24,000 nucleotides of DNA from Dellaglioa kimchii (GTDB lineage: Bacteria > Bacillota > Bacilli > Lactobacillales > Lactobacillaceae). Every line of letters begins with the position of its first letter. Within the stretch, counting starts at the first letter, position 1. Under the pieces are notes generated by a model that worked only from the letters and a program-made list of their open reading frames with translations, ran no database searches and had not been told where the DNA came from. The DNA lies in the NCBI RefSeq assembly GCF_046115505.1, contig NZ_CP170737.1, forward strand, positions 15,908 to 39,907, written 5' to 3'. This document shows positions 1 through 24,000 of this stretch, piece by piece. Position numbers and translations under genes: made by a program.

Positions 1-562
1 GGATTGATTCAACAGCTGTCTGGGAAAAGAATCAAGATTCAGGATTTAGATGATTTATTGCTTTACAGCGAATAATCGGACACGGAAAAGTGGCGTATTA
101 CGAAGCGAGTGACCAGGGAGCTAAAAGTGTATTCATTGTTTGGTTTCCATGGAGCTTAGCCGGAATCTTGTTCAGCATCACCTTGACTAGAATGACGCGA
201 AAAATTGAAGAAATGGAACAAATGGTACCTACTACCATCCGACTTTTTTATACGAGTCATTGTGGAGTTTGTTGGGCTTTGTCCTCATCGTCACTATACG
301 GAACCGAAAACAGATTTTGCGTCAAGAAGAAGTCGCTTTGAGTTACGTTTTGTGGTACTCAGTGGGTCGGTTCTTCATTGAAGGTATGCGAACGAACAGT
401 TTATGGATTGGCGAGTGGATCCGCGTTTCGCAAGCCTTGTCTCTGGCCCTGTTTATTGGCGCGATTGTAGTATGGTTTATACGCAGACAAGATTATCCAC
501 CAATTTCTTATTATTCTGATGGCAATAAGGGGCAGAAAAAGACTATTAAGATGGTGAATTGA
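1..562 (+). pseudogene. lgt: prolipoprotein diacylglyceryl transferase (Lgt) 3' portion, decayed, running off the 5' window edge
   Basis: The frame of 209-562 reads NGTYYHPTFLYESLWSLLGF...LSYVLWYSVGRFFIEGMRTNSLW, the conserved C-terminal Lgt signature. Upstream Lgt-like pieces (IIGHGK..EA, LSRNLVQHHL, IEEMEQM) are scattered over three frames with stops (e.g. TGA 206-208), which implies at least two frameshifts. Confidence 0.6.
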
Positions 563-586
563 GCAAAAAGATAAAAAGAAGTGCCG

Positions 587-631
587 AACTTGATATGCGT
601 CAATTTTCGTTTGCTAAAAGTGAGCTATATT
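587..631 (+). promoter_or_regulatory. candidate promoter with an FNR/FLP-type box (TTGATATGCGTCAA, 590-603) and a -10-like TATATT (626-631)
   Basis: The box matches TTGAT-N4-ATCAA at 9/10 positions. A 19-nt block AACTTGATATGCGTCAATT is repeated at 1052-1070 (18/19 identical). Box start to -10 start is 36 bp, the same as at the second site. It lies upstream of the HMA gene. Confidence 0.5.
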
Positions 632-708
632 ACAGTTGTAAAGAGGAAAAGGCAGTGTTCATTAATCTGCTGCCGATAAAATAAAAACACATAAAGGAGA
701 TAGGAATT

Positions 709-942
709 ATGGAAAAAGCTATATTGCAATTAGAAACGTTGTCTTGTCCAAGTTGTATGCAAAAAATTGAAGGTGCCGTGAAATCAGTTAACGGTGTTGA
801 TAAAGACAGCATTAAAGTATTATTCAACTCCAGCAAAGTCAAAGTCGATTTTGATTCAGCTGTCACTTCGATTGAAGAGATTCAAAAAGCTATCGAAAAC
901 GTAGGCTATCCGGTCCTTAAAGCAAAAGTCAAGGCCGCTTAA
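709..942 (+). CDS. heavy-metal-associated (HMA) domain protein, CopZ-like metallochaperone, 77 aa
   Basis: The N-terminal metal-binding loop is LETLSCPSCMQKIEGAV (CxxC), the size fits a ferredoxin-like fold, an SD AAGGAG lies upstream, and the gene sits directly upstream of a P1B ATPase. Confidence 0.85.
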   Translation: MEKAILQLETLSCPSCMQKIEGAVKSVNGVDKDSIKVLFNSSKVKVDFDSAVTSIEEIQKAIENVGYPVLKAKVKAA

Positions 943-1051
943 CAGATTAAATGAACTAGGCAATTCTGGAAGGAAAGCTATTTTTCCAGGATTGCTTTTT
1001 TTGTTGCAATCCGATTCGAGGTGCTTAGAAACGATAAAAGAGAACTTTCTA

Positions 1052-1096
1052 AACTTGATATCCGTCAATTAATTACTTAGGCAATTATCTTATACT
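1052..1096 (+). promoter_or_regulatory. candidate promoter with a second FNR/FLP-type box (TTGATATCCGTCAA, 1055-1068) and a -10-like TATACT (1091-1096)
   Basis: It has the same 19-nt block as 587-605 with one G/C difference, and the same 36-bp spacing from box to -10. It lies directly upstream of the ATPase gene. Confidence 0.5.
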
Positions 1097-1139
1097 TTGT
1101 TTATCAATAAAAGAGAAATTAAATTTGGAGGGAAAAAGC

Positions 1140-3002
1140 ATGCAACAATATATATTAAGCAAAAAAAATGTTATCACCGTCATCAGTGGATTGTTAATCG
1201 CACTCGGTTTCTTCAGTCACTTTGTTTTAGAAAACGTAGGACTTTCAGAGTGGTCTTTGATCATCGCCTCTGTCTTTGGGATTATGCCAATTGCCATTCA
1301 AGCGTTTCAAGCAATGAAAGTCAAAGTCATCAGTATTGATGTCTTAGTTAGTATTGCAGCGATTGGTGCGCTTTTTATTCAAAATTATGAAGAATCGGCT
1401 ATTGTCACGTTCTTATTCTTATTCGGACACTACTTGGAACATCGAACATTGAACCAAACGCGATCTGCTATCAAAGAATTGACTGAAATGGCACCCGAAA
1501 GCGCCTTGAAACAAATGGATAATGGCGAATTTGAAGAAGTAGAAGTGGATGATGTAGATGAAGGGGATATCTTGCTCGTTAAAACGGGTGCGAAAGTTCC
1601 AGTAGATGGTACAGTTCTTACGGGTGAAGGGCATATCAATGAAGCTAGCATTACAGGTGAAGCTGTTCCGGTCAACAAGCTAGCTGATGCAGAAGTTTTT
1701 GCAGGAACCATTTTAGAAAACGGAACGATTCAAATCAGAGCTGACCGAGTTGGTGAGGACACCACATTTGGAAAAATTGTTGAACTCGTGGAAGAAGCAC
1801 AAGATTCTAAATCCGAAGCGGAACGGTTCATTGATCGCTTTTCTAAATACTACACACCAGCTGTCTTGGTCCTGGCAATTGTTGTATGGGCGTTCAGTCA
1901 AAATATTGAGTTAGCAATCACCATCTTGGTTCTAGGTTGCCCAGGCGCATTAGTTATCGGAGTGCCTGTCTCAAACGTTGCCGGTATTGGGAATGGTGCT
2001 CGTAACGGTGTTCTTTTAAAAGGGAGTGAAGTCATTCAAGACTTCAGCAATGTGGATACAATTGTATTTGATAAGACAGGTACTTTAACTGTCGGAAACC
2101 CAACCGTTGCAGCGACTGAACTGTATGAAAAAGATTCTGCTGAAACGCTTGGCTATCTGGCCAGTGTGGAACGGGAATCAGATCATCCATTAGCAAAAGC
2201 GGTCTTAAATCAAATTGGAGAAACAAACTTTTATCCTGTTGAAGAAACTGAAGTCGTGAAAGGCGGCGGAATCGTTTCAAGTGTAGCTGGACATAGAGTG
2301 GCTGTCGGGAATGTGGCCTTGATGGAAAAAGAAAATGTCACTCTCAGCAAAAAAGTGCAAAAAGATGTCAAACGGTTTGAACAACAAGGGAACTCTCTCG
2401 TTTTGACAGCGGTCGACGGTGAATTAAAAGTACTGATGGGCATTCGCGACCAAGTCCGTCCGGGTGTGAAAGCTAATTTGCAGGAATTAAAAGACCTGGG
2501 CGTAAAAAATCTAGTCGTTCTTTCAGGAGATAACCAAGGAACCGTTGATGTGGTCGCAGGCGAACTTGGTTTGACCGAAGCTCACGGCCACATGTTGCCG
2601 GAAGACAAATCGGCTTATATCGGAAAACTCCAACAACGTGGTCAAATTGTAGCCTTTGTTGGAGATGGCGTTAACGATAGTCCGTCCTTAGCTTTAGCAG
2701 ACATTGGCATCGCAATGGGAAGCGGAACGGACGTAGCGATCGAAACATCCGATGTCGTTTTAATGAACTCGAACTTCAGCAACTTGCCTCACGCATTAGG
2801 AATAGTAAAAGCTACCGCAAATAATATGAAACAAAATATCGCGATTTCAATTGGAGTAGTGTTGGTCTTGTTGACCAGCGTCTTCTTCAGCGAATGGATG
2901 AATATGTCTATCGGAATGTTGGTTCATGAAGGTAGTATCCTGGTGGTAATTTTCAATGCCATGAGATTAATGAAGTATAAGTTGAAAGGTCGAAAAGAAT
3001 AA
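1140..3002 (+). CDS. heavy-metal translocating P1B-type ATPase, 620 aa, no N-terminal metal-binding domain, CPG in place of the CPC/SPC motif
   Basis: Motifs present are ITGEAVP (actuator), FDKTGTLT (phosphorylation site), GDGVNDSPSL (hinge) and HEGSILVVIFNAMRL (last TM, as in Zn/Co-type pumps). The TM motif is LVLGCPGALVIGVP. The ORF opens at TTG 1125, but ATG 1140 is preceded by GGAGGG (1127-1132) at 7-nt spacing. Confidence 0.85.
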   Translation: MQQYILSKKNVITVISGLLIALGFFSHFVLENVGLSEWSLIIASVFGIMPIAIQAFQAMKVKVISIDVLVSIAAIGALFIQNYEESAIVTFLFLFGHYLEHRTLNQTRSAIKELTEMAPESALKQMDNGEFEEVEVDDVDEGDILLVKTGAKVPVDGTVLTGEGHINEASITGEAVPVNKLADAEVFAGTILENGTIQIRADRVGEDTTFGKIVELVEEAQDSKSEAERFIDRFSKYYTPAVLVLAIVVWAFSQNIELAITILVLGCPGALVIGVPVSNVAGIGNGARNGVLLKGSEVIQDFSNVDTIVFDKTGTLTVGNPTVAATELYEKDSAETLGYLASVERESDHPLAKAVLNQIGETNFYPVEETEVVKGGGIVSSVAGHRVAVGNVALMEKENVTLSKKVQKDVKRFEQQGNSLVLTAVDGELKVLMGIRDQVRPGVKANLQELKDLGVKNLVVLSGDNQGTVDVVAGELGLTEAHGHMLPEDKSAYIGKLQQRGQIVAFVGDGVNDSPSLALADIGIAMGSGTDVAIETSDVVLMNSNFSNLPHALGIVKATANNMKQNIAISIGVVLVLLTSVFFSEWMNMSIGMLVHEGSILVVIFNAMRLMKYKLKGRKE

Positions 3003-3096
3003 AAAGAAGTATCAGCACCTGCAGAGACAGTAAAAATATCTTAAGAATAAACTAGAAGAGGCTGGGACAATAGTCCATCCTTGAAATGACAAAAGC

Positions 3097-3138
3097 GGAA
3101 ACTCCCAGATTTAAAATTCTGGGAGTTTCCACTTTTTT
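3097..3138 (+). terminator. rho-independent terminator
   Basis: A perfect 13-bp stem GGAAACTCCCAGA / TCTGGGAGTTTCC (3097-3109 / 3118-3130) has an 8-nt loop and is followed by T6. Confidence 0.75.
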
Positions 3139-3617
3139 GAGTTCTTGAAAAAAAATAAGAGTATAGAGTATGCTCTTTATAAAATTAATTTTCGTGTGAA
3201 TGATTAAAAAATCTAATAATAAAATTTAAATTCCTATTAAGTTTTAACACATGAAATTACATAATTCATCATATTGGCTATATCGTGTTTACGATATTAA
3301 TAAGGAAGCAAAATTAGAGAAGTATCATGGCAATCTAGAACAATATTTTAGTTTTGAACCAACTGATTATCTTGCTTTGAAGAAAGATAATTAGAACGTA
3401 CAGGGCCCATTTTTATACTTTAATCTGGTAAATTTCTTATTCATGGCAGTAACTACTACGGTATATTTAATGTTTAAGTACATAAATATTTTTTATAATT
3501 TTGACTTATAATTCACTTGAAGGATATTTAATCTTTAGGATTGCCAAAAAATAACGTACTGAGATTATCTCAGCAAATGTTCATATAAATAACTAGAAAA
3601 TCGACAAATAAATAGAT

Positions 3618-3647
3618 ATAATTAATTTGTGATCTAAAATGATTATA
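3618..3647. promoter_or_regulatory. AT-rich imperfect inverted repeat upstream of the Fur-family gene (possible Fur/PerR-type box)
   Basis: ATAATTAATTT (3618-3628) versus the reverse complement of AAAATGATTAT (3637-3647) matches at 9/11. It ends about 18 nt before the start codon. The resemblance to the TTATAAT-N-ATTATAA type of box is only partial. Confidence 0.25.
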
Positions 3648-3664
3648 AATTAAAAAGGGGATAT

Positions 3665-4084
3665 ATGTCTGCATTAAATGAAATTATTGAAAAGTTACGT
3701 AGTGCTGGTTTTAAGGCTACGCCGCAACGAAAATCAATTATTCAATATTTAATAGATTCTGATACGCATCCAAGCGCTCAACAAATTTCTGATGATTTGC
3801 ATGCAAATTTGACTACAGTGTACAACACGCTAGCCATCTTAGAATCCGAAAATTTTGTTATCACAATTGAAAATGAGCAAAGTGGAGAGAAATCGTATGA
3901 TTTTTTCGATATACCACACTATCATTTAGTTTGTGTTCATTGTGGCAAGATTGAAGATAAATCAGATATTGATTTTGCGCCTTTATGGCAAAAGGTTCAA
4001 AATCATTCAACTTTTAAACCTAAGCAGATACATCTTGAATTTACGGGTGTATGTGCGCAGTGTCAGTTGAAAGGACTGCAATAA
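3665..4084 (+). CDS. Fur-family metalloregulator (Fur/PerR/Zur type), 139 aa
   Basis: The N-terminal winged helix reads ATPQRKSIIQYLIDSDTHPSAQQISDDL..VYNTLAILE. The structural Zn site is formed by paired CxxC motifs (CVHCGKIED ... CAQC). An SD AAAGGGG lies upstream. Confidence 0.85.
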   Translation: MSALNEIIEKLRSAGFKATPQRKSIIQYLIDSDTHPSAQQISDDLHANLTTVYNTLAILESENFVITIENEQSGEKSYDFFDIPHYHLVCVHCGKIEDKSDIDFAPLWQKVQNHSTFKPKQIHLEFTGVCAQCQLKGLQ

Positions 4085-4092
4085 ATATAGAT

Positions 4093-5037
4093 ATGACAAT
4101 ACAAATTAATCAAGCGCAAGACGTTTGGAAAGATGTAGGGCGGAGTGTTGACTTTATCGTCCTCAAGCTAAAGCGGGAAAATTTGGAACAAGACCAAGAA
4201 CAAATTGCTGACTTTTCTGATCGCTCACAAGCTATTCTTCGCTCGATGCAAATTAGAGCTGATAATGCTGATTTACGAATGAGTATAGGGTTTAGTTATG
4301 CGGCCTGGACCTATTTATTTCCCAATGCTAATGTGCCGAGTGAACTAGAATCATTTAAAGGATTAAATGGACCAGAGTACGCGATGCCTGCAACAGACGG
4401 CGATGTATTTATTCACGTACGAGCTAAAGAAGAGGCAGTTGTTTATGAAACTGTTTCCCAATTAATGCAATTTTTAAGTCCAATTGCCGAAGTTATTGAT
4501 GAAACAAAAGGATTTCGTTATTTTGAAGGGCGTGCCATTATTGGTTTCATCGATGGTACGGAAGCACCGAGTGCAGTAGACGCAGCTGAATATGCACTAA
4601 TTGGTGAAGAAGATTCTGAATTTGAAAATGGCTCGTATGCTTTTGCTCAAAAGTGGATTCATGATATGAATTTTTGGAAAAGTTTATCAACCGATACACA
4701 AGAAAAAGCAGTTGGAAGGCAGAAATTTACGGATTTAGAGTTAGATGACGACGATAAATTTGCAAATGCTCATAATGTGGCTTCAAAACTTGAAATTGAT
4801 GAAAAAGAGCAGAAGATTGTTCGTATGAACGTTCCTTTTTCTGATTTGAACACGAAACAAGTGGGTACCTACTTTATTGGTTATGCACGCCATTGGGAAG
4901 TAACTAAGGGTATGTTAAATCAGATGTTAGAAAAATCAGATTACTTGCTAACCTTCTCTCAAATTGTTAGCGGTCAACTCTTTTTTATTCCGTCTCGTCC
5001 AATGTTAGATAATATTGCCAGCGGCGAATTGTTCTAA
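4093..5037 (+). CDS. Dyp-type (dye-decolorizing) haem peroxidase family protein, 314 aa
   Basis: Family motifs are GDVFIHVRAKEE and IIGFIDGTEAPS (the GxxDGTENP-type motif). The start was moved to ATG 4093 (MTIQINQAQDVWKD) because the tracked start at 4051 overlaps the Fur stop. Neither start has a good SD, so the start is uncertain. Confidence 0.8.
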   Translation: MTIQINQAQDVWKDVGRSVDFIVLKLKRENLEQDQEQIADFSDRSQAILRSMQIRADNADLRMSIGFSYAAWTYLFPNANVPSELESFKGLNGPEYAMPATDGDVFIHVRAKEEAVVYETVSQLMQFLSPIAEVIDETKGFRYFEGRAIIGFIDGTEAPSAVDAAEYALIGEEDSEFENGSYAFAQKWIHDMNFWKSLSTDTQEKAVGRQKFTDLELDDDDKFANAHNVASKLEIDEKEQKIVRMNVPFSDLNTKQVGTYFIGYARHWEVTKGMLNQMLEKSDYLLTFSQIVSGQLFFIPSRPMLDNIASGELF

Positions 5038-5058
5038 AATAATAGAGGAGAGTGGCTG

Positions 5059-6346
5059 ATGACATTAATACGACTTGTAAGTGTGCGCTTAATCTTGTGG
5101 TTTTTTATCTTAATTTTATTACCGTTGCCGTTCATTGTTCTGTTACTAACTGAGTTATCGATGCAATTTAGTTCTACTTTGTTTGGTATTATTGCTGGTT
5201 TGGTAGGCTACATTTGGATGTTACTAAGCATGTACTTGAGTACACGGCCACATTTGGTTAGATCGCTTAATTGGATTGCCAGAAGTATATATGATGCATG
5301 GGCTAGTGGCGTTAGTTGCAATTTTATCAGCTTGGATTCACAAAATGTTAGTGCACTCTGGTGGAATGATTTCATTAACAGGTGATGTTGGTTTATATAT
5401 TTTTTCTGGTGTTTTAGCTTACTCACTGGTGATGATGGCTGGATGGATAACGCGAAAAATAGTATTTTTACAAGCGATGAAACAATACTTTAGTAGATTT
5501 ATAAATCATGAATGGAGTGTTTGGTTGCATCGTTTGAATGTGGTAGGTGTTGTTGTTATATTTTTTCATGTTCAACTAATTGGTTATATCAGTCGATTGA
5601 ATGGCTTTATGGATTTATTTGATGGATTTTCGTTTATTGTAATCGGATACTACTTTTTTTATAAATGGATACAGCCACATTTAGATATAAGTGCGCAACT
5701 AATCGGTCGAACGGAAATTGGTGATAACATTCAAGAGTTAACAGTGCAATTGCCACCAAAATATCGATGGCACGCAGGTGACTGGTTATTTATTCGTTTT
5801 CCACACTATAAAGAGTTACGTGAGGCTCATCCATTTTCTATTGTGAACTTGCCAGATGAAACAGGTAGATTGAAGTTAGCAATTCGAGGTGACGGTGATT
5901 TTACTAGATACTTAAAAACATTATCGCCAGAAATAGAAGGAATTCATGTGAAATTAACAAGGCCATTTGGACAGTATCATCAATTTTTGAAGCAACATCA
6001 TGAAGATCAGCCATTGATTATTGTTGCTGGTGGAATTGGCATTACACCGTTTATATCTATTGCTCAAATGGCAGTGCAAAGACAACAACCAGTGACGTTT
6101 CTTTACTCAACTAAACACGAAAAGGATGCTATTTATTTAGATGAATTGACGAAGTTTAATCAAAGCGATATTTATTTCAAACATCAAGTAGGGCGGTTTT
6201 CTGATACACAAATTGTGGACATGATGCAAAAAAATGGTATCTATTTGCTGGCTGGTCCACATGCCATGACCAAATATTGGCGAAATTTTTTGAAAAATAG
6301 AGGCGTTGCGGATAGCAGTATTTATTTTGAACCCTTTGAGTGGTAA
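5059..6346 (+). pseudogene. NOX/FRE-type ferric-reductase-domain flavocytochrome (6-TM bis-haem domain fused to an FNR-like FAD/NAD(P)H domain), split by a frameshift near 5248-5252
   Basis: ORFs 5059-5385 and 5276-6346 join as ..YLSTRP|IWLDRLIGLPEVYMMHG.. if one nt is removed. The span is 1288 nt, one more than a multiple of 3. H-x13-H (HGLVALVAILSAWIH) and H-x12-H (HRLNVVGVVVIFFH) haem ligand pairs are present, together with HPFS (FAD) and GGIGITP (NAD(P)H) motifs. An SD GAGGAG precedes ATG 5059. Confidence 0.75.
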
Positions 6347-6441
6347 GCCGATAAGCTATTAGCAGCTATTAATGTAAAGGAAAGCACATTATGTTAACTC
6401 GGAATTACTAACAATTCTAATGTTAGAAAGGTAGACAAAAA

Positions 6442-6806
6442 ATGAGGTTATGGCACGAATCGTTAATTACAAAATTACCACGTCAACAATTGCTTGGACA
6501 ACATAGAGAGTGCTGTGCACTTCGTGGCGGCGGTGGGGGAAAAGGCACGCAACAGTGGATTATGTCTTTATTTACTCTCCATATAAATTGTTTAAATACC
6601 ACAAATTAGTTATGACGGAGATGTTAAATCGCGGATACAAACCGAATGAAAATTGGCTAAATCCTTTGTATCGTGGAAATAATATGATTCCTTATAAGTC
6701 CCTGCCTATTGAAGCATCAACTTATCCTATTTATCCTGAACACGACCATAATTATTTAATTGAATGTATTCAAAATTTGAGAAAAAAAGGTATTGAAATA
6801 AAATAA
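6442..6806 (+). pseudogene. pyrimidine-dimer DNA glycosylase (endonuclease V/DenV-like) family gene, frameshifted in a G-rich tract
   Basis: ATG 6442 gives MRLWHESLITKLPRQQLLGQHRECCALRG. The family sequence continues in another frame as WGKRHATVDYVFIYSPYKLFKYHKLVMTEMLNRGY (ORF 6510-6806). The shift falls in GGCGGCGGTGGGGG (6526-6539). The span is 365 nt, one less than a multiple of 3. Confidence 0.7.
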
Positions 6807-7188
6807 AAACATCATTCGTTGTGGGGTTACACACGAACAATGGCACAAGACTTAGAAGAGATATTTTCTAAGTATAAGTTTAATTTTGGATAAAAGAGTT
6901 ATAAATAGAGTGAGAATAATTAGTAGTAGACAAGTTGTCTTTGGAAAATAATCGATATCTACATAAAAAGTATTTATCTAAAATCAACTTTAATACTATT
7001 AACAATGAAAAGGAATATTTATAATTATCTGGTTATGTACTAGTTACGAGACTAGGTTGTCACTACATTTGAATTTGAAAAAGGTCTATGATTACATAGA
7101 AGACCTTGATACTTATACACCTATGTTGATGGAAGCATTGCATTTAAGTTTATGGTGTTATACAAATTAAAATTATAGGTGGTTTAGA

Positions 7189-7605
7189 ATGAAAAAAATT
7201 TATTTTTTATGTACAGGAAATTCTTGTCGCAGTCAAATGGCTGAAGGATATGCAAAAAAAATATTGCCGGCAAATGAGTTTCAAATCGAGAGTGCAGGGA
7301 TTGAAACTCATGGGTTAAATCTAAATGCTGTTAAAGTTATGGCTGAAGATGGAGTAGATATTAGTAGCCACTACTCTAAATTAATTGATCTAAATTATTT
7401 GAACACTTCAGATTTAGTTATTACTTTATGTGGTGATGCCAAGGATAAATGTCCTATGCTTCCCCCTCAAACCAAGAGTTTACACTGGCCTTTATCTGAC
7501 CCAGCGCAAGCCACAGGAACTTTAGAAGAACAACTACAAGAATTCCGTAAGGTTCGTGACGAAATTAAAAAATTAGTTACAAGTTTGAATAACTACGTTC
7601 ATTAA
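7189..7605 (+). CDS. arsC: arsenate reductase, thioredoxin-coupled LMW-PTPase type (pI258 ArsC type), 138 aa
   Basis: The catalytic P-loop is [13 protein letters not shown]. The downstream Cys pair context is [14 protein letters not shown]. An SD TAGGTGG lies upstream. No arsR, arsB or acr3 gene is adjacent. Confidence 0.9.
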
Positions 7606-7730
7606 TAAAAAAACGCCATATAGTGCCGCAGTAAAACAGTCCAATTAATTTATTGACTTCTAAGGAAAATACCAGGGCTTTGGTTATGAGCTAGATATGT
7701 GACTAGGCACTCACTAAAATGCCCTTCCAT

Positions 7731-7836
7731 TGAGGGACTATAATTATATAATGACCCCTCGAAAAGACTATTAAAACAGCCCCCATTATCTGACTAGTAG
7801 ATAATGGGGGCTGTTTTTTTGTTTAATGTTATAATA
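7731..7836 (-). repeat. copy A of a ~105-bp imperfect inverted repeat; includes a bidirectional terminator hairpin (7775-7815 plus a T-run to 7820)
   Basis: Its reverse complement aligns with 18144-18247 at about 70% identity by hand count. Conserved blocks are TATAACAT, CCCCCAnTATCTAC...AGATAnTGGGGGCT, TTTTCGAGGGG (11/11) and ATAGnCCCTC. It lies between the convergent arsC and the HigA-like gene. Confidence 0.7.
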
Positions 7837-7840
7837 GATC

Positions 7841-8125
7841 TTAAAATGCTGGACTGAATTGAATGGTCAAACGTTGGTTTGTTGCTTGGGCGATCTCAGA
7901 TAGTATTTTTGTTGAAGCATTCATCGAACCATTTTCAATGCGTGCAATCGTTGATTGTGGTTTACCAATCAAATTGGCAAATTCACGTTGGCTCAATCCC
8001 ATATTTGCACGAAGGTCACGAACTTTCACTGCTACCTCTAAATTAATATTTTCTTGCTCAACAATTTGTGCAAATTCAGGATTTTTTTTACTACGTTCAG
8101 CAACGTATGCATCAAGTTTACTCAT
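7841..8125 (-). CDS. XRE-family HTH antitoxin (HigA-like), 94 aa
   Basis: The HTH segment is LRANMGLSQREFANLIGKPQSTIARIENG. It overlaps the upstream toxin gene by 4 nt (ATGA) in toxin-first order, as in HigBA. Confidence 0.8.
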   Translation of the reverse strand: MSKLDAYVAERSKKNPEFAQIVEQENINLEVAVKVRDLRANMGLSQREFANLIGKPQSTIARIENGSMNASTKILSEIAQATNQRLTIQFSPAF

Positions 8126-8472
8126 TGATTTTCCTCCTTATTCAAATACTGACTGCGTCTATTCCGAGCGATTTTCTTTTCATTTTCAGGTGTCTTTTGC
8201 GTTTTTTTCGTGAAAGCGTTAGTAATAATGTATTGACTACCTTTGACTTGAAAGTAAAGAGCCCTTTGAATGTTTGAAGATCGTTTAGAACGAATTTCAT
8301 AGAGATTATTTTCTAGCTTTTTTACCCATAATTGTCTTTCCGCCACTAAGAGGCCATTATTTTCAATATTTTGAATGGTTGCAATTAATTTAGCAGCATC
8401 TTTATCAGGTAATTGATCTAAGAACTGTTCAAATTCAGCCCAATCGTAATAATCAAACTCAAATTTTTCCAT
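8122..8472 (-). CDS. RelE/ParE-superfamily toxin of the phage Gp49/HigB-like type, 116 aa
   Basis: The pattern ...VKKLENNLYEIRSKRSSNIQRALYFQVKGSQYIITNAFTKKTQKTPENEKKIA is typical of the Gp49-like (DUF891) HigB family. The gene is translationally coupled to the XRE antitoxin. Confidence 0.8.
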   Translation of the reverse strand: MEKFEFDYYDWAEFEQFLDQLPDKDAAKLIATIQNIENNGLLVAERQLWVKKLENNLYEIRSKRSSNIQRALYFQVKGSQYIITNAFTKKTQKTPENEKKIARNRRSQYLNKEENQ

Positions 8473-8478
8473 AACAAC

Positions 8479-8500
8479 ATGATAGCAGATGCGCTATCAT
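8479..8500. promoter_or_regulatory. perfect 8-6-8 palindrome ATGATAGC-agatgc-GCTATCAT between the divergent HigB-like and recombinase genes
   Basis: Read directly from the sequence. It lies 7 nt from the toxin start and 33 nt from the recombinase start. It could be a TA operator or a recombinase core-type site. Confidence 0.35.
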
Positions 8501-8532
8501 CAATCAAATTATTAACTTTAAAGGAGTAGCTA

Positions 8533-9123
8533 ATGGTGCAACAAATTGTCCTCCCCATCAAAGACTCCAACGTCTTAAAAATGGTGCAAGACACCTTATT
8601 AGATAGTTTTCGGGCGGGTCGCCGCAACTACACTATCTTTCAAGTTGGCAAAGCCACTCTACTGCGGGTGAGTGATGTGATGACGTTAAAGAAATCGGAT
8701 GTCTATAATCCCGATGGGTCTGTTAAAAACACGGCCTTTATTCATGATAAAAAGACAGGTAAAGCGAACACGTTATATTTAAAGCCCGTGCAACAAGACT
8801 TGTTGCAATATCATGATTGGCTAGTCCAACAGAATATCACTTCGGATTGGTTATTTCCCTCAACGTCCCATCCAGATCGACATATAACAGATAAGCAGTT
8901 TTATAAGGTGATGGCACGCGTTGGTGATCTATTAGGTATCAACTATCTAGGCACACATACGATGCGTAAAACAGGCGCTTACCGCGTCTATACACAGTCA
9001 AACTACAATATTGGTTTAGTCATGCACTTATTGAATCATTCGAGTGAGGCTATGACGCTTACTTATCTGGGGTTAGATCAAGCAAGTCGCGAAACAATGT
9101 TAGATCAAATTGATTTTGGGTAA
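8533..9123 (+). CDS. small tyrosine recombinase (phage-integrase family catalytic domain only), 196 aa
   Basis: Catalytic signature residues are present in LLRVSDV (Arg), GTHTMRKTGAY (His-x-x-Arg), LNHSS (His) and MTLTYLG (Tyr). An SD AAAGGAG lies upstream. Only about 45 aa precede the catalytic domain. Confidence 0.85.
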   Translation: MVQQIVLPIKDSNVLKMVQDTLLDSFRAGRRNYTIFQVGKATLLRVSDVMTLKKSDVYNPDGSVKNTAFIHDKKTGKANTLYLKPVQQDLLQYHDWLVQQNITSDWLFPSTSHPDRHITDKQFYKVMARVGDLLGINYLGTHTMRKTGAYRVYTQSNYNIGLVMHLLNHSSEAMTLTYLGLDQASRETMLDQIDFG

Positions 9124-9393
9124 TAACGCCAACTAATCTCCCTAAATTAGCACGTATTTGTTCATTTTGACGCCACTATGGAGGTATTTTTAATGACTAG
9201 GATTACTAAGGCACAATTAGACAACATCATTACACGTTGCCACCATCCGAGGTAATTGGTGCCCCATTGTCTGAAACTGCAAATAAAGGGTTGCTAGGTA
9301 ATACTTTTTGAGTCATAATTTTAGACGCTCCAATTTTTGAGTATTTGGTTTGTTTTTCACTAACAAAATATCATAACAAAGAGCTCCTATGGT

Positions 9394-9464
9394 TTTCACC
9401 CAACGGGTGAAAGCGCAAAACCCGCTGAAACGGTATTAACTTGCTGTTTCAGCGGGTTTTTGTT
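9394..9464 (+). other. two adjacent strong hairpins; the second is terminator-like
   Basis: The first is TTTCACCC-aac-GGGTGAAA (9394-9412). The second is AAAACCCGCTGAAAC-14 nt-GTTTCAGCGGGTTTT (9417-9460), followed by a T-rich run. Both lie just inside IS-end copy A. Confidence 0.5.
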
Positions 9465-9470
9465 TGTCTT

Positions 9471-9486
9471 GATGAATAATCCGGGT
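9471..9486 (-). repeat. IS1380-type terminal repeat, copy A (GATGAATAATCCGGGT)
   Basis: Its reverse complement ACCCGGATTATTCATC matches copy C at 15/16. It is preceded by a CTGAAAC...GTTTCAG hairpin like the one inside copy C. Confidence 0.5.
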
Positions 9487-9540
9487 ATTAAGTTCTACAC
9501 CATCTCACTTTTCTCGACCATAGAGCGTCTTTCTAGATAT

Positions 9541-9578
9541 CCCCGAACAGATTTACTCACCTGTTTGGGGTTTTCTTT
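9541..9578 (+). terminator. terminator-like hairpin
   Basis: CCCCGAACAG-10 nt-CTGTTTGGGG forms a 10-bp stem with one G-U pair and is followed by TTTTCTTT. Confidence 0.45.
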
Positions 9579-9745
9579 ACAAAAAAGTGTTTTTTGTCAG
9601 CAGGCGTGTTGGTAACCACTAAAAGTAACTCCCTAAGGACACCATTTTCGATGACGTAATATAACATATCGTTTCTTTGTATACATGGTTAGCTATTACA
9701 GGTCGACTCAATTAAAGGTGTTCTAAAAATATGATTTAAAATTTT

Positions 9746-9757
9746 ACCCGGATTATT
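9746..9757 (+). repeat. IS1380-type terminal repeat, copy B (12-nt core ACCCGGATTATT)
   Basis: It has the same 12-mer and the same orientation as copy C. An unidentified ORF tail (..STGKHPDALYSADLMNAAKEEAKHRGLFDLNNL*, stop 9866-9868) begins abruptly at this point. Confidence 0.45.
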
Positions 9758-9903
9758 TCTAACGAATCGACAGGCAAGCACCCTGATGCGCTATACTCTG
9801 CTGATTTAATGAACGCAGCTAAAGAAGAAGCTAAGCATCGAGGATTGTTTGACTTAAATAATCTATAACTGATTACCATATAACTAAATATCTAAAAAGA
9901 AAA

Positions 9904-9931
9904 ACGTCTTGAATATTCAAGGTGTTTTTTT
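9904..9931. terminator. bidirectional terminator hairpin
   Basis: ACGTCTTGAATATTCAAGGTGT (9904-9925) is flanked by an A-rich run on the left and T6 on the right. It lies directly 3' of the VIT gene stop (9934-9936, minus strand). Confidence 0.55.
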
Positions 9932-9933
9932 GT

Positions 9934-10419
9934 CTACAAATAATAATTCAGTAAGATACCAACGCCATAAGCAACAATTGCAGCGACGTACCCGACAGAA
10001 AGTGTGCGTAGAATTTCTGTTCTTACTTTCTGCTCTGACAGGTTGGCCTTCACCCAGCCTAGCAACGCCAAAGAGACACCGACGATGACAAAGGCGATTG
10101 GAAAGGCGATGTCTTTGTCGTGAATGAGCGCATTTGTAATTAAGTAGGCACCTAGTGGAATTAAACCGAAGACGTTAAACGAAATGAATGTCGCGATACC
10201 AGCTGCCAATGCTTTACTTTTTGATTGATTGTTATCCGATGTTGCTGACAGGTAGGCACCGGCCCCCATTGAAAAGCCATCGGCTAATAAGTTTGAGAAT
10301 CCCAAAATGATGATAACGATGTTTGAAACGTTACCACCGACCGATCCAGCAACGACTGCGAACGTCGTGATAATGCCATCTAAGCCACCGTAGACGATGG
10401 CTGAAACGTGTTTTTTCAT
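9934..10419 (-). CDS. VIT1/CCC1-family (Fe/Mn) transporter-like membrane protein, short form, 161 aa
   Basis: The N-terminal signature is AIVYGGLDGIITTFAVVAG, followed by LADGFSMGAGAYLS and several TM segments. There is no ferritin-like N-domain. Confidence 0.8.
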   Translation of the reverse strand: MKKHVSAIVYGGLDGIITTFAVVAGSVGGNVSNIVIIILGFSNLLADGFSMGAGAYLSATSDNNQSKSKALAAGIATFISFNVFGLIPLGAYLITNALIHDKDIAFPIAFVIVGVSLALLGWVKANLSEQKVRTEILRTLSVGYVAAIVAYGVGILLNYYL

Positions 10420-10532
10420 TTATTTTCTCCAGTTTCTCTCAGTGGTGATAAAACCAATATATAAGAAAAAAGTGACCAATTATCGGTAATTTCACATCGG
10501 ATTAAAAATGTTTCAAAAACGAAACAAATAAA

Positions 10533-11040
10533 ACCCGGATTATTCATGCACTAAATTTTTAACCACAGCTAAATCAGTAAAATACGATAAAACACCTTGA
10601 AACTGCCAGTACCTTGGCACAGTTTCAGGGTATTTTTTCGATTGAGCGTTTTTTGAGAAAAATAGGAACACTAAAGCCAGCCAGATTTTGCTATTTTTTT
10701 GAAAATCTACTTCGTTGTTTTATTGCCACAAAGCATTTAGTCGTTCCCAAGCTCGCCAGAACAGACCATCGAATTGTTCTTGGATGCGGCTATCTAACGT
10801 CAAAATCACCTTGCGGGCGTGCTTAGTGACACACGTCCACCGATTTTTAACAAACGGTCTCGAAAGGTATTGATTGTCCACGATTGTTGCTGGTCGTCCA
10901 ACGCAATACTCTTCATCAACCGCATCAAGTTTGATGCAATTACTGAGATCCACATGCGCGCTTGCGGTAAACACGGACGATGTCTTTTTGTGGAAGACTT
11001 AGGTTAGTGACGATGAACTGTCTACCGCCATGTTCATCAT
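10533..11040 (-). mobile_element. 3' remnant of an IS1380-family element: decayed transposase C-terminus plus terminal repeat copy C (ACCCGGATTATTCATG, 10533-10548)
   Basis: The minus-strand pieces GGRQFIVTNLSLPQKDIVRVYRKRA, HVDLSNCIKLD, ARMWISVIASNLMRLMKSIAL..TFRDRLLKIGGRV and TKHARKVILTLDSRIQEQFDGLFWRAWERLNALWQ* follow the order of ISEcp1-like transposase C-termini, but they are spread over three frames (at least 3 frameshifts). The element would end with CC, as described for IS1380-family ends. Confidence 0.55.
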
Positions 11041-11076
11041 TTAAAACGATATCCTTATTTTTAAGTATAAATCGAC

Positions 11077-11769
11077 TTAACTTGATACAAATAATAATTC
11101 ATCTAAATCAAATATCTCAACACATTTTTGGGTATGCCGTTTAATTAGACCTCTCTCTTCCAATGATGAGAACTTACGGCTTATTGTTTCTGGAGTTGTC
11201 CCCAGGTAAGTAGCCAAATCTTTTTTTGACATGGGTAAAGTCACATAAGTATGGTTTTTTTCATCTTCAACATTTTCTGATAGAAAATCAATAATTCGAG
11301 CTTCAACAGGTTCAGTACTGACTTGCACAGTTTGTTTTTCTGATAACTGTAGCCGTTTTGTAATATCCGATAATATTCGTCGCATGATTTCTGGATAGAG
11401 ATCTAAATATTGATCTAAATTCTTTTTATGAATCCTACAAATACTTGTTTCCGATATTGCTTCAGCATAATTCGAATGATAACTTTCAGTCTGTAAAATA
11501 GCAACTTCCCCCATAAAATCACCAGGATGTAGGATGCGTATAGTTTGCTCACGACCAGACTCACTTAGGCTATAAATACGTACACGTCCATTGTTTATGA
11601 TATATAATGTGTCATCTTTATCACCAAACCTAAATAATAGCTCATTCTTTACGTATTGTACTTCATTCGCTGATTGAGCAATTAGACGCATTTGTTCATC
11701 ATTGAGATGATTGAAAATCGGCACTAAACGTATACAATCTACATGACTATGATGATTATGGTTTGCCAT
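11077..11769 (-). CDS. flp: FNR-like protein (FLP), Crp/Fnr-family regulator, 230 aa
   Basis: It has a cNMP-binding-like beta-roll (RIYSLSESGREQTIRILHPGDFMGE). The C-terminal HTH recognition helix is TPETISRKF (the E--SR motif of FNR). The N-terminus reads MANHNHHSHVDCIRLVPIFNHL. Cys12 and Cys111 follow the two-Cys pattern described for Lactobacillus casei FLP. Confidence 0.85.
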   Translation of the reverse strand: MANHNHHSHVDCIRLVPIFNHLNDEQMRLIAQSANEVQYVKNELLFRFGDKDDTLYIINNGRVRIYSLSESGREQTIRILHPGDFMGEVAILQTESYHSNYAEAISETSICRIHKKNLDQYLDLYPEIMRRILSDITKRLQLSEKQTVQVSTEPVEARIIDFLSENVEDEKNHTYVTLPMSKKDLATYLGTTPETISRKFSSLEERGLIKRHTQKCVEIFDLDELLFVSS

Positions 11770-11964
11770 ACCGTTTTCCTCCTAATTAATCGTTATCTAT
11801 AAATTGTCCATTTTTTAAGTATAAGATCATCTTTTTTCGTTGTATTTTATGTGGTTAATCTCACACCAGCTTGCCCCAGAGGATAGCGTTCTGCATGACA
11901 TGCTCTCACTGAAGGTGATCATACAATGATAAATTGCCATGTCACGGCGTGACCCATTGGTGCA

Positions 11965-12507
11965 ATGTATCATGTACCAAAACAAAAAACCACTAGGGTA
12001 TACAATATCGATACAGATTATGTAAATCAATTACATAGCATAGATAAAAAAGTAGAATACCACCATGGAGAACATGATAAACCGTATTTGGGTATCATAT
12101 TAGAAATTAACGGTACAAATTATTTTGTTCCTCTTTCATCACCAAAGCCGAAGCATAATCGAATGTCTGAAAATATCACTTTTAAAAAGATAGAAAAAGA
12201 TGGACACTTATTTGCTGTTTTAAATATTAACAATATGATCCCTGTTCCACTGAATTTATGTAAAGAAATTGACATTGATAATATTTCAGATACTTACTAC
12301 AAACACTTATTAAATCAGGAATACTTTATTTGCAAGCGAAAGAAAAGAGACATTATGAAGTCAGCCGGCATAGTTCATAAATGTATTTGTGAGGAGCCTG
12401 AAAGCCATGAAAAAATGTTGAGCCGAGAAAATAAGATTTATGAAGAAAGCAATTTTAATATTCTTTTTCGGTTGATTCTGATTCGAGTGATTATGGTCTT
12501 TATCTGA
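11965..12507 (+). CDS. ToxN/AbiQ-family type III toxin-like endoribonuclease; ends may not be native
   Basis: PYLGIILEINGTNYFVPLSSPKPKHNRM and VLNINNMIPVP match the AbiQ/ToxN core pattern (GI-LEI-G--Y-aPL-SPK-kH; MIP). There is no SD before ATG 11965. About 10 extra N-terminal residues are present. The last ~15-30 codons are antisense to a separate minus-strand gene start. Confidence 0.65.
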   Translation: MYHVPKQKTTRVYNIDTDYVNQLHSIDKKVEYHHGEHDKPYLGIILEINGTNYFVPLSSPKPKHNRMSENITFKKIEKDGHLFAVLNINNMIPVPLNLCKEIDIDNISDTYYKHLLNQEYFICKRKKRDIMKSAGIVHKCICEEPESHEKMLSRENKIYEESNFNILFRLILIRVIMVFI

Positions 12508-12516
12508 TTTTGACAT
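12361..12516 (-). pseudogene. 5' remnant of a metal-transporter gene (CDF/CzcD-like start) downstream of the ArsR-family gene
   Basis: A strong SD GGAGG (12524-12528 on the plus strand, as CCTCC) precedes ATG 12516. The product begins MSKSDKDHNHSNQNQPKKNIKIAFFINLIFS, a His/Asn-rich tail followed by a TM1-like segment. It then loses similarity and stops after 51 aa. It overlaps the toxN-like 3' end. Confidence 0.35.
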
Positions 12517-12557
12517 TTAAAAACCTCCTAAGTTTGTATGCTACATACTAATTGGTT

Positions 12558-12872
12558 TTATTTTTCTAATTCATTAACATGAGTTAAGACTCGTTCGAGA
12601 ATACTAAAAACATGAAGGTCATCTAAACTGTAAAGCATACTTTTTCCTTCTCTTCTTGATTTCACTAAGCGTGCGTCTTTCAACGTTTTTAATTGATGAG
12701 AAATAGCGGACTGTTCCATGTCCAGAGAAATAGCGATATTTCCAACACTACACTCTTTTTTCTGTAAAAGAAAGAGAACCGACAATCGTGTAGGATCACT
12801 AATCACCTTAAATAGTTTGCTTATTGACAGAATAGATCCTTTATCGATTGGAGAAGTTGTTTTTATATCCAT
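12558..12872 (-). CDS. ArsR/SmtB-family metalloregulator with an alpha5 (Zn/Co/Ni-type) site, 104 aa from ATG 12872
   Basis: The HTH reads DPTRLSVLFLLQKKECSVGNIAISLDMEQSAISHQLKTLKDARLV. The C-terminal DLH-x10-H-x2-E (DDLHVFSILERVLTHVNE) fits the alpha5 DxHx10Hx2E site of CzrA/SmtB-type sensors. There is no CVC alpha3 motif. The tracked ORF starts at TTG 12935, so the start is uncertain. Confidence 0.85.
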   Translation of the reverse strand: MDIKTTSPIDKGSILSISKLFKVISDPTRLSVLFLLQKKECSVGNIAISLDMEQSAISHQLKTLKDARLVKSRREGKSMLYSLDDLHVFSILERVLTHVNELEK

Positions 12873-12979
12873 AGTGTTTTTATTCCTTTCATATGACCTT
12901 TCGTTCATATCTATATTACCATATGAGCGAAACAATGCTAATCTTTTGTTTATAAAAGAGAAGTGGCGTTCTCTTTATC

Positions 12980-13042
12980 TTGACAAAATTTATATAGCGA
13001 TATAAAATGAGTATACAAACATATGATTAATTAGTCATATGT
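12980..13042 (+). promoter_or_regulatory. sigma70-type promoter (TTGACA-17-TAAAAT) followed by a 12-12 inverted-repeat operator
   Basis: TTGACA lies at 12980-12985 and TAAAAT at 13003-13008. The palindrome ACATATGATTAA|TTAGTCATATGT (13019-13042) matches at 11/12, which is ArsR/SmtB operator architecture. It lies between the divergent arsR-family and ATPase genes. Confidence 0.65.
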
Positions 13043-13170
13043 AAAGTGGATTCATTACGATTTACTTTTGGAATAAACGAAAGGAGTCAGAAATAGCAGA
13101 AATTTATGTGATTCAAGAAGTAAATGATGGAAAACAAAGGAATTATAAATTATATAGGGAGGCAATAGAA

Positions 13171-15102
13171 GTGAAAACTATCCAAGAACAACAGTCTCAA
13201 GAAAAGCATAATCATAATCACAACCACGATCACGACCATGATCATGGGAAAATGCCAGTCGTTTTGTACTTTGTTGGTTTAGCATTAGCAGTGATTGCTC
13301 TATTTTTGAATGAAGATTATCAGTTGGTACAAAATGTTTTGTTCTCAATCGCTACAATCAGTGCCGGGTATCACGTTATTCTTCTTGAAGGCCTTGGAGA
13401 AACAATTGAGAATTCAAAAGCACAAAAAAAGTTCATACCTAATTCTCATATTTTAATGGGATTAGCGGCAATTGGAGCTTCTTTGATGGGGAATTTTTGG
13501 GAAGGAACATTATTGATTCTTATTTTTTCTGGCGCACATTTTTTGGAAGATTATGCAGAAGGAAGAAGCAAACGAGAAATAACGAAATTACTCGAAATGA
13601 ATCCAACGACTGCCCGGTTAATCCTGCCTGATGGTAGTACAAAAAATGTGGATGTCAGTGAATTAAAAGTGGGAGATCAACTTCAAGTGTTGAATGGCGA
13701 TCAAGTACCTATTGATGGCGTCATTTTGTCTGGATCTACATCCATTGATGAGTCGTCTATTAATGGAGAAAGTATCCCGAAAGAGAAATCCAAAGGAGAT
13801 GGCGTCTTCGGGAGTACAATCAATGGAACAGGTACCTTCACGATGAAAGTCACCAAAGAAAACAAAGATACAGTATTTTCAAAAATTTTACAATTAGTGA
13901 ATCAGAACCAAGATAACCAAACAAAAGCTGCGAGTATTATCCAAAAATTTGAACCGAAATATGTCACAGTTGTTTTAATTGCCATTCCTCTATTCATGTT
14001 ATTGGCTCCTTTTCTACTTGATTGGACATGGTCACAAAGTGTCTATAGAGGATTGGTCCTTTTAGTTGCAGCTTCACCGTGTGCTTTAGCAGCAGCTACT
14101 GTCTCGGCAACGCTATCGACGACTTCTAATTTAGCCAAAAAAGGAGTCCTTTCAAAAGGTAGTTCTTACCTGTCTCAATTAGCCGATATTAAAGCAATTG
14201 CATTTGATAAGACGGGCACCTTGACCAAAGGAAAACCTGAAGTAACCAATTATTATTTTGCTGATTCCGTGAACGAAGAAAACATGATTGATATCGTAGT
14301 AGCTCTTGAAAAAGAATCCAATCACCCCTTAGCAGATGCTATTCTAAGAAAGTTTGAGCAAAAAAACAAACTAACTATTGAAGTAGAAAACCAAATTGGT
14401 AAAGGATTGACGGGAGATTACAAAGGGAGAAATTATCGTATAGGAAAACCGACTTCGTTTGATGATGTTTCAGATGAATATAGTCGTTTAAATAATGAAT
14501 GGGCATCAGAAGGTAAGACAGTCGTATACGTAGCAGTAGATGAAGAGGTTATAGGCCTTATTGCCCTTATGGACGTTCCGAGTGAATATGCTAAAGAAAC
14601 CATTGAATATTTTAGGAAACAAGGTATACACACCACATTAATTACTGGTGACTCAGAAATGACGGGAAAAGCGGTTGCTAAACAATTAGGAATAGATGAA
14701 GTGATTACGAATGTCATGCCGGAAGACAAATCCAGAATTATAGACGAACAAAAAGAAAAATACGGCGTGACCGCCATGGTTGGAGACGGTGTAAATGATG
14801 CTCCTGCTCTTGTTAATGCAGATGTGGGAATCGCTATGGGAGATGGGACTGATGTGGCAGTAGAGGTATCTGATTTAGTTTTAATGCAAAACAATTTATC
14901 TAAATTGGTACAATCTCATAATATTTCTTCGAAAATGAACCGTGTTATTTGGCAGAATATTATTTTTTCAATGGCCGTTGTTGCTTTTTTAATTGTCGTT
15001 AGTTTCTTAGGCTTAACGGATATTGCAATCAGTGTCATTATTCATGAAGGAAGTACTTTGGTTGTTATTTTGAATGGACTTCGATTGCTAAAGGCAGTCT
15101 AA
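13171..15102 (+). CDS. P1B-4-type (SPC motif) heavy-metal ATPase with a His-rich N-terminus, 643 aa from GTG 13171
   Basis: Motifs are the N-terminal HNHNHNHDHDHDHG, the TM motif AASPCALAAAT, FDKTGTLT, GDGVNDAPAL and HEGSTLVVILNGLRLL. The actuator loop reads SSINGESIP (NGE where TGE is usual). GTG 13171 has the SD GGGAGG 8 nt upstream. The tracked start at 13108 has no SD within range. Confidence 0.85.
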   Translation: MKTIQEQQSQEKHNHNHNHDHDHDHGKMPVVLYFVGLALAVIALFLNEDYQLVQNVLFSIATISAGYHVILLEGLGETIENSKAQKKFIPNSHILMGLAAIGASLMGNFWEGTLLILIFSGAHFLEDYAEGRSKREITKLLEMNPTTARLILPDGSTKNVDVSELKVGDQLQVLNGDQVPIDGVILSGSTSIDESSINGESIPKEKSKGDGVFGSTINGTGTFTMKVTKENKDTVFSKILQLVNQNQDNQTKAASIIQKFEPKYVTVVLIAIPLFMLLAPFLLDWTWSQSVYRGLVLLVAASPCALAAATVSATLSTTSNLAKKGVLSKGSSYLSQLADIKAIAFDKTGTLTKGKPEVTNYYFADSVNEENMIDIVVALEKESNHPLADAILRKFEQKNKLTIEVENQIGKGLTGDYKGRNYRIGKPTSFDDVSDEYSRLNNEWASEGKTVVYVAVDEEVIGLIALMDVPSEYAKETIEYFRKQGIHTTLITGDSEMTGKAVAKQLGIDEVITNVMPEDKSRIIDEQKEKYGVTAMVGDGVNDAPALVNADVGIAMGDGTDVAVEVSDLVLMQNNLSKLVQSHNISSKMNRVIWQNIIFSMAVVAFLIVVSFLGLTDIAISVIIHEGSTLVVILNGLRLLKAV

Positions 15103-15286
15103 AGAATGATTGCACAACTTCAAATTAATCGAGTAATAGAGATAATTAAGGATTACACTACATTTTTTATCTCTATTACTTGTTTATATTTATCTAGATG
15201 TTCAAAGTCAAAATGATATATCAACCATACTCTTGTGGCGCGGGTTGAATATAAGATACATGAAATTGTATAAAATCGTGTATCGA

Positions 15287-15314
15287 GAATCCTATATCTA
15301 TAGGGTTCTTTTTT
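15287..15314 (+). terminator. terminator-like hairpin
   Basis: GAATCCTATA-tc-TATAGGGTTC (one G-U pair) is followed by T6. It lies ~185 nt after the ATPase stop. Confidence 0.5.
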
Positions 15315-15330
15315 GATAACCCCCTCCAAT

Positions 15331-15364
15331 ACATGATTTCGTGGTATACTGAATGAAATCATGT
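15331..15364. promoter_or_regulatory. 10-14-10 inverted repeat ACATGATTTC...GAAATCATGT enclosing an extended -10 (TGGTATACT)
   Basis: Read directly from the sequence. TATACT lies at 15345-15350, preceded by TG. The repeat ends 31 nt before the recombinase start. Confidence 0.35.
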
Positions 15365-15394
15365 ATCGTTTTTTTGAGAGGAGAGCCATTTTCA

Positions 15395-15946
15395 ATGACG
15401 TATAACGTCCAACCATTAAGAACGCAGCAAGAAATCAACGACTTTTTATTTTGTTTAAGGCGCAATAAAAACGCCGAACGCGACGTTTTTCTGTTTTTGA
15501 TCGGCATTAATAGCGGTTTACGCATGTCTGATATCGTGAAATTAAAGAAAAAAGACGTGATTTCCTCGAAAAACCCACGTATTGTGGAGCAAAAAACCGG
15601 AAAAACACGCATTTTATATTTAAGCAGCCTGCAGGAGTTGATCCAGGACTACACGAAAGACCTGAAGCCAGAAGATTATTTGTTTCCCAGTACTAAAGGC
15701 GGTCATTTAGAAGTCAATACGGTCTATCAGATGTTTCAAAAGGTCGCCGCATTATTAGATCGGGACGATATCGGCACGCACACGCTGCGCAAGACCTTTG
15801 GTTACCATTACTACAAGAAAACCAAAGACGTGGCCACACTCATGGAAATCTTCGGTCACAGCAGTGAAAAAATCACGAAGCGCTATATCGGGATTAATGA
15901 AGACGAAATTAGCGAGACGTTATTAAATTTTAGACTCGGTTTTTAA
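15395..15946 (+). CDS. small tyrosine recombinase (catalytic domain only), 183 aa, paralogous in type to 8533-9123
   Basis: Signature residues are in GLRMSDI (Arg), GTHTLRKTFGY (HxxR), FGHSS (His) and ITKRYIG (Tyr). ATG 15395 is preceded by GAGAGGAGAG. The tracked start at 15353 lacks an SD. Confidence 0.85.
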   Translation: MTYNVQPLRTQQEINDFLFCLRRNKNAERDVFLFLIGINSGLRMSDIVKLKKKDVISSKNPRIVEQKTGKTRILYLSSLQELIQDYTKDLKPEDYLFPSTKGGHLEVNTVYQMFQKVAALLDRDDIGTHTLRKTFGYHYYKKTKDVATLMEIFGHSSEKITKRYIGINEDEISETLLNFRLGF

Positions 15947-15973
15947 ATCTATATTAATTAAGGAGAAAGTGTA

Positions 15974-16165
15974 ATGAAAAAAATGAGTGCATATGTAAAA
16001 AATATAATTCTTACTCATCCGGTATTATCAATTATTATTCTTTTAGTTATTCCAATTTTTGTGTACTTAATCGCTCTTGTTATTGGATTGAAGTCAATAT
16101 TTGAGACAGATTTTAAGAGACATTCAGAACCGCGTTTACCTTCCACAGCTCAAATAAATCATTAA
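15974..16165 (+). pseudogene. N-terminal fragment of a small membrane-protein gene interrupted by the IS3-family element
   Basis: A good SD AAGGAG is present and there is one clear TM segment (PVLSIIILLVIPIFVYLIALVIGL). From 16102 onward the reading frame runs inside the IS terminal repeat, so the last ~21 codons are IS-derived. Confidence 0.4.
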
Positions 16166-16205
16166 TCGCGATTAATAACTTATTTGAACCCTGGAAAGCA
16201 TTAAA

Positions 16206-17135
16206 TCAGGCGGCCATTTGGCTCGTAAGTGTTGCAATTTCAACTTGTAAGGGGGTCTGGTAGCCCAGTGAACTATGAATTCTCTTCCTATTGTAGAAAG
16301 CATGCACATATTCAAAAAGGACGGCAGCAGCAGTTTCATAATCTTCAAAGACCGGCACTGGATAAACACATTCCTTTTTGAGGGAAGCGTGAAAGGATTC
16401 CATTGGCGCATTATCATACGGACAACCCTTACGGCTGTATGAGTGGCGGATATGTAGCTCAGTTAAACGTTGATTGTAATCATCGCTGGTATACTGTGAT
16501 CCTAAATCCGTATGGATAATCAGGTCCCCAGTAATGGTTCGATTTTTAACCGCGCTTTCAAGGGTCTTTAAGACTAAATCAGTATCCATCTTTTTTGAGA
16601 ACGAATAACCGATAATCCGTCGTGAGTGCAGGTCCATGATGGTTGATAAGTAACACCAGCCATTACGCTTCGTTTGAATATAGGTCATATCAGCGGTCCA
16701 TTTTTGATTTAAACCAGTGGTCGAGAAATCCTGCTTAAGCAAGTTGGGACGCTGTTCAACCTTGGTTTTGGAAGCCGAAGCCGCTTTCCACTTATTGACG
16801 GTAACGGAGTGGATATCCAGTTCCTTCATGAGCCGGGAAATCCGTCGTGGACTGCACCGAAGCTGCAGTGGTTGAAGTTCCAGATTCAATTCATGGTGGA
16901 TCTTCATAACACCGTATCGCTGCTTAAATTCCGCAAAGATCCGCAGAATCCGTTGTTTCAAGTCCGCATCTTCGGCCCGGCGTTTTGAAGGTTTGGGGGA
17001 TCGATAACGATAATACTGAGCTCTGGAAACACCGAGGATTCGGCACATCTTGGTTACCTGGTGGTGATGGCTTTCTTGGTGAATGTAATCAAAGATATTG
17101 GTTACTTCTGCGCAAGGAAGCCCAGGGCTTTTTTT
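16206..17135 (-). CDS. IS3-family transposase OrfB (DDE integrase-like domain), expressed as an OrfAB fusion by -1 frameshifting
   Basis: WTADMTYIQT..., HTDLGSQYTS and NAPMESFHASLKKE carry the D, D and E motif contexts of IS3 transposases. The frame is open from the slippery site (KKSPGLPCAEVTNIFDYIHQESHHHQVTKMCRILGVSRAQYY). The first ATG is at 17048. Confidence 0.85.
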   Translation of the reverse strand, partial: KKSPGLPCAEVTNIFDYIHQESHHHQVTKMCRILGVSRAQYYRYRSPKPSKRRAEDADLKQRILRIFAEFKQRYGVMKIHHELNLELQPLQLRCSPRRISRLMKELDIHSVTVNKWKAASASKTKVEQRPNLLKQDFSTTGLNQKWTADMTYIQTKRNGWCYLSTIMDLHSRRIIGYSFSKKMDTDLVLKTLESAVKNRTITGDLIIHTDLGSQYTSDDYNQRLTELHIRHSYSRKGCPYDNAPMESFHASLKKECVYPVPVFEDYETAAAVLFEYVHAFYNRKRIHSSLGYQTPLQVEIATLTSQMAA

Positions 17136-17353
17136 AGGATTTCGTTCTCCTCAGACAGCGAAGCCAGTCGCTTTTCCATCGCTTTGATTTCGTCTGGCGA
17201 TTTACCGGATTGAGTTTTGGCCTGGCCCTGGATCCACTTATGAACTGTTGAATAGCCAATGCCATATTCTCTGGCCAGTTGAGCAGCTGATTCGCCTTGC
17301 TTATATAGGTTGATAATGTTTTGTTTGAATTCTTTGTCGTAACGAGTTGGCAT
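17102..17353 (-). CDS. IS3-family transposase OrfA (HTH), 83 aa
   Basis: The product reads MPTRYDKEFKQNIINLYKQGESAAQLAREYGIGYSTVHKWI, followed by a leucine-zipper-like tail LASLSEENEILKKALGF. The gene ends just after the A7 site. Confidence 0.85.
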   Translation of the reverse strand: MPTRYDKEFKQNIINLYKQGESAAQLAREYGIGYSTVHKWIQGQAKTQSGKSPDEIKAMEKRLASLSEENEILKKALGFLAQK

Positions 17354-17444
17354 GTAAAAATTCCTTCCTTTTGAGAGACGATTTATTCATTATACCCTCT
17401 CTTAAAAGTTGTCTCAGGAATCAGCTTACATCCACCTTAAAAAA

Positions 17445-17484
17445 TTGATTTTTAGTACAAATTAAAGTACAATATTAAGTACAA
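17445..17484 (+). promoter_or_regulatory. promoter (TTGATT-17-TACAAT) overlapped by three 12-bp-phased AGTACAA repeats, a likely antitoxin operator
   Basis: TTGATT lies at 17445-17450 and TACAAT at 17468-17473. AGTACAA occurs at 17454, 17466 and 17478. GTAC-core repeats are the type of operator described for YefM/Axe-class antitoxins. Confidence 0.55.
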
Positions 17485-17500
17485 TGAAAGGGTGGTAAAT

Positions 17501-17779
17501 ATGACATTAGCACTAACACAGAGCGATTTTCGCGCTAACCTAAAAAAATATTTAGATCAAGTTAATGACGAAGACGAAACCGTTTATATTGCTCGTTCAA
17601 ATAGTCGCGCAGTAGCAATCGTTTCACAAGAAAAAATGGACTGGCTAGAACGAGCATTAAAAGCTAAAGAAGGTTCGTTAGAATATGCAATTGCACGTGA
17701 TCAGTTAATTAAACGCCATGTTTTACCTGACGATGAAATTGTTGAATCAGATGATGATTATTGGGGTCAGTTTAAATAA
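17501..17779 (+). CDS. Phd/YefM-family antitoxin, 92 aa
   Basis: It reads MTLALTQSDFRANLKKYLDQVNDEDETVYIARSNSRAVAIVSQEKMDWLE and has an acidic C-terminus (VESDDDYW). ATG 17501 has the SD AAAGGGTGG. The stop overlaps the toxin start (TAATG). Confidence 0.8.
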   Translation: MTLALTQSDFRANLKKYLDQVNDEDETVYIARSNSRAVAIVSQEKMDWLERALKAKEGSLEYAIARDQLIKRHVLPDDEIVESDDDYWGQFK

Positions 17780-18135
17780 TGAAAAAACTAAGGTTTAAAC
17801 CACGTGCAACCTTTAATGCTGATCTAAAACGGTTAGCCAGTTTAGATAAATCTATTATTGATGAAGTTCGAGCAGCCATTGACCTGTTGCTTGAGCAACA
17901 ACAATTACCATCAGAATTTGAAGATCATGAGCTTAATCGGCGAATGAGCGGTTATAATGAATTTCACTTACGAGATACCCCGAAAAACAAAACACCAAGC
18001 GAAACTAACGATGTCCTGGTGGTTTATACGATTGATACAGATGAACTAGTCTTAATTGGCATTCGAGTCGGATCGCATGATCGTTTATTTCCTGGTCAAA
18101 ATCGTTCCAAAAGGTATCGAAAAAATGACGAATAA
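17779..18135 (+). CDS. YafQ/RelE-family mRNA interferase toxin, 118 aa
   Basis: The pattern FNADLKRL...LPSEFEDHELNRRMSGYNEFHL...VLVVYTIDTDELVLIGIRVGSHDRLF matches the YafQ-type pattern (DH-L-G---G--E-H; R-GSH--LF). An extra loop (RDTPKNKTPSETND) is present. Confidence 0.75.
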   Translation: MKKLRFKPRATFNADLKRLASLDKSIIDEVRAAIDLLLEQQQLPSEFEDHELNRRMSGYNEFHLRDTPKNKTPSETNDVLVVYTIDTDELVLIGIRVGSHDRLFPGQNRSKRYRKNDE

Positions 18136-18143
18136 GAGAAGTC

Positions 18144-18247
18144 ATTTATAACATATAAAAACAAATAACCCCCAATATCTACATTATAGATATTGGGGGC
18201 TATTCTTTCAATGTTTTCGAGGGGCGATTTATCACAAATAGACCCTC
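18144..18247 (+). repeat. copy B of the ~105-bp imperfect inverted repeat; includes a bidirectional terminator hairpin (18169-18199)
   Basis: It aligns with the reverse complement of 7731-7836. The hairpin is CCCCCAATATCT-7 nt-AGATATTGGGGG, followed by TTTTCGAGGGG and a second GAGGG...CCCTC hairpin. It lies between the convergent YafQ-like and reductase genes. Confidence 0.7.
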
Positions 18248-18253
18248 TTGTTG

Positions 18254-19585
18254 TTAAATTAATGTTCTAATTTTATATGCTAAACCAGGGAAAGCCATTA
18301 CCATCTTTTCTTTCCAAACCTCTGGATCAACATCAATTGCCATAACAGGAATTAGTGAATTGATATCATCTACTGCTGTTTGGCTAATTTCAGCAGCGCC
18401 CACGAGATGATTTTGCTTGTCAAAGACTAATGATAATCGTGCGTGATCATCTGTTCCAGCATAAAAAAAGTCACCTTGAGTAATATCAATATCTTTAATT
18501 GAATAATTACTGTCTTCCTTTGCTTTATCAATACTAATTCCAGCTTGAGCGAGTTGGGGGAATGTGAACGTAACGGTTCCAATTACTGGGTACCTAAGAG
18601 GTTCAGTTGTTTTATTAGTAAGTAAGGCACTTAAGTAGTCTGCTTCAAACTGTGCCGTAGAGGTTAATGCTGGTGCGGTTTTATCAACAATATCGCCCAT
18701 TGCGTAAATGTTATTTGCTGATGTGGTCAAATATTTATCAACTTTAATTCCGCGGTTGCTGTACTCTACACCAGCATTATCAAGTTTCAATGCATTAATT
18801 TCAGGAACTCTACCACTGGCATTAATAACTTTATCAAAAGTGCCAAGGTTGCCGTTAGCTGATTGAACCTCATAGCCAGTTTGTGCTTCGGTAACAGCTG
18901 TAACATTTGTGTTAAATATAAAATTAATACCAAGTGAGTTTTTCATTTCATCAACTAACTGATGAACGTGTTGGCTGTAAAATCCCTCTAGTGGTTGGCC
19001 GGATCGGACAATAACTGTTACTTTAACCCCGGCAGCAGACAACAATGTAGCAAATTCCATACCAACGTAACCACTTCCGATAATTGCGACGTTCTTTGGA
19101 GTATCTTCGAGTTCAAAAAGGTTAGTACTAGTAAGTAGGTACTCGTGGCCAGGAATGTTAAGAGGATGCGGCTTTTTTCCGGTTGCGATTACAAAATTAT
19201 CAGCAGTGATTTTTTTATTATTAACTTCAATGGTATGTTGATCAACAAATGATGCTTCACCCTTGATGGTAGTCGCACCCAGGCCTTCATACATACTTTG
19301 CATATTATTTAGGAATGACGCCATAGCCTTATTCTTTTGCTGAATAAGTTCTTTCCAGTCAAGCTTAGCTGGTTGAGTAATTCCCTTACCTTGCAAACGC
19401 ATTGAAGTTAAGGTTGCTCGTGCTGCTCCTTCTAAGAAAATCTTGGGTTCGCAGCCTTCGTTAGGGCAAATTCCGCCAAACCGATTCTTTTCAACAACCG
19501 CGATTTTCTTTCCGCTATTCTGCATTCCCAATAGGAAACGATAAACTGATGGCCCACTGCCAATAACAACGTAGTCAAACTTCAT
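18254..19585 (-). CDS. class I pyridine-nucleotide-disulfide oxidoreductase, glutathione-reductase-like, 443 aa
   Basis: The FAD fold is DYVVIGSGPS. The redox-active CxxxxC is GGICPNEGCEPK. The NAD(P)H fold is VAIIGSGYVGMEF. The C-terminal region reads VMAFPGLAYKI where GR and LipDH have the HP---E dyad, so the His-Glu pair appears to be missing. Confidence 0.8.
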   Translation of the reverse strand: MKFDYVVIGSGPSVYRFLLGMQNSGKKIAVVEKNRFGGICPNEGCEPKIFLEGAARATLTSMRLQGKGITQPAKLDWKELIQQKNKAMASFLNNMQSMYEGLGATTIKGEASFVDQHTIEVNNKKITADNFVIATGKKPHPLNIPGHEYLLTSTNLFELEDTPKNVAIIGSGYVGMEFATLLSAAGVKVTVIVRSGQPLEGFYSQHVHQLVDEMKNSLGINFIFNTNVTAVTEAQTGYEVQSANGNLGTFDKVINASGRVPEINALKLDNAGVEYSNRGIKVDKYLTTSANNIYAMGDIVDKTAPALTSTAQFEADYLSALLTNKTTEPLRYPVIGTVTFTFPQLAQAGISIDKAKEDSNYSIKDIDITQGDFFYAGTDDHARLSLVFDKQNHLVGAAEISQTAVDDINSLIPVMAIDVDPEVWKEKMVMAFPGLAYKIRTLI

Positions 19586-19602
19586 TTATAGCTTCCCTCC
19601 AT

Positions 19603-19734
19603 TTATTTTGTTTTCTTCTTCTTATCCTCAGTTTGCTTTTGATGTTCAGAGATATTACAACCGTCTGGCCCACATACAGCAGCATCATTATTATCGCCAA
19701 ATATTGTATTAAATTGTGGCTTATCTTCGGTCAT
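19603..19734 (-). CDS. small 43-aa Cys-pair protein absent from the ORF track (MTEDKPQFNTIFGDNNDAAVCGPDGCNISEHQKQTEDKKKKTK)
   Basis: A strong SD TAGGAGGAA lies 6 nt before ATG 19734. The gene fills the 161-nt gap between the DsbA-like and reductase genes on the same strand. It carries a CGPDGC motif and a Lys-rich tail. Confidence 0.5.
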   Translation of the reverse strand: MTEDKPQFNTIFGDNNDAAVCGPDGCNISEHQKQTEDKKKKTK

Positions 19735-19746
19735 CGTAAATTCCTC

Positions 19747-20394
19747 CTAATTTTCTTCTTCTTGAACTCGCTTTAAGGCTTTAACAAAAACTTCATATGG
19801 TTGGGCACCACTAATTGCATACTTATTATTGATTACAAAAAAAGGTGCAGCATGAATACCGGATTGTTGAGCCTCTGCCTCGTCATTGACCACAGCTTGA
19901 TGATATTGGTTAGAATTAAGCACTTTTTCTACTTCGTCTTTAGCAAGCCCAGCTTCCATTGCCGCATTTAATAGCACATCATGGTCAGAAATCGATTGAC
20001 CATCACTAAAGTAAACTTGGTAGAAGCGTCTAATTACTCGTTCAGTCAAATCAGGATCATTTTTAGCTTCTGCGAATTTAATAATCCGGTGCGCATCCAT
20101 AGTATTTGTAGGTACTACACTGTCAAGATCCATTGGTAGACCATCGTTATGCGCCATTTGTTCGATGTAAGCCATTTGCTTTTTGGCCTGTGGCTCCATT
20201 GCCTTATTTCCCTGAGTGAAGTGATTAATGTATCCTTCATCGGTTTCCTTTGGTGTTGCAGGGTTAAGCTCGAATGATTTGAACTCTAATTCAGTTGTGT
20301 CATAAATACCAATTTCCTTCATTGCTCGTTTCATTCGGTTAGAACCGATATAACAAAAGGGGCAAGCAATGTCTGACCAATATTTGATTTCCAT
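19747..20394 (-). CDS. DsbA-family thiol oxidoreductase, FrnE-like subgroup (cytoplasmic), 215 aa
   Basis: The N-terminal active site is WSDIACPFCYIG. The C-terminal region GIHAAPFFVINNKYAISGAQPYEVF is typical of FrnE/DsbA-like proteins. No signal peptide is present. Confidence 0.85.
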   Translation of the reverse strand: MEIKYWSDIACPFCYIGSNRMKRAMKEIGIYDTTELEFKSFELNPATPKETDEGYINHFTQGNKAMEPQAKKQMAYIEQMAHNDGLPMDLDSVVPTNTMDAHRIIKFAEAKNDPDLTERVIRRFYQVYFSDGQSISDHDVLLNAAMEAGLAKDEVEKVLNSNQYHQAVVNDEAEAQQSGIHAAPFFVINNKYAISGAQPYEVFVKALKRVQEEEN

Positions 20395-20412
20395 AAAGTA
20401 ATTTTCCTCTCT

Positions 20413-21357
20413 TTAATCTTTAACCGTTTGCCGATGCTTTATGGCTTCGAAATATTCAAAGGCGTTTTGCCCAGCAATACCACCATCGCCAACCGCAGTG
20501 GTAATTTGCCGCAGTTGCTTTTGCCGGACATCACCAATTGCATAGATTCCAGGAATTGTTGTTTCCATTTGATCGTTAGTTATAATCCAACCAGCTTGAT
20601 CGGTAATATTTAAATTATTGAAAATTTGGCTATTTGGAAAGTTACCGACATAAACGAAAACTCCATCAGTGTCTAGAGTTGTATCATCACCGACCTGATT
20701 GTTATGAATTTTTACTCCAGTAACATGATTTTCATCACCTAAAATCTCTGTCACACTAGTATTCCAAGTGAAATCTATCTTATCGTTATCAAAAGCACGA
20801 TTTTGTAATACCTTTTGTGCCCGTAACTGATCGCGACGATGAATGACATTAACTCCATCAGTGACATTAGCTAAGTACAATCCTTCAGAAATTGCTGAAT
20901 CACCACCGCCAACTACAGTAACATTCTTTCCTTTAAAGAAAGAACCATCACATACTGCACAGTAAGAAACCCCTTTTCCGGAGAACTTTTCTTCACCTGG
21001 TACACCTAATTTTCGATTATTAGATCCTGTTGCAATAATTACTGCGCTTGCTACTAACTCGTCACTATCGGTTTGAATATGCTTCATTTGTTGATCATCA
21101 ACGGTAACGTTTTGGACATCACCATATACAAAATTTACTCCGGCCTTAACGGTTCCTTGATACATTTTCTCACCAAGTTCAGGACCCTTAATTGTTGTAA
21201 AACCAGGGTAGTTTTCAATGTCATCGGTGTTGTTCATTTGTCCACCATAAATACCGCGATCAAGCATTGCTACATTTAAATTAGCTCGTGCTGCATATAA
21301 GGCAGCGGTCATTCCACCAGGACCGGCCCCAATCACTACTACATCATATTTCCTCAT
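20413..21357 (-). CDS. trxB: thioredoxin-disulfide reductase, 314 aa
   Basis: It has VVVIGAGPGGMTAALYAAR (FAD), the redox centre SYCAVCDGSFF (CAVC), VVGGGDSAISEG (NADPH) and GIYAIGDV. Confidence 0.9.
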   Translation of the reverse strand: MRKYDVVVIGAGPGGMTAALYAARANLNVAMLDRGIYGGQMNNTDDIENYPGFTTIKGPELGEKMYQGTVKAGVNFVYGDVQNVTVDDQQMKHIQTDSDELVASAVIIATGSNNRKLGVPGEEKFSGKGVSYCAVCDGSFFKGKNVTVVGGGDSAISEGLYLANVTDGVNVIHRRDQLRAQKVLQNRAFDNDKIDFTWNTSVTEILGDENHVTGVKIHNNQVGDDTTLDTDGVFVYVGNFPNSQIFNNLNITDQAGWIITNDQMETTIPGIYAIGDVRQKQLRQITTAVGDGGIAGQNAFEYFEAIKHRQTVKD

Positions 21358-21380
21358 TAAATTTCAATCCAATCTACTTA

Positions 21381-21576
21381 TTAGTCGTCACGTAACGCTA
21401 ATCCCTTATCCAATGAACGATTAACAATGACTTCTTGTGCATCAATAATGGTTAACCACTATATAATCTAAATGGTCTTGGTCTTTATGGGTTTCAGTTT
21501 TCTTATTAAGGAGTCGGACATAACTTTCAGTTGCTAACGTCCCCATACCGCCAAGAATAGTTAAAAAACTCTTCAT
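21381..21576 (-). pseudogene. aspartate/glutamate-racemase-family remnant (N-terminal 44 codons plus a short out-of-frame C-terminal piece)
   Basis: It reads MKSFLTILGGMGTLATESYVRLLNKKTETHKDQDHLDYIVVNHY*, with the racemase motif GGMG--AT, then an internal deletion. Its ATG overlaps the preceding stop (TAATG). Confidence 0.55.
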
Positions 21577-21898
21577 TAGTTAATAGTGTTGGTAATGAAG
21601 TTTTCGACTTCTTCTTTAGTCTTCCGATCTTTATTGACAAGCCTTCCGATTTCTTGCCCATCTCTAAAAATAACGAAGCTTGGAATACCAAAGATATTTA
21701 GTTCTTGAGCCAATTCGGTATTCTCATCACGATCGACACTGATGAAAGTGTAATCTTTGAATTCTTGTTCAATTTCTGGTAGATGAGGCTTGATAAAGCT
21801 ACAATCAGGGCACCAAGAAGCTATAAAAATTAAAATATATTTTCCATTCTTCAGTTTTTTATCAAATTCTTTTTATTCATTACTGATAGTTGTTCCAT
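21576..21898 (-). pseudogene. thioredoxin-family gene (WCPDC active site) with a frameshift in a homopolymer
   Basis: The SD GAGGGGAG and ATG 21898 give MEQLSVMNKK. After a run of 5 A (plus strand T5, 21870-21874) the frame must shift to read EFDKKLKNGKYILIFIASWCPDCSFIKPHLPEIEQEF...GIPSFVIFRDGQEIGRL...*. The span is 323 nt, one less than a multiple of 3. The ORF track misses it because the long frame has no start codon. Confidence 0.65.
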
Positions 21899-21918
21899 TT
21901 AGCTTCTCCCCTCTTAAC

Positions 21919-22233
21919 CTAATTAGTATATTGAGCAAGAACGGTTTTAAGTTGGTCCTTACTGTGGAGGCCAACCAGCTTATCAACTACTTGGCCATCT
22001 TTTTTGATAATTAAGGTTGGAATAGACATAATTCCAAATGCCATTGGTGTTTTTTGATTTGCATCTACGTCCATTTTAGTGATTTTGACTTTATCGCCAA
22101 TTTCTTTATCAAGTTGTTCAATAATCGGTCCTTGCATTCGACATGGAGGACACCAAGTAGCCCAAAAATCAGTTAATGTAACACCGGTACTAGTTTCTTT
22201 CACAAAGTCTTTGTCAGTTAAGTTCTTAACCAT
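21919..22233 (-). CDS. trxA: thioredoxin, 104 aa, WCPPC active site
   Basis: It reads VTLTDFWATWCPPCRMQGPIIEQL...MSIPTLIIKKDGQVVDKLVG, with canonical Trx length and cis-Pro context, but CPPC instead of CGPC. An SD AAAGGAG lies upstream. Confidence 0.85.
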   Translation of the reverse strand: MVKNLTDKDFVKETSTGVTLTDFWATWCPPCRMQGPIIEQLDKEIGDKVKITKMDVDANQKTPMAFGIMSIPTLIIKKDGQVVDKLVGLHSKDQLKTVLAQYTN

Positions 22234-22246
22234 AAGAGTCGCTCCT

Positions 22247-22528
22247 TTATAGGTAATATTTAATTAAAGTTGTTAATTGTGATTGATCAATAAAACGGGT
22301 AATTTTTTCAACGATTTTTCCATCACGCAGCAAAATAGTACTGGGTGCGGAATAAACATTGTATTTTTTTGCTAGTTCTGGGTGAGCATCTGAATTCACT
22401 ACCCGAACGTTTAAATATGAATTAAAGTCATGGCTAATCTTATTTATTATTGGTCGCTGCGTATAACACTGGGCGCACCAATTATTCTCAAAATTAATTA
22501 AGGTTAGCGTTTTATCAATAGTAGACAA
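22247..22528 (-). CDS. thioredoxin-like protein, 93 aa, WCAQC motif
   Basis: It reads LINFENNWCAQCYTQRPIINKI...YSAPSTILLRDGKIVEKI, a Trx fold pattern. The start is TTG with a weak SD (AAAGG). Confidence 0.65.
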   Translation of the reverse strand: MSTIDKTLTLINFENNWCAQCYTQRPIINKISHDFNSYLNVRVVNSDAHPELAKKYNVYSAPSTILLRDGKIVEKITRFIDQSQLTTLIKYYL

Positions 22529-22546
22529 GTTATGTCACTGCCTTTC

Positions 22547-22574
22547 AATTATTCAATTGTTTACTTGAATAGTT
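22547..22574. promoter_or_regulatory. 10-8-10 inverted repeat AATTATTCAA-ttgtttac-TTGAATAGTT in the leader of the thioredoxin operon
   Basis: The arms match at 9/10. The half-site TTGAATAGTT recurs in the palindrome upstream of the ArsR-rhodanese gene. Confidence 0.3.
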
Positions 22575-22610
22575 CAATAATATCATATACTTTTTGTAAG
22601 TCAATATAAA

Positions 22611-22645
22611 AGCACGATTTAATCAATAAATGACTAAATCGTGCT
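22611..22645 (-). terminator. terminator-like hairpin after the ArsR-rhodanese gene
   Basis: AGCACGATTTA-13 nt-TAAATCGTGCT forms an 11-bp stem. On the minus strand it is followed by TTTTATATT. Confidence 0.5.
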
Positions 22646-22653
22646 TAAACTGT

Positions 22654-23298
22654 TTATTCTGTTATTTTATTCCAATCATAGTGACTTGAATTTAAACTAA
22701 CTGCGTCAAAACCATTTCTATTTAAGATCTGTGTGGCAATGTTGGAATTAGCACATAGTCTTCCGCGGCAATAAACAATAATCTTTTGATCTTTAGGTAA
22801 TTTGGGCATTGATTCTTTTAATGTTTCCAATGGGACATTAATTGCCGATTGTATGTGGCCTGCTGCATATTCATCAGAAGGTCGTACATCAAGGACAAAG
22901 CTATTTTCGTATTCTTCTTGAGCTTGCTTTAAGGAAATGGTTTTAACGTTATCTTGAGCGTCTGATTTATCCTGAATTGTTTTCATATCTGAAAGTTCAC
23001 TGTTGCCAATATCGGTTAATAGGTGCACAAGATCACTAATTTTGGGAGAACTAAGGCTATAAATAATATGATTGCCTTTTCGTTTTGTTTTAACCAGATG
23101 ACTGTCCTTCAATATTTGTAGATGGCGTGAGGCGTTAGCTACACTTATTCCGACCCCGTTGGCAATAGTTTCAACTGATTTGGGTGCTTGAGTTAAAAGA
23201 TCAAGAATTTCTAATCGTCGATCACTGCTTAGCCCCTTACCAATTTTAGATAGTTCTTTATATAGTCCATTTTTGTAGTTAACTGCTTGTTCAAACAT
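22654..23298 (-). CDS. ArsR-family HTH fused to a C-terminal rhodanese domain, 214 aa
   Basis: The N-terminal half is DRRLEILDLLTQAPKSVETIANGVGISVANASRHLQILKDSHLV (ArsR HTH). The C-terminal half is FVLDVRPSDEYAAGHIQSAINVP...IIVYCRGRLCANS (rhodanese active-site loop CRGRLC). Confidence 0.8.
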   Translation of the reverse strand: MFEQAVNYKNGLYKELSKIGKGLSSDRRLEILDLLTQAPKSVETIANGVGISVANASRHLQILKDSHLVKTKRKGNHIIYSLSSPKISDLVHLLTDIGNSELSDMKTIQDKSDAQDNVKTISLKQAQEEYENSFVLDVRPSDEYAAGHIQSAINVPLETLKESMPKLPKDQKIIVYCRGRLCANSNIATQILNRNGFDAVSLNSSHYDWNKITE

Positions 23299-23313
23299 TT
23301 TCTTTTCACCTTT

Positions 23314-23337
23314 TCAACTATTTTGTTGAATAGTTTA
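23314..23337. promoter_or_regulatory. inverted repeat TCAACTATT-ttgttg-AATAGTTTA just upstream of the ArsR-rhodanese start
   Basis: The arms match at 8/9. It lies 16-39 nt upstream of ATG 23298 and shares the AATAGTT half-site with 22565-22574. Confidence 0.3.
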
Positions 23338-23614
23338 CCAGTTTTCCTATGAAATTGAAATTCAATATTATTAGTTAATAAATTAATGGGCCTTGTCTCT
23401 TTAGATTTAGGAGTCATCCTGTAATATTGCCCCTAAATGAGTCTATCTCCCAATGCTTTTGATAGAAGCTCCTATAATCAAAACTAGATTATCGTGACTT
23501 CAGAGCCATTTATTCAGATTTAATTTTGATTTTTAAACGTCTGGAGTTATAAAAAATACTGATACCACAATGACTTTACTATCTTGTTTGACACATACTT
23601 CATTATTTTAATAG

Positions 23615-24000
23615 TTAATTTTTATTAGAATTAACCGATTCTTGTATTTTCTCAAATAGTTTATTGGATTTAGTTAAAGTAGCTGGAGCTTGAGAATTTA
23701 AATCATCAGATTGAGCTATAGTATCTTTAATTAATGCAATGGCTTGTTTAATAGCGTCATCTGTATTTAATTTGTTATTAACATTTTGAATGTTGGTAAC
23801 TGTATTTAGCATGAGAATATCGCCAGTATTTAAAAATGAATATAGATCAGAATTATATGTTTCCTTAGGTATGTCTAAATAATCAGAAAACTCATGATTA
23901 TTAATGTTTCTTCGATTTCTTCGATACTTAGTAATTACTGATGCGATTTTTCTATACACTTTATCAGAATCAATCACCTTTTTTGCCGAAATATCTTTGA
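23615..24000 (-). CDS. hypothetical protein, possibly XRE-like HTH, probably continuing beyond the 3' window edge
   Basis: The frame is open to position 24000, and the tracked GTG 23977 lies inside an AAGGTG string. The segment IASVITKYRRNRRNINNHEFSDYLDIPKETYNS is loosely HTH-like. No family could be assigned. Confidence 0.3.
   Translation of the reverse strand, partial: KDISAKKVIDSDKVYRKIASVITKYRRNRRNINNHEFSDYLDIPKETYNSDLYSFLNTGDILMLNTVTNIQNVNNKLNTDDAIKQAIALIKDTIAQSDDLNSQAPATLTKSNKLFEKIQESVNSNKN

Follow-up and report, generated by a model that had tools for sequence, protein, structure and literature searches.

Twin FNR/FLP-type boxes before a metallochaperone gene and a CPG-motif ATPase gene of Dellaglioa kimchii, probable sites of an FLP-type Crp/Fnr activator

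The stretch of Dellaglioa kimchii DNA analyzed here (24,000 nucleotides, hereafter the window) begins inside a gene for an FLP-type Crp/Fnr regulator, flp-1, which is followed by the remnants of two genes, an HMA-domain metallochaperone gene, and a P1B-type ATPase gene. Each of the latter two is preceded by a palindromic box and a -10-like hexamer, and a second regulator gene, flp-2, lies further along on the opposite strand. The features considered are the following.

1-75, plus strand: 3' end of flp-1 (last 24 codons and stop), for an FLP-type Crp/Fnr regulator; truncated at the window start
73-562, plus strand: remnants of a hypothetical membrane-protein gene (73-223) and of the 3' part of lgt (204-562), non-functional and without a box
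587-605, plus strand: predicted FLP box 1, before the HMA gene; core TTGATATGCGTCAA at 590-603, predicted centre -41.5
626-631, plus strand: putative -10 hexamer TATATT of the HMA promoter, 22 nt past box 1, without a -35 element
709-942, plus strand: HMA-domain metallochaperone gene, 77 aa, metal site LSCPSC; NCBIfam matches of the CopZ/MerP type, all under the equivalog cut-offs
958-997, plus strand: intrinsic terminator past the HMA gene, with a 17-pair stem and then a T-run
1052-1070, plus strand: predicted FLP box 2, before the ATPase gene; core TTGATATCCGTCAA at 1055-1068
1091-1096, plus strand: putative -10 hexamer TATACT of the ATPase promoter, 22 nt past box 2, without a -35 element
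1140-3002, plus strand: P1B-type heavy-metal ATPase gene, 620 aa, ATG at 1140; transmembrane motifs CPG and HEGS, no N-terminal HMA domain
3097-3130, plus strand: intrinsic terminator past the ATPase gene, from the terminator scan
11077-11769, minus strand: flp-2, an intact gene for a 230-aa FLP-type Crp/Fnr paralogue, remnant of a pLEUM1-type ATPase-HMA-dps-flp operon
11801/11802, no strand: breakpoint at the end of the pLEUM1-type homology; the dps, HMA, and ATPase genes and the native promoter of this second cassette are missing beyond it

The two terminators make the HMA and ATPase genes separate transcription units. The start codon of the ATPase at 1140 agrees with annotated homologues, and the protein scores 558 bits against TIGR01525, for which the cut-off is 346. 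The equivalog models do not place it in a substrate subgroup, since the scores for ZntA (396 against 1240) and CopA (394 against 1316) are both far under the cut-off; furthermore, the nearest solved structures, those of CopA, ZntA, and a P1B-4 ATPase, gave similar scores. Its motif is distinct from CPC, CPH, and SPC and does not match any of the substrate subgroups CopA, ZntA/CadA, or P1B-4. CPG occupies the transmembrane metal motif of all box-linked ATPases that we compared (45 to 100% identity), with HEGS further along the sequence wherever that stretch was displayed. Our search of the literature on the CPG motif in P1B ATPases returned nothing.

The boxes are two copies of one 19-nt block with the pattern AACTTGATAT[G/C]CGTCAATT, namely, AACTTGATATGCGTCAATT at 587-605 and AACTTGATATCCGTCAATT at 1052-1070, which share 18 of 19 positions. 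The first T of TTGAT lies at 590 in the former and at 1055 in the latter, and in both cases the -10 hexamer starts 36 bp further on, which leaves a gap of 22 nt. Both cores, TTGAT-N4-GTCAA, agree with TTGAT-N4-ATCAA at 9 of 10 positions. All coordinates that the sequence-only reading of this DNA had given for the pair were confirmed, and the recurrence is far above expectation: with up to 3 mismatches, the 19-mer occurs twice in the window against 0.01 expected, and none of 100 shuffles reached two. The composite TTGAY-N4-RTCAA-N22-TANNNT is likewise found twice against 0.01 expected, while the bare TTGAT-N5-TCAA, with 3 matches against 0.86 expected, is not significant alone. The statement of the same reading that the window holds no other TTGAT-N4-xTCAA has to be amended, as the minus strand has a third match at 18476-18489 (TTGATATTACTCAA). 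The match is harmless and probably due to chance, since it falls within a CDS (18254-19585) and has no -10 hexamer at the proper spacing. A relaxed scan of the window that required a -10 hexamer at 21 to 23 nt detected, apart from the two boxes, weak sites with 2 mismatches only, mostly in open reading frames.

A consensus scan of the plus strand upstream of 709 and of 1140 found no sigma-70 -35/-10 pair. The box centre of -41.5 was computed with the transcription start placed 7 nt past the hexamer, and it is a predicted position because the hexamer is its sole anchor. The arrangement supports the interpretation of both boxes as putative FNR/FLP-type palindromes placed as at class II activator-dependent promoters, with the -10 hexamer at a distance of 22 nt and a -35 element absent. 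Two trivial origins of the pair, chance and a local duplication, could be ruled out: the likeness of the two window promoters goes no further than the -10 hexamer and the box with the nucleotides just beside it, and the same elements reappear in diverged cassettes. The Rfam scan of the window gave no matches, and no ToxI-type repeats were seen beside the ToxN gene in the window.

The translation of positions 1-75, GLIQQLSGKRIKIQDLDDLLLYSE followed by the stop, corresponds to the C-terminus of a Crp/Fnr protein, and window 1-83 matches, with 98.8% identity, the last part of the Crp/Fnr CDS of C. inhibens pWNCR64 (L001; 4001-4083). A megablast search with window 1-3200 matched 237 plasmids, 173 of which are from Enterococcus, 26 from Listeria, and 24 from Ligilactobacillus, with Carnobacterium, Leuconostoc, and other genera represented in smaller numbers. 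In 214 of the 237, one match spans at least 80% of the query. The cassette annotated in those plasmids reads dps-flp-hyp-lgt-HMA-ATPase, with flp contiguous with the HMA and ATPase genes, from which it follows that the gene of the cognate regulator lies directly upstream of the targets in the window. In pWNCR64, the box followed by 22 nt and TATACT precedes dps, flp, the HMA gene, and the ATPase gene, and a degenerate additional copy of the box lies ahead of the one of the ATPase. The presence of the box before flp and dps in complete cassettes implies positive autoregulation. Most likely, flp-1 is the primary regulator of both promoters in the window, an intact gene being assumed from the relatives.

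The segment between flp-1 and box 1 is what two deletions with microhomology junctions have left, as revealed by blastn comparison with L001 and a further relative (L003). Window 73-223 corresponds to L001 4473-4623 and window 204-1070 to L001 5122-5988, with overlapping junctions; an L. curvatus plasmid (L002) carries the same two deletions in the hypothetical gene and in lgt. The latter match and the following one (window 1046-3264, L001 6087-8306) overlap within box 2. The ATPase box of the window therefore looks like a hybrid of the two tandem boxes of other plasmids, apparently formed through a deletion between them.

The open reading frame of flp-2 is intact, and its product is, as the sequence-only reading had noted, a Crp/Fnr protein with the ETISR recognition helix, Cys12, and Cys111; the helix lies within TTPETISRKF. 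The same reading regarded flp-2, 10 kb away, as the regulator of the HMA and ATPase genes and explained the distance by a rearrangement that had split a single unit. Our comparisons do not bear out this origin. The flp-2 product is 100% identical to Leuconostoc proteins and 52% identical to the flp-1 homologues, with an identical helix-turn-helix segment (YLGTTPETISRKF). In pLEUM1 and similar Leuconostoc plasmids, the flp-2 type is the final gene of an ATPase-HMA-dps-flp operon. Window 10956-11801 matches L004 5977-6822 with 99.6% identity, and no homology continues past 11801. The proteins of the pLEUM1 cassette are 63 to 68% identical to their counterparts and the gene order differs, but the box and its spacing are kept before the ATPase gene (TTGATGGACGTCAA, 22 nt, TACACT) and before the HMA gene (TTGATCTATATCAA, 22 nt, TATAAT). 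Judging from these alignments, flp-2 is the orphan of a second cassette and not the displaced partner of the genes at 709-3002.

It is possible to hypothesize, nonetheless, that flp-2 is what regulates both promoters, as a part of one unit separated by rearrangement. Its gene is intact, its helix-turn-helix segment equals that of the cassette regulators, its native operon uses the same box consensus, and, although the window scan detected no FLP box upstream of it, a promoter-like site of the minus strand (11945-11918) could drive its expression. We consider this explanation improbable, since the cognate flp-1 ends at window position 75 and is contiguous with the targets in 214 plasmids, the flp-2 type has an ATPase, an HMA protein, and a Dps of its own, and the 11801 breakpoint took the partners of flp-2 and not the genes at 709-3002. 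Predicted control by an FLP-type protein is the part of the earlier proposal that finds support, with FLP-type boxes found beside FLP genes, and the likely regulator is flp-1 at the edge of the window. Because the recognition helix of flp-2 is identical and its native operon has the same site consensus, cross-regulation is plausible, and flp-2 is a possible second regulator of the two boxes.

The scan of related sequences for the box, suggested in the sequence-only reading, extends the pattern well beyond this locus. A scan that started from an alignment of the two types of regulator yielded 78 genome loci, with regulators 52 to 100% identical, from Leuconostoc, Weissella, Enterococcus, Tetragenococcus, Aerococcus, Staphylococcus, and many Bacillaceae. 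The survey set comprised 84 loci and the window (1.07 Mb) and was searched with TTGA[TC]-N4-[GA]TCAA, a pattern that fixes the half-sites and leaves the N4 spacer and the flanks free to vary. Matches lay no more than 300 bp upstream of a gene for a CPG-motif P1B ATPase, an HMA protein, Dps, or an FLP-type regulator in 179 of 193 cases, which reduce to 113 distinct promoter contexts (HMA, 50; ATPase, 45; dps, 9; flp, 9). TAnnnT occurs exactly 22 nt past the box in 110 of these 113, so that the spacing seen in the window recurs in nearly all of the related promoters. The most frequent hexamers at this distance are TATACT (62), TATAAT (18), TACACT (8), TAAAAT (8), and TATATT (7). Position 5 of the box is T in 104 promoters, position 10 is either G (70 promoters) or A (43), a C precedes the box in 93, and a TT after it is also favoured, while the columns at the -35 position are ATTTTT-like and there is no TG extension. 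Since the 78 loci were chosen through the regulator gene, their joint possession of box and regulator is in part a product of that choice, which accounts for neither the positional specificity of the boxes nor their spacing. In two Heyndrickxia loci, a flavodoxin-like gene is preceded by an additional box. None of the loci examined showed linkage to arc genes.

The boxes co-occur with FLP-type Crp/Fnr genes in Lactobacillales, Bacillaceae, Staphylococcus, and one actinobacterial plasmid. The last, a Microbacterium plasmid found in a survey anchored on the ATPase, carries genes for a CPG ATPase and an HMA protein (FSCPSC), with a Crp/Fnr gene transcribed divergently; its site reads ATGATctatGTCAA, 22 nt, TATCGT, and the Crp/Fnr protein keeps both cysteines, with the helix TTPETLSRR and no His tail. 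Taken together with the promoter anatomy in the window, these data make it quite probable that the boxes are sites for a dimeric FLP-type Crp/Fnr activator and that the HMA and ATPase promoters are FLP-dependent promoters of class II.

One plasmid departs from this association. In L. paraplantarum pls2, a CPG ATPase gene and an HMA-dps unit are each preceded by a perfect box, with no flp on the plasmid. The sequence-only reading had named boxes in genomes that encode no FLP/FNR homologue as a possible refutation; in a comparison at the level of plasmid sequences, pls2 is the single candidate for such a case, and a trans-acting or different regulator must be assumed there. Together with the generic FNR-class character of TTGAT-N4-ATCAA, pls2 would fit a scheme in which the boxes are read mainly by a Crp/Fnr protein of the host chromosome (a chromosomal Flp or an ArcR-like protein) and the plasmid flp serves another purpose. 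That scheme seems to us very unlikely, given that flp is tightly linked to box-bearing genes in nearly all other loci, across two architectures and the actinobacterial plasmid, and that flp genes carry the box themselves. Least probable of all is that the box acts as an operator from which FLP or another Crp/Fnr protein represses both promoters at the -35 region until stress frees them: the box does span roughly -48 to -35, a stretch whose occupant could keep RNA polymerase off the promoter, and some members of the Crp/Fnr family are repressors, but there is no -35 or extended -10 element to occlude, the 22-nt spacing in 110 of 113 promoters is a hallmark of class II activation that steric repression does not need, and a box before flp itself fits positive autoregulation.

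Close homologues of the regulators combine a cNMP-binding-like domain with a C-terminal Crp-type helix-turn-helix (Pfam PF00027, PF13545, and PF00325). Their best NCBIfam matches are FtrB, FixK, CRP, and Fnr, all under the equivalog cut-offs, so that the regulators are none of these, and a search for a close solved structure found none. The two regulator types share TTPETISRKF without variation, Cys111 occurs in all 64 of the 64 sequences compared, and no full-length N-terminus lacks Cys12. In an alignment with E. coli FNR that is indicative only, Cys111 falls on Cys122 of FNR, a cluster ligand, and the ETISR of the regulators on that of FNR TVETISRLL. A His-rich N-terminal tail lies just ahead of the N-terminal cysteine in all of the 114 near-full-length relatives (e.g., MANHNHHSHVDC). 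Relatives from Bacillaceae have two or three N-terminal cysteines (e.g., QCCHHQHGHAEC); the window proteins have one, not three, which makes a four-cysteine [4Fe-4S] oxygen sensor unlikely. Neither the FLP of L. casei nor FlpA/B of L. lactis is among the 120 closest homologues listed.

In the mechanism that we propose, an FLP dimer would read the half-sites through the E--SR recognition helix and, from about -41.5, would recruit RNA polymerase in place of the -35 contact. The main regulator would be flp-1, positively autoregulated, with a possible contribution of flp-2. FLP would be switched on through Cys12 and Cys111, either by a disulfide formed under oxidative stress, as described for L. 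casei FLP, or by metal binding that involves the His-rich tail, or by both. As a result, the metal chaperone, the exporter, and, in complete cassettes, Dps would be induced together, and the cassette might act as a portable defence against metal and peroxide stress.

The weakest point of this scheme is the signal, and, within the model of activation by FLP, we put the odds between a thiol switch and metal sensing at roughly even. The thiol switch is supported by the conservation of the cysteine pair across phyla, by Dps in the predicted regulon, and by the flavodoxin-linked box of Heyndrickxia. Metal sensing is supported by the His-rich tails, which make direct sensing a serious alternative to the thiol gate, and by the nature of the predicted targets, a chaperone and a pump for metal; both views could be combined in a redox site that depends on metal. 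We advance only tentatively, and with more doubt than confidence, the broader idea that the FLP family is a Crp/Fnr metalloregulator, or a metal-dependent peroxide sensor, which through a His- or Cys/His-rich tail and two cysteines controls a dedicated transport system of CPG ATPase and SCPSC chaperone(s), with or without Dps. Our literature search on Crp/Fnr metal sensors found nothing. In favour of the thiol switch, oxidized Flp is reported to acquire an intramolecular disulfide before it binds promoters (PMC7162690), and in favour of metal sensing, FlpAB has been tied to metal ion homeostasis (PMC4829306). The lack of a growth defect in the L. casei flp deletion mutant under aeration or 2 mM H2O2 (PMC7162690) counts against our model.

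If the metal-sensor reading were true, it would define a metal-sensing branch of the Crp/Fnr family and the long-unclear FLP regulon, together with a transport system conserved from Actinomycetota to Bacillota and present on hundreds of plasmids of Enterococcus, Listeria, and lactic acid bacteria. Whatever the signal, the analysis provides a concrete and testable regulon on more than 230 sequenced plasmids, including large clinical plasmids of E. faecium and Listeria plasmids. With two short promoters and two regulator paralogues, the signal of FLP (oxidation, metal, or both) and the metal transported by the CPG ATPase become accessible to simple experiments. According to a 2019 paper, the target genes of FLP were still to be clarified (PMC7162690), and the homologues of the cassette on Listeria plasmids are described as lacking characterized relatives (PMC9484302).

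An FNR-type class II architecture with regulators of the FLP subfamily is a known kind of system. What is new with respect to the accessible literature is the explicit regulon of dps, flp, HMA, and CPG ATPase genes, the two cassette architectures, and their spread over plasmids and phyla, although the work of 1998 to 2000 on the L. lactis flp operons may anticipate a part of it. FLP proteins have been known since the 1990s, and the FLP of Lacticaseibacillus casei and FlpA/FlpB of Lactococcus lactis are reportedly FNR-like proteins, said to have been described by Gostick in 1998 and 1999 and by Scott in 2000. Compared by description, they share with the present regulators a Gram-positive Crp/Fnr fold, an FNR-type helix, and one N-terminal and one central cysteine, without the N-terminal cysteine cluster of FNR. 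They have been linked to oxidative stress and metal homeostasis (PMC4829306, PMC7162690), and L. casei flp, judged from primer coordinates, lies beside dpsB (PMC7162690), just as flp adjoins dps in the present cassettes. Different from those systems, four or five identically built promoters occur here per cassette, and the module is plasmid-borne and mobile. FlpS and the Flp/ArcR-type activators of streptococci are also FNR-like proteins of Lactobacillales with Crp/Fnr-type palindromes, but their targets are arcABC (PMC5039431), whereas the present boxes front metal and Dps genes. With the class II promoters of E. coli FNR (centre at -41.5), the present ones have in common the palindrome, the 22 nt to the -10 hexamer, the absence of a -35 element, and the E--SR helix; the regulon of FNR is one of anaerobic respiration, and the one predicted here is a small metal/Dps module. 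Finally, the PerR regulon of B. subtilis and streptococci, a functional analogue, answers peroxide or metal stress with the Dps-type proteins MrgA/Dpr and the P1B4 ATPases PfeT/PmtA, and thus, as predicted for the present cassettes, a Dps and a P1B metal-export ATPase are under common control. However, PerR is a repressor of the Fur family, whereas the present regulator is a predicted activator of the Crp/Fnr family, and the ATPases of the PerR systems have an SPC motif, in contrast to the CPG motif of the present ATPase, which is accompanied by one or more separate HMA chaperones.

The CPG ATPase, a P1B heavy-metal pump, is preceded in some plasmids by two tandem FLP boxes about 120 bp apart, as in the complete cassette of C. 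inhibens pWNCR64 (5964-5988 and 6087-6111). In the window (1046-1070), as in other plasmids, a single hybrid box precedes the gene, as if recombination between the two boxes had removed the intervening segment. Plasmids differ in the N4 spacer of the box ahead of the ATPase (ATCC, GTCA or AGCC).

Modules bearing the box were also found in other replicons, in one of them with no regulator gene.
L. paraplantarum plasmid pls2, record positions ~23845 and ~29728: boxes
Microbacterium sp. No. 7 plasmid A, 6786-9995: the module in an actinobacterial form
In pls2, a perfect box with its -10 hexamer occurs both at the CPG ATPase and at the HMA-dps unit. The whole 40.6-kb plasmid contains no FLP-family gene; either the regulator is missing or it has to act in trans. 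In the actinobacterial module, an HMA gene (FSCPSC) and a CPG ATPase are accompanied by a Crp/Fnr gene transcribed divergently. The intergenic site reads ATGATctatGTCAA, 22 nt, TATCGT, and a ZIP-family transporter gene adjoins the module. In two Heyndrickxia loci (L066, 5098-5639, and L067), an additional box, TTGATgcagATCAA followed after 22 nt by TAGAAT, precedes a flavodoxin-like ORF situated about 1.9 kb from flp; this ORF may be a further regulon member in Bacillaceae.

The genes surrounding the pump and flp-2, the paralogue of the cassette regulator, are the following.
3665-6346, + strand: PerR-like Fur-family regulator, DyP-type peroxidase and membrane FAD/NAD-binding oxidoreductase
9934-10419, - strand: VIT1/CCC1-family (iron/manganese) transporter
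11965-12507, + strand: ORF for a ToxN-type toxin (Pfam PF13958, E = 2e-40; type III toxin-antitoxin system)
12558-12935, - strand: ArsR/SmtB metalloregulator
13108-15102, + strand: P1B ATPase whose TM motif is SPC
18254-23298, - strand: thiol-redox gene cluster

The PerR-like, DyP and oxidoreductase genes lie directly downstream of the CPG ATPase, for which FLP control is predicted, and their neighbourhood recurs in an L. suionicum plasmid. The thiol-redox cluster encodes a pyridine nucleotide-disulfide oxidoreductase, a DsbA-like protein, a thioredoxin-reductase-like protein, a thioredoxin and an ArsR-rhodanese fusion regulator. A large part of the window resembles an island of oxidative- and metal-stress genes.

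The VIT1/CCC1-family gene adjoins flp-2, likewise in pLEUM1; its upstream region showed no FLP box. The ToxN ORF is located right at the rearrangement breakpoint (11801); no tandem repeats of the ToxI type were detectable next to it (upstream stretch, 11802-11964), and an Rfam search of the window gave no match. The divergently transcribed ArsR/SmtB and SPC ATPase genes, which lack an FLP box, are a second metal module, unrelated to that of the CPG pump; the SPC ATPase has a His-rich N terminus (HNHNHNHDHDHDH) and shares 34% identity with the CPG pump.

Finally, in every near-full-length relative among the listed FLP-family homologues (P0001-P0120), a His-rich tail (1 to 7 His) directly precedes the conserved N-terminal Cys; in flp-2, this N terminus is encoded at 11734-11769 (MANHNHHSHVDC). 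The Bacillaceae members carry 2 to 3 Cys residues in their N-terminal region, close to the FNR-like four-Cys set.

Follow-up and report, generated by a model that had tools for sequence, protein, structure and literature searches.

Fur-like redox sensor genes stand beside the haem peroxidases they control in the furA-katG locus of mycobacteria and the furS-cpeB locus of Streptomyces. The peroxide sensor PerR likewise controls the haem peroxidase gene katA. The locus presented here has the same sensor-beside-peroxidase layout as furA-katG and furS-cpeB, although the peroxidase is in this case a DyP, a NOX-like gene is attached, and the whole is plasmid-borne in a lactic acid bacterium; relative to the PerR-katA pairing, the proposed target is a DyP and not a catalase. 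The remaining points of comparison are the class B DyPs, namely DypB of R. jostii (3qnr), BtDyP (2gvk) and 7ylo, the flavocytochrome SpNOX (8qq7, 8qt6), and the MsrQ-like flavinylation systems (Meheust et al. 2021, PMC8238504).

The window, i.e., the whole 24,000-nucleotide stretch of DNA that was analysed, contains three genes on the + strand: a Fur-family regulator (3665-4084), a DyP peroxidase (4093-5037) and a flavocytochrome (5059-6346). The gaps between them are 8 nt (4085-4092) and 21 nt (5038-5058), so that the tightly packed, co-directional arrangement described in an earlier sequence-only reading of this DNA is confirmed, with E-values for the domains well outside what chance would give. 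A terminator scan between the three genes gave nothing convincing, the one weak 5-bp match (5015-5027) lying within the 3' end of dyp. Given these short gaps and the lack of a terminator, we infer that the genes are co-transcribed, although a separate promoter for the flavocytochrome gene could lie at 5015-5043, where there is a promoter-like site, and no clear Shine-Dalgarno sequence precedes the DyP start codon, both of which count against a single operon. Upstream, a strong hairpin resembling an intrinsic terminator (3097-3130, + strand, a 13-bp stem followed by a T run) lies past a P-type ATPase gene and appears to mark the boundary of the unit. An Rfam scan of the window at gathering thresholds returned zero RNA families, a similarity search against phage records gave no match, and a tandem-repeat search upstream of toxN revealed no ToxI-like array.

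The reading that we lean towards, with somewhat better than even chances, is that these genes form an autoregulated, peroxide-responsive perR-dyp operon to which a dispensable and often decayed NOX-like passenger is attached.

The regulator, of 139 aa, contains a PF01475 FUR domain with a winged-helix N-terminus (E = 2.5e-20, residues 14-126) and shares with PerR (B. subtilis 2fe3 and 3f8n, S. pyogenes 4i7h) the fold, the four cysteines and all five regulatory-site ligands, including the aspartate. The predicted structural zinc site consists of two CxxC pairs, C90/C93 and C130/C133, which are invariant in the homologue alignment and which bear out the structural CxxC pair reported earlier. The predicted regulatory ligands H35, D79, H85, H87 and D98 align in a phmmer comparison with B. 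subtilis PerR 2fe3, whose corresponding residues we take to be H37, D85, H91, H93 and D104, a match at all five positions. Fur has a glutamate where PerR has this last aspartate (D104, here D98). The best solved relatives are the PerR structures of S. pyogenes (4i7h, E = 4e-21) and B. subtilis (2fe3, E = 1e-18), and both rank above every Fur and Zur structure. The regulator thus looks like a peroxide sensor of the PerR type and not like an iron sensor; where a metal or peroxide sensor had been proposed, the ligand set and the closest structures uphold the peroxide part and speak against the iron part.

This resemblance has its limits. The top NCBIfam model is NF052545 PerR, with 86.3 bits, which is below the equivalog cut-off of 180. 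The protein is an outlier, in that only one of 1.84 billion representative proteins, itself, is found at E<1e-30, and its identity to any other representative protein is only 34-41%. It further differs from described PerR proteins in its plasmid location, in a candidate operator with two mismatches, and in a deletion of five residues before the recognition helix, a loop deletion that is also present in its closest homologue (53% identity, in L105). With regard to gene context, a more distant relative (39% identical) divergently adjoins a 720-aa PF00141 peroxidase that is KatG-like.

The region upstream of the regulator is consistent with autoregulation. A promoter-like site, TAGAAA-17 nt-TATAAT (3594-3622, + strand), matches the consensus at 10 of 12 positions and is the candidate operon promoter, although the region holds no more promoter-like sites than shuffling would lead one to expect, and the site is to be read as a consensus match only. 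Past the predicted -10 box and ahead of the ribosome-binding site lies a candidate operator, the inverted repeat TTAATTTGTGATC/GATTATAAATTAA (3622-3653, + strand), which includes a PerR-box-like 7-1-7 site, CTAAAATGATTATAA, at 3634-3648, 17-31 nt before the regulator ATG. This site, with two mismatches to TTATAATNATTATAA, is the only one in the window within two mismatches of the PerR box, yet it is not significant alone (0.85 expected per window, and a 12% chance in an AT-rich intergenic region). As in described PerR systems, an AT-rich 7-1-7 candidate operator is thus found at the regulator's own promoter, and in the closest homologue it is perfect: two PerR boxes without mismatch occupy the equivalent promoter position of the L105 regulator gene (0 of 5000 shuffles). 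The dyp gene of Latilactobacillus curvatus has a box with one mismatch 38 nt before its ATG (P = 0.004), and the core AATGATTATAAAT of the candidate operator is common to this box and to the perfect L105 boxes.

Not all observations point the same way, since no PerR box within two mismatches is present at the DyP locus of Weissella confusa, which counts against the perR-dyp operon reading. The plasmid block also has a Dps gene and P1B-type ATPase genes, both of them typical members of PerR regulons. When the whole window was scanned for PerR boxes, however, none was found upstream of the two P-type ATPase genes or of the VIT1 gene, and hence a plasmid-wide PerR regulon is not supported.

The second gene encodes a class B (P-type) DyP haem peroxidase of 314 aa, predicted to be cytoplasmic. 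The earlier assignment, based on the ATG at 4093 and the motifs GDVFIHVRA and GFIDGTEAP, holds: both motifs are present, and the protein matches PF04261 (E = 3.9e-17), PF20628 (E = 2.6e-41) and TIGR01413 (E = 2e-54, 185 bits against a cut-off of 100.5). The closest structure is 7ylo (E = 2.4e-108), for which a literature search found no paper, and the match to DypB has E = 3.6e-59. Residues D154 (of GXXDG), the proximal H227, R244 and N246 align with D153, H226, R244 and N246 of DypB (3qnr), so the GXXDG aspartate, the proximal histidine and the distal arginine and asparagine of class B DyPs are kept, as are the length and the lack of a signal peptide. The enzyme is not a member of the EfeB/Tat-exported class. 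It scores only 41.5 bits against TIGR01412, with a cut-off of 428; its N-terminus, MTIQINQAQDVWKD, is neither twin-arginine nor a hydrophobic leader; and efeU and efeO are absent among the window ORFs scanned. An EfeB-type role was accordingly rejected. No genes for haem biosynthesis or uptake were found in the window. The host genus is not known to make haem, and so activity of the DyP would depend on externally acquired haem, a likely dependence that had been rightly anticipated.

A different reading takes the three genes as an iron-acquisition or haem-iron module, turned on under iron limitation, with the regulator as a Fur iron sensor, the flavocytochrome as a membrane ferric reductase and the DyP as a deferrochelatase or an extractor of haem iron. 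We regard this as unlikely, although several observations speak for it. Members of the flavocytochrome family are named 'iron reductase' or 'predicted ferric reductase' in databases, some MsrQ-like systems have been tied to VIT1 and iron assimilation (Meheust et al. 2021, PMC8238504), and the DyP of Latilactobacillus sakei has been proposed to free iron from haem (bioRxiv 10.1101/864751). The regulator's nearest relatives sit in operons with VIT1 iron transporters: a VIT1 gene follows that of the 53%-identical homologue, and one is also present in our window, at 9934-10419. This association also fits an iron-related role and counts against the PerR-operon reading, yet VIT1 beside a PerR-type regulator would equally fit iron efflux under peroxide stress. 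PerR is known to control the iron exporters PfeT in B. subtilis and PmtA in S. pyogenes. The resemblance of PerR boxes to Fur boxes is a further point for the iron reading. A Fur-box scan (TGATAATNATTATCA, up to three mismatches) gave nothing near the operon, with counts below chance. Together with the PerR-type ligands and closest structures of the regulator, and with the distance of the DyP from EfeB, this argues against an iron module.

The distribution of the genes bears on whether they belong together at all. The trio is confined to near-identical versions of a single Leuconostoc plasmid block, while the nearest DyP and Fur relatives sit in other gene contexts. Among the DyPs, the 53.5%-identical gene of L. 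curvatus adjoins the pyruvate oxidase gene spxB, a 70%-identical Weissella gene stands alone, and in a Lactobacillaceae metagenome-assembled genome a 70%-identical DyP gene has a Fur-family gene 1.2 kb upstream. The plasmid itself is a mosaic of integrases, an IS element, pseudogenes and gene fragments. Within the block, most plasmid copies have an intact flavocytochrome gene, with a product of 428 aa; in OZ061342.1 the product is cut to 271 aa with fur and dyp intact, and in four other plasmids just a 436-bp 3' fragment of the gene is left. Literature searches for Leuconostoc plasmids that carry DyP, and for PerR together with DyP, yielded nothing on a Fur-DyP-flavocytochrome arrangement.

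These results show the trio to be a recent, plasmid-specific mosaic and not a conserved three-part system. The sequence-only reading had proposed either an iron or haem-iron module or a pair of enzymes producing and consuming reactive oxygen species, in both cases under a sensor; its peroxide-sensing element is supported by our results, whereas the notion of a conserved unit fails on synteny, the very ground on which it had itself proposed to be refuted.

Such a mosaic could also have arisen by chance juxtaposition through plasmid recombination, with each gene regulated independently and the Fur-like protein acting on targets elsewhere. The integrases, pseudogenes and fragments, the differing contexts of the nearest relatives of each gene family, the promoter-like site ahead of the flavocytochrome gene and the statistically weak PerR-box match all agree with this explanation. 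We nonetheless consider it quite improbable, given that gaps of 8 and 21 nt without a terminator are typical of an operon, and that the Fur-family gene near a DyP gene in the Lactobacillaceae metagenome-assembled genome and the PerR box before the L. curvatus dyp indicate that this plasmid is not alone in linking DyP with a PerR-type regulator.

The third gene codes for an SpNOX-like bis-haem flavocytochrome with six transmembrane helices and sites for FAD and NAD(P)H, and in the window it is a pseudogene or split gene. In comparison with plasmid NZ_CP015248.1 of Leuconostoc suionicum, which has the gene intact (428 aa) and is 99.9% identical over window positions 3400-6400, a run of TT has become TTT (5251-5253, + strand), and the extra T causes a +1 frameshift after codon 65, confirming the broken frame recorded earlier. 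The break falls after TM1-TM2 and before the first haem-ligand histidine. Two ORFs result, one of 108 aa (5059-5385), which retains just the first 65 native residues, and one of 356 aa (5276-6346), whose product had no gene record on look-up. The same frameshifted allele, with its 108-aa product, is found in an independent assembly of run SRR31512413, although this run could be of the same strain. Hence, the frameshift probably reflects a true mutation rather than a fault in the record, and a sequencing error was set aside as the leading view.

When the frame is repaired, the protein has the haem-ligand pairs H80-x13-H94 and H157-x12-H170, HPFS at residue 257 and GGIGITP at residue 324, i.e., every motif previously ascribed to it. 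The four histidines, HPFS and GGxG are invariant across 20 homologues. The repaired protein matches PF08022 (E = 1e-8) and PF00175 (E = 1.4e-7), whereas PF01794 (Ferric_reduct) gives no match even at E<=1 and is carried only by distant homologues (<=27% identity). Over its full length it matches SpNOX with E = 2.6e-16. In the AlphaFold model of the intact protein (pLDDT 88.8), the predicted helices span residues 4-32, 35-60, 73-97, 102-125, 150-173 and 181-208, and the histidine pairs are placed in TM3 and TM5. The top Foldseek matches are the SpNOX structures 8qt6, 8qta and 8qq7 (E down to 4e-22, TM-scores 0.72-0.77), followed by DUOX1, NOX5 and NOX2. The flavocytochrome therefore has the full-length architecture of SpNOX at about 20% identity and passes its published sequence filters (HPFSI, GIGITP, two histidine pairs in TM3/TM5; Hajjar 2017, PMC5676040). 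It differs in the missed PF01794, in the frameshift of the window copy and in the ApbE and FMN-binding partners of its family.

These partners emerged from 80 species-level loci of the family, in which Fur and DyP were sought within 6 kb by tblastn and profile HMMs. A Fur or DyP ORF was found at one locus only (1/80), the 100%-identical Leuconostoc inhae copy. ApbE and/or FMN_bind, on the other hand, flank the gene in 66 loci, with ApbE in 63, typically immediately upstream; most loci have both genes shortly before the flavocytochrome gene, and the usual order, as in Leuconostoc pseudomesenteroides, is FMN_bind, ApbE, flavocytochrome on one strand. This is the arrangement of the MsrQ-like flavinylation systems, from which the present family nevertheless departs in several respects. 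Neither apbE nor FMN_bind is present among the window ORFs scanned, and neither is near the 62%-identical flavocytochromes, which are flanked by an ABC transporter and a two-component system. The survey of those systems relied on PF01794, which misses this family, and called them mainly actinobacterial, whereas the present clade is mostly from Lactobacillales, plus Bifidobacterium (PMC8238504). The usual operon partners point to a flavinylated extracytoplasmic protein as the likely electron acceptor, not O2 or Fe(III). Thus, the NOX/FRE-type domain set proposed for the third gene stands, but the suggested role in reducing O2 or Fe(III) does not agree with the company the family usually keeps.

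It might still be argued that the three genes became a functional unit on the Leuconostoc plasmids. A PerR-type sensor would then switch on two haem-dependent enzymes, the NOX-like protein passing NAD(P)H electrons across the membrane, either to O2 or to a flavinylated protein that the host encodes, and the DyP handling the resulting or incoming peroxide. We give this only a slight chance. The 21-nt spacing and the intact gene in most copies do argue that the flavocytochrome is not simply junk.

A coupled pair under joint control of the sensor, in which the NOX-like enzyme would make superoxide or H2O2 and the DyP would use the H2O2 on a dedicated substrate, appears very improbable: the enzymes share a strand, a 21-nt distance, a need for haem and an intact state in most plasmid copies, and SpNOX reduces O2 in vitro (Hajjar 2017, PMC5676040; Dubach 2024, PMC11564096), but the two families are together nowhere outside one plasmid block, the DyP lacks a signal peptide and would be cytoplasmic while the outer haem of NOX-type enzymes faces outward, several plasmids keep dyp intact with the flavocytochrome frameshifted, truncated or deleted, the usual partners of the latter include no peroxidase, and the SpNOX authors themselves doubt O2 as the physiological acceptor (PMC11564096).

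Returning to the perR-dyp operon with its passenger, the locus may be understood as a small peroxide-stress operon on a stress- and metal-resistance Leuconostoc plasmid, recently assembled by plasmid recombination. The divergent PerR-type repressor probably binds the PerR-box-like operator, which overlaps the promoter of the regulator gene itself (3594-3653). Once H2O2 had oxidised the histidines of its metal site, the protein would come off the DNA, and the genes for the regulator, the DyP and the flavocytochrome would then be turned on together, as their layout suggests. The cytoplasmic DyP, loaded with haem from outside, would consume H2O2. The SpNOX/MsrQ-like enzyme is predicted to carry NAD(P)H-derived electrons across the membrane by way of FAD and two b-type haems, and in most relatives it presumably works with the flavin transferase ApbE and a flavinylated FMN-binding protein. 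Split from these partners on the plasmid, it would be a passenger that decays repeatedly, the +1 frameshift disabling the copy in our window.

The value of these results is mostly negative, in that the set of Fur, DyP and NOX genes is the mosaic of one plasmid lineage and is unconserved; hence, its genes alone are no ground for regarding the trio as a new functional module. Were the trio nonetheless a functional unit, it would amount to a transferable redox-defence kit for haem-scavenging lactic acid bacteria. A useful smaller point is that genes for ApbE and/or an FMN-binding protein accompany the SpNOX-like family of the third gene in most of the species considered. The locus also offers a compact, testable case in which DyP is the candidate target of a PerR-type regulator of very divergent sequence; the PerR boxes that other Lactobacillaceae have at a related regulator gene and at a related dyp gene lend support. 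Such a link between PerR and DyP would make DyP part of how lactic acid bacteria that are poor in catalase and scavenge haem defend themselves against peroxide.

The three genes lie on the forward strand, and the ORF listing and translation confirmed the close packing described in the sequence-only reading, with gaps of 8 and 21 nt. The first gene (3665-4084) encodes a Fur-family regulator of 139 aa (Pfam FUR, E=2.5e-20), and the second (ATG 4093 to 5037) encodes a DyP of 314 aa that matches both DyP domains and TIGR01413. The third (5059-6346), the flavocytochrome gene, is divided between two overlapping ORFs of 108 aa and 356 aa in different frames, the latter carrying the FAD_binding_8 and NAD_binding_1 domains (Pfam). 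As judged by homology, every part of the trio falls in a known family, and a gene for a Fur-like redox sensor beside a haem peroxidase gene is an already known kind of unit; a literature search found no paper on this fur-dyp-flavocytochrome arrangement. Public gene-caller collections start the DyP at ATG 4051, giving 328 aa and a 34-nt overlap with the regulator gene (window 4051-4093). ATG 4093 is favoured by RefSeq and by all homologues (313-316 aa); it has no clear Shine-Dalgarno sequence, and translation from it may depend on translational coupling.

When window positions 3400-6400 were compared by megablast with the Leuconostoc suionicum DSM 20241 plasmid NZ_CP015248.1, the identity was 99.9%. 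In that plasmid the third gene is intact, with 1287 nt and the annotation 'FAD-binding oxidoreductase', and the alignment traces the difference to a single T added to a TT run (window 5251-5253). The resulting frameshift falls past codon 65, i.e., beyond TM1-TM2 and ahead of the first haem ligand. Since the identical 108-aa product is also called from the independent read assembly SRR31512413, the frameshift is probably a real mutation.

The flavocytochrome family was surveyed with one genome per species, which yielded 80 loci. Fur and DyP genes occur within 6 kb of the flavocytochrome in only one of these, as tblastn and profile HMMs agree, and that locus is a 100%-identical copy in Leuconostoc inhae. 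The trio is not a conserved unit; the sequence-only reading had named a lack of conserved synteny elsewhere as grounds for refuting its module. The distribution of the genes, like their identities and the conservation of their residues, is a direct observation. Two 62%-identical flavocytochromes are flanked by an ABC transporter and a two-component system. Among the closest DyPs, that of Weissella confusa (70% identical) is encoded by a stand-alone gene, a 57%-identical DyP adjoins DcuC and peptidase genes, and that of Latilactobacillus curvatus (53.5%) is divergent to the pyruvate oxidase gene spxB. Another 70%-identical DyP, from a Lactobacillaceae metagenome-assembled genome, occurs in the order VIT1-VIT1-Fur-phosphoribosyltransferase-DyP, where the Fur is 37% identical to the window regulator. 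A VIT1 gene follows the 53%-identical Fur, and a 39%-identical Fur has as its divergent neighbour a KatG-like PF00141 peroxidase of 720 aa.

The trio is common, yet solely within one Leuconostoc plasmid block whose copies are nearly identical and which reads Dps, Crp/Fnr, HMA, P-type ATPase, 47-aa ORF, Fur, DyP, flavocytochrome and TIGR02328 pseudogene; the index of the searched collection lists the DyP product for 196 blocks. The arrangement is lineage-specific, with no sign of functional coupling. The third gene is prone to decay within this plasmid lineage: the window copy carries the frameshift, OZ061342.1 has a version shortened to 271 aa beside intact fur and dyp, and four further plasmids retain no more than 436 bp of its 3' end.

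This remnant of about 436 bp (window 5965-6400), together with the start of the TIGR02328 gene, has 97-99% identity in the four plasmids (NZ_CP013154.2, NZ_CP042391.1, NZ_CP016599.1 and NZ_CP016331.1), which come from Leuconostoc and Lactiplantibacillus; there it bears the annotation of a short 'iron reductase', and it is a recurrent recombination remnant. The TIGR02328/Pyr_excise-family gene at window 6442-6806 is itself a pseudogene: compared with the intact copy on the Leuconostoc lactis plasmid NZ_CP042391.1 (L002:6479-6844), its G-rich run at about 6531 is one G short. The split into ORFs of 55 aa and 64 aa is identical in all related plasmid contigs.

The intact 428-aa flavocytochrome matches the Streptococcus pneumoniae NADPH oxidase SpNOX over its full length (phmmer, E=2.6e-16) and satisfies the sequence filters set by Hajjar et al. 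(PMC5676040). Its residues H80, H94, H157 and H170, along with HPFS and GGxG, are invariant in an alignment of 20 homologues. The AlphaFold model (pLDDT 88.8) shows six transmembrane helices, of which TM3 and TM5 hold the His pairs, and in Foldseek the SpNOX structures rank first (TM-scores 0.72-0.77), ahead of DUOX, NOX5 and NOX2.

Among the 80 loci, an ApbE gene is present in 63, mostly immediately upstream of the flavocytochrome, and an FMN_bind gene in 58, farther upstream on the same strand, both confirmed by Pfam. One or both flank the flavocytochrome in 66 species loci from Lactobacillaceae, Streptococcaceae and Bifidobacterium. The usual order on one strand is FMN_bind, ApbE, flavocytochrome (e.g., L004:4718-7257, L018:4751-7278 and L110:2783-5269; range L004-L082), an operon that Leuconostoc pseudomesenteroides also has. 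These loci correspond to the 'MsrQ-like' flavinylation system of Meheust et al. (PMC8238504). That survey covers the present SpNOX-like clade in part only, because its systems were defined via PF01794, which misses the membrane domain of the clade; in Pfam, PF01794 gave no match to the membrane domain of the intact protein. The SpNOX structure papers leave the physiological acceptor open (PMC11564096). The frequency of ApbE and FMN_bind at these loci suggests that SpNOX-type enzymes have a flavinylated protein as their physiological acceptor.

The nearest solved structures to the regulator are those of PerR (4i7h, E=4e-21; 2fe3, E=1e-18), with Fur and Zur ranking lower. Its H35, D79, H85, H87 and D98 align to H37, D85, H91, H93 and D104 of B. 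subtilis PerR, the regulatory ligands of that protein, and all four cysteines of the PerR alignment are kept. The regulator is nevertheless an outlier that scores 86 bits against the PerR equivalog model, below the cut-off of 180. Among 1.84 billion representative proteins, E<1e-30 is reached by the regulator itself only, and the next is 41% identical; the closest relative in a word-indexed search, P0242, is 53% identical and has the same 5-residue deletion ahead of the recognition helix.

The DyP matches PDB 7ylo (E=2.4e-108) and Rhodococcus jostii DypB (E=3.6e-59), with D154, H227, R244 and N246 aligned to the catalytic residues of DypB. As the protein has no signal peptide and its EfeB equivalog score is far under the cut-off, it is assigned to the cytoplasmic class B/P DyPs.

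A terminator with a 13-bp stem (3097-3130, forward strand) closes the upstream ATPase gene. No convincing terminator lies between the three genes, because the scan gave just a weak 5-bp hit (5015-5027) within the dyp 3' end. Ahead of the regulator gene, on the same strand, a promoter-like site (TAGAAA-17-TATAAT, 3594-3622) is directly followed by an inverted repeat (3622-3653) that contains a candidate PerR box, CTAAAATGATTATAA (3634-3648), the sole site in the window within two mismatches of the PerR box. Taken alone, this candidate carries little weight: chance would give 0.85 matches of this quality per window, and the chance is 12% for the AT-rich intergenic region. Comparative evidence strengthens the case for it. 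Two perfect PerR boxes occur in the promoter of the 53%-identical regulator (L105), where their placement with respect to the ribosome-binding site matches that of the window site (0/5000 shuffles). In L. curvatus, a box with 1 mismatch precedes the dyp ATG by 38 nt (P=0.004), and in L108 a palindromic variant lies 43 nt ahead of the VIT1-VIT1-fur operon (P=0.018). The core AATGATTATAAAT is common to the sites of the window, L105 and L. curvatus. The L. curvatus box is in the intergenic region shared by spxB and dyp (L093:4806-5000, CP117684.1), and the product of spxB makes H2O2.

Cargo related to oxidative or metal stress makes up most of the window. Beyond the trio, the plasmid carries ArsC (7189-7605), VIT1 (9934-10419), Crp/Fnr (11077-11769) and two P1B-type ATPases. 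The first ATPase (1125-3002) has HEGS, an unusual CPG replacing SPC/CPC and no HMA domain; the second (13108-15102) combines SPC and HEGS, the P1B-4 signature, with a His-rich N-terminus, HNHNHNHDHDHDH. The window scan found no PerR-box-like site ahead of either ATPase gene or of VIT1. A thiol-redox cluster on the reverse strand (18254-23298) encodes a glutathione-reductase-like flavoprotein, a DsbA-like protein, a thioredoxin-reductase-like protein (TrxB), two thioredoxins and an ArsR-rhodanese fusion regulator. A ToxN-family gene (11965-12507; type III toxin-antitoxin, abortive infection) has no detectable ToxI-like tandem repeat array upstream, and Rfam gave no match.

The VIT1 links, along with the names given in databases, would fit an iron-acquisition module; this is unlikely given the PerR-type features of the regulator and the finding that SpNOX is a poor ferric reductase (PMC11564096). 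Somewhat less probable still is a chance juxtaposition of the genes with no co-regulation, and a coupled generator and consumer of ROS is very improbable. The trio is most likely an autoregulated, peroxide-responsive perR-like/dyp operon on a metal/redox-stress plasmid, where we infer the peroxide regulation, the co-transcription and the physiological roles. In such an operon, DyP would remove H2O2 once haem is available, and the flavocytochrome would be co-transcribed, dispensable cargo that lacks its usual ApbE and FMN_bind partners. The L. curvatus pairing of dyp with spxB and the box between them suggest that DyP is part of the peroxide regulon of Lactobacillaceae.

Follow-up and report, generated by a model that had tools for sequence, protein, structure and literature searches.

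Resolution sites situated just upstream of their own recombinase gene are known from several elements, including Tn4430 (IRS/TnpI), the Tn3 family (res) and Sin (resH). The integron platform comprises intI, attI and cassettes ending in attC, and the Xer sites named pdif, on which chromosomal XerC/D act, are asymmetric, with an 11-6-11 layout over 28 bp. On plasmids, the pUCL287-like int-antitoxin-toxin module has been described for pRC12/pRC18 (PMC7117683) and pMN1 (PMC5702455); it shares with the locus studied here an integrase of 195 aa and a type II toxin-antitoxin (TA) pair on the strand opposite the integrase (7841-9123 in our sequence). Keyword look-ups in the same two papers returned no repeated conserved non-coding family, orientation rule, variable slot or module joint. 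Here, we analysed a 24,000-nucleotide stretch of Dellaglioa kimchii DNA (the window), in which an earlier note had pointed out an imperfect inverted repeat of about 105 bp, lying 3' of two type II TA operons and bracketing a 10.3-kb segment.

Results

The inverted repeat proved to be genuine: in a computed local alignment with a score of 68, nucleotides 7731-7836 (+ strand) match the reverse complement of 18144-18247 in 81 of 108 columns (75% identity). The comparison with shuffled controls that the note had proposed gave a mean of 17.1 (sd 2.5) and a maximum of 31 over 2000 dinucleotide-preserving shuffles (z = 20.7), the highest background score was 26 (890 other 104-nt windows, both strands, same sequence), and blastn within the window recovered the pair of copies with E = 6e-10. 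All of the blocks named by the note occur in both copies, i.e., GAGGG-19 nt-CCCTC (7732-7760 on the left, 18247-18219 on the right), CCCCTCGAAAA (11/11 matches; 7755-7765 and 18224-18214), the hairpin AGCCCCCA[T/A]TATCT-7 nt-AGATA[A/T]TGGGGG (7778-7812 and 18201-18167) and ATGTTATAA (7827-7835 and 18153-18145). The claimed spacing of 5-8 nt to the TA stop codons is also correct, with the stop codon of the HigA-like gene (7841-7843) 5 nt past the left block and that of the YafQ-like gene (18133-18135) 8 nt past the right one. Convergent genes flank both copies, in the order arsC(+)/unit/higA(-) on the left and yafQ(+)/unit/oxidoreductase(-) on the right. A second gene contact of the right copy, absent from the earlier note, is found at its other edge, which begins 6 nt after the stop codon of an FAD oxidoreductase gene (18254-18256).

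Both copies are members of a widespread non-coding unit of lactic-acid-bacteria plasmids, which apparently has not been described so far. Using a hidden Markov model of the family (nhmmer), we located the left unit at 7731-7841 on the + strand (model positions 4-114, 111.7 bits) and the right unit at 18140-18248 on the - strand (model positions 4-113, 84.6 bits), both given in orientation A; the left one belongs to subtype 1 (ATTATCT arms) and the right one to subtype 2 (AATATCT arms). In PLSDB, 732 records match the left copy and 643 the right copy, and each subtype occurs in about 1,200-1,300 places. The recurrence beyond the window that the note had suggested checking amounts to more than 1,000 plasmid loci, the host genera being Lactococcus, Enterococcus, Leuconostoc, Weissella, Lactiplantibacillus, Pediococcus and Listeria. 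Only 3 of 50,697 phage records contain matches. A genome pattern scan by the hairpin alone returned 118 loci, nearly all of which carry the whole unit. Within the window, Rfam gave no match at the gathering score, the best sub-threshold match being rliE (27 bits, cut-off 90).

The unit has three parts: an AGGG...CCCCT segment, a hairpin with 14-bp arms and a 7-nt spacer accompanied by A and T tracts, and, in subtype 1, an extended -10 promoter motif. In the left copy, the 5' segment, hp2, consists of GAGGG, a 19-nt AT-rich stretch with TATAAT, and CCCTC; it is followed by a linker (7761-7777) and by hairpin 1 with its tracts (7773-7820), which has arms at 7778-7791 and 7799-7812, the loop GACTAGT at 7792-7798 and a T-run at 7814-7820. 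In the right copy, where hp2 has the same GAGGG...CCCTC form on the - strand, the arms of hairpin 1 (18167-18201) lie at 18201-18188 and 18180-18167, and the loop ATAATGT at 18187-18181.

Hairpin 1 is terminator-like on both strands in either copy. A terminator scan reported it at 7773-7817 (both strands) on the left, and at 18205-18163 (-) and 18169-18199 (+) on the right, and RNA folding yielded -41.8 and -41.7 kcal/mol (z = -8.3 and -7.8) for the left hairpin and -42.0 kcal/mol (z = -7.7) and -31.6 kcal/mol (z = -5.6) for the right one. Among 113 distinct copies of the family, 98.7% of the hairpin 1 alignment cells are paired, 6 of the 18 pairs exhibit changes on both sides, and the covariation score was not reached by any of 500 shuffles; most stem positions are invariant, and every full copy keeps the 14-bp arms and the 7-nt spacer. 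The compensatory stem change noticed between the window copies is a feature of the whole family (A-U in 71 copies, U-A in 40, broken in 2), but it tracks the two subtypes and thus represents essentially one evolutionary event. The further compensatory pairs sought by the note do exist, as independent events at other stem pairs of hairpin 1.

In 69 of 124 units, the downstream neighbour lies on the opposite strand and ends about 10 nt or less away, and the genes abutting in this manner are yafQ (two families), mazF/pemK (two families) and higA. Of 126 units, 66 share their strand with the upstream neighbour, which frequently ends a few nt from the unit. Int1-like genes without the unit have other terminator hairpins in its position. 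In pMN1, a copy of the unit is located at 7983-8078, between dsrLS and orf2. There, the authors of the pMN1 paper placed a 'putative bidirectional transcriptional terminator', and their RT-PCR was negative for an amplicon containing the dsrLS 3' end and downstream regions (PMC5702455). We infer that transcription terminates at the unit, and the pMN1 result may be taken as indirect support.

The 45-nt 5' half of the unit is conserved as strongly as hairpin 1. In the 113 copies, AGGG and CCCCT of hp2 are at least 90% conserved, the pairs flanking them are mostly unpaired, and no covariation of hp2 was detected; a terminator model gives no account of this conserved AGGG...CCCCT half. The near-invariant sequence of the hairpin 1 stem arms likewise exceeds what a terminator needs, and would fit protein recognition. 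Moreover, subtype 1 carries the extended -10 motif, TGTTATAAT in the left copy (7827-7835, + strand), which faces higA and int1 and is the reverse complement of the TATAACAT of the earlier note. The pattern TGnTAWAAT occurs directly after the T-run in 41 of 66 subtype-1 units, and co-oriented loci have a ribosome-binding site and start codon at 16-42 nt past the unit, suggesting a putative promoter. In the HigBA arrangement, the motif reads antisense into higA, and int1 has a promoter-like site of its own (8471-8500); here, its promoter role may be vestigial.

The unit displays a strict orientation link with a tyrosine recombinase gene. A co-oriented integrase gene was found within 1.5 kb downstream in 46 of 85 testable units and an opposite-strand one in none, while upstream of the unit there were no same-strand and 4 opposite-strand integrase genes in 104 cases. 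In the set chosen by integrase, the unit lies upstream in 49 of 67 loci and is co-oriented in all 49; the unit is absent within 1.6 kb of the other 18 int1-like genes. Unit identity correlates with integrase identity (Spearman 0.54). The linked recombinase, of about 195 aa, is separated from the unit by a variable slot that holds TA pairs, AbiV or nucleases, except in a direct class, in which the recombinase gene starts 87-107 nt after the unit and no TA pair intervenes. Units also precede AbiV/HNH/GIY-YIG genes, and some are orphan. The first proposal of the earlier note, a 3' module travelling with TA cassettes, was right in that a terminator-like family abuts TA operon ends, but it was too narrow: the tighter link is to the co-oriented tyrosine recombinase gene, and TA pairs are only one of the slot fillers.

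In the window, the slot that separates the left unit from int1 is filled by a TA pair (7841-8472, - strand; Pfam HTH_3 and Gp49) composed of HigA-like (7841-8125) and HigB/Gp49-like (8122-8472) genes; at locus L099, the arsC-unit-int order is kept and the HigBA pair is missing. The int1 gene (8533-9123, + strand), which encodes a 196-aa tyrosine recombinase with the catalytic domain only (Pfam Phage_integrase; weak Xer and invertase matches), runs in the same direction as the left unit, 692 nt downstream of which it starts, placing it in the 685-717 nt distance class. The arsC-like cargo gene (7189-7605, + strand; Pfam LMWPc) lies upstream and reads toward the unit, and the arsC-unit block is common to the window, L002 and L099. 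Adjoining the right unit is a TA pair (17492-18135, + strand; Pfam) of YefM-like (17492-17779) and YafQ-like (17779-18135) genes; the same block of unit and TA pair occurs in L022, L057, L103 and L073, where a co-oriented integrase gene follows. Instead, the window has an IS3-family element on the - strand at 16083-17434, a stretch 99.3% identical to L092; its inverted repeats lie at 16084-16120 and 17398-17434. Homology to the TA module begins at 17435, corresponding to about 8 nt before the integrase start codon in L057. The IS3 element has taken the place of the integrase partner of the right module. The FAD/NAD(P) oxidoreductase cargo gene (18254-19585, - strand; Pfam Pyr_redox_2), upstream of the right unit in orientation A, is joined via units to other partners in L085, L094 and L075.

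In pairs of loci that share one flank only, the switch falls inside the unit. The junction positions are spread over the 5' edge, the hp2 loop, the linker and the site after the T-run, in a histogram that is blind to the true crossover because the alignments run on into the shared unit. These comparisons support the units as joints for module exchange across plasmids, which, we infer, would proceed by homologous recombination at the units. The earlier note had also proposed that the two copies bound a mobile or invertible 10.3-kb segment, or serve as substrates for its homologous inversion, and for this block neither idea was supported. No PLSDB plasmid carries at least 80% of 7700-18300, and the interval is a mosaic with independent blocks in PLSDB at 7733-11801 and 12425-15958. 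Inversion by homology between two copies of different subtypes, at 75% identity and with longest exact runs of about 11-12 nt, is unlikely. Both proposals survive in a generalised form, with units acting as module joints between plasmids. The face-to-face arrangement of the copies results from their direction, each of them pointing into a TA-integrase module of its own, and the position of the unit is the meeting point of cargo genes and a TA/integrase block, not the end of a 10-kb mobile segment.

Discussion

On balance, we consider that the unit is probably an oriented intergenic bidirectional terminator of Lactobacillales plasmids, which borders a slot and integrase module and offers portable homology. 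This reading builds on what was observed directly: the membership of the copies in one family, their structure with its covariation, the neighbouring genes, the bias in orientation and the location of the breakpoints. The core of the unit (in all about 100-115 bp), hairpin 1 with its A and T tracts, would act as a bidirectional intrinsic terminator, halting on one side the transcripts of the cargo gene and on the other those of the opposite-strand TA operon. In units of subtype 1, an outward extended -10 promoter after the terminator would drive the slot gene and then the small tyrosine recombinase gene, and the unit would form the outer border of this maintenance module. Since its approximately 100 bp recur at many module borders, they may provide portable homology where plasmid modules swap. 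In the window, the left copy borders arsC and the HigBA-int1 block, and the right copy the oxidoreductase gene and YafQ/YefM, whose integrase partner was lost to the IS3 element.

As a rather unlikely alternative, the small plasmid tyrosine recombinase may have in the unit its cis-acting recombination site, in which hairpin 1 would be the core site and AGGG/CCCCT the accessory arms, with parallels in the IRS upstream of tnpI in Tn4430 and in the res site. The 14-7-14 geometry taken alone fits a tyrosine recombinase core, the near-invariant arms enclose a variable spacer (at least 20 different 7-mers in subtype 1), and four ATAGnCCCY-like motifs can be recognized by eye in the consensus. The co-orientation with the integrase gene, downstream of which we found no other conserved non-coding element, and the location of module junctions within the unit point in the same direction, as does the direct class, in which the unit is just upstream of the integrase gene and overlaps its promoter region. 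Moreover, multiple copies per plasmid beside TA modules resemble pdif modules (PMC6449649, PMC13141974), and we count here the speculation of the pMN1 authors that the integrase mediates module exchange (PMC5702455). If this were true, the units would be sites for multimer resolution and integrase-driven module exchange, like the pdif modules of Acinetobacter. However, 18 of the 67 int1-like genes have no unit nearby, plasmids L002 and L003 carry units with no tyrosine integrase listed (in the PLSDB gene table, which is incomplete), breakpoints, as far as alignments that run on into the shared unit can place them, are scattered over the unit and not at a single crossover, and the conserved T/A tracts are accounted for by termination, not by recombination. 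The window copies do not share a spacer (GACTAGT versus ATAATGT) and differ in one arm position, so that under the usual spacer-identity rule they would not recombine with each other; in L005, the full unit at 11459 and the partial copy near 24860 have the same loop, ATAATGT, and the same orientation.

It is quite improbable that the unit encodes or shapes a small RNA. Such an RNA, 65-90 nt long, could run from the hp2 stem over an A-rich single strand to the terminator hairpin, and its source could be either the upstream cargo gene (frequently same-strand and close), through its 3' UTR, or the TATAAT inside hp2; a 5' stem, an AU-rich linker and a terminator are a typical small RNA layout, and the 5' half is conserved without coding potential. 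Yet the TATAAT of hp2 has no conserved upstream -35 or TG, the hexamer is often ATTTTT or TATAAC, hp2 does not covary, and no Rfam family reached threshold. In subtype 2, an antisense transcript could alternatively run from the hairpin-embedded TTGAAA-17 nt-TATAAT through the toxin gene toward the integrase gene. This promoter-like sequence (18183-18211, - strand; orientation A) matches at 11 of 12 positions in the right copy, with the -10 inside the hairpin loop, and 44 of 69 subtype-2 units possess TTGnnA plus the loop TATAAT; but in 12 subtype-2 units the loop is flipped (ACATTAT), putting the -10 on the other strand, and promoter-like matches in the region are not enriched (46, against 41.7 in shuffles).

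Finally, the two copies might delimit a 10.3-kb segment that is mobile or invertible, or the unit might be a self-transposing MITE-like element. In favour, the copies are inverted and have two recombinase genes between them, the unit has a 5' edge that is sharp to 1-3 nt in 105 contexts, and the 5' GGGTCTATAAT weakly resembles, by eye and in AT-rich sequence, the reverse complement of the 3' TATAATAGACC. Both ideas are nevertheless highly improbable: the interval breaks up into unrelated blocks, no plasmid shares most of it, the two copies are of different subtypes, the unit has a fixed polarity to its neighbours and sits tight on stop codons, unlike random insertion, no empty site was seen among 209 loci, a non-systematic look found no target duplication, and no transposase accompanies the unit.

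As a probable terminator bordering a slot and integrase module, the unit may be compared with several known systems. It resembles the integron in having a variable slot beside a tyrosine recombinase gene, often TA-filled, with a structured site at the far end, but there is one slot and no array, unit and integrase gene point the same way, and no attC-like site recurring behind every gene was found. We rejected an integron, with TIGR02249 absent among the matches of int1 (196 aa) and int2 scoring 29.9 against a cut-off of 265. Similarly to the pdif/dif modules of Acinetobacter plasmids (PMC6449649, PMC13141974), several short conserved sites are present per plasmid, bordering small modules that often contain TA pairs and are joined to varied neighbours. 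The unit differs from pdif in its core, a symmetric 14-7-14 hairpin that carries terminator tracts, and in having a plasmid-borne recombinase and apparently variable breakpoints, and integrase binding or recombination at the unit is putative; a pdif/Xer-dependent module was rejected on this symmetric palindrome and on the non-alternating orientations in L005 and L006. With Tn4430 IRS, Tn3 res and Sin resH, the unit shares a site of about 90-120 bp upstream of a small recombinase gene, overlapping its promoter, as well as an inverted core with extra motifs, but many unit copies are distant from any integrase gene and a quarter of the integrase genes have no nearby unit. Intrinsic bidirectional terminators are alike in the GC-rich stem of at least 14 bp, the short loop, the U-tract on both strands, the convergent-gene setting and the pairing kept via compensatory changes. 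The sequence of ordinary terminators, however, is not conserved between genera, whereas the unit is a 100-bp family at more than 1,000 plasmid loci, which adds a conserved 45-nt 5' segment, a fixed polarity toward the integrase gene and, in one subtype, a built-in promoter-like motif.

Results

The imperfect inverted repeat of about 105 bp that an earlier note had recognized by hand count is real and lies where it had been placed. The left copy (7731-7836, plus strand) and the right copy (18144-18247, minus strand) gave a computed local alignment with 81 of 108 columns identical (75%) and a score of 68, as against 17.1 ± 2.5 (maximum 31) for dinucleotide-preserving shuffles (z = 20.7) and a highest score of 26 among 890 other windows. 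When the left copy is read on the plus strand and the right copy on the minus strand, both possess one layout, namely GAGGG-19 nt-CCCTC-GAAAA, a linker, the hairpin AGCCCCCAwTATCT-7 nt-AGATAwTGGGGG (hairpin 1), a T-rich run and ATGTTATAA. Convergent genes flank both copies: an arsC-like gene (7189-7605, plus) and a HigA-like gene (7841-8125, minus) on the left, and a YafQ-like gene (17779-18135, plus) and an FAD oxidoreductase gene (18254-19585, minus) on the right.

The accompanying suggestion that the copies delimit a mobile or invertible 10.3-kb segment was not borne out. None of the plasmid records contains at least 80% of positions 7700-18300, and the interval falls into separate blocks; hence it is a mosaic and not one whole element. 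The best-matching block, 7733-11801, starts at the 5' edge of the unit and comprises the unit, HigBA, int1 (a catalytic-domain-only tyrosine recombinase of 196 aa, 8533-9123, plus strand), VIT and Crp/Fnr genes, while cadC, cadA and int2, a second small integrase, form a separate conserved block (12425-15958). The latter has 95-99% identity to large plasmids of Enterococcus faecium and to plasmids of Lacticaseibacillus and Ligilactobacillus, and stops just past the int2 stop codon; the int2 family differs from that of int1 and occurs in 766 plasmid records, chiefly from Enterococcus and Bacillus. The IS3 element (16083-17434) is 99.3% identical to locus L092, and homology of the toxin-antitoxin (TA) module begins right after it, at 17435, a position equivalent in L057 to about 8 nt ahead of the integrase start codon; the integrase of the right module was therefore lost to the IS. 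The facing arrangement of the copies reflects that each is directed into its own module.

Two further features lie within the interval. The first block stops at 11801, just ahead of a ToxN-family toxin gene (11965-12507; Pfam ToxN_toxin, E = 2e-40), upstream of which tandem repeat searching (TRF, 11700-12100) found no ToxI-like repeat array; the gene is possibly an orphan, or else part of a rearranged type III TA system. Moreover, a second strong terminator-like hairpin (9417-9460; 19 pairs, 8 of them G-C), unrelated in sequence to the unit, is located in the non-coding stretch of about 800 nt from int1 to the VIT-family gene.

As the earlier note had proposed to check, either copy was searched by blastn against 72,556 plasmid records, and the unit was found to recur widely: the left copy matched 1225 places in 732 records and the right copy 1323 places in 643 records, with up to 8 places in one record. 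Matches came from Lactococcus, Enterococcus, Leuconostoc, Lactiplantibacillus, Weissella, Pediococcus, Latilactobacillus, Levilactobacillus and Listeria; only 3 of 50,697 phage records matched. Rfam searches at gathering and permissive thresholds returned no family at threshold and only sub-threshold, terminator-like noise. When one genome per species was searched with nothing but the hairpin (CCCAWTATCT-N7-AGATAWTGGG), 118 loci were obtained, nearly all in Lactobacillaceae and chiefly on small contigs, and a unit HMM then detected 141 copies spanning at least 80 of 116 model positions; hence, the hairpin is nearly always accompanied by the whole unit. Many copies lie at contig ends, as would be expected if the repeat interrupts assembly. 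In the consensus of 105 distinct copies the onset, at TAGGG, is abrupt: within 1-3 nt, information content climbs from almost none to almost its maximum.

Two subtypes were distinguished, one with ATTATCT arms and the linker GACTATTAAAAC, which includes the left copy, and one with AATATCT arms and the linker CATTGAAAGAAT or CATTGTTAAAAT, which includes the right copy. Chimeric units also occur, such as that of L075, which joins the 5' end of the right copy to the remainder of the left copy. At several loci (L001:11203-11377, L005:21299-21473, also L122 and L087) two units stand back to back, as hairpin, common AGGGG...CCCCT and hairpin in opposite orientation; since one such 5' segment (hp2) is used by both, it can serve both orientations. 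Gene order recurs at a fixed offset within L001 (27,706 bp), L003 (23,195 bp) and L006 (15,841 bp), and much shorter records of the same species (13,846, 11,616 and 9,423 bp) are among the unit matches; the three appear to be head-to-tail multimers or partial multimers, probably long-read assembly concatemers and conceivably true multimers.

Together with its A and T tracts, hairpin 1 scored as terminator-like on both strands of either window copy, with folding energies of -32 to -42 kcal/mol and z-scores of -5.6 to -8.3, and it was the sole helix predicted by RNAalifold for 113 distinct copies, with 98.7% of cells paired and both-side changes in 6 of 18 pairs. The stem difference between the window copies, read earlier as compensatory, is so across the family (A-U in 71 copies, U-A in 40) and tracks the subtypes; the search for further compensatory pairs added C-G to U-A in 4 copies and G-C to A-U in 16, as independent events. 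The subtype-1 loop varies freely (at least 20 different 7-mers), and the subtype-2 loop reads ATAATGT in 47 units and its exact reverse complement ACATTAT in 12, i.e., the hairpin is flipped. The 5' half keeps AGGG, an AT-rich stretch and CCCCT at the sequence level; across the 113 copies hp2 was not predicted as a helix, its four core pairs lack covariation and the flanking pairs are not kept. An extended -10 promoter motif, TGnTATAAT, forms the 3' end of 41 of 66 subtype-1 units (the element TATAACAT of the earlier note is its reverse complement), and a co-oriented next gene has its ribosome-binding site and start codon 16-42 nt past the unit. Subtype-2 units usually (44 of 69) carry a promoter-like TTGnnA-17 nt-TATAAT with the -10 in the hairpin loop, which the right copy matches at 11 of 12 positions.

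Among the hairpin-found loci, 85 units had at least 2.1 kb downstream, and with integrase genes anchored on their stop codons, a tyrosine recombinase gene of about 195 aa started less than 1.5 kb downstream on the same strand in 46 and on the opposite strand in none; upstream (104 units) the integrase was found on the same strand in none and on the opposite strand in 4. Distances from unit to integrase fell into two classes, of 87-107 nt in 11 cases and of 685-717 nt in 40; the left copy (692 nt) belongs to the second. A second, independent set was assembled from the integrase side and comprised 80 metagenome loci whose encoded protein is at least 91% identical to int1; 49 of the 67 with enough upstream sequence had a unit within 1.6 kb upstream, co-oriented in 49 of 49, at 29-108, 236-389, 614-723, 855-893 or 1228-1404 nt; the other 18 had none within 1.6 kb, and several of these have a different terminator hairpin in that position. 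The int1 family, which consists of the catalytic domain only and matches XerA, XerC/D and FimB-type invertases weakly, far under family cut-offs, occurs in 1274 plasmid records whose genera parallel those of the unit. Unit identity correlates with integrase nucleotide identity (Spearman 0.54, 4278 pairs), and near-identical integrases may adjoin quite different units. On these comparisons, unit and integrase are evidently old neighbours that have at times been recombined apart. The sequence downstream of the integrase gene was searched for a conserved site, and none was found.

In 'direct' loci (L006:7514-7671, L007:12697-12795 and others) the leader between unit and integrase contains an AT-rich short tandem repeat, AATTATTTATTT..., of variable copy number, giving distances of 87, 88, 90, 95, 99, 106 and 107 nt; slippage in this tract could influence integrase expression. 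In the 60-nt higB-int1 intergenic region, divergent promoter-like sites overlap (8471-8507) around the palindrome ATGATAGCAGATGCGCTATCAT, through which HigA could co-regulate higBA and int1. Upstream of int2 (15285-15352), a palindrome is followed by TAGGGTTCT...GATAACCCCCTC and the extended -10-like motif TGGTATACT; the likeness to the AGGG...CCCCT of the unit may be due to chance, and as a general feature of int2 the hp2-like motif (15296-15325) was rejected, being absent upstream of three int2 homologues (43-59% identity).

The space between unit and integrase is a variable slot that accommodates either opposite-strand TA pairs (YafQ and MazF/PemK, two families each, and HigBA) or co-oriented single genes (AbiV/HEPN, HNH nuclease, GIY-YIG nuclease, SpoIIM-like membrane protein, sulfate permease, methyltransferase). 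In L126-L205 the anti-phage and nuclease genes (AbiV/HEPN, HNH, GIY-YIG) are frequent besides TA pairs. The slot behaves like a small defence or addiction hotspot.

Homology to other plasmids switches at the units. At the left copy, the arsC side is common to L002 (into the unit, to 7817) and L099 (to 7846), the latter keeping the arsC-unit-int order without higBA, and unit, HigBA and int1 are common to L003, L049, L030 and L109 from 7729-7744. At the right copy, homology with L085 covers the oxidoreductase gene and extends through the unit as far as the T-run, L094 and L075 switch within the 5' half, L022 has the whole unit and the TA pair, and L033 and L017 are homologous only from the hairpin base. 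Among 176 distinct copies, homology was lost at model positions 5-114 in 93 of 94 pairs sharing only the upstream flank, and gained at positions 0-75 in 797 of 802 pairs sharing only the downstream flank; joints never fell within the flanking 40 nt, upstream or downstream, and the exact crossover is blurred as alignments run on into the common unit. We infer that this spread fits homologous exchange in a short common sequence better than a single site-specific crossover.

Plasmid pMN1 of Latilactobacillus sakei has a subtype-2 unit (7983-8078) between dsrLS (plus) and orf2 (minus), followed by HigA and HigB (minus) and then the integrase gene (plus). In the description of pMN1, a 'putative bidirectional transcriptional terminator' separates the 3' ends of dsrLS and orf2, and RT-PCR on RNA is stated not to have yielded the amplicon with the dsrLS 3' end and downstream regions (PMC5702455); pRC12 and pRC18 possess the same int-antitoxin-toxin block (PMC7117683). 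The keyword-matched passages of the two papers do not mention the unit as a repeated family. Literature searches on integrase, TA and resolution sites led to this int-TA module (PMC7117683; PMC5702455) and to no description of the unit, and a full-text search with the 11-mer gave unrelated papers only.

Discussion

The best-supported reading, which we consider reasonably probable, takes the unit for a conserved terminator that acts in both directions and to which subtype 1 adds a promoter. It would insulate and border slot-integrase maintenance modules and would act, as a by-product, as a seam of module exchange.

The main rival reading draws on the 14-7-14 geometry, the nearly invariant arms, the strict polarity between unit and integrase gene, and a 5' half that the terminator model leaves unexplained: the plasmid tyrosine recombinase, with its catalytic domain only, would recognize the unit as its site of crossover, the core doubling as a bidirectional terminator. 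However, integrase genes and plasmids without the partner, scattered junctions and the terminator tracts speak against such a site, and we regard it as rather unlikely. Compared by eye with Firmicutes dif or XerS sites, the hairpin shows only chance-level AT-rich matches. A small-RNA role found little support and is still less probable; a mobile 10-kb segment or a MITE, likewise with little support, deserves hardly any credence. An oriT or single-strand origin was rejected by reasoning, since plasmids carry the unit in several copies, roughly half of those with subtype 2 are non-mobilizable, and polarity tracks the integrase gene, not a relaxase.

This unit of about 100 bp marks the seams of the plasmid mosaic in more than 1000 sequenced plasmids. 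Plasmids of lactic acid bacteria and enterococci are notoriously mosaic and carry food-fermentation traits and metal and antibiotic resistance; L007, for instance, carries poxtA, fexB and tet genes. The unit offers a simple annotation landmark, the border of cargo versus slot-integrase module, and accounts for the breaks of short-read assemblies at that point. It also offers a handle on the swapping of TA and anti-phage genes (AbiV, HNH, GIY-YIG) beside a small putative integrase. If the integrase does not act on the unit, this would be a regulatory element doubling as portable homology for recombination. If it does, a new gene-exchange system would be at hand: 'unit - slot - int' would serve Lactobacillales plasmids for one-slot gene capture and module exchange, as a minimal integron or the Gram-positive equivalent of pdif modules.

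Follow-up and report, generated by a model that had tools for sequence, protein, structure and literature searches.

A locus of Dellaglioa kimchii raises the question of what a thiol-redox gene cluster headed by an ArsR-rhodanese fusion does for its host and how its expression is controlled. The window analysed here comprises 24,000 nt of contig NZ_CP170737.1 (assembly GCF_046115505.1; positions 15,908-39,907, forward strand), and all coordinates below are window positions. A sequence-only reading had listed nine items in this cluster, and all of their open reading frames and cysteine motifs were found on the minus strand where it had placed them (Table 1). The domains of the listed proteins were borne out by Pfam and NCBIfam profile searches. 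The gene order from the regulator is as follows: ArsR-rhodanese fusion, thioredoxin (Trx) with WCAQC, TrxA with WCPPC, Trx with WCPDC, racemase remnant, TrxB, FrnE-like protein, 43-aa peptide, and a flavoprotein resembling glutathione reductase (GR). We propose that this cluster is probably a horizontally mobile, self-regulated, inducible auxiliary cytoplasmic disulfide-reducing system of lactic acid bacteria.

Table 1. Features of the cluster, in order from the regulator promoter region to the operon end.
Feature	Position	Strand	Basis
Candidate operator O1, TTCAA-N8-TTGAA core, between regulator promoter and start codon	23312..23331	-	one-mismatch match to ATTCAA-N8-TTGAAT
ArsR/SmtB winged-helix repressor with C-terminal rhodanese domain	22654..23298	-	Pfam HTH_5, HTH_20, Rhodanese
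Intrinsic-terminator-like hairpin directly 3' of regulator gene	22610..22646	-	16-bp stem and T-run
trx operon promoter, TTGACT, 16 nt, TG-n-TATTAT	22577..22604	-	10/12 consensus match, extended -10
Candidate operator O2, exact ATTCAA-N8-TTGAAT, few nt downstream of trx promoter -10	22551..22570	-	palindrome match
Trx-fold protein, 93 aa, WCAQC, first operon gene	22247..22528	-	Pfam Thioredoxin, 48.7 bits
TrxA, 104 aa, WCPPC	21919..22233	-	TIGR01068, 108.9 bits, cut-off 96.8 (equivalog passed)
Third Trx-fold gene, WCPDC, frameshifted	21576..21898	-	alignment to intact 324-nt copies
Asp/Glu racemase 5'-end remnant (44-aa N-terminal part), fixed scar inside module	21442..21576	-	weak Pfam Asp_Glu_race match
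TrxB, low-Mr thioredoxin reductase, 314 aa, CAVC	20413..21357	-	TIGR01292, 366 bits, cut-off 343 (equivalog passed)
FrnE-subfamily DsbA-like core, 215 aa, CPFC at residues 11-14, lacking the C-terminal tail	19747..20394	-	matches to drFrnE and SCO1869
43-aa peptide, C-G-P-D-G-C-x-I-x-x-H	19603..19734	-	separate gene; AGGAGG 8 nt before ATG
Class I flavoprotein disulfide reductase, CPNEGC-E-P-K, last gene, accessory	18254..19585	-	profile searches, alignment
Bidirectional terminator hairpin, operon end	18163..18205	.	20-pair stem and T-run

Transcription units, candidate operators and regulator

The intergenic gaps are 12-20 nt with two exceptions of 125 nt and 218 nt. The 125-nt gap, 3' of the regulator gene, contains a terminator and a promoter, and the 218-nt gap 5' of trxB is the racemase scar. 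The cluster is organized as two transcription units, the regulator alone followed by an operon that runs from the first trx gene to the reductase gene, and the same palindrome lies beside each promoter. Candidate operators O1 and O2 share a 32-nt repeat (D3). Two palindrome sites per 24 kb were obtained in 11 of 100 shuffles of the window and O1 carries one mismatch, so that support for the operator comes from conservation across lineages and not from the window alone. In L. reuteri, L. plantarum type 2, and Priestia, and in a C. kimchiensis-like locus, the regulator gene is likewise preceded by the palindrome. It is found at both promoters in four lineages (the window, L. reuteri, L. plantarum type 2, and the C. 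kimchiensis-like locus), and none of 200 shuffles of the C. kimchiensis-like locus gave two sites. O2 occupies the same place in loci L003, L005, and L014, and the -35, spacer, and -10 of the trx promoter are kept in three lineages. In L. reuteri and L. plantarum type 2 a hairpin of different sequence stands at the same position after the regulator gene, whereas promoter and operator are conserved. The regulator would bind to this palindrome.

The regulator scores above the cut-off of NCBIfam NF033788 (68 versus 55 bits), and its two-domain AF2 model is confident (pLDDT 90, pTM 0.82). The only cysteines of the protein are C177 and C182, which lie in the rhodanese loop Y-C-R-G-R-L-C (C-x4-C). 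Both are invariant among 19 regulator homologues, down to 39% identity, and no other cysteine is conserved. In the alignment of these homologues the HTH (ArsR) domain has no cysteine, and no conserved metal-ligand residues were found.

Conservation, mobility and gene products

Of 76 plasmid records, 74, from six genera of lactic acid bacteria, carry the cluster core at 99% identity or more, and the full region is covered to at least 80% in 66 records (megablast). The conserved module ends at about the operon terminator; in many plasmids the megablast match begins at 18146-18164 and stops at 23434-23438. Diverged copies, in which the regulator is 50-66% identical, retain the gene set but arrange it in four orders; Trx, TrxB, FrnE with the peptide, and TrxA are kept, and the GR-like gene is present in some copies and absent from others. 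TrxA is present in all four architectures. The WCAQC thioredoxin directly follows the regulator in three of them, the C. kimchiensis-like one being the exception, and the GR-like gene is likewise found in three, the L. reuteri version lacking it. The cluster is a horizontally mobile conserved unit on plasmids of food lactic acid bacteria, and the fused regulator travels with it, in agreement with the initial view of a mobile unit with its own sensor.

The initial reading was wrong in supposing that the set had not been characterized as a unit. Davray et al. 2020 drew arsR-trxA-trxB-frnE-gshR as an oxidative stress resistance cluster on 17 plasmids (PMC8190607). One of these, CP033892.1 (Fig. 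7b in PMC8190607), is 99.8% identical to the window over the cluster and 100% over the core. A further plasmid, pCAUH203 (CP015129.2), is 99.7% identical and was reportedly linked to oxidative stress tolerance (Zhai et al. 2019). The literature on such near-identical plasmids connects the cluster with tolerance of peroxide/oxidative stress.

All three thioredoxin active sites (WCPPC, WCAQC, and WCPDC) are non-canonical, and the WCAQC protein falls below the TIGR01068 cut-off (57 versus 97). The third gene is broken by the loss of one A from a run of six at 21870-21874. An intact gene is found in three other plasmids, among them CP033892.1, the closest copy, and therefore the frameshift is private to this copy, either a mutation or a homopolymer sequencing error. 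The racemase remnant matches the N-terminal part of Pfam Asp_Glu_race below the cut-off (E = 0.0011) and is the same in two other plasmids save one substitution.

The FrnE-like protein aligns with Deinococcus radiodurans FrnE (drFrnE, PDB 5cnw) over residues 14-222 of 260 (E = 9e-35) and with SCO1869 (PDB 3gl5; E = 6e-29), and no leader peptide was found in its sequence. In diverged clusters the 43-aa peptide gene is invariably 3' of the frnE gene and its motif is invariant. The best PDB match of the peptide profile is the C-terminal tail of SCO1869, and 79 of 101 long FrnE relatives have a fused CX4C tail, with CGPDGC the commonest form. From these comparisons the peptide is the CX4C tail of FrnE-type DsbA proteins, detached and encoded by a gene of its own, and this split is conserved in four Lactobacillaceae lineages. 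drFrnE (DR_0659) is a cytoplasmic DsbA-family disulfide reductase/isomerase in which the CX4C tail has a role in thioredoxin reductase-dependent regeneration; it was proposed that this motif regenerates the active site with electrons from thioredoxin reductase (PMC8945050).

The last gene product is not an ordinary glutathione reductase, as had been suspected from its C-terminus. It falls below every curated GR, MerA, and RclA cut-off in NCBIfam. Additionally, the C-terminal His-Glu dyad is missing: F-P-G-L-A-Y-K stands in place of the H-P-T-x-x-E of GR, with Phe replacing the GR His. The enzyme is a member of an unnamed family without the His-Glu pair. Its best solved relative is GbsMerA from Gelidibacter salicanalis (PDB 8k40; E = 2e-62, residues 2-439). 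With its split FrnE and its non-GR flavoreductase, the cluster goes beyond a duplicate housekeeping Trx system, as the sequence-only reading had held.

Proposed function and alternatives

How the regulator senses stress and how electrons are transferred are both inferred, as follows. An ArsR-rhodanese dimer on ATTCAA-N8-TTGAAT would repress both units, and oxidation or S-modification of C177-x4-C182 would release the repressor. Electrons would pass from NADPH to TrxB and from there to the three thioredoxins; by way of the free 43-aa CX4C peptide they would also reach the FrnE-type oxidoreductase, which may reduce or isomerize wrongly oxidized cytoplasmic protein thiols. The second flavoenzyme, which lacks the acid-base His-Glu pair and is genetically linked to the WCPPC thioredoxin, would act as an accessory reductase that depends on NAD(P)H. 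With the thiols back in the reduced state, the sensor would in turn be re-reduced by the induced Trx system, and the operon would be turned off. Observations that count against this explanation include the break in one of the three trx genes here and the dispensability of the GR-like gene in the L. reuteri version.

A possible but unlikely alternative is that the cluster is an island for tolerance of thiosulfinates (allicin), a Gram-positive equivalent of the alt/TTG clusters found in bacteria of onion and garlic. In that case S-thioallylation would be sensed by the rhodanese cysteines, the relay would strip allyl-mercapto adducts, and garlic in vegetable fermentations would have driven the spread. 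This proposal concerns the selective agent and is compatible with a disulfide-reducing system. The gene content resembles the Pseudomonas PfAR-1 islands and the Pantoea OVRA region, which carry dsbA/frnE-like, trx, glutathione reductase, and osmC genes on mobile DNA, and insertions in PfAR-1 dsbA and trx led to higher allicin sensitivity (PMC7119367). A MarR gene and two OsmC genes come directly after the cluster in L. plantarum type 2, and many carriers come from kimchi, with one source given as 'garlic, cabbage'. However, kimchi origin (33 of 60 listed cluster plasmids versus 13 of 30 control-integrase plasmids from the same genera) is indistinguishable from database bias, and further sources of carriers are silage, milk, humans, and an insect. 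The cluster lacks AhpD and OYE, which are the strongest determinants in PfAR-1, as well as a TetR regulator, and a literature search gave no paper tying allicin to these plasmids. The garlic link is attractive but unsupported.

It is still less probable that the cluster senses and detoxifies reactive sulfur species (persulfides or polysulfides). The catalytic cysteine of the rhodanese domain is intact in the Pfam match, the closest structures are rhodanese domains of persulfide and CoA-persulfide reductases, and a persulfide could be converted to a bridge by the second cysteine, four residues further along. Yet this domain is carried by the regulator and not by an enzyme, and sulfide:quinone oxidoreductase, persulfide dioxygenase, CoA-persulfide reductase, and sulfite exporter were found in none of the four architectures. 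The analogy to BigR/SqrR that had been drawn at the outset fails on the defining feature, the cysteine pair of the ArsR domain, because the regulator has no cysteine there; with the BigR NCBIfam model it scores 40 bits, the cut-off being 155.

A metal or metalloid defence accessory, supplying reductant to a thioredoxin-coupled ArsC of the same plasmid or reducing metal ions through the GR-like enzyme as reported for GbsMerA, is very improbable. The metal and arsenic genes noted earlier are indeed present elsewhere in the window (an LMW-PTPase-type ArsC at 7189-7605 and two P-type ATPases), but this neighbourhood is not conserved in other plasmids and is incidental: the neighbours vary (Dps, helicase/methylase, PTS, IS elements) and the metal module circulates separately from the cluster. 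drFrnE is cadmium-inducible and its mutant is cadmium-sensitive (PMC8945050), and GbsMerA comes from a mer operon. Against this, the regulator lacks conserved metal ligands, and NmerA and the C-terminal Cys pair are missing from the GR-like protein, which has Phe at the position of GbsMerA Tyr437 and reaches 204 bits against the MerA cut-off of 454. Neither of the earlier candidates, sulfane sulfur and ArsC supply, gained specific support.

A chance juxtaposition of redundant housekeeping paralogues without common control has practically no standing: the hosts carry chromosomal trxA and trxB, one Trx is broken here, and the racemase scar records a past rearrangement, but the reading is contradicted by synteny, the gene set being kept in four rearranged architectures with frnE and the peptide gene invariably adjacent, and by the shared operator at both promoters.

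Comparison with known systems

The cluster of Davray et al. is the same DNA as that in the window, but the published account consists of gene names only; the operator and the small peptide are unmentioned, the word rhodanese does not occur in that description, and the last gene is named glutathione reductase (PMC8190607), which the family cut-offs and the missing dyad do not support. New here are the regulator CX4C as the only conserved cysteines, the palindrome found in four lineages beside both promoters, the identification of the 43-aa peptide as a detached FrnE tail, the GR-like family without His-Glu, and the private frameshift in the third Trx. The sensor, the split enzyme tail, and the second reductase are variants of known parts.

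The PfAR-1, OVRA, and alt clusters are also mobile multi-gene thiol-redox sets with dsbA/frnE-like, trx, and GR-type reductase genes and osmC nearby. They differ in that they belong to Gram-negative bacteria, are under TetR control, are based on GSH, and have AhpD and OYE as key components, none of which applies to the window cluster. GbsMerA, a short MerA/RclA-like enzyme, resembles the GR-like protein in lacking both NmerA and the C-terminal Cys pair, in the acidic residue directly after CX4C, and in having an aromatic residue where GR has its His (Tyr437 there, Phe here). In contrast to the GbsMerA gene, the window gene lies outside any mer operon, with thioredoxins under a putative thiol-sensing regulator. 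Deinococcus FrnE has a homologous core and, close to its N-terminus, a CP[WF]C site, but its CX4C is a covalent tail, whereas that of the window is encoded by its own gene.

Among regulators, RexT of Anabaena PCC 7120, an ArsR-family redox sensor of trxA2, is the analogy cited by Davray et al. (PMC8190607). The BigR/SqrR repressors resemble the window regulator in their ArsR fold and, on the model proposed here, in sensing by thiols and not by metals, but both of their sensing cysteines are missing here and sulfide-oxidation genes are absent from the regulon. RexT is likewise an ArsR-family repressor of a thioredoxin gene and senses through cysteines inside the ArsR fold, whereas the window regulator has no cysteine in that fold, its invariant CX4C lying in the fused rhodanese domain.

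Gene content, spread and published record

The minus-strand cluster consists of a gene for an ArsR-rhodanese regulator followed by an operon that runs from trx genes to a gene for a GR-like flavoprotein. All of the genes and cysteine motifs that the sequence-only reading had listed for 18254-23298 are present as described and their domains were confirmed with Pfam and NCBIfam; its observations stand, and its interpretation is partly supported. TrxB passes the TIGR01292 equivalog model (366 bits, cut-off 343), with CAVC as the CxxC redox centre of the NADPH domain. The 104-aa TrxA passes TIGR01068 (108.9 bits, cut-off 96.8) and the 93-aa Trx-fold protein falls below it (57.3 bits vs 96.8). As had been pointed out, the canonical WCGPC occurs in none of the three Trx-fold genes, which carry WCPPC, WCAQC and WCPDC instead. 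The third is frameshifted by the loss of one A from a run of six. Alignment shows it unbroken in three other plasmids, including the closest copy (CP033892.1), so the break is either private to the window copy or a homopolymer sequencing error. The racemase remnant differs from other copies by one substitution and is otherwise base-identical, and is thus an old scar that has become fixed within the module.

Features of the window and of related loci (window coordinates unless another locus is named)
Feature	Positions	Strand	Motif or remark
ArsR-HTH::rhodanese	22654-23298	minus	YCRGRLC
Trx-fold, 93 aa	22247-22528	minus	WCAQC
TrxA, 104 aa	21919-22233	minus	WCPPC
Third Trx-fold gene	21576-21898	minus	WCPDC; frameshifted in the window
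Racemase remnant, 44 aa	21442-21576	minus	without Cys motif
TrxB	20413-21357	minus	CAVC
Leaderless DsbA/FrnE-like protein	19747-20394	minus	CPFC
43-aa peptide	19603-19734	minus	CGPDGC
GR-like flavoprotein, 443 aa	18254-19585	minus	CPNEGC
Candidate operator, regulator side	23312-23331		one mismatch
Candidate operator, trx operon side	22551-22570		exact
Fur/Dyp module	3665-6346		
LMW-PTPase-type ArsC	7189-7605		
ToxN-family toxin gene	11965-12507		Pfam E = 2e-40
12-nt tandem repeat	17454-17485		2.7 copies
L. plantarum type 2 regulator (L005/L006/L007)	8001-8705		called as 234 aa
MarR and two OsmC genes, L. plantarum type 2 (L005-L007)	13459-14907		
End of the C. kimchiensis-like cluster (L014)	6360-6961		FCRDAEKC replaces CxxC
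Dps gene of a plasmid carrier (L001)	11101-11568	opposite to regulator gene	

The cluster is a conserved mobile unit. At least 80% of the 5.4-kb region is covered in 66 plasmid records, and the core (peptide, FrnE, TrxB) was found in 76, at an identity of at least 99% in 74 of them; these near-identical cores occur in Leuconostoc, Lactiplantibacillus, Weissella, Levilactobacillus, Latilactobacillus and Pediococcus. Plasmid matches typically start at 18146-18164 and end at 23434-23438, the flanks vary between plasmids, and no transposon-like terminal repeats were found around the module. The rest of the window is a mosaic of separately circulating modules. These include P-type ATPases, a Fur-family gene with a Dyp peroxidase, an LMW-PTPase-type ArsC, a VIT protein, Crp/Fnr, ToxN, an IS3 element and a Phd/YafQ pair. 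Of window positions 1-18100, at most 53% is covered by any one PLSDB record, and an Rfam scan of the window returned zero matches. The metal and arsenic neighbourhood noted earlier is indeed present, but it is incidental to the cluster because the modules move separately.

Several of these neighbouring features were also annotated. The Fur-family regulator gene overlaps the start of the Dyp-type peroxidase gene and is followed by a FAD/NAD-binding ferric-reductase-like gene, forming a second peroxide- or iron-related module that is shared with a Leuconostoc suionicum plasmid. ArsC has no adjacent arsR, arsB or arsA, and in a related plasmid it is annotated as thioredoxin-dependent arsenate reductase. 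In the stretch 11750-11990, upstream of the ToxN-family type III toxin gene, neither ToxI-like tandem repeats nor an Rfam match was detectable, and ToxN is either an orphan toxin or paired with an unusual antitoxin. The 12-nt repeat, AGTACAATATTA, directly precedes the Phd-family antitoxin gene (17492) and is probably the operator of the Phd toxin-antitoxin pair.

Zhai et al. 2019 is cited for reportedly tying pCAUH203, a near-identical published plasmid, to oxidative stress tolerance. A study by Davray et al. determined that 17 plasmids, among them CP033892.1 and pCAUH203, have trxA, trxB, gshR and frnE in one and the same order, with arsR lying upstream of them, and proposed a role in oxidative stress (Davray et al. 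2020, PMC8190607); the rhodanese domain is never mentioned there. Both the set as a unit and its general role have thus been published before, although the sequence-only reading knew of no such characterisation. What the literature searched does not describe is the type of regulator, its candidate operator, the splitting-off of the FrnE tail and the finding that the last gene does not encode a GR. The cluster has thus been catalogued before, and several of its features are unstudied variants. Few cargo modules are shared as widely among food-fermentation plasmids, and probiotic studies already take the cluster as a marker for "antioxidant" strains.

The regulator family has 546 matches at E <= 1e-10, most of them in Lactobacillaceae and the next largest group in Bacillaceae. 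The synteny search that had been proposed showed that the gene set is retained in diverged copies with its order rearranged. Across four architectures (the window type and those of L. reuteri, L. plantarum type 2 and Companilactobacillus kimchiensis-like loci) the regulon never lacks the WCPPC TrxA or a flavoprotein reductase, of which there is at least one, the FrnE and small peptide genes are always neighbours, and the presence of the GR-like gene and of the third Trx varies.

Diverged loci carrying the ArsR-rhodanese regulator
Locus	Regulator identity	Gene order
L. reuteri (IS-flanked)	62%	ArsR-Rhod, Trx, TrxB, FrnE, 48-aa peptide, TrxA, Trx
L. plantarum type 2 (also chromosomal)	65-66%	ArsR-Rhod, Trx, TrxB, FrnE, 44-aa peptide, TrxA, GR-like, then MarR and two OsmC
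Companilactobacillus kimchiensis-like		ArsR-Rhod, TrxA, GR-like, degenerate Trx
Priestia	40%	ArsR-Rhod with MFS transporter alone

The minimal C. kimchiensis-like cluster closes with a degenerate Trx-fold protein, and its end also holds a 96-aa protein that has no Pfam match. With the divergent MarR gene and the two genes for OsmC-family peroxiredoxins that follow it, the L. plantarum type 2 cluster forms a larger stress island; OsmC is also found in Gram-negative thiosulfinate-tolerance clusters. In some plasmids a Dps gene lies just upstream of the regulator gene. It also appears in the gene list given for pCAUH203 and is absent from the window.

The ArsR-rhodanese regulator and its candidate operator

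The regulator contains an ArsR-type winged helix-turn-helix (Pfam HTH_5 and HTH_20; NF033788, 68 bits, cut-off 55) as well as a rhodanese (putative sulfurtransferase) domain (PF00581, 60.8 bits, cut-off 22.2). In the confident AF2 model (pLDDT 90, pTM 0.82) a linker helix joins a full winged-helix domain to a compact rhodanese domain, and the HTH domain superposes on CzrA at 0.9-1.1 A. No solved structure with this two-domain architecture was found by sequence or fold search. C177, which is invariant, occupies the catalytic-Cys position at the start of the six-residue rhodanese loop. Together with C182 in the loop Y-C-[RK]-G-x-x-C it forms the only conserved cysteines among 19 homologues down to 39% identity. 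The metal-sensing ligands of the family (alpha3N Cys or alpha5 His/Asp/Glu) were not found: Cys is absent from residues 1-110, the one His that is invariant belongs to the recognition helix, and no ligand cluster is conserved in alpha5. The likeness to BigR/SqrR that had been suggested did not hold up. BigR and SqrR have two conserved ArsR-fold cysteines that form a di- or tetrasulfide, whereas the ArsR domain here has none and so fails the defining feature of that group; the score against NF040642 is 40 bits, with a cut-off of 155. ArsR-fold cysteines are also the defining sensing feature of RexT, and the window regulator is without them.

Directly after the regulator gene there is a hairpin with a 16-bp stem and a T-run, followed by a strong predicted promoter of the trx operon (TTGACT, 16 nt, TG-n-TATTAT). 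A 32-nt element with the palindrome ATTCAA-N8-TTGAAT as its core occurs both in this promoter region and upstream of the regulator gene. In the window alone the case for the palindrome is weak, as two sites occurred in 11 of 100 shuffles, and its strength comes from other lineages. In L. reuteri and L. plantarum type 2 the exact palindrome lies at each of the two promoters, as it does at both promoters of the C. kimchiensis-like locus, where two sites occurred in 0/200 shuffles. In Priestia it lies upstream of the regulator gene. Alignments between lineages show that the -35, the spacer, the -10 and the palindrome are kept. The hairpin was ruled out as the operator since its sequence is not conserved across lineages; hairpins at this place are always present with a T-run but diverge in sequence, which identifies them as terminators. 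The public L. plantarum type 2 regulator call encloses the conserved candidate operator (8011-8030). By homology the gene starts with the ATG at 8043 (220 aa), and the annotated start is thus probably too far upstream.

From these patterns we infer two transcription units that would be controlled by one autoregulated repressor at the candidate operator. Oxidation or S-modification of the loop pair C177/C182 would release the repressor, and the induced Trx system would then re-reduce the regulator and close a feedback loop. If the rhodanese-loop pair is the sensor, this would be a new input mechanism for the ArsR family, and one that would also hold for the hundreds of homologues encoded on the chromosomes of Lactobacillaceae and Bacillaceae.

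FrnE, the 43-aa peptide and the GR-like flavoenzyme

The FrnE-like protein (PF01323, 133.7 bits) has CPFC at residues 11-14, no leader, and matches to drFrnE (E = 9e-35) and SCO1869 (E = 6e-29). It stops at the end of the FrnE core, and the C-terminal CX4C tail, a feature of many members but not all, is absent from the polypeptide itself and found on the next ORF. The gene for this 43-aa peptide has an AGGAGG ribosome-binding site, and C-G-P-x-G-C-x-I-x-x-H is invariant among its homologues despite an overall identity of 41-42%. When a peptide profile was compared with 177,635 PDB sequences, the best match was the last 18 residues of SCO1869 (tail DDGGAEACGPDGCAVPGH, peptide DNNDAAVCGPDGCNISEH). 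Among the 150 closest representative FrnE-like proteins (101 long, 49 short), the tail was present in 79/101 long forms vs 2/49 short forms; CGPDGC was the commonest motif (24 proteins) and 31 matched CGPxGC. In Deinococcus radiodurans FrnE, which has CX4C on its own tail rather than on a separate ORF, 239-CXXXXC-244 docks onto the CXXC motif of an adjacent molecule and supports TrxR-dependent turnover (PMC8945050). The motif, the SCO1869 match, the census and the D. radiodurans protein together identify the 43-aa peptide as the FrnE tail, carried by a gene of its own. This detached tail provides a natural two-piece system for probing the recycling of FrnE-type cytoplasmic disulfide reductases.

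The last gene has been published as gshR, a name that is not warranted, and since it is not a glutathione reductase the cluster annotation is partly wrong. The protein scores below all NCBIfam cut-offs for glutathione reductase (NF004776, 273 bits vs 480; TIGR01421/01424, 222/237 vs 556/606), lipoamide dehydrogenase, MerA, mycothione reductase, RclA and HOSCN reductase, as do its relatives from L. reuteri, L. plantarum type 2 and Priestia, and most GR alignments to it end near residue 360. The N-terminal site GG-I-C-P-N-E-G-C, with CxxxxC next to FAD as in glutathione reductase, belongs to an invariant family motif GG-x-C-x-N-x-G-C-E-P-K. The sequence-only reading was right that the His-Glu dyad is missing: the family C-terminus is [FY]-P-x-[LI]-x-x-K, vs H-P-T-x-x-E in glutathione reductase, and the family has no conserved C-terminal His. 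MerA was rejected as an identity (TIGR02053, 204 bits vs 454; neither an N-terminal NmerA extension nor a C-terminal Cys pair), as were RclA/HOSCN reductase (NF040477, 153 vs 740; NF041853, 145 vs 650 bits), also for the L. reuteri relative. The only solved relative that aligns over the full length is GbsMerA (8k40, E = 2e-62), a short MerA/RclA-like enzyme that lacks both an NmerA domain and a C-terminal Cys pair and has Asp after its CX4C and Tyr where the window protein has Phe. The GR-like gene lies directly 3' of the WCPPC TrxA in two architectures, and a Clostridium relative is near TrxB and Trx genes; the distantly related chromosomal copies of L. reuteri and Priestia are solitary, and their context is uninformative.

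Alternative functions and comparison with thiosulfinate-tolerance clusters

It can be hypothesized, in a form open to experiment, that the cluster confers tolerance to thiosulfinates such as allicin. Its gene content is akin to that of the mobile clusters for allicin/thiosulfinate tolerance in Pseudomonas and Pantoea, and many carriers were isolated from kimchi, but the kimchi/garlic enrichment (33/60 cluster plasmids vs 13/30 control-gene plasmids) is not distinguishable from sampling bias. The AhpD-like, OYE/NemA and TetR repressor genes of the alt/TTG-like clusters occur in none of the four architectures, and no link of allicin or thiosulfinates to LAB plasmids was found in the literature searched. 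In an alternative reading the cluster handles reactive sulfur species; no architecture contains sulfide-oxidation genes. A metal or arsenic function is countered by the variable neighbours and the missing metal ligands of the regulator.

A wider picture would combine a new thiol-switch repressor class (ArsR-rhodanese, loop C-x4-C), a mobile reductase regulon that resets itself, a free 43-aa CX4C micropeptide that shuttles electrons to FrnE, a His-less flavoenzyme paired with the WCPPC thioredoxin, and a recent spread in vegetable-fermentation bacteria selected by Allium thiosulfinates, which would make the cluster a Gram-positive alt/TTG analogue. We regard it as improbable that this picture holds in full. 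The alt/TTG-like thiosulfinate clusters have only dsbA/frnE, trx and a GR-type gene in common with the four architectures.
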